NCBI RefSeq assembly: GCF_003018255.1
Contig: NZ_CP027440.1
Direction: 5' to 3' (one strand)
Origin: Escherichia coli
GTDB taxonomy: Bacteria > Pseudomonadota > Gammaproteobacteria > Enterobacterales > Enterobacteriaceae
Length of the DNA stretch: 64,000 bases
Numbering within the stretch: position 1 is the stretch's first letter; each line of letters opens with the position of its first letter. Positions 1-64,000 of the stretch are shown piece by piece. The notes beneath the pieces were generated by a model. The model ran no database searches, had not been told where the DNA came from, and saw nothing but the letters and a program-made list of their open reading frames with translations. The position numbers and the translations under genes were made by a program.

Positions 1-528
1 ATTTTTGGGGTTCTCAACAACATCAAGAACGGTCGGCAGCAGGCCAACGCCATCTTTCAGTTTGATCAAGCCCACTTTTTGCAGCAGCAGCAGTGAACGA
101 CCAAGGTTAGTTGGGTCGTTTGGCACGGCAACCTGCGAACCATCCTGCAGTTCATCCAGTGATTTGATTTTCTTGGAGTAACCTGCAATCGGATAAACAA
201 AAGTGTTGCCTACTGCGACCAGTTTGTAGCCACGATCTTTCAGTTGCTGATCAAGGTACGGTTTATGCTGGAAGGCGTTGGCGTCGATATCGCCTTTGCT
301 CAATGCTTCGTTTGGCAGAACATAGTCGTTGAATGTTACCAGCTCAACGTCCAGGCCATATTTGTCTTTCGCAACTTTCTGCGCGACTTCTGCAACCTGC
401 TGTTCGGCACCAACAATCACGCCGACTTTAATGTGGTTTGGATCTTTTTCATCCTGACCGCAGCCTACCAGTGCCAGTGATCCAATCAGGGCTCCCACTG
501 CCGCAAAGGTTTTGAATTTGAACGCCAT
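1..528 (-). CDS. metQ: D-methionine ABC transporter substrate-binding lipoprotein MetQ; N-terminal part only, gene runs off the window edge
   Basis: Minus-strand translation from ATG at 526-528 reads MAFKFKTFAAVGALIGSLALVGC (signal peptide with lipobox); sits upstream of metI-metN as in the metNIQ operon. Confidence 0.85.
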   Translation of the reverse strand, partial: MAFKFKTFAAVGALIGSLALVGCGQDEKDPNHIKVGVIVGAEQQVAEVAQKVAKDKYGLDVELVTFNDYVLPNEALSKGDIDANAFQHKPYLDQQLKDRGYKLVAVGNTFVYPIAGYSKKIKSLDELQDGSQVAVPNDPTNLGRSLLLLQKVGLIKLKDGVGLLPTVLDVVENPKN

Positions 529-567
529 ACCTTATTCCTTCTTCAATTATTTATGTTGTGTTGAACG

Positions 568-1221
568 TTACTTGCGAGTGACAGCCCGGACGATGCGGTC
601 GCCTGCGAACTGAATTAAATAAACCAGAATGACCAGCAATACCAGTACCGTATTCATCACCGTCGCGTTGTAGCCGATGTAGCCATACTGATAGCCAATC
701 TGACCTAAACCACCGGCACCGACTGCACCACCCATCGCGGAATAACCGACCAGGGTAATCAGGGTGATAGTTGCCGCATTTACCAGACCCGGCAACGCTT
801 CCGGTAACAGCACTTTACGGACGATCTGCATTGGCGTGGCACCCATTGCGCGGGAAGCTTCAATTAACCCGGTTGGGATCTCCAGCAGAGCGTTCTCGAC
901 CATACGGGCAATAAACGGTGCTGCACCAACGGTTAACGGAACAATCGCTGCCTGCAAACCAATCGATGTACCAACAATAACGCGGGTAAACGGAATCATC
1001 CATACCAGCAAGATAATGAACGGGATGGAACGGAAAATGTTCACAATCGCAGAAACGGTACGATACAGCTTCGCGTTAGCAATAATTTGCCCCGGACGCG
1101 TGACATAAAGCAGGACGCCAACCGGCAGACCAATCACAAATCCAAAAAAACCGGATACGAAGGTCATTGCCAGCGTTTCCCATACGCCACGAACCAGCAG
1201 CCACATCATCGGCTCAGACAT
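568..1221 (-). CDS. metI: D-methionine ABC transporter permease MetI
   Basis: 217-aa ORF, polytopic membrane protein; 8-nt overlap with metN. Confidence 0.9.
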
Positions 1222-2245
1222 AACCCAGTACCTCTACTTTTACATGGTGTTCCTGCAGCCAGGTAATGGCGGCTTGCGTATCTTGTTGTGTGCCGTGCAT
1301 TTCAGTCAGCATGATGCCGAACTTAACGCCACCGGCGTAATCCATCTGCGCGCTAATAATGTTGTTGTTGACGTTGAAACGACGCGCGGTTTCAGAAAGC
1401 AGTGGGGCATCGACCGATTGACCGGTAAACTCCAGACGCAACATCGGCACGCAGTCAGTGAATGGCTCCGCTTGCAGACGTTCCTGGTAATCTTCCGGGA
1501 TATCCAGATGCAGGGTCGACTGAATAAACTTCTGCGCCAGCGGCGTTTTCGGATGCGAGAACACTTCACTTACCGTGTCCTGCTCGATCAGTTCGCCATT
1601 GCTGATGACCGCCACGCAATCACAAATACGCTTCACAACGTCCATTTCGTGGGTGATCAACAGAATCGTCAAACCCAGACGGCGGTTGATGTCTTTCAGC
1701 AGTTCGAGAATAGAACGTGTCGTTGCCGGATCCAGCGCGCTGGTGGCCTCATCACACAGCAATACTTTGGGATTGCTGGCTAACGCACGGGCAATCGCCA
1801 CACGCTGTTTCTGCCCACCGGAAAGATTCGACGGGTAGCTATCATGCTTATCGCCAAGACCAACCAATGACAGCAATTCCGTCACGCGACGTTTGATCTC
1901 ATCTTTCGGTGTGTTGTCCAGCTCCAGCGGCAGAGCCACGTTGCCAAAAACAGTACGCGAAGAGAGCAGGTTAAAATGCTGGAAAATCATACCAATCTGG
2001 CGGCGAGCTTTGGTCAACTCGGATTCTGACAGCGTGGTCAGTTCCTGGCCATCGACCAGCACGCTACCCTCGGTTGGGCGCTCCAGCAGGTTTACACAAC
2101 GTATAAGCGTACTCTTACCCGCGCCAGAGGCACCGATAACGCCATAAATTTGTCCAGCTGGCACATGCAGGCTGACGTTGTTCAACGCCTGGATGGTGCG
2201 GGTGCCCTGGTGGAACACTTTGGTGATATTCGAAAGTTTTATCAT
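1214..2245 (-). CDS. metN: D-methionine ABC transporter ATP-binding protein MetN
   Basis: 343-aa ORF with Walker [13 protein letters not shown] signature LSGGQKQR and a C-terminal regulatory domain. Confidence 0.92.
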
Positions 2246-2432
2246 TGATTATTTATTATCGTCATTAAGTTAGTCGTGGCATTTCGAATGCCTGGAACGG
2301 GCAACGCCTTCAATGAAATGGATGTTAAGGCATCCAGACGTCTAAATCAATCAGGTTTATGCGAAGAGCACTTTCTTGCTGGTCGAAACATGCGATACTA
2401 GCGTCACATGCCTTATTAAGGAGCTATAAAAG

Positions 2433-3005
2433 GTGGCGAAGAGCGTACCCGCAATTTTTCTTGACCGTGATGGCACCATTAATGTCGATCACGGCTATGT
2501 CCATGAGATCGACAACTTTGAATTTATCGACGGTGTTATTGACGCCATGCGCGAGCTAAAAAAAATGGGCTTTGCGCTGGTGGTAGTAACCAACCAGTCT
2601 GGCATTGCTCGCGGTAAATTTACTGAAGCACAGTTTGAAACGCTGACCGAGTGGATGGACTGGTCGCTGGCGGACCGCGATGTCGATCTGGATGGTATCT
2701 ATTATTGCCCGCATCATCCGCAGGGTAGTGTTGAAGAGTTTCGCCAGGTCTGCGACTGCCGCAAACCACATCCGGGGATGCTTTTGTCAGCACGCGATTA
2801 TTTGCATATTGATATGGCCGCTTCTTATATGGTGGGCGATAAATTAGAAGATATGCAGGCAGCAGCTGCGGCGAACGTGGGAACAAAAGTGCTGGTGCGT
2901 ACGGGTAAACCTGTTACGCCTGAAGCAGAAAACGCGGCGGATTGGGTGTTAAATAGCCTGGCAGACCTGCCGCAAGCGATAAAAAAGCAGCAAAAACCGG
3001 CGTAA
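2433..3005 (+). CDS. gmhB: D-glycero-D-manno-heptose 1,7-bisphosphate phosphatase (HAD family)
   Basis: 190-aa ORF starting [17 protein letters not shown] (HAD motif I DxDGT); conserved position upstream of the rRNA operon. Confidence 0.85.
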
Positions 3006-3048
3006 TGATTAAAAGATGAGCGGTTGAAATAAAAATGCATTTTTCCGC

Positions 3049-3076
3049 TTGTCTTCCTGAGCCGACTCCCTATAAT
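3049..3076 (+). promoter_or_regulatory. rRNA operon P1 promoter (-35 TTGTCT, -10 TATAAT) with AT-rich UP/Fis region upstream
   Basis: ttgtct-16 bp-tataatgcgcc, the classic rrn P1 architecture, about 300 bp upstream of 16S. Confidence 0.6.
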
Positions 3077-3158
3077 GCGCCTCCATCGACACGGCGGATG
3101 TGAATCGCTTCACACAAACAGCCGGTTCGGTTAAAGAGAAAAATCCTGAAATTCAGGG

Positions 3159-3186
3159 TTGACTCTGAAAGAGGAAAGCGTAATAT
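3159..3186 (+). promoter_or_regulatory. rRNA operon P2 promoter (-35 TTGACT, -10 TAATAT)
   Basis: ttgactctgaaagaggaaagcgtaatat about 110 bp downstream of P1. Confidence 0.5.
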
Positions 3187-3226
3187 ACGCCACCTCGCGA
3201 CAGTGAGCTGAAAGCCGCGTCGCAAC

Positions 3227-3239
3227 TGCTCTTTAACAA
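3227..3239 (+). promoter_or_regulatory. boxA antitermination element of the rRNA leader
   Basis: tgctctttaacaa matches the rrn leader boxA consensus. Confidence 0.6.
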
Positions 3240-3370
3240 TTTATCAGACAATCTGTGTGGGCACTCGAAGATACGGATTCTTAACGTCGCAAGACGAAAA
3301 ATGAATACCAAGTCTCAAGAGTGAACACGTAATTCATTACGAAGTTTAATTCTTTGAGCATCAAACTTTT

Positions 3371-4912
<1,542 letters not shown>

Positions 4913-4980
4913 CCTTAAAGAAGCGTACTTTGCAGTGCTCACACAGATTGTCTGATGAAAATGAGCAGTAAAACCTCTAC

Positions 4981-5057
<77 letters not shown>

Positions 5058-5099
5058 AATTTGCACGGCAAATTTGAAGAGGTTTTAACTACATGTTAT

Positions 5100-5175
5100 G
5101 GGGCTATAGCTCAGCTGGGAGAGCGCCTGCTTTGCACGCAGGAGGTCTGCGGTTCGATCCCGCATAGCTCCACCA
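5100..5175 (+). tRNA. alaV: tRNA-Ala (anticodon TGC)
   Basis: GGGGCTATAGCTCAGCTGGGAGAGCGCCTGCTTTGCACGCAGGAGG...CTCCACCA in the spacer. Confidence 0.95.
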
Positions 5176-5350
5176 TCTCTGTAGTGATTAAATAAAAAAT
5201 ACTTCAGAGTGTACCTGCAAAGGTTCACTGCGAAGTTTTGCTCTTTAAAAATCTGGATCAAGCTGAAAATTGAAACACTGAACAACGAAAGTTGTTCGTG
5301 AGTCTCTCAAATTTTCGCAACTCTGAAGTGAAACATCTTCGGGTTGTGAG

Positions 5351-8253
<2,903 letters not shown>

Positions 8254-8346
8254 ACAACGCCGAAGATGTTTTGGCGGATGAGAGAAGATTTTCAGCCTGA
8301 TACAGATTAAATTAACCGGCGACAAGCGGGTTAATAAAACAGAATT

Positions 8347-8466
8347 TGCCTGGCGGCCTTAGCGCGGTGGTCCCACCTGACCCCATGCCGAACTCAGAAG
8401 TGAAACGCCGTAGCGCCGATGGTAGTGTGGGGTCTCCCCATGCGAGAGTAGGGAACTGCCAGGCAT
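8347..8466 (+). rRNA. rrfH: 5S ribosomal RNA
   Basis: TGCCTGGCGGCCTTAGCGCGGTGGTCCCACCTGACCCCATGCCGAACTCAGAAGTGAAACGCC...GCCAGGCAT; 120 nt. Confidence 0.95.
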
Positions 8467-8518
8467 CAAATTTAGCAGTAAGCCGGTCATAAAACCGGTG
8501 GTTGTAAAAGAATTCGGT

Positions 8519-8595
8519 GGAGCGGTAGTTCAGTCGGTTAGAATACCTGCCTGTCACGCAGGGGGTCGCGGGTTCGAGTCCCGTCCGTTCCGCCA
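8519..8595 (+). tRNA. aspU: tRNA-Asp (anticodon GTC), distal tRNA of the rRNA operon
   Basis: GGAGCGGTAGTTCAGTCGGTTAGAATACCTGCCTGTCACGCAGGGGGTCGCGGGTTCGAGTCCCGTCCGTTCCGCCA. Confidence 0.95.
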
Positions 8596-8606
8596 CTTAT
8601 TAAGAA

Positions 8607-8635
8607 GCCTCGAGTTAACGCTCGAGGTTTTTTTC
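8607..8635 (+). terminator. Rho-independent terminator of the rRNA operon
   Basis: cctcgag-ttaacg-ctcgagg hairpin followed by a T7 run. Confidence 0.6.
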
Positions 8636-8756
8636 GTCTGTATTTCTATTATTGCCAGAATCGCAAAAATCCTCTGCGTTTTACGCTCTTTTTCCGCAAC
8701 AGTCTGAAGCCCATAATCACCTCAGTTAACGAAAATAGCATTAAAAGAGGCATATT

Positions 8757-9560
8757 ATGGCTATCCCTGCATTTGGTTTAGGTACTTTCCGTCTGAAAGA
8801 CGACGTTGTTATTTCATCTGTGAAAACGGCGCTTGAACTTGGTTATCGCGCAATTGATACCGCACAAATCTATGATAACGAAGCCGCAGTAGGTCAGGCG
8901 ATTGCAGAAAGTGGCGTGCCACGTCATGAACTCTACATCACCACTAAAATCTGGATTGAAAATCTCAGCAAAGACAAATTGATCCCGAGTCTGAAAGAGA
9001 GCCTGCAAAAATTGCGTACCGATTATGTTGATCTGACGCTAATCCACTGGCCGTCACCAAACGATGAAGTCTCTGTTGAAGAGTTTATGCAGGCGCTGCT
9101 GGAAGCCAAAAAACAAGGGCTGACGCGTGAGATCGGTATTTCCAACTTCACGATCCCATTGATGGAAAAGGCGATTGCTGCTGTTGGCGCTGAAAACATC
9201 GCTACTAACCAGATTGAACTCTCTCCTTATCTGCAAAACCGTAAAGTGGTCGCCTGGGCTAAACAGCACGGCATCCATATTACTTCCTATATGACGCTGG
9301 CGTATGGTAAGGCCCTGAAAGATGAGGTTATTGCTCGTATCGCAGCTAAACACAATGCGACTCCGGCACAAGTGATTCTGGCGTGGGCTATGGGGGAAGG
9401 TTACTCCGTAATTCCTTCTTCTACTAAACGTAAAAACCTGGAAAGTAATCTTAAGGCACAAAATTTACAGCTTGATGCCGAAGATAAAAAAGCGATCGCC
9501 GCACTGGATTGCAACGACCGCCTGGTTAGCCCGGAAGGTCTGGCTCCTGAATGGGATTAA
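8757..9560 (+). CDS. dkgB: Aldo-keto reductase (2,5-diketo-D-gluconate reductase B type)
   Basis: 267-aa ORF with AKR motifs ([15 protein letters not shown]); conserved position after the rRNA operon. Confidence 0.85.
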
Positions 9561-10471
9561 GCCTCTCTGACAGCTCCTCCGGGAGCTGTTTTTACATGCT
9601 CGCTAAGGAAATCGATAAAAGCCCGGATGCGCGTACTTACCGCACGGTCGCTGTAATATACGGCACTGAATGGCATTTCCACTGGCAATACTTTATCTGC
9701 CATTAACTCCACCAATTCTCCGCGAGCGATTTCTCTGTCGATCATGTAGTCGGACAAACACGCAATCCCGTTGCCACTCAGGCAAAGCTGTTTCAGTGTT
9801 TCCCCACTATTGGATGACAAACCGTACTTCACCTCATGTAATTGTCCATCACTACAGGCTATCGGCCAGGTATTGAGGGAAGCGGGTTCAGTAAATCCCA
9901 GGCAAACATGTTGCTTTAAATCGTCGATCGTTTCTGGCTTCCCGTAGCGGGAAATATAATCGGGGGAGGCGATAATTTTTCGATAACTGTTAAATAACGG
10001 CCTGGCACGTAAGCTGGAATCCGTTAACGTACCAGCGCGTATCGCGACATCCACTTTTCTTTCGATCAAATTAATAATCGTTTCGGAGGAGACTAGCGAT
10101 AAAGTGACTTCCGGATAGCGTTCACGAAAAGGCTTAATCAACGGCATCAGAAAGTGCAGCACCACTGGAGTTGCGGCATCGATCCGTAACAGTCCACGCG
10201 GTGTATTACGCGTCTCCATAATTTCTGATTCTGCCGCTGCCATCTCCTGCAAAATTGACTGTACGCGACGAAAATAACGCTCGCCTTCTTCCGTCAGGCT
10301 AAGTTGCCGCGTGGTCCGATTAAGCAGGCTAACGCCAAGTTTCATCTCCAGCTTTTTCACCGCCCGGCTTACCGCTGAGTTTGCTTGCCCTAATTGTTCC
10401 GCTGCCCGGCTAAAGCTGCCGCTTTCGACGACTGAAACAAAAATGGCGAGTTCTTCCGACGTGGCTTTCAT
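9557..10471 (-). CDS. yafC: LysR-family transcriptional regulator
   Basis: 304-aa ORF with N-terminal helix-turn-helix ([23 protein letters not shown]); 4-nt overlap with dkgB. Confidence 0.8.
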
Positions 10472-10660
10472 TTTTGCTCCTGTTGCAAAATAGAAGAGAT
10501 ATTTTGAATTTAATTGTCATTAAACCATCAGGATGCGAGATATGTCATCCGATTTAATGTTCTCAATAATGAGCAAATTTCTGACCGGTGTAAGCACTTG
10601 CTTACATAGCAATATACAATTGCTCGTTGAAAGAGTGAGCTAAAATCCCTATAACAGTAG

Positions 10661-11512
<852 letters not shown>

Positions 11513-11588
11513 GGTATGTCAGGTCTGCCACAGGGCAGACCAACGTTTGGCGCTGCCCTTTTTAATCAAACAATAAAAGGACAGCGCA

Positions 11589-12359
11589 ATGACAACACAA
11601 TCCCACCATGACCACGTAGAAAAGCAGTTTAGCTCGCAGGCCAGTGAGTATTTAACCAGTACCGTACATGCATCCGGGCGAGATTTACAGCGCCTGGCGG
11701 TGCGTCTGGCTGATTATCCTGATGCAAGTGTACTTGATATGGGCTGCGGAGCAGGGCATGCCAGCTTTGTCGCTGCGCAGAACGTGAGCGCGGTGGTGGC
11801 GTATGACTTATCTGCCCAAATGCTGGATGTCGTGGCACAAGCTGCCGAAGCCCGGCACCTGAAAAATATCGCCACCCGCCAGGGATATGCCGAAAGTCTG
11901 CCATTTGCCGATAACGCATTTGATATTGTTATCAGCCGTTATTCTGCCCATCACTGGCATGATGTTGGTGCAGCACTGCGAGAAGTGAATAGGATATTGA
12001 AACCTGGCGGTAGGCTGATTGTGATGGACGTAATGTCTCCGGGTCACCCAGTGCGCGACGTCTGGTTACAGACGGTAGAAGCATTACGCGATACCTCTCA
12101 CGTACGAAACTACGCCAGCGGTGAGTGGTTGACGTTAATCAATGAAGCCAATCTGATAGTTGATAATTTAATTACAGATAAGTTACCGCTGGAATTTTCT
12201 TCATGGGTCGCGAGAATGCGTACGCCAGAAGCGTTAGTAGACGCTATTCGCATTTACCAACAGAGCGCATCGACAGAGGTGAAAACGTATTTTGCCTTGC
12301 AGAATGATGGCTCTTTCACCAGTGATATCATCATGGTAGAAGCACATAAAGCGGCATAA
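11589..12359 (+). CDS. yafE: SAM-dependent methyltransferase
   Basis: 256-aa ORF with SAM-binding motif VLDMGCGAGH. Confidence 0.75.
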   Translation: MTTQSHHDHVEKQFSSQASEYLTSTVHASGRDLQRLAVRLADYPDASVLDMGCGAGHASFVAAQNVSAVVAYDLSAQMLDVVAQAAEARHLKNIATRQGYAESLPFADNAFDIVISRYSAHHWHDVGAALREVNRILKPGGRLIVMDVMSPGHPVRDVWLQTVEALRDTSHVRNYASGEWLTLINEANLIVDNLITDKLPLEFSSWVARMRTPEALVDAIRIYQQSASTEVKTYFALQNDGSFTSDIIMVEAHKAA

Positions 12360-12405
12360 ATAAAAAAGGCACCGGGGGAATCGGTGCCTTTTATTATCTG
12401 GTTTG

Positions 12406-13764
12406 TCAGGAATCTGGCATGTTGTTGTTTTTCACAAACAACGTCAGCTTATCGCCTGGTTGCAGATTCGCAGTGTCGCTGTTCCAGCGCATTACATCTT
12501 TGATGTTCACGCCGTGGCGTTTAGCAATGCTTGAAAGCGAATCGCCTTTGCGCACACGATACGTAATGCTATCGCTGTTGTTTGCCAGTCGCTGTGCGCT
12601 ACTGCCTGCACCAATCGTCAAACTTTGGCCTGGCTTCAGCTTAGATCCGCGCAGTTTGTTCCACTGCTGCAAATCTTTGGTGCTTACGCCGAGACGTGAA
12701 GCGATACTTGAAAGCGTGTCGCCAGAGCGTACGGTGTAAACACGGCTGTTAAGCGGCGTATTGTCGGCAACCAGCGTCGACTGTACAGCAGCAATTTCGC
12801 CTGAAGCCAGAGATTCACGCAGTTGATCTGCATGCTTCTTTGGCACCATCACGTACTGCGGACCACTTGCGCCCAGCGTGGAGCCTTTCACGCCTGCGTT
12901 GAATGTCTTCAGCTTGCTGACGGAAATCCCCGCCATATCTGCAACCTTCGCCATTTCAACCGGGCTGCTCAGGTGCACACGTGCCAGAGCACGGCTTTCA
13001 TCGGTCGTTGGCAGACGTACGCCATAACGCTTGCTGTTTTTGAGAATATCACTCAATGCCAGCATCTTAGGCACGTACTGCTTCGTTTCCTGCGGCAACG
13101 GTAACGACCAGAAGTCCGTGGATTTCCCACGCGCTTTGTTCGTTTTAATTGCCTTCATGACTCGACCTTCGCCGCTGTTATAAGCAGCTACGGTCAGAAG
13201 CCAGTCGCCGTCAAACATTTTGTTCAGACGCTGCATCATGTTCAGCGCGGCAGTTGTTGAAGCAACAACATCGCGACGCGCGTCATAATTGCGGGTCTGT
13301 TTCAAACCATAATTGCGCCCCGTGCTCGGAATGATCTGCCAGATGCCTGCGGCATTGGCGCCAGACGTTGCGTGAGGATCAAAAGCGCTCTCCACTATGG
13401 GTAGTAGTACCAGTTCCATAGGCATGTTACGTTTTTTAACTTGCCCGGCTATCCAGTACATATACGGCTCTGCCCGTAAAGTTACATCGTGGAGATAGCT
13501 CTTATTGCGTAAATATTTCTGTTTCTGTTCGCGAATCCGGTCATTTTCCGGAATTCCCATCTTTAGCTCGTCGCCAATGAAAGCCCACAAGTCACCATCT
13601 GGCGCGATAGACGTCCCATCGTCCATCCATCGTGCCTGACTTGTAAACTTTGCTGCTTCCCCTTGACCAGCTGCAGAAAGGCTCTGTGCGTGCTGTTGAA
13701 CGTTGCCGGTACTCTGGCAACCCACGAGCAGGACAGAGGCGAGTAATATCGCTTTTGCCTTCAT
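12406..13764 (-). CDS. mltD: Membrane-bound lytic murein transglycosylase D (lipoprotein, SLT domain plus C-terminal LysM repeats)
   Basis: 452-aa ORF with lipobox LVGC, SLT motifs (ESAFDP, GIWQI, AAYNSGEG) and two LysM-like repeats (YTVRSGDTLSSIA, YRVRKGDSLSSIA). Confidence 0.9.
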   Translation of the reverse strand: MKAKAILLASVLLVGCQSTGNVQQHAQSLSAAGQGEAAKFTSQARWMDDGTSIAPDGDLWAFIGDELKMGIPENDRIREQKQKYLRNKSYLHDVTLRAEPYMYWIAGQVKKRNMPMELVLLPIVESAFDPHATSGANAAGIWQIIPSTGRNYGLKQTRNYDARRDVVASTTAALNMMQRLNKMFDGDWLLTVAAYNSGEGRVMKAIKTNKARGKSTDFWSLPLPQETKQYVPKMLALSDILKNSKRYGVRLPTTDESRALARVHLSSPVEMAKVADMAGISVSKLKTFNAGVKGSTLGASGPQYVMVPKKHADQLRESLASGEIAAVQSTLVADNTPLNSRVYTVRSGDTLSSIASRLGVSTKDLQQWNKLRGSKLKPGQSLTIGAGSSAQRLANNSDSITYRVRKGDSLSSIAKRHGVNIKDVMRWNSDTANLQPGDKLTLFVKNNNMPDS

Positions 13765-13835
13765 GTGTGTGTCAATAGTTGCTTAAAAGACGACCGATCA
13801 TAACGGCGAACGGAGCCGATGACAAGAAAGTTTTA

Positions 13836-14594
<759 letters not shown>

Positions 14595-14624
14595 TTACCT
14601 CTCAGTGTGAAACGGAAGGTTGTG

Positions 14625-15347
14625 ATGAAACCGGCAAGAGTCCCTCAAACTGTCGTGGCTCCTGATTGCTGGGGCGATTTGCCCTGGGGAGAGCTTTATC
14701 GCAAGGCGCTGGAGCGCCAGCTCAACCCGTGGTTCACTAAAATGTATGGTTTTCATCTGCTTAAGATTGGCAATTTAAGCGCAGAAATCAATTGCGAAGC
14801 GTGCGCGGTTTCTCATCAAGTGAATGTTTCTGCGCAAGGACTGCCCGTCCAGGTGCAGGCGGACCCACTTCATCTTCCTTTTGCCGATAAATCCGTTGAT
14901 GTTTGTCTACTGGCACATACATTGCCGTGGTGCACCGATCCGCATCGTTTATTGCGTGAAGCCGATCGGGTATTGATTGATGATGGCTGGCTGGTGATTA
15001 GTGGCTTCAATCCCATCAGTTTAATGGGATTACGCAAACTTGTGCCGGTATTGCGCAAAACCTCGCCCTATAACAGCCGGATGTTTACTCTGATGCGGCA
15101 GCTGGACTGGCTCTCTTTGTTGAATTTTGAAGTGCTACACGCCAGCCGTTTCCACGTTCTCCCGTGGAACAAACACGGAGGAAAACTATTGAATGCGCAT
15201 ATTCCTGCGCTTGGTTGCTTACAACTTATTGTTGCCCGGAAACGGACCATTCCTTTAACGCTAAATCCGATGAAACAGAGTAAAAACAAGCCACGAATTC
15301 GCCAGGCGGTTGGAGCCACCCGGCAATGTCGTAAACCACAGGCTTAA
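14625..15347 (+). CDS. yafS: Putative SAM-dependent methyltransferase
   Basis: ORF 14607-15347; start moved to ATG 14625 (MKPARVPQ...); conserved position between gloB and rnhA. Confidence 0.7.
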
Positions 15348-15811
15348 ACTTCGACTTGATAGCCCGTATCTTCCAGTGTGGGATTCATCGCTGCGGCACG
15401 AGCCAGTTCATCGCAACGTTCGTTTTCCGGGTGTCCGGCATGGCCTTTAACCCATTCCCATTTGATTTGATGCTGCCCCAGCGCAGCATCAAGACGTTGC
15501 CAGAGATCGACATTTTTTACTGGTTTTTTGTCTGCTGTTTTCCAGCCACGTTTTTTCCAGTTATGGATCCACTGGGTGATACCCTGGCGGACATACTGGC
15601 TGTCGGTACTCAAAATGACTTCGCAATGTTCTTTTAACGCCTCCAGCGCGACAATAGCGGCCATCAACTCCATACGGTTGTTGGTGGTGCGGGTGTAGCC
15701 TGCGCTAAAGGTTTTCTCGCGTCCGCGATAGCGTAAAATAGCGCCGTAACCCCCAGGTCCAGGATTACCCAGACACGAACCATCGGTGAAAATTTCTACC
15801 TGTTTAAGCAT
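15344..15811 (-). CDS. rnhA: Ribonuclease HI
   Basis: [23 protein letters not shown]...; 155 aa after trimming the ORF-finder N-terminal extension to ATG 15811. Confidence 0.92.
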
Positions 15812-15875
15812 CTCTGGTAGACTTCCTGTAATTGAATCGAACTGTAAAACGACAAGTCTGACATAAATGACCGCT

Positions 15876-16607
15876 ATGAGCACTGCAATTACACGCCAGA
15901 TCGTTCTCGATACCGAAACTACCGGTATGAACCAGATTGGTGCGCACTATGAAGGCCACAAGATCATTGAGATTGGTGCCGTTGAAGTGGTGAACCGTCG
16001 CCTGACGGGCAATAACTTCCATGTTTATCTCAAACCCGATCGGCTGGTGGATCCGGAAGCCTTTGGCGTACATGGTATTGCCGATGAATTTTTGCTCGAT
16101 AAGCCCACGTTTGCAGAGGTAGCCGATGAGTTCATGGACTATATCCGCGGCGCGGAGCTGGTGATCCATAACGCAGCGTTCGATATCGGCTTTATGGACT
16201 ACGAGTTTTCGTTGCTTAAGCGCGATATTCCGAAGACCAATACCTTCTGTAAGGTCACCGATAGCCTTGCGGTGGCGAGGAAAATGTTTCCCGGTAAGCG
16301 CAACAGCCTCGATGCGTTATGTGCCCGCTACGAAATAGATAACAGTAAACGAACGCTGCACGGGGCATTACTCGATGCCCAGATCCTTGCGGAAGTTTAT
16401 CTGGCGATGACTGGTGGGCAAACGTCGATGGCTTTTGCGATGGAAGGAGAGACACAACAGCAACAAGATGAAACAACAATTCAGCGCATTGTGCGTCAGG
16501 CAAGTAAGTTACGCGTTGTTTTTGCGACAGATGAAGAGCTTGCAGCACATGAAGCCCGTCTCGATCTGGTGCAGAAGAAGGGGGGAAGCTGCCTCTGGCG
16601 GGCATAA
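15876..16607 (+). CDS. dnaQ: DNA polymerase III epsilon subunit (3'-5' proofreading exonuclease)
   Basis: [20 protein letters not shown]...; exonuclease motifs present; divergent from rnhA. Confidence 0.92.
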
Positions 16608-16739
16608 ATACCTGTAAAAGGCGCTAAAAATAGCGACTTGGGCGATTTTTGCAGCAAACGATTCAAAAGATGAGAAAAACCGTTGACGAAGGGTGAGGCA
16701 ATCCGTAATATTCGCCTCGTTCCCAACGGAACAAAACGC

Positions 16740-16816
16740 GGAGCGGTAGTTCAGTCGGTTAGAATACCTGCCTGTCACGCAGGGGGTCGCGGGTTCGAGT
16801 CCCGTCCGTTCCGCCA
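16740..16816 (+). tRNA. aspV: tRNA-Asp (anticodon GTC); left boundary of the accessory island
   Basis: Sequence identical to the tRNA-Asp at 8519-8595. Confidence 0.95.
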
Positions 16817-16845
16817 AATTCACTCATGAAAATGAGTTCAGAGAA

Positions 16846-16877
16846 CCGCAAAAATTTTTATTTTTGCGGTTTTTTTG
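16846..16877 (+). terminator. Rho-independent terminator after the tRNA-Asp gene
   Basis: ccgcaaaaatttttatttttgcgg hairpin followed by a T-run. Confidence 0.5.
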
Positions 16878-17143
16878 TATTTGAATCCCGCCATTTCTCT
16901 GTTCAATGATTTTACTCTGGCGTAAGTGCGTAACTCTCGCTTGTTGTCTCATTTATTAAAATTCAATAATGATATCGAACCATTCAACTTAAATATATTT
17001 TTAGAGGATAATTTTATATTGATTAAATGAATGTATATTTCATGTTGATTTTGTTTGTTATTATTTAAGTGGGGTATATAATTAGAGTCCGTTATCAGTG
17101 CTAAATATTCTAATCATTATGACAGGCGAGGGAGTGTCCGATT

Positions 17144-17944
17144 ATGAATTCAAAAAAGGTTTGTTGCATATGTGTATTATTCTCGCTGCTTGCAGGATGT
17201 GCCTCTCAATCTTCTATTGATGAAAAAAAGAAAAAAGCTCAAGTTACACAAAGTAATATTAATAAAAACATTCCCCCGCAACTGACAGACAAAGATTTAT
17301 TCGGTAATGAAACCACTCTGGCTGTATCCGAGGAGGATATTCAGGCTGCGCTTGAAGGAGATGAGTTTCGTGTGCCTCTCAATTCTCCCGTAATACTTGT
17401 CCAGTCTGGCAGTCGCGCACCGGAAACCATTATGCAGGAGGAGATGAGAAAATATTATACTGTTTCCACATTCTCTGGTATCCCGGACAGGCAAAAGCCT
17501 CTGACTTGTAACAAAAATAAAGATAAAAATGAGAACGAGGATGTTGCCAGTGCTGAAAATATGAACTGGATGCAGGCATTGCGTTTTGTGGCTGCGAAAG
17601 GGCATCAGAAAGCGATTATTGTTTACCATGATACGTTGCAGACAGGAAAATATGACTCTGCGCTGAAATCAACAGTATGGTCCGACTATAAAAATGAAAA
17701 ACTCACTGACGCTATCTCCCTGCGCTACCTGGTACGTTTCACGCTGGTGGATGTGGCAACAGGTGAGTGGGCTACCTGGTCGCCGGTGAATTATGAATCG
17801 AGAGTAATTTTTCCGCCGGCTGGAATAACAAAAATGAGCAATAAAGAACTATCAAATGACCATGTTACGGAAGTGCAACTGTTTAATTTGAAACAAAAAA
17901 CATATGTATCGATGGTGAAAGACTTGGTGAGTCGATTCCAGTAA
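17144..17944 (+). CDS. yafT: Lipoprotein (YafT-like) encoded immediately downstream of aspV
   Basis: 266-aa ORF with signal peptide and lipobox (LLAGC); AT-rich; AT-rich promoter region upstream. Confidence 0.6.
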
Positions 17945-18068
17945 TCGTTATTGTTATGCTGCCGCCTGTAGTTTAGGGCGGGCAGCAAACAGGAGCTGAG
18001 TATTTCTATAATGTAAATATGTTTTTTTATAAAATTATAATATATATTGCCAGTGAATTGCATGTGAG

Positions 18069-18419
18069 TTATTTTTTTAATTCTTCATAAATTAAAATGG
18101 TATCATCTGCAATGGAAAGAATTGCTATTATCTCTTCATCTTTTTTATATTTTTCTTTTAATGTTTTGTTTCTTTCTTTTAATGGGGTACATTCATTAAT
18201 AATATCATTTTTAGCTGTCATTGAGTCAGTTTCGATATCGAATGCTAAATCTACAAAGCAATAATCTACGTAGAACATAAATCTACGTATATCTTCTGGT
18301 ATGGCTGTGGAAAAATAACGGTATTGCGTGTAAGTGGTTTGATCATCGAATTCGTCTGATTGTACTGAATATGTAATTGTGGCCAGTATAAATAGTAATG
18401 TTAATTTTATAATAATCAT
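18069..18419 (-). CDS. Small secreted protein, function unknown (possible second immunity protein; may correspond to the small yafU-type gene found at this locus)
   Basis: 116-aa ORF with N-terminal signal peptide, two Cys; 4-nt overlap with the upstream ORF; AT-rich. Confidence 0.45.
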   Translation of the reverse strand: MIIIKLTLLFILATITYSVQSDEFDDQTTYTQYRYFSTAIPEDIRRFMFYVDYCFVDLAFDIETDSMTAKNDIINECTPLKERNKTLKEKYKKDEEIIAILSIADDTILIYEELKK

Positions 18420-18871
18420 TTGCTGGATATCTCATCTGGATTTTGAAAATCTGAAATGTAAGCATTGTTTAGTTGCATGGCTCTTATTTTGTTTAACTCA
18501 GTATAGCATGGATATAGTCGAGAGAATGCCAGACGTCCTACTCTGGCCCCCCAGGTTAGAGCAAAAGAGCATTGAGCAAATCTGTAACGTATAAATTCCC
18601 GATTAGAAGATTCTAGTCTTTTTAAAGAAATAACTGCTTCTTTTCTTATTGCTTCGTCCTCATCGTTATTCCATTTTTTAATTTTCTCTTTTATATTTAC
18701 TTCTGCTTTTTTAAGTGTAATAGTGCTCATAATAAATGAATTTTTAACACAATCAACAAATTCAAGTTCATCAACGCCACTACATTCTTTAGACATGGAA
18801 ATGTCAAATGCCAGACATTTTGTACATGAGAATGTAAGCAGTAGAATAATTGTTATTTTTCCCATTCTCAT
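18416..18871 (-). CDS. Small periplasmic protein, candidate T6SS immunity protein (DUF1311/LprI-like pattern)
   Basis: 151-aa ORF with signal peptide; C-terminal YRFAQCSFALTWGARVGR...LYPCYTELNKIRAMQL resembles the Cys/Trp/Arg pattern of lysozyme-inhibitor-like DUF1311 proteins; translationally coupled to the upstream candidate effector. Confidence 0.45.
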   Translation of the reverse strand: MRMGKITIILLLTFSCTKCLAFDISMSKECSGVDELEFVDCVKNSFIMSTITLKKAEVNIKEKIKKWNNDEDEAIRKEAVISLKRLESSNREFIRYRFAQCSFALTWGARVGRLAFSRLYPCYTELNKIRAMQLNNAYISDFQNPDEISSK

Positions 18872-19764
18872 AACACTCTGTTTTTTGTGAGCAATGTATA
18901 AACGAACTGAAGTTTTATTGCATACTTGGGATCTCCACCACCATTATAATTCATCGCTACATTTTTTATTGTGATAGGTTTCCATCCAGTAATTATTACT
19001 TTCATGGATGCTTTTTGATAATATAAAATATCTCCCGGGTGTATTTTATCGAGATTTTTTCCAGGGTTGTTTTTCGTTAAGTTAGGTATGGTCGTTTTTC
19101 TCTCTTTTCTGATGTTGTCAGCCAAATCGCCTTTTTGGACGATGACGCTATATAGAGTTGAGTCATATTGATCGATAGTTGATTCTTCCTTTGTATTAGA
19201 AAGTTTCATCATTAAGTAAGTAATTGCTGCTTTGATATTCTCTTCTGGAGAGCCAGTTATTTGTTCTTTTGCCCAGTAATTTCTTTCTGGATCTTTTAAC
19301 CCATTGAATGCTTTGTTTCTCCATTGTGGTGGGGTAACAAGGGCTGCGGATTTTTCTCCAGAGATTAAAGCAGGCATCGCTTTATCTTTCCGAAAACGAC
19401 CAATTTGTAATGGATAACCATTCCACTGAGAAGTATTTGCCGCATCGTTTTCAGTCCAAAGCATGGCTTTTATTATATACCAATCCAACGGCTGAAAGTA
19501 TGGAGTGCTGGACAAATGAATGTTGATTTCATTAACAGATTTTAAAATTAATAAGTCATATTTATTCCATTCTTTATGATTGCTCACAAATGCCAACTCT
19601 CTTATTTTTTTCCATTTAAAAAAATCACTTTCATCTTCTGTTATTCTTGATGCGAAATCTTGCCTTAGTTGAAATGGGAATTTTTCATTAAATAACGTAC
19701 TGTCAGTGCTTGTATTTTTGCTTTCACTGTCTGATGTTGAAGAGTGTAAAATATTGTTAGCCAT
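18868..19764 (-). CDS. Candidate T6SS effector; weak lytic-transglycosylase/lysozyme-like and LysM-like motifs
   Basis: ORF 18868-19806, likely start ATG 19764 (MANNIL...); no signal peptide; motifs LWTEN, GYPLQIG, MNYNGGGD and YSVIVQKGDLADNI...IHPGDILYY; directly downstream of an Hcp-family gene; AT-rich. Confidence 0.4.
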   Translation of the reverse strand: MANNILHSSTSDSESKNTSTDSTLFNEKFPFQLRQDFASRITEDESDFFKWKKIRELAFVSNHKEWNKYDLLILKSVNEINIHLSSTPYFQPLDWYIIKAMLWTENDAANTSQWNGYPLQIGRFRKDKAMPALISGEKSAALVTPPQWRNKAFNGLKDPERNYWAKEQITGSPEENIKAAITYLMMKLSNTKEESTIDQYDSTLYSVIVQKGDLADNIRKERKTTIPNLTKNNPGKNLDKIHPGDILYYQKASMKVIITGWKPITIKNVAMNYNGGGDPKYAIKLQFVYTLLTKNRVL

Positions 19765-19784
19765 TATAATAATCCCAGATATTT

Positions 19785-20264
19785 TTAAAAAAGACGATCT
19801 TCCCATAAACTGTATGCACTAGTGCCAGCGGAACAATGCTCCCATATAATTGACTCATAACTGAAAGAAACTGACTCTTCGGGTTGAATGCTGTTATCAA
19901 CAACAATATGTGATATAGAGACATGAATGTCGCTTATCTTTGCTCCAGTTAATTTGATTTTATAGTACAGTTCATTAATTCCAAATTTATTTGTACGATA
20001 AAAGGAAAAGTCACATGTCAATAATTCATTGTCGCAAATTGCTTTGCCTAATAAGGGTGATGCTTTATCTATAGGTTTTTTTATTGTCAAATGATGATGG
20101 TTGACGTTTTGATCTCGATTTAATCCATGCATGAATTCATAAATCATAATTTGATCAATGTGTGCTGTTTGAGCTTTATTTCCAATGGATGGTTGTGATG
20201 AACAACCACTTGAAATGAGCCCTTGATTATCACCATTTAGTGTTAAATAAATTAAATTCGCCAT
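19785..20264 (-). CDS. Hcp-family protein (second, divergent Hcp/TssD paralogue)
   Basis: 159-aa ORF with Hcp-like signature (MANLIYLTLNGDNQG..., KPIDKASPLLGKAI, ESVSFSYESIIWEH); AT-rich, unlike the core hcp at 40376. Confidence 0.7.
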   Translation of the reverse strand: MANLIYLTLNGDNQGLISSGCSSQPSIGNKAQTAHIDQIMIYEFMHGLNRDQNVNHHHLTIKKPIDKASPLLGKAICDNELLTCDFSFYRTNKFGINELYYKIKLTGAKISDIHVSISHIVVDNSIQPEESVSFSYESIIWEHCSAGTSAYSLWEDRLF

Positions 20265-20290
20265 TTAAAACTCCTTTGTATTCATGAATG

Positions 20291-21640
20291 TTATTGAAAT
20301 TCAATGTCTTTTTTTATCGTCGGTATCGTATTATTCTTCAGCAGCAGCCAGCGACTTAACACGCCGTCCATCCGCTCGTTAATCTGTTTTTCCAGCGCAT
20401 CTGTATTCTGCTTCTGCGCACGGGCATCCTGGTACTGCGTCAGCAGGGATTCCAGAGGTGTTTCCTGCCCCAGTCCCCGCTCCGCCTGCCAGATGACATT
20501 TTTGATATAGGAAAGGGTTAATCCCTCTTTCTCGCGCTGCATCACGAGATCAGCAAAAGCATGTAAGTCCTGGCGGGTCTGCAACCAGCCGCGCAACTGT
20601 GGGCTACTCTGTGCGCGGGTTTTGAGTGCCTCATTCCATTGTGTCGAGGCCTGCTGCTGTTGCAGGCTTTCCGGCCAGCGACTGTCGGCAACACGCATCA
20701 TCTGCATCCCGGTTTCCAGCGGTTGTACCGGGGAGACGCCAAGAAGCTGATGCAGCCTGCGCTCATAGTTTTCAAGTTCAGGTGAGGCCATCCACACCGT
20801 TGCTGCGCCCTGCGCGGTGTCGTTAACCTGTAACAGTTGCTGCTGCGCCGGATAGACCTGCCACCACCACAATGCTGAGGCGATAGCCACTGAACAGACG
20901 ATCCCTGCGATAAACCCTCTTACCGTACTGCCTTGCTTCATCACACTGGCCTGTGGGGGATTTTCTGACAGACTGCGCACTTCCACTTTCATCTCAGGCA
21001 GGTCGGGCAGGGGAGGCACTACCGCTTCTGGCGTGGAGGAAGCCATTGTTTCCGGGGCATAAATCAGCGTTCTGACCGTGGTCTGTGCGGCGTTCTCTGC
21101 GTTACTCTTCGGCTGGGGTTCAAGCCGTTTACGCGTGTTCTGCATAAAATAGAGTAGATTCTCCACGCGCGGAACGCGCTTCAGCTCTACCTGCTGGAGC
21201 TTGTCGCAGATAAGCTGCAATGCCCGCTCTGTGCGGTAGATCAGTGGTAGGTCGGATTCCGCAAAGGAGATTTGCTGACGCAGAATATTGCCGGTTCGGG
21301 AGTTAAACCAGTCCAGCATTTCAGTACGCGCCGGACCGCCCTGTGGCCAGAACTTATCCCAGTCGTGGCTTACCATTGCCGCCAGCAGTTCCGCACCTTC
21401 GCAAAAGCCCGCCAGTCCCTGTGTCCGTGTCCGTGCAAGCGTATAGTAGGTGGCGGTGTGTAAATCCACACCGTTAGCTTTAAAAATCGCCAGCGCCAGC
21501 GACTCCACCAGTTTCCAGTTCAGCTCAGGCTGTGACGGGTGGCTGGCTTTGTTTATTTCCTCGCGAATGGCGCTGAATTCCGGCAGCCCGCGCGGGTCAC
21601 TGCCGGTAACGATAGTTTGTGTCAGTACGTTACTATTCAT
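20291..21640 (-). CDS. T6SS VasL-like protein (ImpA-type N-terminal domain, central transmembrane segment, C-terminal periplasmic domain)
   Basis: ORF 20291-21730 trimmed to ATG 21640 (MNSNVLTQ...) with RBS; N-terminus SDPRGLPEFSAIREEINK...NWKLVESLALAI is ImpA_N-like; TM segment GFIAGIVCSVAIASALWWW; follows tssM. Confidence 0.6.
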   Translation of the reverse strand: MNSNVLTQTIVTGSDPRGLPEFSAIREEINKASHPSQPELNWKLVESLALAIFKANGVDLHTATYYTLARTRTQGLAGFCEGAELLAAMVSHDWDKFWPQGGPARTEMLDWFNSRTGNILRQQISFAESDLPLIYRTERALQLICDKLQQVELKRVPRVENLLYFMQNTRKRLEPQPKSNAENAAQTTVRTLIYAPETMASSTPEAVVPPLPDLPEMKVEVRSLSENPPQASVMKQGSTVRGFIAGIVCSVAIASALWWWQVYPAQQQLLQVNDTAQGAATVWMASPELENYERRLHQLLGVSPVQPLETGMQMMRVADSRWPESLQQQQASTQWNEALKTRAQSSPQLRGWLQTRQDLHAFADLVMQREKEGLTLSYIKNVIWQAERGLGQETPLESLLTQYQDARAQKQNTDALEKQINERMDGVLSRWLLLKNNTIPTIKKDIEFQ

Positions 21641-21650
21641 CCCTGCCTCC

Positions 21651-24600
21651 TCAGTACAGTGTGTCTGACAGACCAAACTGGCTGAACAACCCACCGCTGA
21701 ACGGGTTATCCTCGGTGTCGGTATGCACACGGTAGGTCATCGCGCCACCGTCCACGCTAAAGCGCACGGTAAAGTTGCCATCCTGTACTCCGGTCAGTTG
21801 TCCGGCCCCGAACAGGCGGAACTGCGCCCACGGCCCGCTGAAGCTGATACTGCGCGGCGCGTTGCCGCTGGTGCCGATGAGCGTCAGCTTACTTTCGTTG
21901 CCTTCGCGCATGTTGTTAGGCCAGACCAGATGGGCGGTATAGTTACGGCCCTGGCTGTAATCGACTAACTGACCGTCAAGGTTCAGTACACTGCGGCGTT
22001 TATTGCCGGAAAGCGATACCGTTTCCACGGCAAAGGATGTTCCCAGACCGTTCTGTTTGCTGAAGAAGATGTCACGGATTTTCTGCGCAGTTTCCAGTTG
22101 CGCAATAATATCTTCGCGAATAATGACGTTGTTATCGCCATCCTCCAGACTCAGGTCATTATCGATAAACAGCTTCAGGTTCTGCTGGTAGAAGGTATCC
22201 AGTATGCCATCCGGTTTAAAGAAGCGTTCGAAGGCATCCAGTGAGGCATCCTGTGCAGAACGCGGATTAAACGGATAGTTATTTGCCAGTTGCTCGTTAA
22301 ACGGTTTCACCACGCTGTCGCGCCAGTCCACTTCCATATAATGAACAGCCTCCACCATCACCACATGCCAGGCCTGGTCAGTCAGTCTGCCAACCCAGCG
22401 GTTGAGCGGAGCAGGCAGCGTTTTTGCCATCTGGCGGGTGGCGAATATCGGATCGCTGCTGTTCTGATCAAGCCGTAACTGCACGGCTTTCAGCGCCGAT
22501 TTCCCTGGTACAGGCGCGTTCTGGATTGCCAGCAGGTAGCGGTGCAACTCGGTGAGTTGCTGATACACGGCCTGCATCGTGCTTTCTTTGTCTTTCTGTA
22601 CTGCCAGGGTACTGTTTTCCGGGGCGAATTCATGCCCGAGGCGGGTGAGTAACTGGTAATCCGGCTCTGCCAGGGCTTCCTCCCGTTCTTTGGCAGAGAG
22701 TTTTTCAGAAAAGACGCCTGGCTGTGTGTTGTCACGCAGCACGGTCAGCGCCCGCTGCAAAGGCTGGTCGCCGCTGATAACCTGCTCCAGCGCCCCGGTC
22801 AGTTGTCCGATGGACTCAAAATTGCGGATATTCAGATTGTCCATCCCGGCCCGCCAGGTGGCGGTGTAGTCGCTGATATACTGCTCGGTCAACTGGTGCT
22901 GGATTTCCGCACGGTCGGCGTCACTGTATTTCACACTGCGGGTGAGGTTAAGTACCCAGGAATCCATCGCTGTCAGTTCAACCAGTTCATCGCGCTGTTT
23001 TACAAAATAGCTTTGCAGGCCATAGCGGGTGATAAACTGTGGAACAACCAGTTTGTTGTCATCGGCAGATGTAAACACCTGGTCAAAGGTTGGCCCTACC
23101 TGGTCACGCAGATTGAGGTCAGCAGGAAGAACGCCCAGCGCCCGCGTTTTCAGGCTCTGATAAACCCGCTGGTAGACAGGCAGTTTGCTCAGTTCTTTCT
23201 GTGCTGATACCACGAGCTTGTCATATGGCGTCCAGCGGCTGATGGCGTCACCGTCGCCCGCCTGACGCTCTGCATGCCAGTCAGTATGAGCCAGCGCGTA
23301 GTCAAGATGGGACATCAGTTGTGCCTGGATATCGCGCTGGCCGTGGAATTTTTCGCTCCAGCGTTTTGCCATATACTGCTTCACCACCTCATTATTGCGT
23401 CCGCTTTTGTCCTCCAGCATTCGCATCACACGCAGCACGGCGAGTTTTTCCTCACTCTCCGGCGGCGCGGCGTTCATCGCTTTGACCAGCCCGTTAAACA
23501 GCGAAGGCAGGTAACGCTGCTCCAGCAGTTGCAGATAGGTTTGTTCCACATAAGGCCCGATACGCCGTCCCTGGTACAGTCCCATATCGGCCAGACGGCT
23601 GCGGTCGCCCCAGTCGCCATAGGCCAGCGTGGCATCGCGTACCGGGTTCAGCAGCGGCAGTTGCAGGTTGCCGTAATCATCTTCCCCCAGCGGAGGCGGT
23701 ACATCCATAAAGGCTTTTGCCTGCTTAAGCACGGTGATGCCGGACTGATAGTTACCGTTGTAATAGTGATGCCAGCCGGTGATGAGCAGCAGTGCCGCCA
23801 CGCCTCCTGTGGTAGAGAAAACCGTTAGGCGGCGACGGGAACGCATCAGCCAGGTGCGGCTTTCTGTTGCCAGATTAGGCTCTGCGAGTAATGCCTGCGG
23901 GAACAGGCCACGGGTGAAATAAGGCGCGGTGTCCACCAGGGGCCAGGACGCCAGTGGGTTATTGCCCAGCCGGTACTGGCGGGCGGCAGACTGGGTGAAA
24001 ATATCATCCATCTGTCCGCGTTGAAGCGAAGAGGTGAGATAGATACCACGCAGCATCACGTTCATATTTTCGCCGTCAAGCAGACCCTCAAGCAGTGACA
24101 CCAGCGGTTCACGGCTTCCCTGCATCTGGCGGGAAAAACTAAATAAAGACGCGCGGGTGTGAGTCTGAGCGACCATCAGATCCGGCAACGCTAGGTTCAT
24201 TCGATCCACCCATGTCTGCCAGAAAGCATTCAACTCTGTTCGCCAGTCATCATTTTCATGGGCGCGGTGGGTGAACGTGACCCCTAGAATTGCATCGCGA
24301 TCCTGTCTGTTCAGTGACTGGAACAGGGCGGCAAAACCCTGCAATAAATCAAGCCGGGTGAGTACCACGTAAACCGGTAACTGGCAGTGAAGATGCTGGC
24401 GTATATCCTGCAAGCGGCTGCGCAGCGTCTGTAACAGATGCTCGCGGCGGCGTTTGTCTGCGGTAAGCAGATCGGGTAAATCCAGTGTCAGAATAATCCC
24501 GTTCAGCGGCTGGCGCGCGCGCTTTTCTTTCAGCCAGCCGAGGGCATGTTCCCACAGACGGCGATGCAGGATATCCGCATCAGCGGGAGCGCAGAGTGTG

Positions 24601-25175
24601 CCGTCGATATCAAAGATCACCGCCTGTTTACCGACATGGGGCGTGAGGTACAGGCGTTGTTCTGCGCCGCGTGCGCCCTCCGGGGCATAAATAATGTCGG
24701 ACGGAAAACCCTCGCGCAGCAGTGTCGTTTTGCCACTGCCCGCCGGGCCGATGACCATATACCACGGCAACTGCCACAGGAAACGGCGGTTGTCGAGATG
24801 GCGTTGCAGGCGCAGCAGCCAGCGGTCAAGGTAACGCTGCTGGGCGTTCAGCTCCACACTGAGCGGATCAATGGCCTCCTCGCGCTGCTGCTTTTGCATT
24901 TTTTCAAGCTGTTGCAGGCGCTTCATCACCCGGACGGTAAGCCACACTAGGGCGATAATCCCCCATGCCGCCGTTGCCAGCCAGCGGTTCGCCAGTGGTT
25001 TGAGCCACTGTTCTTCATACAGCGTCCATGTCGGGCCTTTCCACCAGATCCATACCAGCAGAAAAATCCACGCCAGTATCAGCAGCCAGAAAGCGGAGAC
25101 TTTAAACCGGGGCATCGCCGGGCGTAGGGCTGATTTGAGTCCGCTGAGTAGTCGGGGTGTTGGTAATCTGAACAC
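21651..25175 (-). CDS. tssM: T6SS membrane core component TssM (IcmF family)
   Basis: 1174-aa ORF with N-terminal TM helices and Walker A GPAGSGKTT; size typical of IcmF/TssM. Confidence 0.9.
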   Translation of the reverse strand: MFRLPTPRLLSGLKSALRPAMPRFKVSAFWLLILAWIFLLVWIWWKGPTWTLYEEQWLKPLANRWLATAAWGIIALVWLTVRVMKRLQQLEKMQKQQREEAIDPLSVELNAQQRYLDRWLLRLQRHLDNRRFLWQLPWYMVIGPAGSGKTTLLREGFPSDIIYAPEGARGAEQRLYLTPHVGKQAVIFDIDGTLCAPADADILHRRLWEHALGWLKEKRARQPLNGIILTLDLPDLLTADKRRREHLLQTLRSRLQDIRQHLHCQLPVYVVLTRLDLLQGFAALFQSLNRQDRDAILGVTFTHRAHENDDWRTELNAFWQTWVDRMNLALPDLMVAQTHTRASLFSFSRQMQGSREPLVSLLEGLLDGENMNVMLRGIYLTSSLQRGQMDDIFTQSAARQYRLGNNPLASWPLVDTAPYFTRGLFPQALLAEPNLATESRTWLMRSRRRLTVFSTTGGVAALLLITGWHHYYNGNYQSGITVLKQAKAFMDVPPPLGEDDYGNLQLPLLNPVRDATLAYGDWGDRSRLADMGLYQGRRIGPYVEQTYLQLLEQRYLPSLFNGLVKAMNAAPPESEEKLAVLRVMRMLEDKSGRNNEVVKQYMAKRWSEKFHGQRDIQAQLMSHLDYALAHTDWHAERQAGDGDAISRWTPYDKLVVSAQKELSKLPVYQRVYQSLKTRALGVLPADLNLRDQVGPTFDQVFTSADDNKLVVPQFITRYGLQSYFVKQRDELVELTAMDSWVLNLTRSVKYSDADRAEIQHQLTEQYISDYTATWRAGMDNLNIRNFESIGQLTGALEQVISGDQPLQRALTVLRDNTQPGVFSEKLSAKEREEALAEPDYQLLTRLGHEFAPENSTLAVQKDKESTMQAVYQQLTELHRYLLAIQNAPVPGKSALKAVQLRLDQNSSDPIFATRQMAKTLPAPLNRWVGRLTDQAWHVVMVEAVHYMEVDWRDSVVKPFNEQLANNYPFNPRSAQDASLDAFERFFKPDGILDTFYQQNLKLFIDNDLSLEDGDNNVIIREDIIAQLETAQKIRDIFFSKQNGLGTSFAVETVSLSGNKRRSVLNLDGQLVDYSQGRNYTAHLVWPNNMREGNESKLTLIGTSGNAPRSISFSGPWAQFRLFGAGQLTGVQDGNFTVRFSVDGGAMTYRVHTDTEDNPFSGGLFSQFGLSDTLY

Positions 25176-25193
25176 AAAAACTCCTGTTCTCTT

Positions 25194-26606
25194 TTATTGT
25201 TCTGCCGTGAATTTTTGTTCAAGCTGCGTAAGTAATGATGGCTCCCAATCAGACACCATCATCTGACTCCCTATCATCAACAACATCCGGTACTGTTGCT
25301 GCGCAAGCTGTATCAGCCCCGCCTCCTCCGTCAACTGTGCGGCAAGGTACTGGCGGTGAAACTGATCGCGGGGATCGCCTTCGGGTAGCATGTCCAGATA
25401 TCGCAGCGCCGCCTCCAGACCCTGCCCAGCAAAACAGGCTCTGGCTGCCTGCGATTCCTCACCGATTTGCGCAACCGGTGCAACTTTGCCGTCGGGCGAA
25501 GCTGCCAGCCATTGTTTCGTCTGCTCACTGAGAAACGGTGTGCGGTCATTAAACAGCAGCCCGGTAAGCTGGGGCAGACGCTCAAGGAAGCGGATGACCT
25601 CATCGCGGATGGTGTCTGCCACCTGTTTGTAACCCAGACGCAGTGCCGTCTGTGCAGAAAGACAGTGACCGTCCAGCCAGTAAGGAGCCAGCAATACGCT
25701 TTTCTCAACCTGCTGCCACAGCGCCATATCCGCGCTGGCAAGCCGGGACTGGTAATCCGCCACCATATCGGCAGAGACCGCAGCCAATGGGGTACGTCCA
25801 TCGCTTTCCGCCTGGGGTGTACTGGTGATGGATTGCCACAGGGCATGGCGGCGCAGGCGATAGCCCTGCGGCGAGTCCGGCTGGCGTTCACATAAAATAG
25901 CCGCCACTTTTAACAGCGTGTCGCGCCAGGCTTTGTCGTCGTGACTGTCGATGGCGATTTGGGGAGCCGGAGCACTGGGTTGCGTCACGCCGCTTTCAGA
26001 CGTGGCGGTGGTCTGTCGTGAACTATCGGAGGCCGCCGGAGTGGGGGCAGGAGCCGGTGCCGCACGATTAAACGCACGCTGGTACAGGGCAAAAAGATCA
26101 TCGGTAGCCAGTGCCAGTTCCGGGGCGTTATATGACTGCCAGCACTGCGCCAGTTTCGCCAGTTCCCCTGACAGCGCGTCGTGCTGCGCTGTGGCGGCGT
26201 TCTGTGAAAAGCCTTCAATACCTGTTTCAAAGCGTTTAATGACCTGGCTGGCAAAGCGTTTTTTATGTGCCATATTCTGCGGCGCAGCCACCGACCAGTA
26301 ATGCTCCACATACAGCGCCAGCAGGCGCAATGCGAGATGAGGATCACCGGCGTGTTGCAGGGTTCTCAGCAGATGCGCCAGCAGACGAAAGTCCTTACTC
26401 TCCGAAGCCAGAATGACCAGCCCCCGGCGCTGGAGTTCCGGGATATCCAGTTGACTGTGGGCCAGAGATCCCAGTTTGACGATTTCGCCGTCGATATACT
26501 CCCAGTCCGGGTTGTCATCTTTCAGCGCCGATGCCAGTTTTTCTTCCGGCAGGTTTTCCAGCAGGTGCGATATCCAGACATTCGGATCGCGTAAGTTCAT
26601 TGCCAT
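25194..26606 (-). CDS. tssA: T6SS protein TssA (ImpA N-terminal domain family)
   Basis: ORF 25194-26672 trimmed to ATG 26606 (MAMNLRDPNVW...) with RBS GGGAGAA; ImpA_N-like N-terminus; lies between vasI-like and tssM. Confidence 0.8.
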   Translation of the reverse strand: MAMNLRDPNVWISHLLENLPEEKLASALKDDNPDWEYIDGEIVKLGSLAHSQLDIPELQRRGLVILASESKDFRLLAHLLRTLQHAGDPHLALRLLALYVEHYWSVAAPQNMAHKKRFASQVIKRFETGIEGFSQNAATAQHDALSGELAKLAQCWQSYNAPELALATDDLFALYQRAFNRAAPAPAPTPAASDSSRQTTATSESGVTQPSAPAPQIAIDSHDDKAWRDTLLKVAAILCERQPDSPQGYRLRRHALWQSITSTPQAESDGRTPLAAVSADMVADYQSRLASADMALWQQVEKSVLLAPYWLDGHCLSAQTALRLGYKQVADTIRDEVIRFLERLPQLTGLLFNDRTPFLSEQTKQWLAASPDGKVAPVAQIGEESQAARACFAGQGLEAALRYLDMLPEGDPRDQFHRQYLAAQLTEEAGLIQLAQQQYRMLLMIGSQMMVSDWEPSLLTQLEQKFTAEQ

Positions 26607-26610
26607 ATTT

Positions 26611-27354
26611 TTATTCTCCCGCCCAGTGGCAGGCAACGCGCAGGGGGGCAATCGCCCTTGCCAGCCCGTCAATGTTAAAGGTCAGCTTTCCTGCGGCGTT
26701 ATCTGCGCCGGTATCCACTGTCAGCGTTTTTGCGCCGAACAGTTGCTTAATTTCATCAATCCCGGACAGCCCCCGGCTGGACTCCAGCAGGGTGCCGTTC
26801 TCGCGCACAAACCAGTGGCTACGCAATGCCCGGCTGTCGGCATTCAGAGTGACGGCGATATCATGGACATCCAGAGGGTGCATCAGCGCCACCTGCATCC
26901 GGGTGATATTGTCCACGCAACTGAACATCAGCACCGGGCGCGGCGGAACATGGCCGATAGCCGGGGTGGTTATCACCACCGTCGGGCGCTCCCCCGGCAC
27001 CTGCGTCACCAGCAGTTCTGTGGTGTTGCCCTCGCGGCGTTTTTCCTGCTCTGTGGCGCGGGTCCAGGCCTCGCCCACAAAACCGGCTTTGACCAGCGCC
27101 CCGTCAAACCCTGACGGGGACAGCGGTGCCAGCAGGCGGTCATAGCAGTCAAGCCGCTCCAGCGCCGCGGACTCCCGCCGACAGGACTGCATGGCCTGTA
27201 ACGTGGCTGTCGCATCCGGCGGGGGCGTGGTGGCGACGGCGACCGCCACACCGGCCATTGACGATGTTTCTGCGGGCGCGGCAGTGGCGGGTAAGCCCGT
27301 CATCAGGCCCGCGATAAACCATCCTGTCTGCCGGAAAACGCGCAACCTGCTCAT
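26611..27354 (-). CDS. T6SS-associated periplasmic protein (VasI-like by position)
   Basis: 247-aa ORF with signal peptide; sits between clpV and tssA as vasI does in Vibrio-type clusters; 4-nt overlap with clpV. Confidence 0.5.
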   Translation of the reverse strand: MSRLRVFRQTGWFIAGLMTGLPATAAPAETSSMAGVAVAVATTPPPDATATLQAMQSCRRESAALERLDCYDRLLAPLSPSGFDGALVKAGFVGEAWTRATEQEKRREGNTTELLVTQVPGERPTVVITTPAIGHVPPRPVLMFSCVDNITRMQVALMHPLDVHDIAVTLNADSRALRSHWFVRENGTLLESSRGLSGIDEIKQLFGAKTLTVDTGADNAAGKLTFNIDGLARAIAPLRVACHWAGE

Positions 27355-48017: not shown

Positions 48018-49306
48018 AGGGAAAGATCACGCAACGCTGCTTTTTTGTACTAATTAATTCGCATTTTATGTTTAAAAATTGAGATATTCCTCATTACCTA
48101 AAGCTGTTTTTTATTGCTTATACATGATCAAATACTCCTTACATAATTAAGGAGAACAAAATGGAACTTAAAAAATTGATGGAACATATTTCTATTATCC
48201 CCGATTACAGACAAGCCTGGAAAGTGGAACATAAATTGTCGGATATTCTACTGTTGACTATTTGTGCCGTTATTTCTGGTGCAGAAGGCTGGGAAGATAT
48301 AGAGGATTTTGGGGAAACACATCTCGATTTTTTGAAGCAATATGGTGATTTTGAAAATGGTATTCCTGTTCACGATACCATTGCCAGAGTTGTATCCTGT
48401 ATCAGTCCTGCAAAATTTCACGAGTGCTTTATTAACTGGATGCGTGACTGCCATTCTTCAGATGATAAAGACGTTATTGCAATTGATGGAAAAACGCTCC
48501 GGCATTCTTATGACAAGAGTCGCCGCAGGGGAGCGATTCATGTCATTAGTGCGTTCTCAACAATGCACAGTCTGGTCATCGGACAGATCAGGACGGATGA
48601 GAAATCCAATGAGATCACAGCTATCCATGAACTTCTTAACATGCTGGATATTAAAGGAAAAATCATCACAACTGATGCGATGGGTTGCCAGAAAGATATC
48701 GCAGAGAAGATACAAAAACAGGGCGGTGATTATTTATTCGCTGTAAAAGGAAATCAGGGGCGGCTTAATAAAGCCTTTGAGGAAAAATTCCCACTGAAAG
48801 AATTAAATAATCCAGAGCATGACAGTTACGCAATTAGTGAAAAAAGTCACGGCAGAGAAGAAATCCGTCTTCACATTGTTTGCGATGTCCCTGATGAACT
48901 TATTGATTTCATGTTTGAATGGAAAGGTCTGAAGAAATTATGCGTGGCAGTCTCCTTTCGGTCAATAATAGCAGAACAAAAGAAAGAGCCCGAAATGACG
49001 GTCAGATATTATATCAGTTCTGCTGATTTAACCGCAGAGAAGTTCGCCACAGCAATCCGAAACCACTGACACGTGGAGAATAAGCTGCACTGGCGTCTGG
49101 ACGTGGTAATGAATGAAGACGACTGCAAAATAAGAAGAGGAAACGCCGCAGAATTATTTTCAGGGATACGGCACATCGCTATTAATATTTTAACGAATGA
49201 TAATGTATTCAAGGCAGGGTTAAGACGTAAGATGCGAAAAGCAGCCATGGACAGAAACTACCTGGCGTCAGTCCTTGCTGGGAGCGGGCTTTCGTAATCT
49301 TTCCCT
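48018..49306 (+). mobile_element. ISAs1-family insertion sequence (H-repeat type), copy 1, 1289 bp
   Basis: Terminal inverted repeats AGGGAAAGATCACG...CGTAATCTTTCCCT; same length and ends as copies 2 and 3; no flanking direct repeat. Confidence 0.75.
48161..49297 (+). pseudogene. ISAs1-family transposase (H-repeat-associated protein) interrupted by an in-frame TGA at 49067-49069
   Basis: ORFs 48161-49069 and 49073-49297 together match the intact 378-aa copies; RNH-stop-HVENK here versus RNHWHVENK in copies 2 and 3 (TGG to TGA). Confidence 0.7.
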
Positions 49307-49349
49307 GGCGTCAGTCCTTGCAAGGAGCGGGCTTTCGTAATCTTTCCCT
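49307..49349 (+). repeat. Partial tandem duplication (about 43 bp) of the IS right terminus
   Basis: cgtcagtccttgcaaggagcgggctttcgtaatctttccct repeats the last about 40 bp of the IS immediately after copy 1. Confidence 0.6.
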
Positions 49350-49769
49350 GGGCGGTATATCATCCAGGACTCGATTGGGCTGAAGGGGGGATGGAATCTG
49401 TACCAATATCCGCTGAATCCAGTGCAACACGTTGATCCATTAGGGCTTAGTACTATGATAATAGGTAACGGCCCCGTTCCTGATAATCCTTTTGGGCATG
49501 CTGCGGCGGCAAATCGATATGGATTAATGAGTTCGGGAACTGGGGATGAGATGGGAGCCTCTGTCTCTGATTATTTTAAAAAGATGCAACCCCGCAGAGA
49601 TACCTGGATTTGGATAATAGATACAACAGATGAAGAAGAACAATGTATGATGAATAAGGCAATAGACCTTAATAAAAAACTAAAAACTATTAACCTCGGG
49701 CCTCTTCCTGTTTTAAATAATTGTTTTAGCCGAACGAACATGATTTTTGAGGCGTGCGGGTTTAACAAC
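49350..49769 (+). pseudogene. Orphan rhs 3' fragment (core-end motif plus C-terminal toxin domain), lacking a 5' region and interrupted by IS copy 2
   Basis: In-frame translation [33 protein letters not shown] then toxin domain (ORF 49422-49805) running into the IS at 49770; homologous to the main rhs core end. Confidence 0.6.
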
Positions 49770-51058
49770 AGGGAAAGATCACGTAACGCTGCTTTTTTGT
49801 ACTAAATAATTCGCATTTTATGTTTAAAAATTGAGATATTCCTCATTACCTAAAGCTGTTTTTTATTGCTTATACATGATCAAATACTCCTTACATAATT
49901 AAGGAGAACAAAATGAAACTTAAAAAATTGATGGAACATATTTCTATTATCCCCGATTACAGACAAGCCTGGAAAGTGGAACATAAATTGTCGGATATTC
50001 TACTGTTGACTATTTGTGCCGTTATTTCTGGTGCAGAAGGCTGGGAAGATATAGAGGATTTTGGGGAAACACATCTCGATTTTTTAAAACAATATGGTGA
50101 TTTTGAAAATGGTATTCCTGTTCACGATACCATCGCCAGAGTTGTATCCTGTATCAGTCCTTCAAAATTTCACGAGTGCTTTATTAACTGGATGCGAGAT
50201 TGCCATACTTCAGATGATAAAGACGTTATTGCAATCGATGGAAAAACACTCCGGCATTCTTATGACAGGAGTCGCCGCAGGGGAGCGATTCATGTCATTA
50301 GTGCGTTCTCAACAATGCACAGTCTGGTCATCGGACAGATCAGGACGGATGAGAAATCTAATGAGATTACAGCTATCCCAGAACTTCTTAACATGCTGGA
50401 TATTAAAGGAAAAATCATCACAACTGATGCGATGGGTTGCCAGAAAGATATTGCAGAGAAGATACAAAAACAGGGCGGTGATTATTTATTCGCTGTAAAA
50501 GGAAATCAGGGGCGGCTTAATAAAGCCTTTGAGGAAAAATTCCCACTGAAAGAATTAAATAATCCAGAGCATGACAGTTACGCAATTAGTGAAAAAAGTC
50601 ACGGCAGAGAAGAAATCCGTCTTCACATTGTTTGCGATGTCCCTGATGAACTTATTGATTTCATGTTTGAATGGAAAGGTCTGAAGAAATTATGCGTGGC
50701 AGTCTCCTTTCGGTCAATAATAGCAGAACAAAAGAAAGAGCCCGAAATGACGGTCAGATATTATATCAGTTCTGCTGATTTAACCGCAGAGAAGTTCGCC
50801 ACAGCAATCCGAAACCACTGGCACGTGGAGAATAAGCTGCACTGGCGTCTGGACGTGGTAATGAATGAAGACGACTGCAAAATAAGAAGAGGAAACGCCG
50901 CAGAATTATTTTCAGGGATACGGCACATCGCTATTAATATTTTAACGAATGATAAGGTATTCAAGGCAGGGTTAAGACGTAAGATGCGAAAAGCAGCCAT
51001 GGACAGAAACTACCTGGCGTCAGTCCTTGCAGGGAGCGGGCTTTCGTAATCTTTCCCT
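49770..51058 (+). mobile_element. ISAs1-family insertion sequence (H-repeat type), copy 2, 1289 bp, flanked by a 12-bp direct repeat
   Basis: Same inverted repeats as copy 1; GGGTTTAACAAC present at 49758-49769 and 51059-51070. Confidence 0.8.
49913..51049 (+). CDS. ISAs1-family transposase (H-repeat-associated protein), intact
   Basis: 378-aa ORF ([25 protein letters not shown]...); about 98% identical to the copy 3 protein. Confidence 0.8.
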
Positions 51059-51196
51059 GGGTTTAACAACCCCTCTATGAATACAAATGCGCCTATAAGC
51101 CTACAAGTGCTCGGTGAGCTTTATGGATATCAAAGATATATTATGCCTAAAGGTCCTTTCACTGGATTCCCATTTGAATTTCAAGAGGTAAAGTAA
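51059..51196 (+). pseudogene. 3' tail of the orphan rhs C-terminal toxin gene displaced by the IS copy 2 insertion
   Basis: Continues the upstream frame exactly after one copy of the direct repeat: GFNNPSMNTNAPISLQVLGELYGYQRYIMPKGPFTGFPFEFQEVK-stop, with stop TAA abutting the next ATG. Confidence 0.55.
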
Positions 51197-51595
51197 ATGG
51201 AAATGCTTGGGAAGATATTAGTGATAATTATTTCCATGATAATTATATCTTGTGATTATTATAATGCTGGCATGGACTATCAAGATAATATAGCCCTCGA
51301 GCAAGTCGTAACATGGGATTCTGATAATATATTCACACCTAATATCTTTGAACATAATGGAAGATGTTTTATGAAGAAAAATGAAACATGGATGTTATTA
51401 AATGGAGATGCAACACCAAACATTAGAACAATGAGCAATAAGAAAATAGAATGCCTGGAGAAGAGTGAAGTAGAATGGGCTAGTAGGGTTTGCGACAGTA
51501 TCACAGACAAGGAAAGGGAAAATCTGAAGGCATTAATATGTAGCAAACCAGCTAAATCAGTTAATACAGGCAAAAGACCAGCGTTAGGATATTGA
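51197..51595 (+). CDS. Putative immunity protein for the orphan rhs C-terminal toxin
   Basis: 132-aa ORF starting at the toxin stop (TAAATG); hydrophobic N-terminus; AT-rich, typical of rhs immunity genes. Confidence 0.45.
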   Translation: MEMLGKILVIIISMIIISCDYYNAGMDYQDNIALEQVVTWDSDNIFTPNIFEHNGRCFMKKNETWMLLNGDATPNIRTMSNKKIECLEKSEVEWASRVCDSITDKERENLKALICSKPAKSVNTGKRPALGY

Positions 51596-51639
51596 AACCG
51601 GCACTGCACTCTATCACTATTACAATATTCTGAGTGACT

Positions 51640-51732
51640 AGAGCAACTGCTCCGCCATCCGGGCTAGCAGTATGACGACGAATCCGAACTGCACTACAAC
51701 TGGCACCGGTACTACAATCCGGGACAGGGACT
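51640..51732 (+). pseudogene. Degenerate rhs core-end remnant truncated by IS copy 3
   Basis: actgcactacaactggcaccggtactacaatccgggacaggg is about 75% identical to the main rhs core 3' region around 46916-46960 and stops at the IS left end. Confidence 0.4.
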
Positions 51733-53021
51733 AGGGAAAGATCACGCAACGCTGCTTTTTTGTACTAAATAATTCGCATTTTATGTTTAAAAATTGAGAT
51801 ATTCCTCATTACCTGAAGCTGTTTTTTATTGCTTATACATGATCAAATACTCCTTACATAATTAAGGAGAACAAAATGGAACTTAAAAAATTGATGGAGC
51901 ATATTTCTATTATCCCCGATTACAGACAAGCCTGGAAAGTGGAACATAAATTGTCGGATATTCTACTGTTGACTATTTGTGCCGTTATTTCTGGTGCAGA
52001 AGGCTGGGAAGATATAGAGGATTTTGGGGAAACACATCTCGATTTTTTGAAGCAATATGGTGATTTTGAAAATGGTATTCCTGTTCACGATACCATTGCC
52101 AGAGTTGTATCCTGTATCAGTCCTGCAAAATTTCACGAGTGCTTTATTAACTGGATGCGTGACTGCCATTCTTCAGATGATAAAGACGTTATTGCAATTG
52201 ATGGAAAAACGCTCCGGCATTCTTATGACAAGAGTCGCCGCAGGGGAGCGATTCATGTCATTAGTGCGTTCTCAACAATGCACAGTCTGGTCATCGGACA
52301 GATCAGGACGGATGAGAAATCCAATGAGATCACAGCTATCCATGAACTTCTTAACATGTTGGATATTAAAGGAAAAATTATCACAACTGATGCGATGGGT
52401 TGCCAGAAAGATATCGCAGAGAAGATACAAAAACAGGGCGGTGATTATTTATTCGCTGTAAAAGGAAATCAGGGGCGGCTTAATAAAGCCTTTGAGGAAA
52501 AATTCCCACTGAAAGAATTAAATAATCCAGAGCATGACAGTTACGCAATTAGTGAAAAGAGTCACGGCAGAGAAGAAATCCGTCTTCACATTGTTTGCGA
52601 TGTCCCTGATGAACTTATTGATTTCATGTTTGAATGGAAAGGTCTGAAGAAATTATGCGTGGCAGTCTCCTTTCGGTCAATAATAGCAGAACAAAAGAAA
52701 GAGCCAGAAATGACGGTCAGATATTATATCAGTTCTGCTGATTTAACCGCAGAGAAGTTCGCCACAGCAATCCGAAACCACTGGCACGTGGAGAATAAGC
52801 TGCACTGGCGTCTGGACGTGGTAATGAATGAAGACGACTGCAAAATAAGAAGAGGAAATGCAGCAGAATTATTTTCAGGGATACGGCACATCGCTATTAA
52901 TATTTTAACGAATGATAATGTATTCAAGGCAGGGTTAAGACGTAAGATGCGAAAAGCAGCCATGGACAGAAACTACCTGGCGTCAGTCCTTGCTGGGAGC
53001 GGGCTTTCGTAATCTTTCCCT
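51733..53021 (+). mobile_element. ISAs1-family insertion sequence (H-repeat type), copy 3, 1289 bp
   Basis: Same inverted repeats; followed by a partial (about 27 bp) duplicate of the right terminus; no flanking direct repeat. Confidence 0.75.
51876..53012 (+). CDS. ISAs1-family transposase (H-repeat-associated protein), intact
   Basis: 378-aa ORF, near-identical to copy 1 but without the premature stop. Confidence 0.8.
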
Positions 53022-53081
53022 GGGGGAGCGGGCTTTCGTAGTCTTACCCTGACTCTCCCCAGCCCTAAACACAACCCCCAC

Positions 53082-53852
53082 TCACCACAACCTAAACTCA
53101 TCCGCATCCCGCCATGCCGGAAACTTTTCTCTATATTCCCGCAATGCCATCATCGACAGCTCCGCATCAATGCGCGTTGCCTGATGCGCGTCGGCAGTAG
53201 CGATAATCTCGCCTTGCGGATTAATCACCCGGCTGTCACCGCGATAATGGCAGCCGTTGCCATCGCTGCCGACGCGATTGCATCCCGCCACATACGCTTG
53301 ATTCTCAATCGCGCGGGCTGTCAGCAATGCCTGCCAGTGCAGAGAGCGCGGAGCAGGCCAGTTGGCGACGTACAGGGCGAGGTCATAATCGTTGAGATTG
53401 CGCGACCACACCGGAAAACGTAAGTCGTAGCACACCAGCGGCAAAATACGCCAGCCGCGCCATTCCACAATCACTCGCTCATTGCCCGCTTTATAATGCA
53501 GATGCTCATCTGCCATGCGGAACAGATGACGCTTATCATAAAAATGTACCGTGCCGCCCGGCTCAACCAGCAAAAAGCGGTTAACCGAACCAGACTCCGT
53601 TTGTAATGCAACACTGCCTGCAATCAGCGCATTGCACTGCTGCGCTTTAGCGGTCATCCAGTTCACTACGTCATCTTGTGCTAGCGACGAAGCTGCCGCT
53701 TCCATGGCAAAGCCGCTGGTAAACATCTCCGGTAGAACGATCACATCGCGCCCGGTAATACCTTCCAGTTGACGATCAAAATGGCGCAGGTTGGCAGGAC
53801 CATCCATCCACACCAGTGGTTGCTGCAAAAGCGTAATCTTCAAACCAGGCAC
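53082..53852 (-). CDS. yafV: Nitrilase-superfamily amidase (omega-amidase, YafV type)
   Basis: ORF 53082-53861 trimmed to GTG 53852 with AAGGAG RBS; carbon-nitrogen hydrolase motifs (VLPEMF, CYDLRFP). Confidence 0.85.
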   Translation of the reverse strand: MPGLKITLLQQPLVWMDGPANLRHFDRQLEGITGRDVIVLPEMFTSGFAMEAAASSLAQDDVVNWMTAKAQQCNALIAGSVALQTESGSVNRFLLVEPGGTVHFYDKRHLFRMADEHLHYKAGNERVIVEWRGWRILPLVCYDLRFPVWSRNLNDYDLALYVANWPAPRSLHWQALLTARAIENQAYVAGCNRVGSDGNGCHYRGDSRVINPQGEIIATADAHQATRIDAELSMMALREYREKFPAWRDADEFRLW

Positions 53853-54005
53853 GGTGTACAACTCCTTTATGCGAAGGGTTTTATAACTCTAACACCTTAT
53901 CAGGCAGTTGCCTTAGCGCAGAATAAATTGATAACAAATGCTGATATTGGAAATATCTGATTTGCAAATTATCGTGTTATCGCCAGGCTTTAGGGAGTTA
54001 ATCAC

Positions 54006-54479
54006 ATGGGCAGGATAAGCCCGGGAGGAATGATGTTTAAGGCAATAACGACAGTCGCCGCTCTGGTCATCGCCACCAGTGCAATGGCGCAGGATGATTT
54101 AACCATTAGCAGTCTTGCAAAGGGCGAAACCACCAAAGCGGCGTTTAATCAGATGGTGCAAGGGCATAAGCTGCCTGCCTGGGTGATGAAAGGCGGTACT
54201 TATACTCCCGCACAAACCGTGACATTGGGAGATGAGACGTATCAGGTGATGAGCGCGTGCAAACCGCATGACTGTGGCTCGCAACGTATCGCTGTGATGT
54301 GGTCCGAGAAATCTAATCAGATGACGGGGCTGTTCTCGACTATTGATGAGAAAACGTCGCAAGAGAAACTCACCTGGTTGAATGTGAACGATGCGCTTTC
54401 TATTGATGGTAAAACGGTGCTGTTCGCGGCGTTGACCGGCAGCCTGGAAAACCATCCGGATGGCTTTAATTTTAAATAA
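54006..54479 (+). CDS. ivy: Inhibitor of vertebrate (C-type) lysozyme, periplasmic
   Basis: 157-aa ORF with signal peptide and the CKPHDC loop motif. Confidence 0.88.
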   Translation: MGRISPGGMMFKAITTVAALVIATSAMAQDDLTISSLAKGETTKAAFNQMVQGHKLPAWVMKGGTYTPAQTVTLGDETYQVMSACKPHDCGSQRIAVMWSEKSNQMTGLFSTIDEKTSQEKLTWLNVNDALSIDGKTVLFAALTGSLENHPDGFNFK

Positions 54480-54521
54480 TTAGCGGATAAAGAAACGGAG
54501 CCTTTCGGCTCCGTTATTCAA

Positions 54522-56966
54522 TTACGCGGCTTCAACTTTCCGCACTTTCTCCGGCAACTTTACCGGCTTCGTCGCCAGCTCTTCCGGATCAAAGTCATCA
54601 ACGTTAATACTGCGCAGACGGCTTTCTTCAGCTTTCACCAGAATAGCGGCTTCATCTTTATCAATCAGCCCCTTCGCCAGCGCGTTGTGCGCCAGTTCAT
54701 CCAGACGGGTAAACGGCAGGTTTTTACCCAGCTCTTTACAGATCCGCTGATGAATCGGGTCGGCGGCAATCACATCCACCAGCGCCTCTTCCAGTAAACC
54801 AACCGGGTTATGCTCGCTCGGCGTCAGGTACTGACCGCGACCAATGCGGGAACGGGTGGCGTTCGGCACTTGTAAAATCTTCGCCACCTTATGATCCAGC
54901 TTGTCAGAAGGTGCCAGATAATGACGTCCGGTCGGGAAGATCACCACATTCAGCAGCCCGGCAACCACGCGGTTCGGGAAGTTTTGCAGTAAATCGTCCA
55001 TCGCCTGTTCTGCCTGATACAGCGCATCCTGTACGCCCCAGTGCACCAGCGGCAGGTCGGCTTCGTTGCGGCCTTCGTCGTCATAACGCTTCAAAACGGC
55101 AGAGGCGAGGTAAAGCTGACTTAAAATATCCCCCAGACGTGCCGAGATACGCTCACGACGTTTCAGGCTGCCGCCCAGCACCGCCATCGAGACATCAGAA
55201 AGCAGGGCGAGGTTGGCGCTCAGGCGGTTCAGGTGCTGATAGTAGCGTTTAGTGGCATCGCCGGTTGGCGTGCTGCTGGTTAAACCGCGCGTCAGGCCCA
55301 GCCAGAAGCTGCGAACTTTGTTGCTACCGACGTGACCGATATGTTTGAACAGCAGTTTATCGAACGCATTTACGTCATTGTTCTTCGCCGCTTCCATCTC
55401 TTCCAGCACGTACGGATGGCAACGAATCGCTCCTTGTCCGAAGATCATCATGCTGCGGGTCAGAATGTTAGCCCCTTCAACGGTGATGGCAATCGGTGCG
55501 CCCTGGTAAGCACGGGCCAGGAAGTTACTTTGCCCGAGCATAATGCCTTTGCCACCAGTGATATCCATCGCATCAATAATCGACTGCTGCCCACGGTGGG
55601 TACAGTGATACTTAACGATAGCCGACAGCACGGCAGGTTTTTCACCGAGCATAATGCCGTAGGTAATCAGCGATGCCGCAGCATCCATTACATAAGCGTT
55701 TCCGGCAATACGCGCCAGCGGCTCTTCAATCCCTTCCATCTTACCAATAGAGATTTTGAACTGACGGCGGATGTGCGCATACGCACCCGTTGCCAGCGCT
55801 ACCGATTTCACGCCGCCGGTTGAGTTGGAAGGCAGGGTGATACCGCGGCCTACCGAGAGGCACTCCACCAGCATCCGCCAGCCTTGCCCGGCCATTTTGG
55901 GTCCGCCGATAATGTAATCGATCGGTACGAAGACATCTTTACCGCGCGTCGGTCCGTTCTGGAACGGCACGTTCAGCGGGAAGTGGCGACGACCAATTTC
56001 CACGCCCGGCGTGGTGGTCGGGATCAGCGCACAGGTAATACCTAAATCTTCTGCGCCACCCAGCAGTTTTTCCGGGTCGGAGAGTTTAAACGCCAGACCA
56101 AGCACGGTCGCAATCGGCGCGAGCGTAATGTAGCGTTTGTTCCAGGTCAGTCGCATCCCCAGCACCTGCTGGCCCTGCCACTCGCCCATGCAAACAATCC
56201 CGGTATCCGGAATCGCGCCCGCATCGGAACCCGCTTCGGGGCTGGTCAGTGCAAAGCAAGGGATCTCCTGACCACGCGCCAGACGCGGCAGATAGTGATC
56301 TTTCTGCTCGTCAGTGCCGTAATGTTGCAGTAGCTCACCCGGGCCTAATGAGTTTGGCACGCCGACGGTAATCGCCAGGATCCCGCTCACTCCGGAGAGT
56401 TTTTGCAGCACGCGAGACTGGGCATAAGCCGAGAACTCCAGCCCGCCGTACTCTTTTTTGATGATCATCGCGAAGAAGCGATGCTCTTTAAGATACGCCC
56501 ACAGCTCCGGCGGCAAATCCGCCAGCTCATGGGTAATCTGGAAATCATTCGCCATCCTGCAGGCTTCTTCTACCGGGCCGTCGAGAAACGCTTGCTCTTC
56601 TGCGGTCAGGCGCGGCTGCGGATAGTTATGCAGCTTTTTCCAGTCCGGCTTGCCCTGGAACAAATCGCCTTCCCACCAGGTGGTGCCCGCATCAATCGCT
56701 TCTTTCTCAGTGCGCGACATCGGCGGCATCACCTTACGGAAACCGCGAAATACCGGCGCGGAAATCATCGACTTACGCATAGGCGCAAAGTTAAATGGCA
56801 CGAGGATAATGGCCAGAGGCACCAGTACCCACGCCGACCACAGACCAGCAACGCCGAGTGCGGCTGTCCAGGCGAGCAAAATCAGACTGCTGATAAATAA
56901 GCTCACGCGGTGATAGAACAACGCGCCGAGCAGGACAACCGTAGCGAGAATACTCAAAATCATCAT
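54522..56966 (-). CDS. fadE: Acyl-CoA dehydrogenase
   Basis: ORF 54522-57044 trimmed to ATG 56966 ([14 protein letters not shown]...); 814 aa with N-terminal membrane anchor and ACAD domains. Confidence 0.9.
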
Positions 56967-57205
56967 AACGAAAAGCCCCTTACTTGTAGGAGGTCTGACC
57001 ACTTGTGATGATATGGTTGTAGTGGATGTAAAAACATTTAGCAATACGTTTACAATATAATTACAACAAAGCTCACATTGTTGCTGTTTTTATCCGCACT
57101 TCAGGTCAAAAAGTCCTGGTCATAGCACCTGCCCGTACTTCTCGCTTTTGGCGGTATCCGGTACACTGCATTTTGTCTATTACATTTATGCTGAAGGATA
57201 TCCTC

Positions 57206-57784
57206 ATGTACCAGGATCTTATTCGTAACGAACTGAACGAAGCGGCGGAAACGCTGGCTAATTTTTTAAAAGATGACGCCAATATTCACGCCATTCAGCA
57301 CGCGGCGGTCCTGTTAGCAGACAGCTTTAAAGCCGGTGGCAAAGTGCTTTCCTGCGGCAACGGCGGCTCCCATTGCGACGCTATGCACTTTGCCGAAGAG
57401 TTGACCGGTCGCTACCGTGAAAACCGTCCGGGCTACCCGGCGATTGCCATTTCTGACGTCAGCCATATTTCCTGCGTCGGTAACGATTTTGGTTTCAATG
57501 ATATTTTCTCCCGTTACGTTGAAGCGGTAGGTCGCGAAGGCGATGTACTGCTGGGGATCTCCACCTCCGGTAACTCTGCAAACGTGATCAAAGCGATCGC
57601 GGCGGCGCGTGAGAAGGGGATGAAAGTGATCACCCTGACCGGTAAAGACGGCGGCAAAATGGCTGGCACAGCGGATATCGAAATTCGCGTACCGCACTTT
57701 GGTTATGCCGACCGCATTCAGGAGATCCACATTAAAGTGATCCATATCCTGATCCAGTTAATTGAAAAAGAGATGGTTAAGTAA
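57206..57784 (+). CDS. gmhA: Phosphoheptose isomerase (sedoheptulose-7-phosphate isomerase)
   Basis: ORF trimmed to ATG 57206 ([20 protein letters not shown]...); SIS domain. Confidence 0.9.
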
Positions 57785-57899
57785 GGTCTTTTCTCCCTTT
57801 CAGGGAGAGGGCCGGGGTGAGGGTAACAGCCTGAACCTTTGTACTTTTTAATCAATCTTCGCCGGGGGCCATGCGCTCCCGCTGTTGTGGAGGTTACCC

Positions 57900-58667
57900 A
57901 TGTGCGAATTGCTCGGGATGAGCGCCAACGTCCCTACCGATATCTGCTTTAGTTTCACCGGACTTGTACAGCGTGGTGGTGGAACCGGGCCACATAAAGA
58001 TGGCTGGGGCATTACCTTTTACGAAGGTAAAGGCTGTCGCACATTTAAAGATCCGCAACCCAGCTTTAATTCCCCCATCGCCAAACTTGTCCAGGACTAC
58101 CCGATAAAATCCTGTTCGGTGGTGGCTCATATTCGCCAGGCTAATCGGGGCGAGGTGGCGCTGGAAAATACTCACCCGTTTACCCGCGAGTTATGGGGGC
58201 GTAACTGGACTTATGCCCATAATGGACAACTGACGGGCTACAAATCACTGGAAACCGGCAACTTCCGCCCGGTCGGTGAAACCGATAGCGAAAAAGCCTT
58301 TTGCTGGCTCCTGCATAAATTAACGCAGCGTTACCCGCGCACACCGGGCAACATGGCGGCAGTGTTTAAATATATCGCCTCACTGGCGGATGAACTGCGG
58401 CAGAAGGGCGTTTTCAACATGCTGCTTTCTGACGGGCGCTATGTAATGGCGTATTGCTCGACTAATTTACACTGGATCACCCGCCGCGCGCCGTTTGGCG
58501 TGGCAACGTTGCTGGATCAGGATGTGGAAATCGACTTCAGCTCGCAGACCACACCGAATGATGTGGTCACGGTGATTGCGACACAGCCGCTGACGGGCAA
58601 TGAAACCTGGCAAAAGATTATGCCAGGTGAATGGCGCTTATTTTGCCTCGGGGAGCGTGTAGTTTGA
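57900..58667 (+). CDS. yafJ: Class II glutamine amidotransferase-like protein
   Basis: ORF trimmed to ATG 57900 ([11 protein letters not shown]..., N-terminal catalytic Cys after Met). Confidence 0.85.
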
Positions 58668-59378
58668 TGCCAGTTGTGGCTGCACAACTTCGTGGCTTAA
58701 CGGCTTGCTGACCACGTAACGGCCATTGACCACAGAAACGGTCGGTGGCTTACGGGTTTGCTCAAAGTAGTCGTAGCCTGGCTTCAGTTGCTCCCAGAAG
58801 TCCTTAAAGTTGGAATATTTATGGCGCTTCATATTGGCGTCGGTCATACGGAACGGGTAAATACTCACTTGCACGCTCGGCTGACCAAACACCAGCGCAC
58901 CAGTAACGAACTGGAAGATCTCATCAATACCCTGATTGGTCATCGCGTAGCAGCCGATGGAAACACAATCGCCGTGAATCATCAGGTATTTCCCTTCATA
59001 ACCATGCGCACGGTCATAGGCGTTTGGGAATCCAATATTAATCGCTTTGTAGTAACGGCTGTCTGGTTTTAACTGATTACGCTGGACGCTATAAAACCCT
59101 TCCGGGCTTTTGAAATCGCCCTGACGCTGTTTTGGCCCTAAGCCGCCGGAATATTTACAGATTTTATAGCTGTCGAGCAGTTGATATTGCTCGCCCATTT
59201 TGACGTAGAGATCGAGCGTACGTTCTTCCTTGAAGATCTGGATGTAGACAGGGGATCCCATCAACTGCTGCTTATACTCTTTGCTCACTGGCGTGGTCGA
59301 GCTACTGCTGCCCAGCAAACCGGCAAACGAAACGCACGGGATCAACAACATCGCAAGAATTAATGCGATTTTACGCAT
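58638..59378 (-). CDS. yafK: Periplasmic L,D-transpeptidase-fold (YkuD-like) protein
   Basis: 246-aa ORF with signal peptide and [12 protein letters not shown] motif (L,D-transpeptidase-like His/Cys). Confidence 0.85.

Positions 59379-64000: not shown

Follow-up and report, generated by a model that had tools for sequence, protein, structure and literature searches.

The segment analysed here lies between the tRNA-Asp gene aspV and yafV in a 64,000-nucleotide stretch of Escherichia coli DNA (the window). Gene calls are based on the PGAP annotation of strain JNE23-011, which is 99.1-99.8% identical, together with NCBIfam scans, and each of the elements that an earlier note had listed from the sequence was found in its place. 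The features, with positions in the window, are:

16740-16816, plus strand: tRNA-Asp(GTC) gene aspV, the left anchor, its 3' end toward the cluster (ARAGORN; Rfam tRNA)
17144-17944, plus strand: YafT-like lipoprotein (PGAP; comparison with K-12)
18069-18871, minus strand: two small AT-rich candidate immunity genes (PGAP names)
18868-19806, minus strand: candidate Hcp-linked effector, 298-312 aa; predicted lysozyme/lytic-transglycosylase-like fold plus a LysM domain
19785-20264, minus strand: hcp (tssD), the tRNA-proximal copy (TIGR03344, 198 bits)
20291-21640, minus strand: vasL, TssA-like, a second tssA (NCBIfam and PGAP)
21651-25115, minus strand: tssM (IcmF), intact (TIGR03348, 942 bits)
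25194-27354, minus strand: tssA and vasI (TIGR03362, 497 bits; TIGR03360, 256 bits)
27351-30139, minus strand: tssH/clpV pseudogene (NCBIfam; sequence comparison)
30148-39679, minus strand: tssL, tssK, tssJ, tagH (FHA), tssG, tssF, tssE, tssC, a 68-aa ORF and tssB (PGAP of a 99.8%-identical genome; NCBIfam for TssL and TagH)
39680-40375, no strand: AT-rich spacer separating the divergent tssB and hcp genes, where promoters are presumed to lie (consensus matches not above chance)
40376-43212, plus strand: hcp (tssD) and vgrG (TIGR03344, 207 bits; TIGR03361, 630 bits)
43279-47487, plus strand: Rhs core protein, 1,402 aa (profile searches, composition)
47499-47894, plus strand: candidate cognate immunity gene 'dsORF-e4', a predicted lipoprotein (PGAP name; sequence)
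47916-48014: IS1 fragment
48018-49308, plus strand: ISAs1 copy 1
49261-49351 and 52995-53066: additional IS-end duplications
49350-49805: orphan Rhs C-terminal fragment, between ISAs1 copies
49770-51061, plus strand: ISAs1 copy 2
51197-51595: 132-aa orphan ORF, between ISAs1 copies
51733-53024, plus strand: ISAs1 copy 3
53082-53852, minus strand: yafV, the right anchor

The minus-strand set comprises hcp, vasL, tssM, tssA, vasI, tssH, tssL, tssK, tssJ, tagH (FHA), tssG, tssF, tssE, tssC, the 68-aa ORF and tssB, and the plus-strand set hcp, vgrG, rhs and the immunity gene. All 13 of the 13 core tss genes are present, as annotated by PGAP in the 99.8%-identical genome, and NCBIfam models score above cut-off for TssM, TssA, TssL, Hcp (two copies), VgrG, VasI, TagH and the C-terminal part of TssH. 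The order is Vibrio-like, with tagH, vasI, vasL as a second tssA, a second hcp, and rhs following vgrG, and a published description matches the cluster in both gene order and accessory genes (PMC10711316). The gene vasH is missing from the cluster; at the tssH/vasI junction there is no space for it, because these two genes overlap by 4 nt. The earlier note's view of a complete core set in Vibrio-like order but lacking vasH therefore holds for the presence and order of the genes and fails for their reading frames, since tssH is split and vasL stops about 20 codons earlier than its O157 counterpart. A promoter scan of the tssB/hcp intergenic region returned no more sites than shuffled sequences did.

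The divergent hcp-vgrG-rhs arm described in the earlier note is confirmed on the plus strand by matches to TIGR03344, TIGR03361 and RHS models. The Rhs protein begins with a PAAR-like segment and DUF6531, followed by YD (RHS) repeats and a DPLGL motif, and its RHS_core and Rhs_assc_core matches stop at residue 84 of the final 228 residues. The predicted AT-rich C-terminal toxin starts near position 47050, where third-position GC (GC3) falls from 0.76 to 0.22, and has no family match in Pfam. With its YD core, PxxxxDPxGL motif, variable AT-rich C-terminus and small downstream immunity ORF, the gene has the features of an Rhs polymorphic toxin.

Beyond it, the AT-rich effector tail with three IS copies proves to be a toxin/immunity tail containing three ISAs1 (H-repeat) elements in direct orientation, 1,291 bp long and 97-99% identical to one another. 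They have the properties of that family (about 1.3 kb, terminal inverted repeats, one transposase of about 378 aa), and copy 1 is interrupted by an internal stop.

The tssH/clpV lesion

A 19-bp deletion at 29648 splits tssH into a 165-aa ORF carrying the N-domain (30139..29642) and a 778-aa ORF carrying the AAA+ body (29687..27351); within the gene there is also a (TCTGAC)9.7 repeat, at 28534-28591. A 38-nt query spanning the deletion junction matched none of 5,426 complete E. coli genomes, whereas a 65-nt query was uninformative, BLAST having joined two 30-nt halves in genomes without the deletion. Because the deletion frameshifts tssH between the N-domain and the AAA+ body, this private lesion probably impairs the apparatus in the strain. 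Such frame lesions bear on function in the strain and not on membership in the locus type.

We have also considered whether the locus is functionally intact, the frameshift being either an artefact or bypassed by a restart at the GTG at 29687 together with a separate N-domain. Every other core gene is intact, and the 778-aa fragment by itself scores 1021 bits against a TssH family cut-off of 885. ClpV is moreover not strictly needed in V. cholerae, where its loss lowers but does not abolish T6SS activity (summarised in PMC12981562), so by analogy some residual function is possible despite the split. The deletion could be an assembly error, yet genuine slippage is favoured both by its size and by the TGC microhomology, and a 19-bp loss is atypical of homopolymer-type sequencing errors; the absence of the junction from all 5,426 genomes also speaks against an intact locus. 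As far as the family is a guide, the N-domain is the sheath-recognition module, and its separation should block sheath recycling. We thus regard a fully functional locus as unlikely and prefer the reading of an apparatus impaired by the tssH frameshift.

Relatives of the cluster and its distribution in E. coli

The cluster is chromosomal and adjoins the tRNA-Asp gene aspV, a placement described for T6SS-2 (PMC8715443, PMC5363993), and we are highly confident that it is the E. coli T6SS-2 in the nomenclature of Journet & Cascales, of the V. cholerae-like subtype i1, with an Rhs toxin arm. The locus is already known (PMC5363993, PMC2941450, PMC2808357, PMC8715443, PMC10711316), and the absence of an integrase, the existence of two mutually exclusive variants and repeated loss have all been documented.

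One of the closest known relatives is the T6SS of O157:H7, described in print as 37 kb long, associated with aspV, repressed by H-NS and secreting Hcp (PMC5363993), and named T6SS-2 (PMC12981562, PMC7216683); in EDL933, Hcp secretion or contact-dependent killing was shown (PMC5363993). It occupies the same locus with the same gene order and orientation, is 96.9% identical over 24.5 kb from dnaQ to hcp, and shares both the hcp-vgrG-rhs arm and the Hcp-linked cargo (a DUF1311 protein and a 198-aa protein). It differs in having an intact tssH and a 28-bp repeat insertion in tssM (PGAP 'frameshifted'; PMC12981562); its Rhs C-terminal toxin and its orphan tail are also distinct, as are its immunity genes, which encode ankyrin and Sel1 proteins. 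The T6SS-2 clusters of ST410-A/H53 and ECC-1470 (PMC10711316, PMC8715443, PMC5422975) have the same 13 tss genes, second tssA and tssD, FHA gene and rhs after vgrG; the toxin tail of the window is strain-specific and its tssH deletion private. The ST410-A cluster is reported to have rhs, FHA and two copies each of tssA and tssD, and rhsG-tssM and tssD-tssA deletions are reported as well (PMC10711316), and derivatives with the rhsG-tssM junction deletion were recovered among the genomes that we searched.

Two variants of T6SS-2 are known at the same tRNA-Asp gene (PMC8715443). The other one, in APEC O1, S88 and UTI89, fills the same slot with the same gene order, yafT lying on the tRNA side and ISAs1 remnants beside yafV, but lacks the Hcp-linked cargo and has DUF2169 and Cpe1/Cpi1 genes after VgrG instead of Rhs. 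Between S88 and the window the flanks are 97.7-97.9% identical and the core only 69-80% (nucleotide). This B2 variant closely matches that of E. whittamii (90-97% aa), while for the variant of the window, found in phylogroups A, B1 and E, the species representatives include no close relative; the latter may be a whole-cluster replacement from outside Escherichia.

The large cluster of V. cholerae runs tssB-tssC-tssE-tssF-tssG-fha-tssJ-tssK-tssL-clpV-vasI-tssA-tssM-vasL. The window shares this vipA-vasL order, but lacks the sigma-54 activator VasH, has a divergent hcp-vgrG-rhs arm and carries other effectors. Salmonella SPI-6 and SPI-20 are T6SS islands at the same tRNA gene with non-uniform GC, SPI-20 being without obvious direct repeats (PMC2907695), but they belong to other T6SS phylogenetic groups and have other gene orders. 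At about 95-96% identity, the vgrG-rhs part matches the RhsE-type (ydcC/ydcD) locus that other strains carry, and it resembles K-12 RhsA-E with their H-repeats (GC-rich core, DPxGL motif, AT-rich variable toxin, immunity ORF, orphan fragments, ISAs1), except that the Rhs gene of the window has kept its linkage to vgrG, hcp and a T6SS.

The 5,426 complete E. coli genomes are far from uniform at this interval, which is neither identical nor universally present. In 2,030 (37%), 80% or more of the 18-kb core is present; about 580 (about 11%) have only the divergent variant at the same site, 60-90% identical or, by a narrower figure, 70-80%; and 757 (14%) are empty, with yafV 98 bp after aspV. The remaining genomes have remnants representing graded deletions. 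These states agree with the earlier note's proposal of an accessory gain/loss hotspot.

Boundaries, mobility and origin

Relative to empty-site genomes the variable segment extends from about 16817-16823 to about 53094. It had been placed between aspV and yafV, and although that interval stands, the true right limit falls within yafV, whose final four codons (53085-53094) are variable in this comparison. The 98-bp spacer of the empty-site genomes is unrelated sequence and not a clean att scar. GC content is 51-64% in the core against 40-56% in the flanking genes, and both ends of the cluster are AT-rich (27-41%); with this GC-rich core, its AT-rich ends and the GC3 drop noted above, the segment deviates in composition.

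The location invites comparison with a classical tRNA island, still mobile and excised or integrated at aspV by a tyrosine integrase. The cluster adjoins the tRNA 3' end, departs from its flanks in GC and varies in presence between strains, traits that it shares with such islands; the same cluster type lies beside tRNA-Asp, tRNA-Phe or tRNA-Ser genes in other genera; and other E. coli carry unrelated islands starting exactly at the aspV 3' end (FEA3). Neither the 99.8%-identical genome nor O157 nor S88 has an annotated integrase, however, and the largest gap without annotation is 696 bp. When the window was searched with the 3'-terminal 26 nt of aspV, allowing 3 mismatches, and with its 3'-terminal 16 nt, allowing 2, the sole matches were in aspU and aspV themselves, so that no copy marks the right boundary, and an Rfam scan found no RNA families within the island. 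With integrase, att repeat and scar all missing we reject an active integrative island as highly improbable, in agreement with the earlier note, which had argued against a classical integrative element on the absence of an integrase and a duplicated tRNA end. Still less probable is a composite transposon or other unit mobilised by ISAs1. Three nearly identical copies with terminal inverted repeats might suggest one, but all are direct and lie at one end, in the Rhs orphan tail, with none on the aspV side; Rhs elements elsewhere also come with this IS family, and the S88 variant has only IS remnants. This possibility was also rejected.

The evidence instead supports an accessory gain/loss hotspot without trace of a classical integrase/att element. 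Today the cluster sits in a fixed chromosomal slot and does not behave as a mobile integrative element. Lineages would swap it by homologous recombination in its conserved flanks (yafT/aspV/dnaQ on one side and ISAs1/yafV on the other), a route that we infer, while deletions inside it, between Rhs, IS and other sequences, wear it down. That this cluster type lies constantly 3' of tRNA-Asp, tRNA-Phe or tRNA-Ser across genera hints at an ancient integrase-mediated origin.

By analogy with characterized families, the minus-strand operon would supply the membrane complex (TssJLM), baseplate (TssEFGK), sheath (TssBC), TssA, VasL, TagH and the recycling ATPase ClpV/TssH, and the plus-strand arm the Hcp tube, VgrG spike and Rhs cage protein; activity and toxin targets are likewise predictions, while gene content and order, boundaries, population states and the tssH lesion are shown by the analysis. 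The downstream lipoprotein would neutralise the variable Rhs toxin within sibling cells, and the second, tRNA-end Hcp would have a separate cargo: a lysozyme-fold/LysM protein accompanied by an LprI-like candidate for immunity.

The tRNA-proximal genes and K-12

At the tRNA end, one of the two small genes encodes a 116-aa protein that has a signal peptide; the other, at 18416-18871, encodes a 151-aa LprI/DUF1311-like protein whose Pfam LprI match is weak (E 0.007); homologues of the small genes occupy the same position in two other loci compared. The lysozyme-fold/LysM protein and the LprI-like lipoprotein look like an uncharacterised effector-immunity pair, and Citrobacter youngae, Atlantibacter, Yokenella and Superficieibacter have homologues of the module in the corresponding place. 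The effector candidate may belong with the T6SS peptidoglycan glycoside-hydrolase effectors (Tge/Tse3-like), for which a lysozyme-like fold with a catalytic Glu and a neighbouring gene for a periplasmic immunity protein would be expected. YafT itself has no Pfam family match. We tentatively propose, at somewhat less than even odds, that this end is an unstudied conserved Hcp-linked effector-immunity module with YafT as an accessory lipoprotein of the T6SS lineage.

Between aspV and yafV, K-12 has yafT, ykfM, a truncated pseudogene (a yafU fragment) and an ISAs1 (H-repeat) fragment, as the earlier note had described (yafT, two small genes and an H-repeat remnant), and yafT is conserved there as far as 17798. 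A YafT homologue is present at the same end of the same T6SS cluster type in other genera, and because it travels with the cluster, yafT belongs to the cluster; K-12 has a decayed copy and not an empty site. From these comparisons the K-12 genes between aspV and yafV are best read as leftovers of the cluster, K-12 being one end product of its erosion.

As a discovery the locus matters little, and the practical gains are the tssH lesion, the K-12 relics and the effector candidate. The private frameshift matters for any phenotype attributed to this strain and is consistent with the published theme of T6SS-2 degeneration. The Hcp-linked lysozyme-fold/LysM protein is a reasonable candidate for effector testing. 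If YafT is a true accessory lipoprotein, then yafT, ykfM and yafU of K-12 would be relics of a lost T6SS and not independent genes.

Organization of the aspV-yafV locus

The window follows the E. coli chromosome in the order metNI, gmhB, rrnH, aspU, dkgB through dnaQ, aspV, the island, yafV, ivy and fadE. The gene layout is based on NCBIfam scans and the PGAP annotation of the closest complete genome, JNE23-011, which matches the window at 99.8% identity across 16.5-41 kb and at 99.1% across 40-54.5 kb.

Features of the T6SS-2/Rhs island and its flanking genes, in window order
16740-16816: aspV, tRNA-Asp (GTC)
17144-17944, plus strand: YafT-like lipoprotein gene
Minus strand: two small AT-rich genes, a gene of 298-312 aa, hcp, vasL, tssM, tssA, vasI, tssH, tssL, tssK
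Minus strand, after tssK: tssJ, tagH, tssG, tssF, tssE, tssC, a 68-aa ORF, tssB
Between the minus-strand tssB arm and the plus-strand hcp arm: divergent intergenic region, 696 bp
Plus strand: hcp, vgrG, Rhs core protein gene (1,402 aa), small lipoprotein gene dsORF-e4
Then: an IS1 scrap and three direct ISAs1/H-repeat copies, 1,291 bp each
Interspersed among the ISAs1 copies: an orphan Rhs C-terminal fragment and a 132-aa ORF
53082-53852: yafV

The divergent hcp-vgrG-rhs arm, AT-rich tail and three IS copies described in an earlier note, made from the sequence alone, are borne out by this annotation, by NCBIfam and by GC and GC3. The composition check proposed there shows a GC-rich T6SS core (GC 0.51-0.64, GC3 at most 0.76) and very low values at both cluster ends, with GC of 0.27-0.34 in the Hcp-linked cargo and 0.28-0.40 in the Rhs toxin, immunity gene and orphan ORF. 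Beyond the locus, Rfam places naRNA4 (REP-type) elements at 60439-60516 and 61175-61252 and StyR-44 in the rrn spacer at 5243-5342, all ordinary in E. coli.

The T6SS gene order is that of the large cluster of V. cholerae, except that vasH is absent, since tssH shares 4 nt with vasI and leaves it no space. The claim of a complete core set in this order holds for gene content, but tssH is broken. At 29648 it lacks 19 bp relative to JNE23-011, with TGC microhomology on the borders, and because this deletion puts the N-domain and the AAA+ body out of frame with each other, the gene is split into ORFs of 165 aa (TssH model positions 4-148) and 778 aa (positions 164-851), probably impairing the apparatus. 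A 38-nt junction probe has no match among the 5,426 complete E. coli genomes, so the lesion is either private to the strain or an assembly error. Within tssH there is also an in-frame (TCTGAC)9.7 hexanucleotide array (28534-28591), which exceeds that of JNE23-011 by two units; indels in repeats of tssM and clpV are likewise mentioned for the O157 copy of the cluster, which is described as degenerating (PMC12981562). VasL ends about 20 codons earlier than its O157 counterpart, and an internal stop codon interrupts ISAs1 copy 1.

Boundaries and occupancy of the site in E. coli

The earlier note saw neither an integrase nor a duplicated tRNA 3′ end, and we confirm this observation: the annotations of JNE23-011, O157:H7 F6667 and S88 contain no integrase, the largest unannotated gap in the cluster is 696 bp, and in the window the last 26 nt and last 16 nt of aspV recur in aspU and aspV only. 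The island does adjoin yafV on the right, as proposed, but comparison with genomes carrying an empty junction places its edge slightly inside that gene. In the empty-junction strains p4A and E13 yafV begins 98 bp past aspV; homology is lost within a few bases past aspV and regained at about 53095, within the final yafV codons. The last four codons (53085-53094) differ between genomes bearing the island or its remnants and those with empty sites, and the polymorphic segment thus extends into the yafV coding sequence.

Searches of the 5,426 complete genomes support the proposed gain/loss hotspot, with full, variant, truncated, empty and unrelated-island states. Matches span 80% or more of the 18-kb core in 2,030 genomes and some part of it in 3,455, about 580 of these solely at 60-90% identity; truncations form a graded series that includes tssM-Rhs junctions, and the junction is empty in 757. 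Further states are a near-total, IS1-mediated deletion and an unrelated island beginning exactly at the aspV end.

The suggested alignment with K-12 shows a match to 17798, within yafT, that resumes with the final 280 bp of ISAs1 copy 3. What K-12 lost can apparently be seen in EC21Z-078, which carries aspV, yafT, ykfM, a full-length 304-aa gene, hcp, vasL and remnants of tssM and rhs. Because EC21Z-078 keeps this layout, K-12 ykfM and the yafU pseudogene fragment (17330-18175 in the K-12 locus) are best read as an alternative Hcp-linked cargo pair, complete in strains retaining hcp and vasL (4566-5969 in the EC21Z-078 locus), and yafF is an IS remnant; by this comparison the whole K-12 aspV-yafV interval appears to consist of relics of the T6SS-2 cluster.

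Genes at the two ends of the cluster

Beside the tRNA-proximal hcp, a cassette at 18069-19806 encodes a lysozyme-fold/LysM protein along with an LprI-like and a 116-aa secreted protein, with homologues in the same position in Citrobacter youngae, Atlantibacter, Yokenella and Superficieibacter. Its first gene is one continuous ORF, although PGAP divides it into a 198-aa CDS and a pseudogene fragment, and the lysozyme-fold/LysM product is a candidate Hcp-linked effector, a modest lead. The YafT-like lipoprotein matches no Pfam family; it lies at the tRNA-proximal cluster end across many genera of Enterobacteriaceae, regardless of the neighbouring tRNA (loci L009-L021), a modest hint that YafT may be a component of the T6SS cluster.

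At the opposite end, the Rhs protein has an N-terminal PAAR-like segment and DUF6531, and its Gly-rich C-terminal toxin (about 145 aa) is without a family match. The gene directly after the toxin encodes a predicted lipoprotein, an immunity candidate, and the pair (47050-47894) is compatible with a toxin acting on the envelope or membrane. The ISAs1 right end is tandemly duplicated after copy 1 (49261-49351, 43 bp x 2.1, the extra unit being absent from JNE23-011) and after copy 3 (52995-53066, 29 bp x 2); these look like scars of former H-repeat recombination.

Variants of the cluster and earlier descriptions

A VasL scan of one genome per species recovers this tail of the cluster (tssK to tssM, vasL, hcp, cargo and yafT) in Citrobacter, Phytobacter, Atlantibacter, Trabulsiella, Yokenella, Superficieibacter, Lelliottia and E. 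whittamii, usually with a YafT homologue at the cargo end. The adjoining tRNA is tRNA-Asp with dnaQ-rnhA in E. whittamii, Pseudocitrobacter and Superficieibacter, tRNA-Phe at other loci and tRNA-Ser at still others. Contigs of one MAG, 'Citrobacter sp.' HRGM_Genome_0066 (L004, L006), match both E. coli variants, that of the window at 98% aa identity and that of S88 at about 99-100%, and the bin is probably chimeric or contaminated.

In E. coli S88 (phylogroup B2) slot and architecture are those of the window and the flanks are 97.7-97.9% identical, but the core is just 69-80% identical. The S88 variant shares 90-97% aa identity with E. whittamii, and the best relative of the window variant among species representatives is at about 86-89%. 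We infer from these identities that at least one of the two E. coli variants arrived by replacement through the conserved flanks. Within the cluster, vasI (26611-27354) is 88-95% identical in aa sequence to the E. whittamii, Pseudocitrobacter and S88 variants, and its neighbours tssA, tssM and vasL are 71-79% identical to the same variants, suggesting a patch of mosaic recombination at vasI.

The site has been described repeatedly: as a 37-kb aspV-associated, H-NS-repressed cluster secreting Hcp and KatN in EHEC EDL933 (PMC5363993), an island also analyzed in silico (PMC7216683); as PAI I of LF82 (PMC2941450); as Ec042-0210-0226 of EAEC 042 (PMC2808357); as the T6SS-2 locus of ST410, which has rhsG, FHA and two copies each of tssA and tssD, together with deletions of that locus (PMC10711316); and as mutually exclusive ECC-1470 and APEC O1 variants of T6SS-2 at one shared tRNA-Asp site (PMC8715443). 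Salmonella SPI-6 and SPI-20 lie at aspV, SPI-20 without obvious direct repeats (PMC2907695). Most papers name the cluster T6SS-2, one 'subtype i1 T6SS/1' (PMC5422975).

The interpretation as an accessory hotspot without the marks of a classical integrative element is supported. The aspV T6SS-2/Rhs locus is already known, and the private frameshift in tssH is all that is specific to this strain; how the two E. coli variants originated is a modest lead.

Follow-up and report, generated by a model that had tools for sequence, protein, structure and literature searches.

How did three direct copies of one insertion sequence come to alternate with pieces of rhs genes, and did recombination between these copies cut a single rhs fragment in two? 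The DNA analysed here (the window, 64,000 nucleotides of Escherichia coli sequence) contains, between a vgrG-rhs gene and yafV, three direct copies of an ISAs1-family element (ISEc1/H-rpt, 'H-repeat'), which are 97-99% identical to each other. The original prediction, made from the sequence alone, considered the rhs pieces next to copies 3 and 1 as the complementary halves of one fragment. The locus is the 3' tail of an E. coli T6SS vgrG-rhs element, situated between the aspV-linked T6SS cluster and yafV, and its contents are an Rhs toxin that looks active (CT-A) and the corresponding immunity gene, a displaced, dead orphan tip (CT-B) whose immunity gene is intact, and the three ISEc1 copies (Table 1). 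Taken as a whole, the reading and the history of the locus presented below are in our opinion probably correct.

Table 1. Features of the vgrG-rhs locus in the window (positions count from the first nucleotide of the window).
Feature	Position	Strand	Basis or remark
vgrG (T6SS spike), 702 aa	41104..43212	+	TIGR03361 630 bits
full-length rhs, 1402 aa, core and tip CT-A	43279..47487	+	NF041261 RHS_core 2723 bits, cut-off 2000; translation
dsORF-e4, presumed CT-A immunity gene, 131 aa	47499..47894	+	PGAP name 'RHS element protein dsORF-e4'; lipoprotein-like N-terminus
IS1 transposase remnant	47917..48015	-	PGAP annotation at equivalent positions in L001, L003, L009
ISEc1 copy 1, 1291 bp	48017..49307	+	transposase frame 48161-49297; without target duplication
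solo ISAs1 right end, 43 nt	49308..49350	+	2 differences from the end of copy 1
displaced orphan: last 33 rhs core codons and N-terminal part of CT-B	49350..49768	+	RHS_core positions 1229-1261
ISEc1 copy 2	49769..51059	+	transposase 49913-51049, intact; inserted in CT-B
C-terminal remainder of CT-B	51060..51196	+	stop codon 51194-51196
immB, presumed CT-B immunity gene, 132 aa, intact	51197..51595	+	lipoprotein-like N-terminus
decayed rhs core-end relic (predicted '5' half')	51658..51731	+	..PG*QYDDESELHYNWHRYYNPGQG
ISEc1 copy 3	51732..53022	+	transposase 51876-53012, intact; without target duplication
degenerate ISAs1 right-end scar, 29 nt	53023..53051	+	abuts the yafV side
yafV, first conserved chromosomal gene on the right	53082..53861	-	

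Both the NF041261 profile and the translation give the main rhs gene an RHS core with YD repeats and a DPxGL motif followed by a variable tip, and the linkage to T6SS is seen from VgrG itself and from Hcp, tssM and other genes annotated in colinear genomes. The dsORF-e4 product is identical to that annotated in L001, and at the RhsE locus, too, this gene comes after rhs. Downstream of the full-length rhs lies a 5'-truncated core with a different tip (49350-51196, minus copy 2), followed by immB. The orphan core is 80% identical over 71 nt to the main core end (46954-47024), its translation also ends in a DPxGL-type motif before CT-B, and the CT-B reading frame is restored once copy 2 and one copy of its target duplication are removed. 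CT-B is carried by a full-length rhs in strain GF43 and about 150 other genomes (99.4-99.8% identity), and the immB product is identical to WP_000425544.1 of GF43, encoded there directly after the CT-B-bearing rhs. Profile searches gave no Pfam match for CT-B and no NCBIfam match beyond the Rhs core for CT-B, dsORF-e4 and immB; the toxin and immunity roles of these three are putative, being assigned from position. CT-A and its immunity gene probably form a working pair, two separate changes, the truncation that leaves 33 core codons and the entry of copy 2, would each have disarmed CT-B, and immB may persist as stand-alone immunity.

The three predicted ISEc1 copies are present, each of them 1291 bp long and not 1289 bp. 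Elements of the ISAs1 family (ISfinder) have a single ORF, a length of about 1.2-1.5 kb and imperfect terminal inverted repeats starting with CAGGG. The copies have such ends, CAGGGAAAGATCACG... and ...CGTAATCTTTCCCTG (CAGGG...CCCTG, 31-nt arms 77% complementary), except that the first base of copy 3 is T and not C (TAGGG). The transposase matches the full NF033564 model transpos_ISAs1 (positions 1-314, 416 bits, cut-off 70) as well as PF13808 and PF01609, and equivalent copies are named 'ISAs1-like element ISEc1 family transposase' by PGAP. Over 1291 nt the identity is 95.8% to yhhI (H-rptB) and 95.9% to ydcC of K-12. As predicted, copy 1 has TGA at 49067-49069 in the transposase frame, TGG being found in copies 2 and 3, which each encode an intact protein of 378 aa. 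Copies 1 and 3 differ at 11 positions, copies 1 and 2 at 21, and copies 2 and 3 at 28. Over positions 1-601 copy 1 is the same as copy 1 of strain DETEC-S792, and beyond them 14 sites differ. The copies are recombinant mosaics. A donor of copy 2 was not found, the best match outside the site shared with the JNE strains being 98.8% identical.

Repeats of 1.3 kb are hard for short reads, and the 43-nt extra end beside copy 1 is unique to the window, so that a collapsed or mis-ordered repeat could be suspected. However, the copies differ at the 11-28 diagnostic sites given above, and each has unique flanks that are colinear with those of relatives. Moreover, the order of the three copies, the stop in copy 1 and the insertion site of copy 2 all recur in two complete, independent assemblies, JNE23-011 and JNE112863, which makes misassembly unlikely; we consider an artefact exceedingly improbable. 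The exact layout is already present and annotated in public complete genomes.

Copy 2 is bounded by a 10-bp target duplication, GGTTTAACAA (49759-49768 and 51060-51069), and its target site is empty and uninterrupted in GF43 (L002) and DETEC-S792 (L009). Copy 2 arrived in CT-B by genuine transposition. The duplication and the empty site in so close a relative (99.9% identity) are clean evidence of ISEc1 transposition, whereas the H-rpt literature consulted describes transposition as unobserved (PMC3032704).

For copies 1 and 3, no pairing of flanks yielded a target duplication, in agreement with the original prediction. The left flank of copy 1 is CGTTTGATTC and its right flank GCGTCAGTCC, or GGCGGTATAT past the 43-nt solo end; copy 3 is flanked by GGACAGGGAC on the left and GGGGAGCGGG on the right. 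The solo end was found neither in JNE23-011 nor in any of the 5426 complete genomes used for junction counts, and the scar on the yafV side occurs at differing lengths in L001, L002, L003 and L009. Both these ends and the IS1 remnant to the left of copy 1 had been overlooked in the original prediction. Solo IS ends adjoin complete copies in several independent loci, and the DNA flanking precise IS ends becomes progressively shorter across related genomes. The right end of the IS is joined to the 3' fragment of the rhs core at 0, 7, about 70, about 150 or 449 nt upstream of the G|RY junction of the window. Mosaic copies, missing duplications, eroded flanks and solo ends support IS-mediated rearrangement in general.

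Direct IS copies bracketing a toxin and its immunity gene also resemble a composite transposon, in which copies 1 and 3 would have moved the CT-B/immB segment as a unit into this site. But the outer flanks are unrelated and show no duplication (CGTTTGATTC on the left versus GGGGAGCGGG or ACTCTCCCCA on the right), and the right-hand IS with its scar at yafV is older than the arrangement, since both are present in GF43 and 2014C-3075. This explanation is hardly credible.

The specific claim of the original prediction was that one ISEc1 copy entered one rhs core-end fragment at ...NPGQ|GRY... and that IS-IS recombination later parted the halves. The flanks do read as it described (...HYNWHRYYNPGQG ahead of copy 3, the core end ...DPLGL after copy 1), the two protein ends abut almost exactly (RYYNPGQG and GRYIIQD), and neither copy has a target duplication. 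Nevertheless, the two pieces are different fragments. Copy 3 is preceded by an old, decayed core-end relic, the 5' piece, which has an in-frame TAG and about 75% identity to the main core. The 3' piece, after copy 1, is instead the start of the displaced tip CT-B and agrees at 99.8% (99.76%) with the functional, full-length rhs of GF43 at its 3' end. At the RhsE locus of strain 7/2 the relic runs 25 nt further (...GQGRYITQ..G|IS), and the additional bases match the start of the 3' piece of the window at 23 of 30 positions with one indel; because of this extension the two pieces overlap ancestrally, yet have different sequences. In 158 complete genomes the relic adjoins an ISAs1 left end; GF43 is one of them, and its CT-B has remained part of the full-length rhs. 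A further 449 nt of core precede the 3' piece in DETEC-S792, which makes the G|RY break a secondary deletion beside the right end of the IS. No 10-bp duplication is common to the two pieces. Given these data, a split fragment is highly improbable. Comparison with related genomes, proposed along with the original claim, did reveal alternative arrangements (GF43, DETEC-S792), and together with strain 7/2 these arrangements contradict the split halves. One observation counts against the history that we prefer: the two rhs break points lie only about 3 nt apart on the core coordinate. We attribute this to chance, possibly aided by a CAGGG motif there that resembles an IS terminus; tidy complementarity at the protein level can come from two independent deletions.

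The closest relative, DETEC-S792 (99.9% backbone identity), is 99.95% identical to the window right of copy 2; apart from this, the two differ in the 449-nt stretch, in copy 2 and in the additional solo end of 43 nt. Identity to GF43 is 99.76% over CT-B and 98.1% over the stretch reaching from the end of CT-B across immB and the relic to the IS end. Both toxin-immunity cassettes occur at both vgrG-rhs loci (RhsE/pptA and yafV), and the segment common to the two loci extends from the vgrG ribosome-binding site to the IS, and in loci with a complete copy it includes the right end of that copy. These observations suggest that the IS acts as a boundary of cassette exchange.

The history that we prefer comprises five steps. 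(a) Comparison shows an older layout, that of GF43, which consists of rhs-CT-B, immB, the decayed relic, an IS, the IS scar and yafV. (b) A RhsE-typical block (CT-A, dsORF-e4, the IS1 remnant and an IS) would have been copied in, with the rhs core as homology on the left and an ISEc1 copy as the boundary on the right; the core fragment, CT-B and immB would thereby have been pushed downstream, giving the state kept in DETEC-S792. (c) The 449 nt of orphan core beside the right end of copy 1 were lost, giving the state seen in the window; the leftover solo end and the mosaic copy 1 would fit insertion of an IS into or next to an IS, followed by recombination or adjacent deletion. (d) Copy 2 entered CT-B, leaving its 10-bp duplication. 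(e) The tryptophan codon of copy 1 changed to a stop, and gene conversion homogenised stretches of the copies. Parsimony over four or five genomes, and no dated tree, underlies the order of events. Since copy 1 departs from DETEC-S792 in its right part and the solo end matches neither, one has to assume at least one IS copy that is not seen, or an additional gene conversion. The join between the IS right end and the core in DETEC-S792 is unique among the 5426 genomes, so that the making of this join in step (b) is not visible.

As a variant of step (b), a circle consisting of an IS, the core fragment, CT-B, immB and the relic could have been excised from a GF43-like locus by intramolecular transposition or IS-IS recombination and then integrated by homology into the single IS of a 2014C-3075-like locus (CT-A, dsORF-e4, IS1 remnant, IS, yafV). 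Circular intermediates were proposed for rhs tip displacement (Jackson et al. 2009, PMC2935791), and such a translocatable unit would produce the exact order of DETEC-S792, in which both new joints would have precise IS ends and lack duplications. However, a double crossover with core and IS as arms explains the same data, and neither a circle junction nor a second instance of the unique DETEC-S792 joint was observed. Both in DETEC-S792 and in the window, the orphan is bounded by a precise IS right end, which several routes could have produced, the single-crossover circle of Jackson et al. being among those considered. Classical adjacent deletions and translocatable units are features of IS1 and IS26. 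The window resembles them in that neighbouring DNA is progressively lost while IS ends stay precise, cargo lies between direct copies, and no duplications are found at the outer ones; it differs in that for ISAs1 no circle or cointegrate was observed here. To our knowledge no ISAs1 element has a characterised transposition chemistry, which also counts against the circular route, and we regard this variant as unlikely.

Several known systems are close to this locus. In K-12 the H-rpt/ISEc1 copies (yhhI of RhsB, yncI and ydcC of RhsE, ybfQ-ybfL-ybfD of RhsC) are the same 1291-bp element with the same ends (95.6-95.9% identity), and they likewise lie downstream of rhs tips in the same orientation and have no target duplications. 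RhsC also has three direct copies, but these are truncated and abut head to tail without cargo, whereas all three copies in the window are full length and have toxin and immunity pieces between them. As in Rhs C-terminal displacement (Jackson et al. 2009, PMC2935791; Koskiniemi et al. 2014), a core fragment with an alternative tip and an immunity gene lies silent downstream of a full-length gene, and the tip is found on full-length rhs in other strains; in contrast to those systems, the orphan is bounded upstream by a precise IS end and not by core homology, its remaining 33 core codons share the 71-nt match with the main core, and the tip is split by an IS. With so little core left and a split tip, re-activation of CT-B by recombination with the main gene looks impossible here. 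In Salmonella, an orphan tip has reportedly been re-activated in this way.

The layout is real but ordinary for such a locus and of a known kind, and it has little import beyond curation: H-repeats in Rhs elements, triple copies included, have been described since the 1990s, and orphan rhs tips with their displacement are textbook matter for polymorphic toxins. As a tentative generalisation, which we consider possible and by no means probable, ISEc1/H-rpt might be more than a passenger and give the vgrG-rhs elements of E. coli a permanent recombination arm on their right-hand side. The element would still be transposing and landing in or beside its own copies (solo-end 'stutters'), would together with the rhs core allow whole toxin-immunity cassettes to be swapped or stacked between the RhsE (pptA) and T6SS (yafV) loci, and would disarm displaced tips while sparing immunity genes.

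The left two-thirds of the locus (CT-A, dsORF-e4, the IS1 remnant and an IS) match the RhsE-type element of O157:H7 and many other strains (vgrG, rhs, dsORF-e4, IS1 remnant, H-rpt, pptA), the differences being that the module is at the yafV locus and has lost a spacer of about 240 nt. In the RhsE loci L011 and L012 this spacer separates the IS1 remnant from the ISAs1 copy; 27 nt of it are kept in 2014C-3075 and none in the window. In 1345 of the 5426 genomes an IS1 remnant has an ISAs1 left end close by.

The window follows the E. coli chromosome from an rRNA operon through a T6SS cluster and hcp-vgrG-rhs to yafV-ivy-fadE; the second tRNA-Asp gene precedes the start of the T6SS island, as is typical of tRNA-linked island boundaries. 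The element on the yafV side is presumably the "RhsG" of Hill's laboratory. The name vgrG derives from "RhsG".

A repeat finder and a three-way alignment of the window recovered the three predicted direct copies of an ISAs1-family element, which are 97-99% identical (11, 21 and 28 differing positions between copies) and bear the same termini as the K-12 H-rpt copies. The 378-aa product scores 416 bits with the ISAs1 transposase model (cut-off 70) and also matches Pfam PF13808 and PF01609. Its 95.8% identity to K-12 H-rptB/yhhI identifies the element as ISEc1, the classical "H-repeat". The predicted nonsense change in copy 1 is present as well: the codon at 49067-49069 is TGA, while copies 2 and 3 have TGG. 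Several full-length copies begin with TAGGG in place of CAGGG, so that the left end varies at its first base although these copies are intact in other respects.

Coordinates of the IS copies, IS ends and tRNA genes (window unless a locus is named; L002, GF43; L003, 2014C-3075; L011 and L012, RhsE loci)
Feature	Position	Length	Remark
tRNA-Ile and tRNA-Ala within the rRNA operon; two tRNA-Asp genes	4981-5175, 8519-8595, 16740-16816		
Copy 1	48017-49307	1291 bp	CAGGG...CCCTG termini
Solo ISAs1 right end	49308-49350	43 nt	directly 3' of copy 1; overlooked in the original prediction
Copy 2	49769-51059	1291 bp	CAGGG...CCCTG termini
Copy 3	51732-53022	1291 bp	TAGGG...CCCTG termini
Degenerate ISAs1 right-end scar	53023-53051	29 nt	directly 3' of copy 3; overlooked in the original prediction
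Equivalents of the yafV-side scar	L002 9337-9470; L003 9344-9361		lengths vary
Tandem solo left ends, RhsE locus	L011 7107-7136; L012 7107-7119		
Full-length copies starting with TAGGG	window 51732; L010 7786; L011 7329; L012 7316		

Copy 2 interrupts CT-B, the displaced orphan toxin tip, and its excision in silico restores a single open frame. Because the 10-bp duplication GGTTTAACAA lies on both sides of copy 2 and the empty site is intact in strains GF43 and DETEC-S792, we regard this copy as a genuine transposition. A search for its donor gave, apart from the JNE copies at that site, no match above 98.8%. Compared with copy 2 of JNE23-011 (L001 9727-11017), the window copy has 11 differences, every one at IS positions 829-1024. 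Its agreement with copies 1 and 3 in this stretch points to local gene conversion among the IS copies. Over positions 1-601 copy 1 is identical to its DETEC-S792 counterpart, and beyond them the two show 14 differences; both patterns are interpreted as conversion or recombination tracts.

The rhs core ends preceding copy 3 (5' piece) and following copy 1 (3' piece) had been read as complementary halves of one fragment rearranged by IS copies. Remodelling by the IS did occur, but the pieces are not reciprocal halves: they derive from separate rhs fragments that differ greatly in age. The 5' piece (51658-51731), found next to the left end of an ISAs1 copy in 158 genomes, shares about 75% identity with the main core and is interrupted by an in-frame TAG; the 3' piece matches the functional rhs end of GF43 at 99.8%. 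The two nearly abut, with an overlap of about 3 nt on the core coordinate; this does not mark a single split insertion, and the fragments have no 10-bp duplication in common. At the RhsE locus (the paralogous vgrG-rhs element at pptA) of strain 7/2 the same relic extends 25 nt further (...GQGRYITQ..G/IS), the extension agreeing with the beginning of the 3' piece in the window at just 23/30 positions, with one indel. Given this longer relic, the junction of the 5' piece in the window is a secondary 25-nt loss beside the IS left end. The orphan of DETEC-S792 retains 449 nt of additional rhs core immediately behind copy 1's right end, and the start of the 3' piece at G/RY is the result of a 449-nt loss relative to that strain.

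As predicted, copies 1 and 3 lack flanking direct repeats: no target duplication of 8-12 bp was found in any pairing of their flanks, solo ends allowed for. Across the compared genomes, ever shorter flanks adjoin precise IS ends: the left flank of copy 1 measures 240, 27 or 0 nt, its right flank 449 or 0 nt, and the left flank of copy 3 25 or 0 nt. An IS1 remnant, also missed in the original prediction, abuts copy 1 on the left. Independent loci repeatedly show solo IS ends next to complete copies; together with the shortened flanks and the conversion tracts, they speak for rearrangement driven by the IS copies. The 43-nt solo end differs from the terminus of copy 1 at 2 positions and is unique among 5426 complete E. 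coli genomes and missing from the JNE genomes, which are the same in other respects; an ISEc1 copy with an end reading ...TTGCAAGGAGC... would point to its lost partner. The degenerate scar adjacent to yafV is fixed in all layouts with differing lengths, and in GF43 a longer scar is located 78 nt past the intact IS copy, which implies that H-repeats occupied this site repeatedly. At the RhsE locus, one or two tandem solo left ends of 13-17 nt, CAGGGAAAGATCA, lie about 200 nt upstream of a complete ydcC-type copy and mirror the window's solo right ends.

A fixed insertion site in the rhs core end was rejected, since IS right ends meet the core at varied offsets in five loci (0, 7, ~70, ~150 and 449 nt) and none of the K-12 copies is located in a core end. 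One could imagine that the IS is drawn to the CAGGG motif of the core Q-G codons, or that this motif imitates the IS end, as several flanks contain CAGGG; however, these cases are few and related, and the K-12 copies and copy 2 lack the motif.

The three-copy layout including the copy 1 stop codon was found only in JNE23-011 and JNE112863 among the complete genomes. The nearest backbone relative, DETEC-S792 (99.9% identity; 99.95% right of copy 2), has copies 1 and 3 and no copy 2. In GF43 a full-length rhs with CT-B is followed by its presumed immunity gene immB (protein identical to the window's), the same decayed relic, one IS and yafV, and in 2014C-3075 the order is CT-A (the tip of the window's full-length rhs), dsORF-e4, an IS1 remnant, 27 nt, one IS and yafV. 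The RhsE loci of O157:H7 RM8376 and PV0838, the two genomes read, have CT-A, dsORF-e4, an IS1 remnant, about 240 nt and an IS; an ISAs1 left end near an IS1 remnant occurs in 1345 genomes, and the CT-B cassette is found at the RhsE locus too. DNA common to the yafV and RhsE loci starts at the vgrG ribosome-binding site and reaches the IS right end in the locus pair with complete copies; in the other pair it stops at IS position 696, the truncation point of the strain 7/2 copy. An inverted-repeat-like sequence, a sign of one-ended mobilisation, was sought at the left boundary of this paralogous vgrG-to-IS segment and was not found.

At the sequence level, the compared genomes show GF43-like, DETEC-S792-like and window/JNE-like states, the insertion of copy 2 and the copy 1 stop codon. 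An RhsE-type CT-A block, delimited by rhs core and an ISEc1 copy, was probably copied into a CT-B locus, either by a double crossover following IS insertion in the core or by integration of an IS-bearing circle. The 449 nt would have been lost later through a further IS insertion, after which recombination or a deletion beside the IS left behind the 43-nt end, a repeat that the JNE strains would then have lost. Differences from JNE23-011 and DETEC-S792 amount to 96 and 113 in window 40234-49307 (~9.1 kb, 98.8-98.9% identity), and the first 25 kb are 99.8-99.9% identical. Nearly all differences from these near-isogenic strains are in the rhs core (43500-47000), a clustering that hints at gene conversion from rhs paralogues elsewhere.

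H-repeats have long been known in K-12 Rhs elements, RhsC having three copies. Transposition of the H-repeat had not been observed as of a 2011 genome paper (PMC3032704). Jackson et al. 2009 proposed orphan tips and their displacement by recombination involving circular intermediates; the IS does not appear in their account (PMC2935791). A literature search on ISAs1, Rhs and orphan tips jointly returned nothing specific. The whole feature is of a known kind, and nothing in it goes beyond the H-repeat and orphan-tip frames. In E. coli 042 (L013 4895-10985), three ISAs1 copies or remnants surround non-Rhs cargo at the same yafV boundary, and one copy carries a group II intron (ltrA) that interrupts it.

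We infer that CT-A and dsORF-e4, its presumed immunity gene, form the working pair and that CT-B is dead, because no more than 33 codons of core remain on the orphan (71 nt, 80% identical to the main core) and copy 2 splits it. The intact immB may protect against CT-B-armed strains. CT-B has no Pfam match, and CT-B, immA (dsORF-e4) and immB have no NCBIfam match except to the Rhs core. Both presumed immunity proteins have lipoprotein-like starts (47499-47560, ..LLCGC..; 51197-51270, ..IIISC..). CT-A (~47050-47487) is glycine-rich (GGHAGLGV...GIGGGINA...VGGGVGGH), which recalls membrane-active glycine-zipper toxins.

Follow-up and report, generated by a model that had tools for sequence, protein, structure and literature searches.

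Extra ISEc1 right ends beside two of three copies in an Escherichia coli Rhs island are probably inert scars with different histories

Insertion sequences (IS) of the ISAs1 family duplicate about 8-11 bp of target upon insertion (ISfinder), and to our knowledge the chemistry of their transposition is uncharacterised. One member, ISEc1, is also known as the 'H-repeat', and direct-orientation H-repeat termini that abut truncated H-repeats are common. At RhsC of E. coli K-12, for example, a copy represented by its first 380 bp precedes a full copy, the right end of which lies against position ~24 of a third (H-rptC1-C3), and beside yafV the last ~290 bp of an old H-repeat persist in K-12 MG1655 as the pseudogene yafF ('min-5'). 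Hill's laboratory reportedly described both min-5 and the stacked H-rptC features in the early 1990s.

IS ends and their surroundings are also rearranged in other ways. IS-promoted adjacent deletions are classical for IS1 and IS10, and short direct repeats can give rise to microhomology-mediated tandem duplications. Junctions of IS30, IS911, and IS21 place left and right ends a few bp apart as reactive intermediates, with the IS perhaps drawn to end-like sequence, and Tn7, Mu, and IS21-type elements depend for transposition on repeated end sites that every active copy retains.

Here, we analyse two extra ISEc1 right ends in the Rhs toxin island that occupies ~43 kb to 54 kb of a 64,000-nucleotide stretch of E. 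coli DNA (the window). Both are ordinary scars of past IS activity that call for no new mechanism, and features of this kind are already known as IS remnants, microhomology duplications, and the K-12 yafF relic series. Comparison with related sequences indicates that the two are probably inert and differ in history, the unit following copy 3 being an old relic and the unit following copy 1 a lineage-confined tandem insertion.

The borders of the island are an IS1 fragment on one side and the conserved genes yafV, ivy, and fadE on the other (Table 1). In a megablast search with positions 47000-54000, the layout was matched in E. coli chromosomes at identities no higher than 99.3%, and the order annotated in these chromosomes is an RHS core protein, dsORF, an IS1 fragment, an ISEc1 family transposase, an RHS core fragment, a hypothetical protein, a second ISEc1, and yafV. 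Orthologues of the main Rhs gene are annotated as 'RHS element core protein', with Pfam RHS/YD-shell matches in an orthologue, and those of the IS1 fragment in strains DETEC-S792 and JNE23-011 as 'IS1 family transposase, incomplete', the flank being identical in the window. Remnants of at least two IS families (the IS1 fragment and ISEc1) lie within 100 bp at the left flank of copy 1. The orphan Rhs core fragment is contiguous in DETEC-S792, where it extends 450 bp further left.

Table 1. Features of the Rhs island and its ISEc1 copies, in window coordinates
Feature	Position	Strand	Basis
Main Rhs core/toxin gene, 1,402 aa, upstream of yafV	43279..47487	+	ORF list
IS1 transposase fragment, left flank of ISEc1 copy 1	47916..48014	-	Orthologue annotation
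ISEc1 copy 1, 1,291 bp, transposase pseudogene, without target duplication	48018..49308	+	Sequence comparison
Extra unit 1, 43-bp head-to-tail repeat of IS positions 1249-1291, after copy 1	49309..49351	+	TRF, sequence
Orphan Rhs core fragment and toxin tip, starting GRYIIQDPIGL, split by copy 2	49352..49769	+	Sequence
ISEc1 copy 2, intact 378-aa transposase (49913-51049), one right end	49770..51060	+	ORF, Pfam
ISEc1 copy 3, intact 378-aa transposase (51876-53012), without target duplication	51733..53023	+	ORF
Extra unit 2, 28 bp (29 if G53023 is counted), GGGAGCGGGCTTTCGTAGTCTTACCCTG, after copy 3	53024..53051	+	Sequence, relatives
yafV (2-oxoglutaramate amidase), right-border anchor of the IS pile	53082..53861	-	ORF, orthologue annotation

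The three full ISEc1 copies are each 1,291 bp long, lie in the same orientation, and are 97.9-99.2% identical to one another. All conform to the ISAs1 family in length (about 1.2-1.5 kb) and in having short imperfect inverted repeats, with termini AGGGAAAGATCACG... at the left and ...CGTAATCTTTCCCT(GG) at the right. ISEc1 encodes a single 378-aa DDE transposase, orthologues of which carry the NCBI label 'ISAs1-like element ISEc1 family transposase'; the copy 2 product matches DDE_Tnp_1_assoc (PF13808, E = 7e-34) and DDE_Tnp_1 (PF01609, E = 3e-30), both of which pass the Pfam cut-offs. In copy 1, a TGG to TGA change at 49067-49069 (equivalent to 50819-50821 in copy 2) cuts the transposase to 302 aa. 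The sister strain JNE23-011 has the same stop, under the annotation 'internal stop', and its copy 1 differs from that of the window at one of 1291 positions. Exact look-ups of five transposase variants placed four at one chromosomal locus each, and the truncated copy 1 product is not on record.

Copy 1 is a mosaic that matches copy 3 up to position 611 and again at 1187 and 1262, and that has copy-2-type bases at IS positions 627, 647, 974, 1127, and 1130 (tract 627-1130). The orthologue of copy 1 in DETEC-S792, a strain that has no copy 2, is without this copy-2-type tract, and exchange between copies has therefore occurred; the distribution of the variants suggests that gene conversion between neighbouring IS copies produced the mosaic.

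Copy 2 sits in the orphan Rhs toxin tip and provides direct evidence for past H-repeat transposition. It is flanked by direct repeats of GGGTTTAACAAC (49758-49769 and 51059-51070), and the uninterrupted site is present once in DETEC-S792 (L001 6166-6177). Because the repeat stands on both sides and the empty site is single-copy, this is a genuine transposition, with a target duplication fixed only to 10-12 bp because G/C is shared at the termini. An ISAs1-type duplication was found for neither copy 1 nor copy 3, which is consistent with subsequent rearrangement at these two; the left junction of copy 3 lies inside an Rhs core fragment and is identical to the IS left junction in strain SW4848. 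H-repeat movement in E. coli has been reported as unobserved (PMC3032704), a remark that was the sole relevant statement recovered by our literature searches on H-repeat and ISAs1, in which the original H-repeat papers were not retrievable; a paper on Rhs C-terminal displacement does not discuss IS. The insertion of copy 2, with its empty site, is a small counter-example to unobserved H-repeat transposition.

A preliminary description of this region noted repeats of the IS right end following copies 1 and 3, and these are real. Tandem Repeats Finder (TRF) returned one array of period 43 (49261-49351; 2.1 copies with 95% matches) and another of period 29 (52995-53051; 2.0 copies with 92% matches), and the 28-nt right terminus GGGAGCGGGCTTTCGTAATCTTTCCCTG occurs with up to 3 mismatches at five window sites (49280, 49323, 51032, 52995, and 53024), the chance expectation from 100 shuffles being 0. 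The window thus holds five ISEc1 right ends for three full copies, and no duplicated left ends were found within it. Extra unit 1 is identical to the end of copy 1 at 41 of 43 positions, with TG to AA at 49322-49323, and extra unit 2 to the end of copy 3 at 26 of 28, with A to G and T to A differences. The imperfect terminal inverted repeat, which matches the left end at 17 of 23 positions, is complete in each unit, and the phrase 'two closely spaced right inverted repeats' is accurate for them. The positions given previously (49307-49349 and 53022-53048) indicate the right sites but are off by 2-3 bases, and the second segment is 28/29 bp rather than 27 bp.

The core element in the window is no different from ISEc1/H-repeat elsewhere, the extra units lying outside it and being absent from the other copies examined. 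Single right ends are found on copy 2 and on many reference copies, among them K-12 H-rptB, K-12 H-rptE, an ST648 copy, and the sister-strain copy 1, which rules out that the units are part of a longer canonical element, the case that the preliminary description had named as its refutation. The arrangement resembles IS30, IS911, and IS21 junctions in that IS ends lie close together; the window differs in having two right ends that point the same way at a spacing of 29 or 43 bp, with no sign of reactivity and without the abutted left and right ends of an IS circle or dimer junction. The earlier suggestion that the units are 'footprints' of abortive transposition holds only in the broad sense of scars left by IS activity, but there is no sign of abortive transposition itself.

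The unit following copy 3 can be traced through other genomes as GGGAGCGGGCTTTCGTAGTCTTACCCTG, followed by the flank ACTCTCCCC and then by yafV. E. coli W has a full-length ISEc1-like element, its transposase intact, that ends ...CGTAGTCTTACCCCG against ACTCTCCC beside yafV, in the same diverged terminus and on the same flank as extra unit 2, and K-12 yafF represents the same ancestral element at the same site, again with the same right end and flank. In SW4848-type strains, 57 bp of the old yafV H-repeat persist and end on ACTCTCCC; about 199 genomes have most of this arrangement. The remnants at yafV thus form a series from the full element (E. coli W) through ~290 bp (K-12), 57 bp (SW4848), and 28/29 bp (the window) to 16 bp (metagenome contig L036). 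In L036, the 16 bp are joined by a second stub of ~22-31 bp that derives from yet another copy, giving three right-end layers. In SW4848, a 77-bp stretch (L002 2404-2480) separates the 57-bp stub from the right end of a full ISEc1; it matches sequence annotated elsewhere as IS256-family transposase, and a third IS type was therefore involved in eroding the old element.

With longer orthologous copies present at the same junction in E. coli W, K-12, and SW4848, extra unit 2 is the last remnant of an older H-repeat beside yafV. A tandem duplication of copy 3 is ruled out, since the unit has the same variants and flank as the old element at yafV, and the microhomology available for such an event is at most 2 bp; the initial reading of this segment as a duplicated IS end has accordingly been replaced by that of an older relic at the same site. 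The double ends are like those of H-rptC1-C3 in setting a terminus against a truncated H-repeat in direct orientation. What distinguishes the window from K-12 is that its old copy has been reduced to only 28/29 bp and lies directly against a newer full copy, such that it mimics a tandem duplication.

Copy 3 and the SW4848 IS are orthologous, because they share the same left junction in the Rhs core fragment, and the sole difference between them is the amount of DNA missing to the right of the intact terminus. Missing DNA of this kind is what deletions that begin at an IS terminus leave behind, an event that we infer from the sequences compared. As in IS-promoted adjacent deletions, the junctions start at an intact terminus, with variable DNA loss and no target duplication, and the right border is nested across strains (a 77-bp spacer with a 57-bp stub, 29 bp, and 16 bp); unlike for IS1 and IS10, the mechanism is read here from end-points only. 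In the course of events that we propose, the right end of the old H-repeat would always have abutted yafV, and the DNA separating the exact right terminus of a newer copy from a point 29-30 bp short of the old copy's end would have been lost, most likely by an IS-promoted adjacent deletion, or by insertion into the old copy and homologous deletion. Short stubs are expected to persist because longer direct repeats of an adjacent full copy are lost by homologous recombination; only remnants too short for efficient recombination would remain, and terminal stubs would accumulate at the yafV border.

The copy-3-type double end is present in 8 complete genomes and in assemblies that differ in what lies to its left (three contexts, with different left-end types), and is old because it occurs with all three of these contexts. 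The left parts would have been exchanged by recombination, with the IS serving as right-hand homology. In L120 and L124-L126 (positions 5858-7176 of L120), an exact copy-3 transposase is combined with a different left end, AGGGAAAGAACATCAGAAGTAC, and with the same double right end at yafV. This left end is close to the variant left ends of E. coli W, and the upstream cassette of these sequences differs, with PAAR-Rhs, SUKH, and Imm9 immunity genes; their sequences suggest that Rhs cassettes were swapped through recombination inside the IS. In AP045069.1 (L091 2310-2347 / L118 7110-7147), the 29-bp double end has collapsed to one hybrid end, composed of a copy-3 body and the relic-type terminus CGTAGTCTTACCCTG, the unit having been lost by recombination within a 17-bp identical tract. 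Double ends are therefore unstable.

H-repeat ends are stacked at other sites as well. In E. coli W (L086 1501-2140), a 30-bp left-end stub is followed by a spacer of about 70 bp and an ISEc1-like copy truncated at about 520 bp, and the full copy next to yafV has its left terminus directly against the truncated one; this left-end pile-up mirrors the right-end stacking of the window. Pseudocitrobacter vendiensis (L014) has an ISEc1-like copy and, after it, a right-end stub of about 45 bp that has diverged much further. We scanned 100,044 species genomes and a metagenome collection for gapped double-end patterns; nearly all matches were chance occurrences in unrelated organisms, the relevant ones being confined to P. 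vendiensis, L036, and L078, and the 43-bp type of double end did not recur in these genomes or in the metagenome collection.

At an Rhs locus near yddH/nhoA in E. coli Z0117EC0005 (L003 2470-2544), a perfect extra right end of 28/29 bp comes after a 46-bp mini-element, with the same junction as at copy 3. With an identical breakpoint at a different locus, the junction position of the copy-3 type could be other than random. The mini-element is internally deleted, consisting of a 30-bp variant left end, one C, and a 15-bp right end, and is found in nine E. coli genomes. Its left end holds a perfect palindrome (GTGTGCC-GTA-GGCACAC), and an ORF annotated 'putative toxin' passes through the mini-element and stops in the right inverted repeat. 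The first 30 bp recur as a left-end stub in about 208 other genomes, that of E. coli W lying beside the yafV Rhs locus. The idea that the mini-element is a multi-copy MITE is unsupported, the full 46 bp being present only at the one locus in the 9 genomes.

The unit following copy 1 is of much narrower distribution. A 51-bp probe spanning its junction was absent from 5,426 complete E. coli genomes, and the unit was found with the same AA variant in the draft assembly GCA_015919125.1, which differs from the window at one of 3,920 bases. Four sisters with the same three-IS layout (JNE23-011, JNE112863, AP045069.1, and MPGQ01) have a single copy-1 end directly on the flank GGCGGTATATC. The borders of extra unit 1 coincide with a 5-bp repeat, CCTGG, at IS positions -48..-44 and -5..-1, and it is because of this microhomology that the TRF array reaches 2.1 copies, 5 bp past two units. 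In its head-to-tail arrangement, in a period of 43 that equals the CCTGG spacing, in its borders, and in its absence from the four sisters, the unit has the properties of a microhomology-mediated tandem duplication, and a templated tandem duplication is, as judged from these sequences, its most likely origin.

Strand slippage or microhomology-mediated template switching at CCTGG would yield a 43-bp insertion. The unit departs from the product of simple fresh slippage in differing at two adjacent bases: it is two substitutions from the copy-1 end and one from a copy-2-type end, the first changed base of TG to AA being at a third codon position of the transposase, where the change is synonymous and copies have T, A, or G. 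The AA variant is present at no other ISEc1 end among the 5,426 genomes, and a source copy for it was sought in the same set without success. Plain recent slippage needs an extra assumption, because two substitutions in 43 bp far exceed the divergence of roughly 0.1-0.2% between the window and its sisters. The two-base difference would reflect copying from another copy, error-prone synthesis, or some age, and by template switching the AA unit would require an AG-type copy and one further change. The direction may be either gain here or loss in the sisters, since AP045069.1 shows that double ends can be lost.

The relic history established for the neighbouring unit raises the question of whether extra unit 1 is likewise a relic, of an earlier ISEc1 with a copy-2-like end on GGCGGTATATC, with the sisters having lost the unit later. 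We consider this unlikely, albeit the best of the alternatives, and give no better prospects to the route it would entail, in which the copy 1 terminus joined a point 43-44 bp from the old end by adjacent deletion or by self-insertion and recombination. The divergence of the unit from the adjacent end, its proximity to an AG-type end, and the double-to-single collapse in AP045069.1 fit such a history, as do 78 genomes in which, at another locus, an ISEc1 right end lies only 7 bp from this Rhs core position and the P. vendiensis stub (~45 bp), which is much more diverged and has nearly the same start position. However, the junction falls exactly on the only CCTGG microhomology in the terminal ~60 bp; this is expected under slippage, and for a random breakpoint we estimate it as a ~1-in-60 coincidence. 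Moreover, no genome with a full copy at this junction was found among the 5,426, nor one with the AA variant elsewhere, and the core of the D-type (two-IS) outgroup is uninterrupted at the site, such that the relic would require an extra insertion event. Templated tandem duplication remains the preferred origin of extra unit 1.

The shared breakpoint of the copy-3 type bears on a further explanation, that the extra ends reflect a target preference in which ISEc1 termini join G-rich decamers ending GGGC and the element systematically targets itself near its right end. This strikes us as improbable, as does the corollary that a preferred motif is to be found both in the conserved 3' Rhs core (CTGCAGGGGC) and in the ISEc1 right end (GGGAGCGGGC), even though the two resemble each other and the subterminal GGGAGCGGGC is the site of the copy-3-type junction. 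The junction CCCTG/GGGGAGCGGGC is present at two unrelated loci, yafV and the yddH-proximal Rhs locus, and IS/Rhs core junctions fall within 10 bp of each other in the left flanks of copy 3/SW4848 and L078 and in the right flanks of ST648 and JNE23-011. Shared by ST648 on its right and L078 on its left is CTGCAGGGGC, as expected of a 10-bp target duplication, and several further left flanks end GGGGC or GGC. Yet copy 2, the sole demonstrable fresh insertion, used GGTTTAACAA, which does not fit the motif, and neither does the 43-bp unit. The core junctions may go back to a single old insertion that homologous recombination carried from one Rhs core to another; each exact transposase variant sampled is at one locus, and so provides no independent insertions; and the chance that two of about six short stubs share a breakpoint is, by our estimate, roughly 25%. 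Even a weak preference of ISEc1 for G-rich decamers ending GGGC is thus put forward here with considerable doubt, as a candidate pattern in these flanks.

Whatever their cause, junctions at different loci and in different core variants are located in a ~10-bp stretch of the core (...YYDPLQG/GRYI.QDPIGL; CTGCAGGGGC), at window positions 49309-49360 and 51700-51732, at L085 2520-2560, and at L078 about 5690-5731. Orphan core-plus-tip modules also start exactly here, at what may be an insertion hot spot or the mark of one old insertion distributed by recombination.

The preliminary description also raised the possibility that the extra ends are alternative transposase-binding sites. As functional sites, alternative or auxiliary, they would modulate transposition or mobilise a longer element. 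We regard such a role as very improbable, notwithstanding the complete terminal inverted repeat in each unit and the intact transposases of copies 2 and 3, which could work in trans. The units are missing from the demonstrably transposed copy 2 and from most copies, the outer end following copy 3 is mutated at two positions in its terminal 12 bp, and the transposase of copy 1 is a pseudogene; a search for an IS that had moved together with its unit, flanked by a target duplication, found none, and in relatives (L036 and AP045069.1) double ends are decaying or have collapsed. Multiple binding repeats of the Tn7, Mu, and IS21 type are conserved in all active copies, whereas the window units are not conserved and the active-looking copy 2 has one end.

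Least credible of all is that extra unit 1 is an assembly or polishing artefact amid three near-identical 1.3-kb repeats, for although it lies in a repeat-rich region and is in none of the 5,426 complete genomes searched, its presence with the same AA variant in the independent draft GCA_015919125.1 excludes a one-off assembly error, and ordinary sequencing reads should span a 43-bp insertion.

As was anticipated in the preliminary description, extra ends of this kind can mislead boundary calling. With IS tools based on inverted repeats, copy 1 could come out at 1,334 bp and copy 3 at 1,319-1,320 bp, and tools that define IS borders could also output spurious 'variant' elements. The main value of recognising the units lies in annotation. 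They also provide a record of locus history, in which the old H-repeat beside yafV has been eroded stepwise as exchanges to its left replaced Rhs cassettes and newer IS copies, and the right-hand IS may have served as a homology anchor for the Rhs cassette exchanges. The doubtful target preference, if true, would account for the repeated joining 29-30 bp from old ends and the stacking of stubs at the border, and a G-rich preference would likewise explain the location of H-repeats exactly where orphan toxin tips begin. A preference for the Rhs core would then give a simple reason for the long-noted association of H-repeats with Rhs loci and for the positions at which orphan modules start.

Follow-up and report, generated by a model that had tools for sequence, protein, structure and literature searches.

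The window, which is the whole 64-kb stretch of E. coli DNA analyzed here (contig NZ_CP027440.1), was found to represent the T6SS-1 island between the aspV tRNA gene and yafV (Table 1). A full-length Hcp-VgrG-Rhs unit is followed downstream by an orphan Rhs toxin/immunity module, in agreement with the initial annotation. Three copies of ISEc1, formerly called the H-repeat (H-rpt), accompany the module, the middle one (copy 2) being located inside the toxin reading frame. All of the genes are co-oriented, the immunity gene and the transposase being on the same strand. The transposase of copy 1 is inactivated by a TGG to TGA change at 49067-49069. The presence of three near-identical 1.3-kb repeats inside 5 kb makes the region hard to assemble.

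Table 1. Features of the Rhs locus, with positions given in the 64-kb window.
Feature	Position	Strand	Remarks
Hcp	40376-40894		Part of the delivery context
VgrG	41104-43212		Part of the delivery context
Main full-length Rhs, 1,402 aa	43279-47487	+	Delivery context; different C-terminal toxin
Lipoprotein-like gene downstream of main Rhs	47499-47894	+	
ISEc1 copy 1	48017-49307	+	Without target-site duplication; parts the orphan from any Rhs core
Tandem duplicate of copy 1 right end, 43 bp	49304-49346	+	Whole copy 1 block, 48017-49350
Rhs core 3' end (33 residues, starting (G))	49351-49448	+	Immediately follows the right end of IS copy 1
Toxin residues 1-107 (...NNCFSRTN...ACGFNN)	49449-49768	+	Upstream of IS; holds conserved His17 and Cys92
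Left target-site duplication copy, 10 bp, GGTTTAACAA	49759-49768	.	Inside 12-nt identity 49758-49769
ISEc1 / H-rpt copy 2, ISAs1 family, 1,291 bp	49769-51059	+	By end definition, transposase profile and RefSeq annotation of the JNE counterpart
Right target-site duplication copy, 10 bp, GGTTTAACAA	51060-51069	.	Inside 12-nt identity 51059-51070
Toxin residues 108-148 (PSMNTNAPISLQVLGELYGYQRYIMPKGPFTGFPFEFQEVK) and TAA stop	51071-51196	+	Modelled helix 115-125, strand 126-132
Putative immunity gene, intact, 132 aa	51197-51595	+	
Remnant of another Rhs core end (..YDDESELHYNWHRYYNPGQG)	51640-51731	+	Abuts IS copy 3
ISEc1 copy 3	51732-53022	+	Without target-site duplication; transposase intact, 51876-53012
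Degenerate extra right-end remnant after copy 3	53024-53051		

The first part of the orphan module is a partial core end in which the PxxxxDPxGL motif is present, and the module has neither an N-terminal region nor a start codon. The core remnant could be aligned to the last 33-34 positions only of RHS_core / TIGR03696 (32.7 bits; cutoff 32.5), and over 71 nt it shares 80% identity with the main rhs at 46954-47024. Homologous loci are annotated likewise in RefSeq, where the module lies downstream of a full-length rhs with hcp-vgrG. Because IS copy 1, joined at ...Q-G|RYI, cuts off the Rhs core, the PAAR and the shell, the toxin was already orphaned and undeliverable before the insertion of copy 2. 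Orphan Rhs toxin/immunity modules are reportedly covered in work by Koskiniemi et al. from 2014. They have also been referred to as 'C-terminal tips' or dissociated fragments (Jackson et al. 2009, PMC2935791). The present module resembles the known ones in its partial core end with DPxGL, its variable toxin, its immunity gene and its position downstream of an hcp/vgrG-linked rhs, and also in that the same tip can be seen on a full Rhs in other strains. It differs from them in that only about 100 nt of core homology are left, since IS copy 1 abuts the module, and in that an IS also interrupts the toxin, so that recombining with the main rhs would give a broken toxin unless the IS were lost.

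A 12-nt repeat, GGGTTTAACAAC, could be located at 49758-49769 and 51059-51070 of the window, and each of its copies adjoins one end of copy 2, as had been claimed. The pair is unique, as no third copy was present elsewhere in the 64-kb window on either strand with up to one mismatch. A shuffle control with one mismatch permitted gave a mean of 0.38 matches to the 12-mer anywhere in the 64 kb, and the chance of a given 12-mer recurring at one set position is approximately 4^-12 (6e-8). The 12-mer does not flank copies 1 and 3, neither of which has any direct repeat. The initial annotation had placed the IS at 49770-51058 with a 12-bp duplication; the duplication proved real, but its length and the limits of the element had to be revised. 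Because ISEc1 ends elsewhere read CAGGG...CCCTG, which was confirmed on ISEc1 copies with other flanks, copy 2 is delimited as 49769-51059 with a 10-bp duplication, and the family end definition indicates that the true target duplication is GGTTTAACAA and not the 12 bp. The extra G and C of the 12-nt match are terminal IS bases that coincide with adjacent target bases, and the 10-bp and 12-bp parsings give an identical excision product.

The transposase ORF of copy 2 is intact (49913-51049, 378 aa) and matched NF033564 (transpos_ISAs1) with 416 bits (cutoff 70) and E = 9e-125 over 314/314 profile positions. The imperfect terminal inverted repeats read CAGGGAAAGATCACG... / ...CGTAATCTTTCCCTG, and the terminal arms of 25 nt are 80% complementary. 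The size (1.2-1.5 kb) and the 14-22-bp terminal inverted repeats starting with CAGGG agree with the description of the ISAs1 family, in which a 10-bp direct repeat is the norm (PMC11946415). Copy 2 likewise has a 10-bp direct duplication together with a demonstrable empty site. A literature search on target duplications of ISEc1 returned a family-level statement only and nothing specific to ISEc1. In RefSeq, homologous copies carry the label 'ISAs1-like element ISEc1 family transposase'. Similar to the ISEc1/H-rpt of E. coli Rhs elements, copy 2 has a length of 1,291 bp, CAGGG-type ends and a single 378-aa DDE transposase, and, like H-rpt, it sits inside an Rhs locus and is co-oriented with rhs. 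Unlike the classic H-rpt, which shows no target duplications, and unlike copies 1 and 3 and those at the rhsB locus and the GF43 PAAR locus, copy 2 duplicated 10 bp.

In silico excision of 49770-51070 produced one open frame with 0 internal stops, in which the Rhs core end is followed by the DPLGL motif and a toxin domain of 148 aa, the insertion point being located at codon 107/108 of this domain. Removal of the IS and one repeat was thus found to restore a complete orphan toxin domain, as predicted earlier. The toxin frame had been described as resuming after the second repeat and running to the immunity start, and this was verified, with the TAA stop at 51194-51196 standing directly next to the ATG (51197) of the 132-aa ORF.

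A search for the uninterrupted cassette, as the initial annotation had suggested, was conducted in 5,426 complete E. coli genomes, in which a cassette was counted at ≥80% of the 949-bp reconstruction; it was present in 543 of them. The reconstructed 949 bp matched elsewhere as a single ungapped alignment with up to 99.9% identity, and the empty site reads ...GCGTGCGGGTTTAACAACCCCTCT.... Besides the window strain, the filled site could be observed in only 2 of the 5,426 genomes, JNE23-011 and JNE112863, with the same architecture. The left toxin ORF, which continues into IS sequence in the window, is annotated in the JNE genomes as an incomplete 'RHS element protein'. DETEC-S792 carries the empty site in the same IS-orphan-immunity-IS-yafV layout. 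Compared with the window, its 420-bp left flank contains 1 mismatch, and the 1,485 bp past the insertion site contain 0. Copy 2 represents a textbook filled site, for which a sister strain provides the matching empty one. In GF43 the toxin forms the C-terminus of the only full-length T6SS Rhs (1,409 aa), the toxin domain of which is 100% identical to the reconstruction, and the immunity protein is identical too. Judged by its sequence, this Rhs with an uninterrupted toxin is evidently complete and functional. In PCN033 the toxin ends a second, frameshifted Rhs.

These comparisons also bear on the nature of the flanking repeat, which might be due to chance, to IS-IS recombination or to an assembly artefact instead of a target-site duplication. 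Copies 1 and 3 and the ISEc1 copies at two other loci are without target duplications and clearly rearranged; because the other copies examined lack them, clean duplications are not the rule for ISEc1, and the difficulty of assembling three such repeats within 5 kb points in the same direction. However, the probability of a 10-12-nt chance match exactly at the junctions is approximately 1e-6 to 6e-8, the joined flanks equal the sequence of 543 genomes to the base, and the same structure is present in two independent complete genomes. This explanation is effectively refuted by the empty-site match, and its probability is close to nil. The reverse course, with the IS-bearing allele as the ancestor and precise excision of the IS via its direct repeats as the source of the empty alleles, would be conceivable in principle: recombination of 10-12-bp repeats could remove the IS exactly, and the direction of change is not given by sequence alone. 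It is nevertheless highly improbable in view of 543 empty against 2 filled genomes, of an empty allele that is the coding sequence of the complete and evidently functional GF43 Rhs, and of a toxin family that is conserved far beyond E. coli without an IS.

The best explanation of the whole is, with high confidence, that ISEc1 transposed into an orphan Rhs toxin, generating a 10-bp duplication and sparing the immunity gene. Accounting for the locus in this way, one ISEc1 copy would have entered toxin codon 107/108 and duplicated the 10 bp GGTTTAACAA with no other rearrangement. The insertion would be a single ancestral event of a narrow lineage, and the empty site would be the ancestral state. 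Lacking its last 41 residues, with a core beta-strand of the model among them, the toxin domain is considered dead. The immunity gene, its Shine-Dalgarno sequence and its frame are untouched. The event had been described as a recent simple insertion. It can be regarded as simple; recency holds only in the sense that the insertion is lineage-restricted, and a gene-conversion patch appears to have been acquired since. The insertion is real and cleanly documented, yet ordinary, as IS insertion into orphan toxin modules is an already known kind of event.

Concerning the class of the disrupted toxin, the query itself gave 0 matches against Pfam. The domain belongs to a family of at least 353 cluster representatives, in which it is always C-terminal. 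Among 41 diverse family members, Cys92 was present in 100% and His17 in at least 90%, and the putative catalytic order of His then Cys suggests a circularly permuted arrangement; Pfam Lnb_N matches were obtained for 3 of these 41 relatives at E ≤ 0.001 and for 8 at E ≤ 0.1. The AlphaFold2 model of the toxin (pLDDT 91.8) has a papain-like NlpC/P60 fold, and its best structural matches were YiiX, 3kw0, RID acyltransferase and PLAAT, which are permuted and lipid-associated. Foldseek analysis on AFDB50 revealed Rhs C-termini together with DUF4105/Lnb_N proteins, the latter at E = 1e-11 to 1e-5. Conserved residues and modelled fold together place the toxin as a predicted permuted NlpC/P60 His-Cys hydrolase (Tox-Act1/DUF4105/TseH-like). 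Two distant relatives of the domain (P0083 and P0194) follow a Transglut_core2 gene, which is a non-toxin context.

Tox-Act1, which had no HMM match, was tied to DUF4105 and TseH by HHpred and shows periplasmic phospholipase activity; cells lysed by it stayed rod-shaped, lysophospholipids were produced, and phospholipase activity could likewise be demonstrated for TseH (PMC12994826). Likened by fold and description, the present toxin shares with Tox-Act1 (STox_15) and TseH (Nicastro et al. 2026, PMC12994826) a permuted His-then-Cys papain-like core, the lack of a direct Pfam match, the fusion to Rhs/T6SS carriers and a remote DUF4105/Lnb_N likeness. The spacing between His and Cys is 75 residues here compared to 108 in Tox-Act1 (H43/C151). 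By analogy, the toxin probably targets lipids in the periplasm, and it may attack acyl linkages, of phospholipids or lipoproteins, from the periplasmic side. Because the published Imm-Act1 is another type of immunity protein, this transfer of a lipid target goes by fold and clade only. The toxin could alternatively be a peptidoglycan amidase or endopeptidase, like the NlpC/P60 T6SS effectors Tae4 or Tse1, and not lipid-targeting. Its papain-like NlpC/P60 fold would agree with that, TseH and a Salmonella 'TseH-like' effector were first predicted as amidases (PMC10469887), and a periplasmic lipoprotein immunity protein is compatible with either target. A peptidoglycan target is nonetheless considered unlikely, given the permuted His-then-Cys order, the top structural matches to YiiX, 3kw0, RID acyltransferase, PLAAT and DUF4105/Lnb proteins, and the phospholipase data on TseH and on Tox-Act1, the latter with rod shape being kept on lysis (PMC12994826).

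The 132-aa ORF appears from its sequence and position to be the cognate immunity gene, a putative neutralizer of the toxin. Its product is identical to WP_000425544.1, which is encoded next to the full-length Rhs with the same toxin in GF43; an intact immunity gene beside a disrupted toxin, as the initial annotation had it, is thus supported. A GAGG Shine-Dalgarno sequence is located 8 nt upstream of the start codon, within the toxin 3' end, and the toxin-immunity adjacency is conserved in the 543 genomes, with a geometry of translational coupling. The protein carries a predicted lipoprotein signal with the lipobox IISC and Asp at +2, has one N-terminal hydrophobic segment, and matched no Pfam or NCBIfam family, DUF4229 included. 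As in the Tox-Act1 system, the immunity protein is thus predicted to be membrane- or periplasm-associated, whereas Imm-Act1 has two transmembrane helices and belongs to DUF4229 (PMC12994826, PMC10469887), unlike the 132-aa predicted lipoprotein found here. Considered by analogy, a lipoprotein immunity protein fits a putative periplasmic acyl-linkage target of the toxin.

No sigma-70-like site was predicted between the IS and the immunity start and no outward promoter at the IS right end, in a promoter scan that was at shuffle level (20 sites against 16.1 ± 3.8 expected). On the + strand, prediction gave no terminator-like site in the stretch from the transposase to the immunity gene. Because there is no such sigma-70-like site, we can only infer expression of the immunity gene; its transcription may depend on read-through out of the co-oriented transposase gene or from further upstream. 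The immunity protein may still protect against kin firing this toxin.

As the toxin was already undeliverable, being cut off by IS copy 1, the insertion is assumed to have been most likely selectively neutral. Selection for the insertion could be envisaged if transcription from the IS keeps the immunity gene expressed, or if a dead toxin avoids costly reactivation via the main rhs. Compatible with such an advantage are the co-orientation of IS and immunity gene with no predicted terminator between them, the perfect conservation of the immunity gene while the toxin is broken, and the persistence of the insertion, which is found in three strains and has had time to undergo gene conversion. However, the sister strain DETEC-S792 and hundreds of other genomes carry the intact orphan without apparent problem, and there is no evident toxin activity to suppress because the orphan toxin is missing a start codon, an Rhs shell and a signal peptide. 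Furthermore, no outward promoter could be detected at the IS right end, and with the insertion limited to 2 of 5,426 genomes nothing points to a sweep, all of which renders selection quite unlikely compared with neutrality.

The history of copy 2 has been obscured by gene conversion. Comparison of copy 2 with its neighbours, copies 1 and 3, showed 21-28 differing sites, and 44 sites separate the JNE copy 2 from the yhhI copy of the rhsB locus. ISEc1 occupies 11-14 places in the genomes of the window strain, the two JNE strains and DETEC-S792. Compared with the same insertion in the JNE strains, the window copy 2 shows 11 differing sites, which are clustered and look like a gene-conversion patch gained after the insertion. 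With the exception of the insertion itself, no best match to the JNE copy 2 reached 99% in any genome. Copies 1 and 3 and the yhhI copies (rhsB locus, DETEC-S792 and JNE112863) were rejected as donors, and a donor was not found because none of the compared ISEc1 copies is close (16-48 differences). ISEc1 copies appear to be mosaics made by gene conversion.

Transposition of H-rpt was stated as never observed (PMC3032704). The filled/empty pair described here is evidence that H-rpt/ISEc1 moves by ordinary transposition with a 10-bp duplication, which is absent from the older Rhs literature. One locus can be seen in three states, namely armed in GF43, orphaned with an intact toxin in DETEC-S792, and orphaned with an IS-split toxin in the window and the JNE strains; the series represents a stepwise decay of the T6SS Rhs arsenal towards immunity-only islands. 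A broader reading, which is possible but doubtful, is that ISEc1/H-rpt is now active in natural E. coli lineages and is a main sculptor of Rhs orphan arrays. If this were true, ISEc1 would make orphans by cutting C-terminal modules at or near the conserved core end ...CAG GGx (Q-G|RYI), and would then erode the toxin halves while immunity genes are spared. As a separate part of this reading, the cassette would combine a lipid-targeting, Tox-Act1-like toxin with an undescribed lipoprotein-type immunity protein. It was also considered whether copy 1, at its right junction, and copy 3, at its left, mark the two halves of one old insertion into the Rhs core; this was rejected because the junctions lie 3-4 bp apart on the core but have no shared 10-bp overlap. 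Strict targeting of the core CAGGGG by ISEc1 was likewise rejected, as other copies join elsewhere: the yhhI copy joins the Rhs core at another position (...PGSFTP|IS), and the GF43 ISEc1 copy joins a PAAR fragment.

The features of the locus are collected in the table, with gene names backed by the RefSeq annotation of near-identical loci. The 1.29-kb repeat, present as copies 1, 2 and 3, is the H-repeat (H-rpt) of the classical Rhs elements. The ORF of copy 2 matched the NCBIfam ISAs1 transposase equivalog with 416 bits (cutoff 70), and homologous copies in RefSeq are named 'ISAs1-like element ISEc1 family transposase'.

Positions of features at the Rhs locus, in window coordinates
Feature	Position	Strand	Remark
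rRNA operon, rrnH-type, and two tRNA-Asp genes			Start of the described order
tRNA-Asp gene (aspV position)	16740-16816		Boundary of the T6SS-1/Rhs island
T6SS gene cluster		-	After the rRNA and tRNA-Asp genes
Hcp	40376-40894	+	After the T6SS cluster
VgrG	41104-43212	+	
Main Rhs	43279-47487	+	1,402 aa
dsORF-e4	47499-47894		Downstream of main Rhs; lipoprotein-like signal LLCGC at its start
IS1 fragment	~47916-48014		Between dsORF-e4 and copy 1
1.29-kb repeat			Three co-oriented copies between main rhs and yafV
Copy 1	48017-49307		
Tandem duplication, 43 bp	49261-49303, 49304-49346		Right end of copy 1; units differ at 49322-49323
Copy 2	49769-51059		1,291 bp
ORF of copy 2	49913-51049		378 aa
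Immunity gene	51197-51595		
Vestigial Rhs core end	51640-51731		
Copy 3	51732-53022		
Second right-end remnant	53024-53051		After copy 3; degenerate; GGGAGCGGGCTTTCGTAGTCTTACCCTG
yafV	53082-53861	+	Other boundary of the island
ivy, fadE		+	End of the gene order
naRNA4 matches (Rfam)	60439-60516, 61175-61252		Downstream of the locus

The initial annotation described copy 2 as flanked by a 12-bp target-site duplication, and GGGTTTAACAAC was found at 49758-49769 and 51059-51070, each directly against an end of copy 2, with no further site on either strand of the 64 kb at up to one mismatch. Copies 1 and 3 had no direct repeats around them, and their flanks were unrelated. The duplication was upheld, but its length was not. 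ISEc1 copies with other flanking bases, in DETEC-S792 (rhsB locus) and in strain GF43 (beside a PAAR fragment), run from CAGGG to CCCTG; because the element has these ends, the extent of copy 2 is that in the table and only the 10-bp GGTTTAACAA is truly duplicated target. The 12-mer owes its outer G and C to the terminal IS bases, by chance equal to the adjoining target bases. The length agrees with the ISAs1 family, for which a 10-bp direct repeat and inverted repeats of 14-22 bp starting CAGGG are reported (PMC11946415). Target duplications were absent from the four other ISEc1 copies examined (1, 3, rhsB locus and GF43), and copy 2 is thus a comparatively rare, clean filled site. In-silico deletion of 49770-51070 restored, as had been predicted, one frame without stops, consisting of (G) plus 32 residues and then 148 residues; its TAA (51194-51196) is followed at the next base by the ATG (51197) of a 132-aa ORF.

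A search of 5,426 complete E. coli genomes for the reconstructed 949-bp cassette found 80% or more of its length in 543, the best matches being single-piece with up to 99.9% identity. The uninterrupted form could be seen in DETEC-S792, where the order Hcp, VgrG, Rhs, dsORF-e4, IS1 remnant, ISEc1, orphan, immunity, ISEc1, yafV gives the architecture of the window with the middle IS missing. Across the insertion site this strain reads ...GCGTGCGGGTTTAACAACCCCTCT... with a single repeat copy. Against the window, one of 420 bases left of the site is changed and none of the next 1,485 to the right, in keeping with the simple insertion proposed at first. A collinear insertion was found in only two of the 5,426 genomes, the human isolates JNE23-011 and JNE112863 from Japan (JNE strains), which keep the entire window architecture, including the nonsense mutation of copy 1. 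The empty site and the narrow distribution of the filled site indicate that the IS inserted once, in a narrow lineage, the empty site being the ancestral state. According to the E. coli W genome paper, H-rpt transposition has not been observed (PMC3032704), and a natural filled/empty pair for a supposedly immobile element is of modest extra value.

Copy 2 of the window differs from that of the JNE strains at 11 sites, all within 50596-50791, and at every one of them it agrees with the neighbouring copies 1 and 3. Judged from these comparisons, 50596-50791 resembles a patch, about 200 bp or longer, of gene conversion between IS copies. Relative to copies 1 and 3, copy 2 has 21-28 differing sites, and the JNE copy 2 has 16 differences from the yhhI copy of DETEC-S792 and 44 from that of JNE112863. 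The insertion itself in the JNE strains aside, every genome's closest match to JNE copy 2 stayed below 99%, and no donor emerged. Given this history, the insertion first called recent is lineage-restricted with unaltered flanks, but not brand new.

The broken frame starts directly where copy 1 ends on its right side, in the final Rhs core codons (...Q-G/RYIIQD...DPLGL), and its match to the RHS_core and Rhs_assc_core models covers no more than their last 33-34 positions. The module lacks a start codon, PAAR and Rhs shell and is therefore an orphan. In GF43, the Hcp-VgrG-Rhs locus is the same and its sole full-length Rhs (1,409 aa) carries this C-terminus; compared with the reconstruction, the toxin domain is 100% identical and the core motif has one Pro-to-Ser change. 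Next after this Rhs lies an identical 132-aa protein, WP_000425544.1. In strain PCN033, the toxin forms the end of a second Rhs, which is frameshifted. The orphan module follows the C-terminal displacement pattern published for rhs (PMC2935791): the window lineage gained a new main C-terminus, and the old toxin/immunity pair stayed as a vestige. This refines the initial reading in that the toxin was already orphaned before the insertion, and therefore undeliverable before copy 2 arrived. Copy 2 cost the toxin residues 108-148, which in the structural model contribute a helix and a core beta-strand. Mechanistically, this is ordinary IS transposition into a toxin module already in decay, and the remnant left is immunity-only.

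Pfam, NCBIfam and PDB sequence searches with the toxin returned nothing past the core end. At least 353 relatives of the toxin domain emerged when 1.84 billion representatives were searched with a profile; in the best matches retrieved, the domain lies at the very C-terminal end, often of proteins that are very long. Alignment of 41 diverse members showed N13, G16, G25, G30, R50 and C92 to be invariant and H17 nearly so, with the family motifs NPFGH...AxA and (D/N)NC. The AlphaFold2 model was confident (pLDDT 91.8, pTM 0.86), and its AFDB50 matches were Rhs C-termini and DUF4105/'Lnb N-terminal periplasmic domain' proteins; a few family members matched Pfam Lnb_N directly. Within the NlpC/P60 superfamily, the toxin belongs to the permuted branch (His before Cys). 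The Tox-Act1 (STox_15) clade, described in 2026, gives no HMM hit, is linked by HHpred to DUF4105 and TseH, and includes E. coli members fused to Rhs; toxicity of the clade is confined to the periplasm, and its members have phospholipase activity on PG and PE and rely on a catalytic His and Cys (PMC12994826). The published description of this clade fits the window toxin, which is a probable member. Distant standalone relatives of about 200 aa (P0194, P0083; loci L007-L010) lie directly after a Transglut_core2 gene, and one adjoins prfA/prmC-type housekeeping genes; since this context is not a toxin one, the fold family has non-toxin members.

The immunity gene was indeed intact beside the disrupted toxin, and its protein is identical to the partner of the armed GF43 Rhs. 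Its ATG abuts the toxin stop, with GAGG 8 nt upstream. The lipobox and Lol-avoidance rules are the general basis for a lipoprotein reading, and the N-terminus, MEMLGKILVIIISMIIISC followed by D, reads as a putative lipoprotein signal with Asp at +2, which would fit a periplasm-facing target. Imm-Act1 has two transmembrane helices of the DUF4229 type, whereas the immunity protein here has a predicted lipoprotein signal; no Pfam or NCBIfam family was found for it. The cassette would pair a permuted NlpC/P60 toxin resembling Tox-Act1 with an immunity partner of the lipoprotein type, which is also of modest extra value. No promoter-like site was found between copy 2 and the immunity ATG, and the site counts of the scan were those expected of shuffled sequence. 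No plus-strand terminator-like site was predicted between the co-oriented transposase and the immunity gene, which makes transcriptional read-through plausible, and we infer that the gene could be expressed from the transposase in this way.

The 43-bp duplication is specific to the window strain, as it is missing from JNE23-011, JNE112863 and DETEC-S792. A TGG>TGA change at 49067-49069 breaks the copy 1 transposase into 302-aa and 74-aa parts; it is also present in both JNE genomes, whose annotation of the gene reads 'internal stop'. The vestigial Rhs core end (..NWHRYYNPGQG) halts at the left end of copy 3, within 3-4 bp of the core position (CAG GGx / CGG TAT) where the orphan starts (49351-49360). 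The core sequence at the orphan/copy 1 junction, CAGGGG, resembles the IS terminus CAGGG. The copy 1/orphan and vestige/copy 3 core junctions share no 10-bp overlap, and another ISEc1 copy meets an Rhs core at a different position; the CAGGGG core junctions may be coincidence or a weak preference. At its left terminus (51732), copy 3 has T and not C (TAGGG), and PCN033 has a longer right-end remnant at the same place as the one following copy 3. In E. coli K-12, the H-repeat pseudogene yafF lies beside yafV and would be the remnant of copy 3.

Upstream of the orphan, the window and the JNE strains differ by 107 mismatches, nearly all in the 3' half of the main rhs core (within 44750-47000, peaking at 46500-47000), with few, scattered ones in the rest of the shared region. 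This distribution suggests a recombination patch in the main rhs core at 44750-47000. The main Rhs C-terminal domain (region 47010-47894) had no Pfam match and is glycine-rich (...GIGGGINAA...VGGGVGGH). The two naRNA4 matches correspond to a REP-derived nucleoid-associated RNA.
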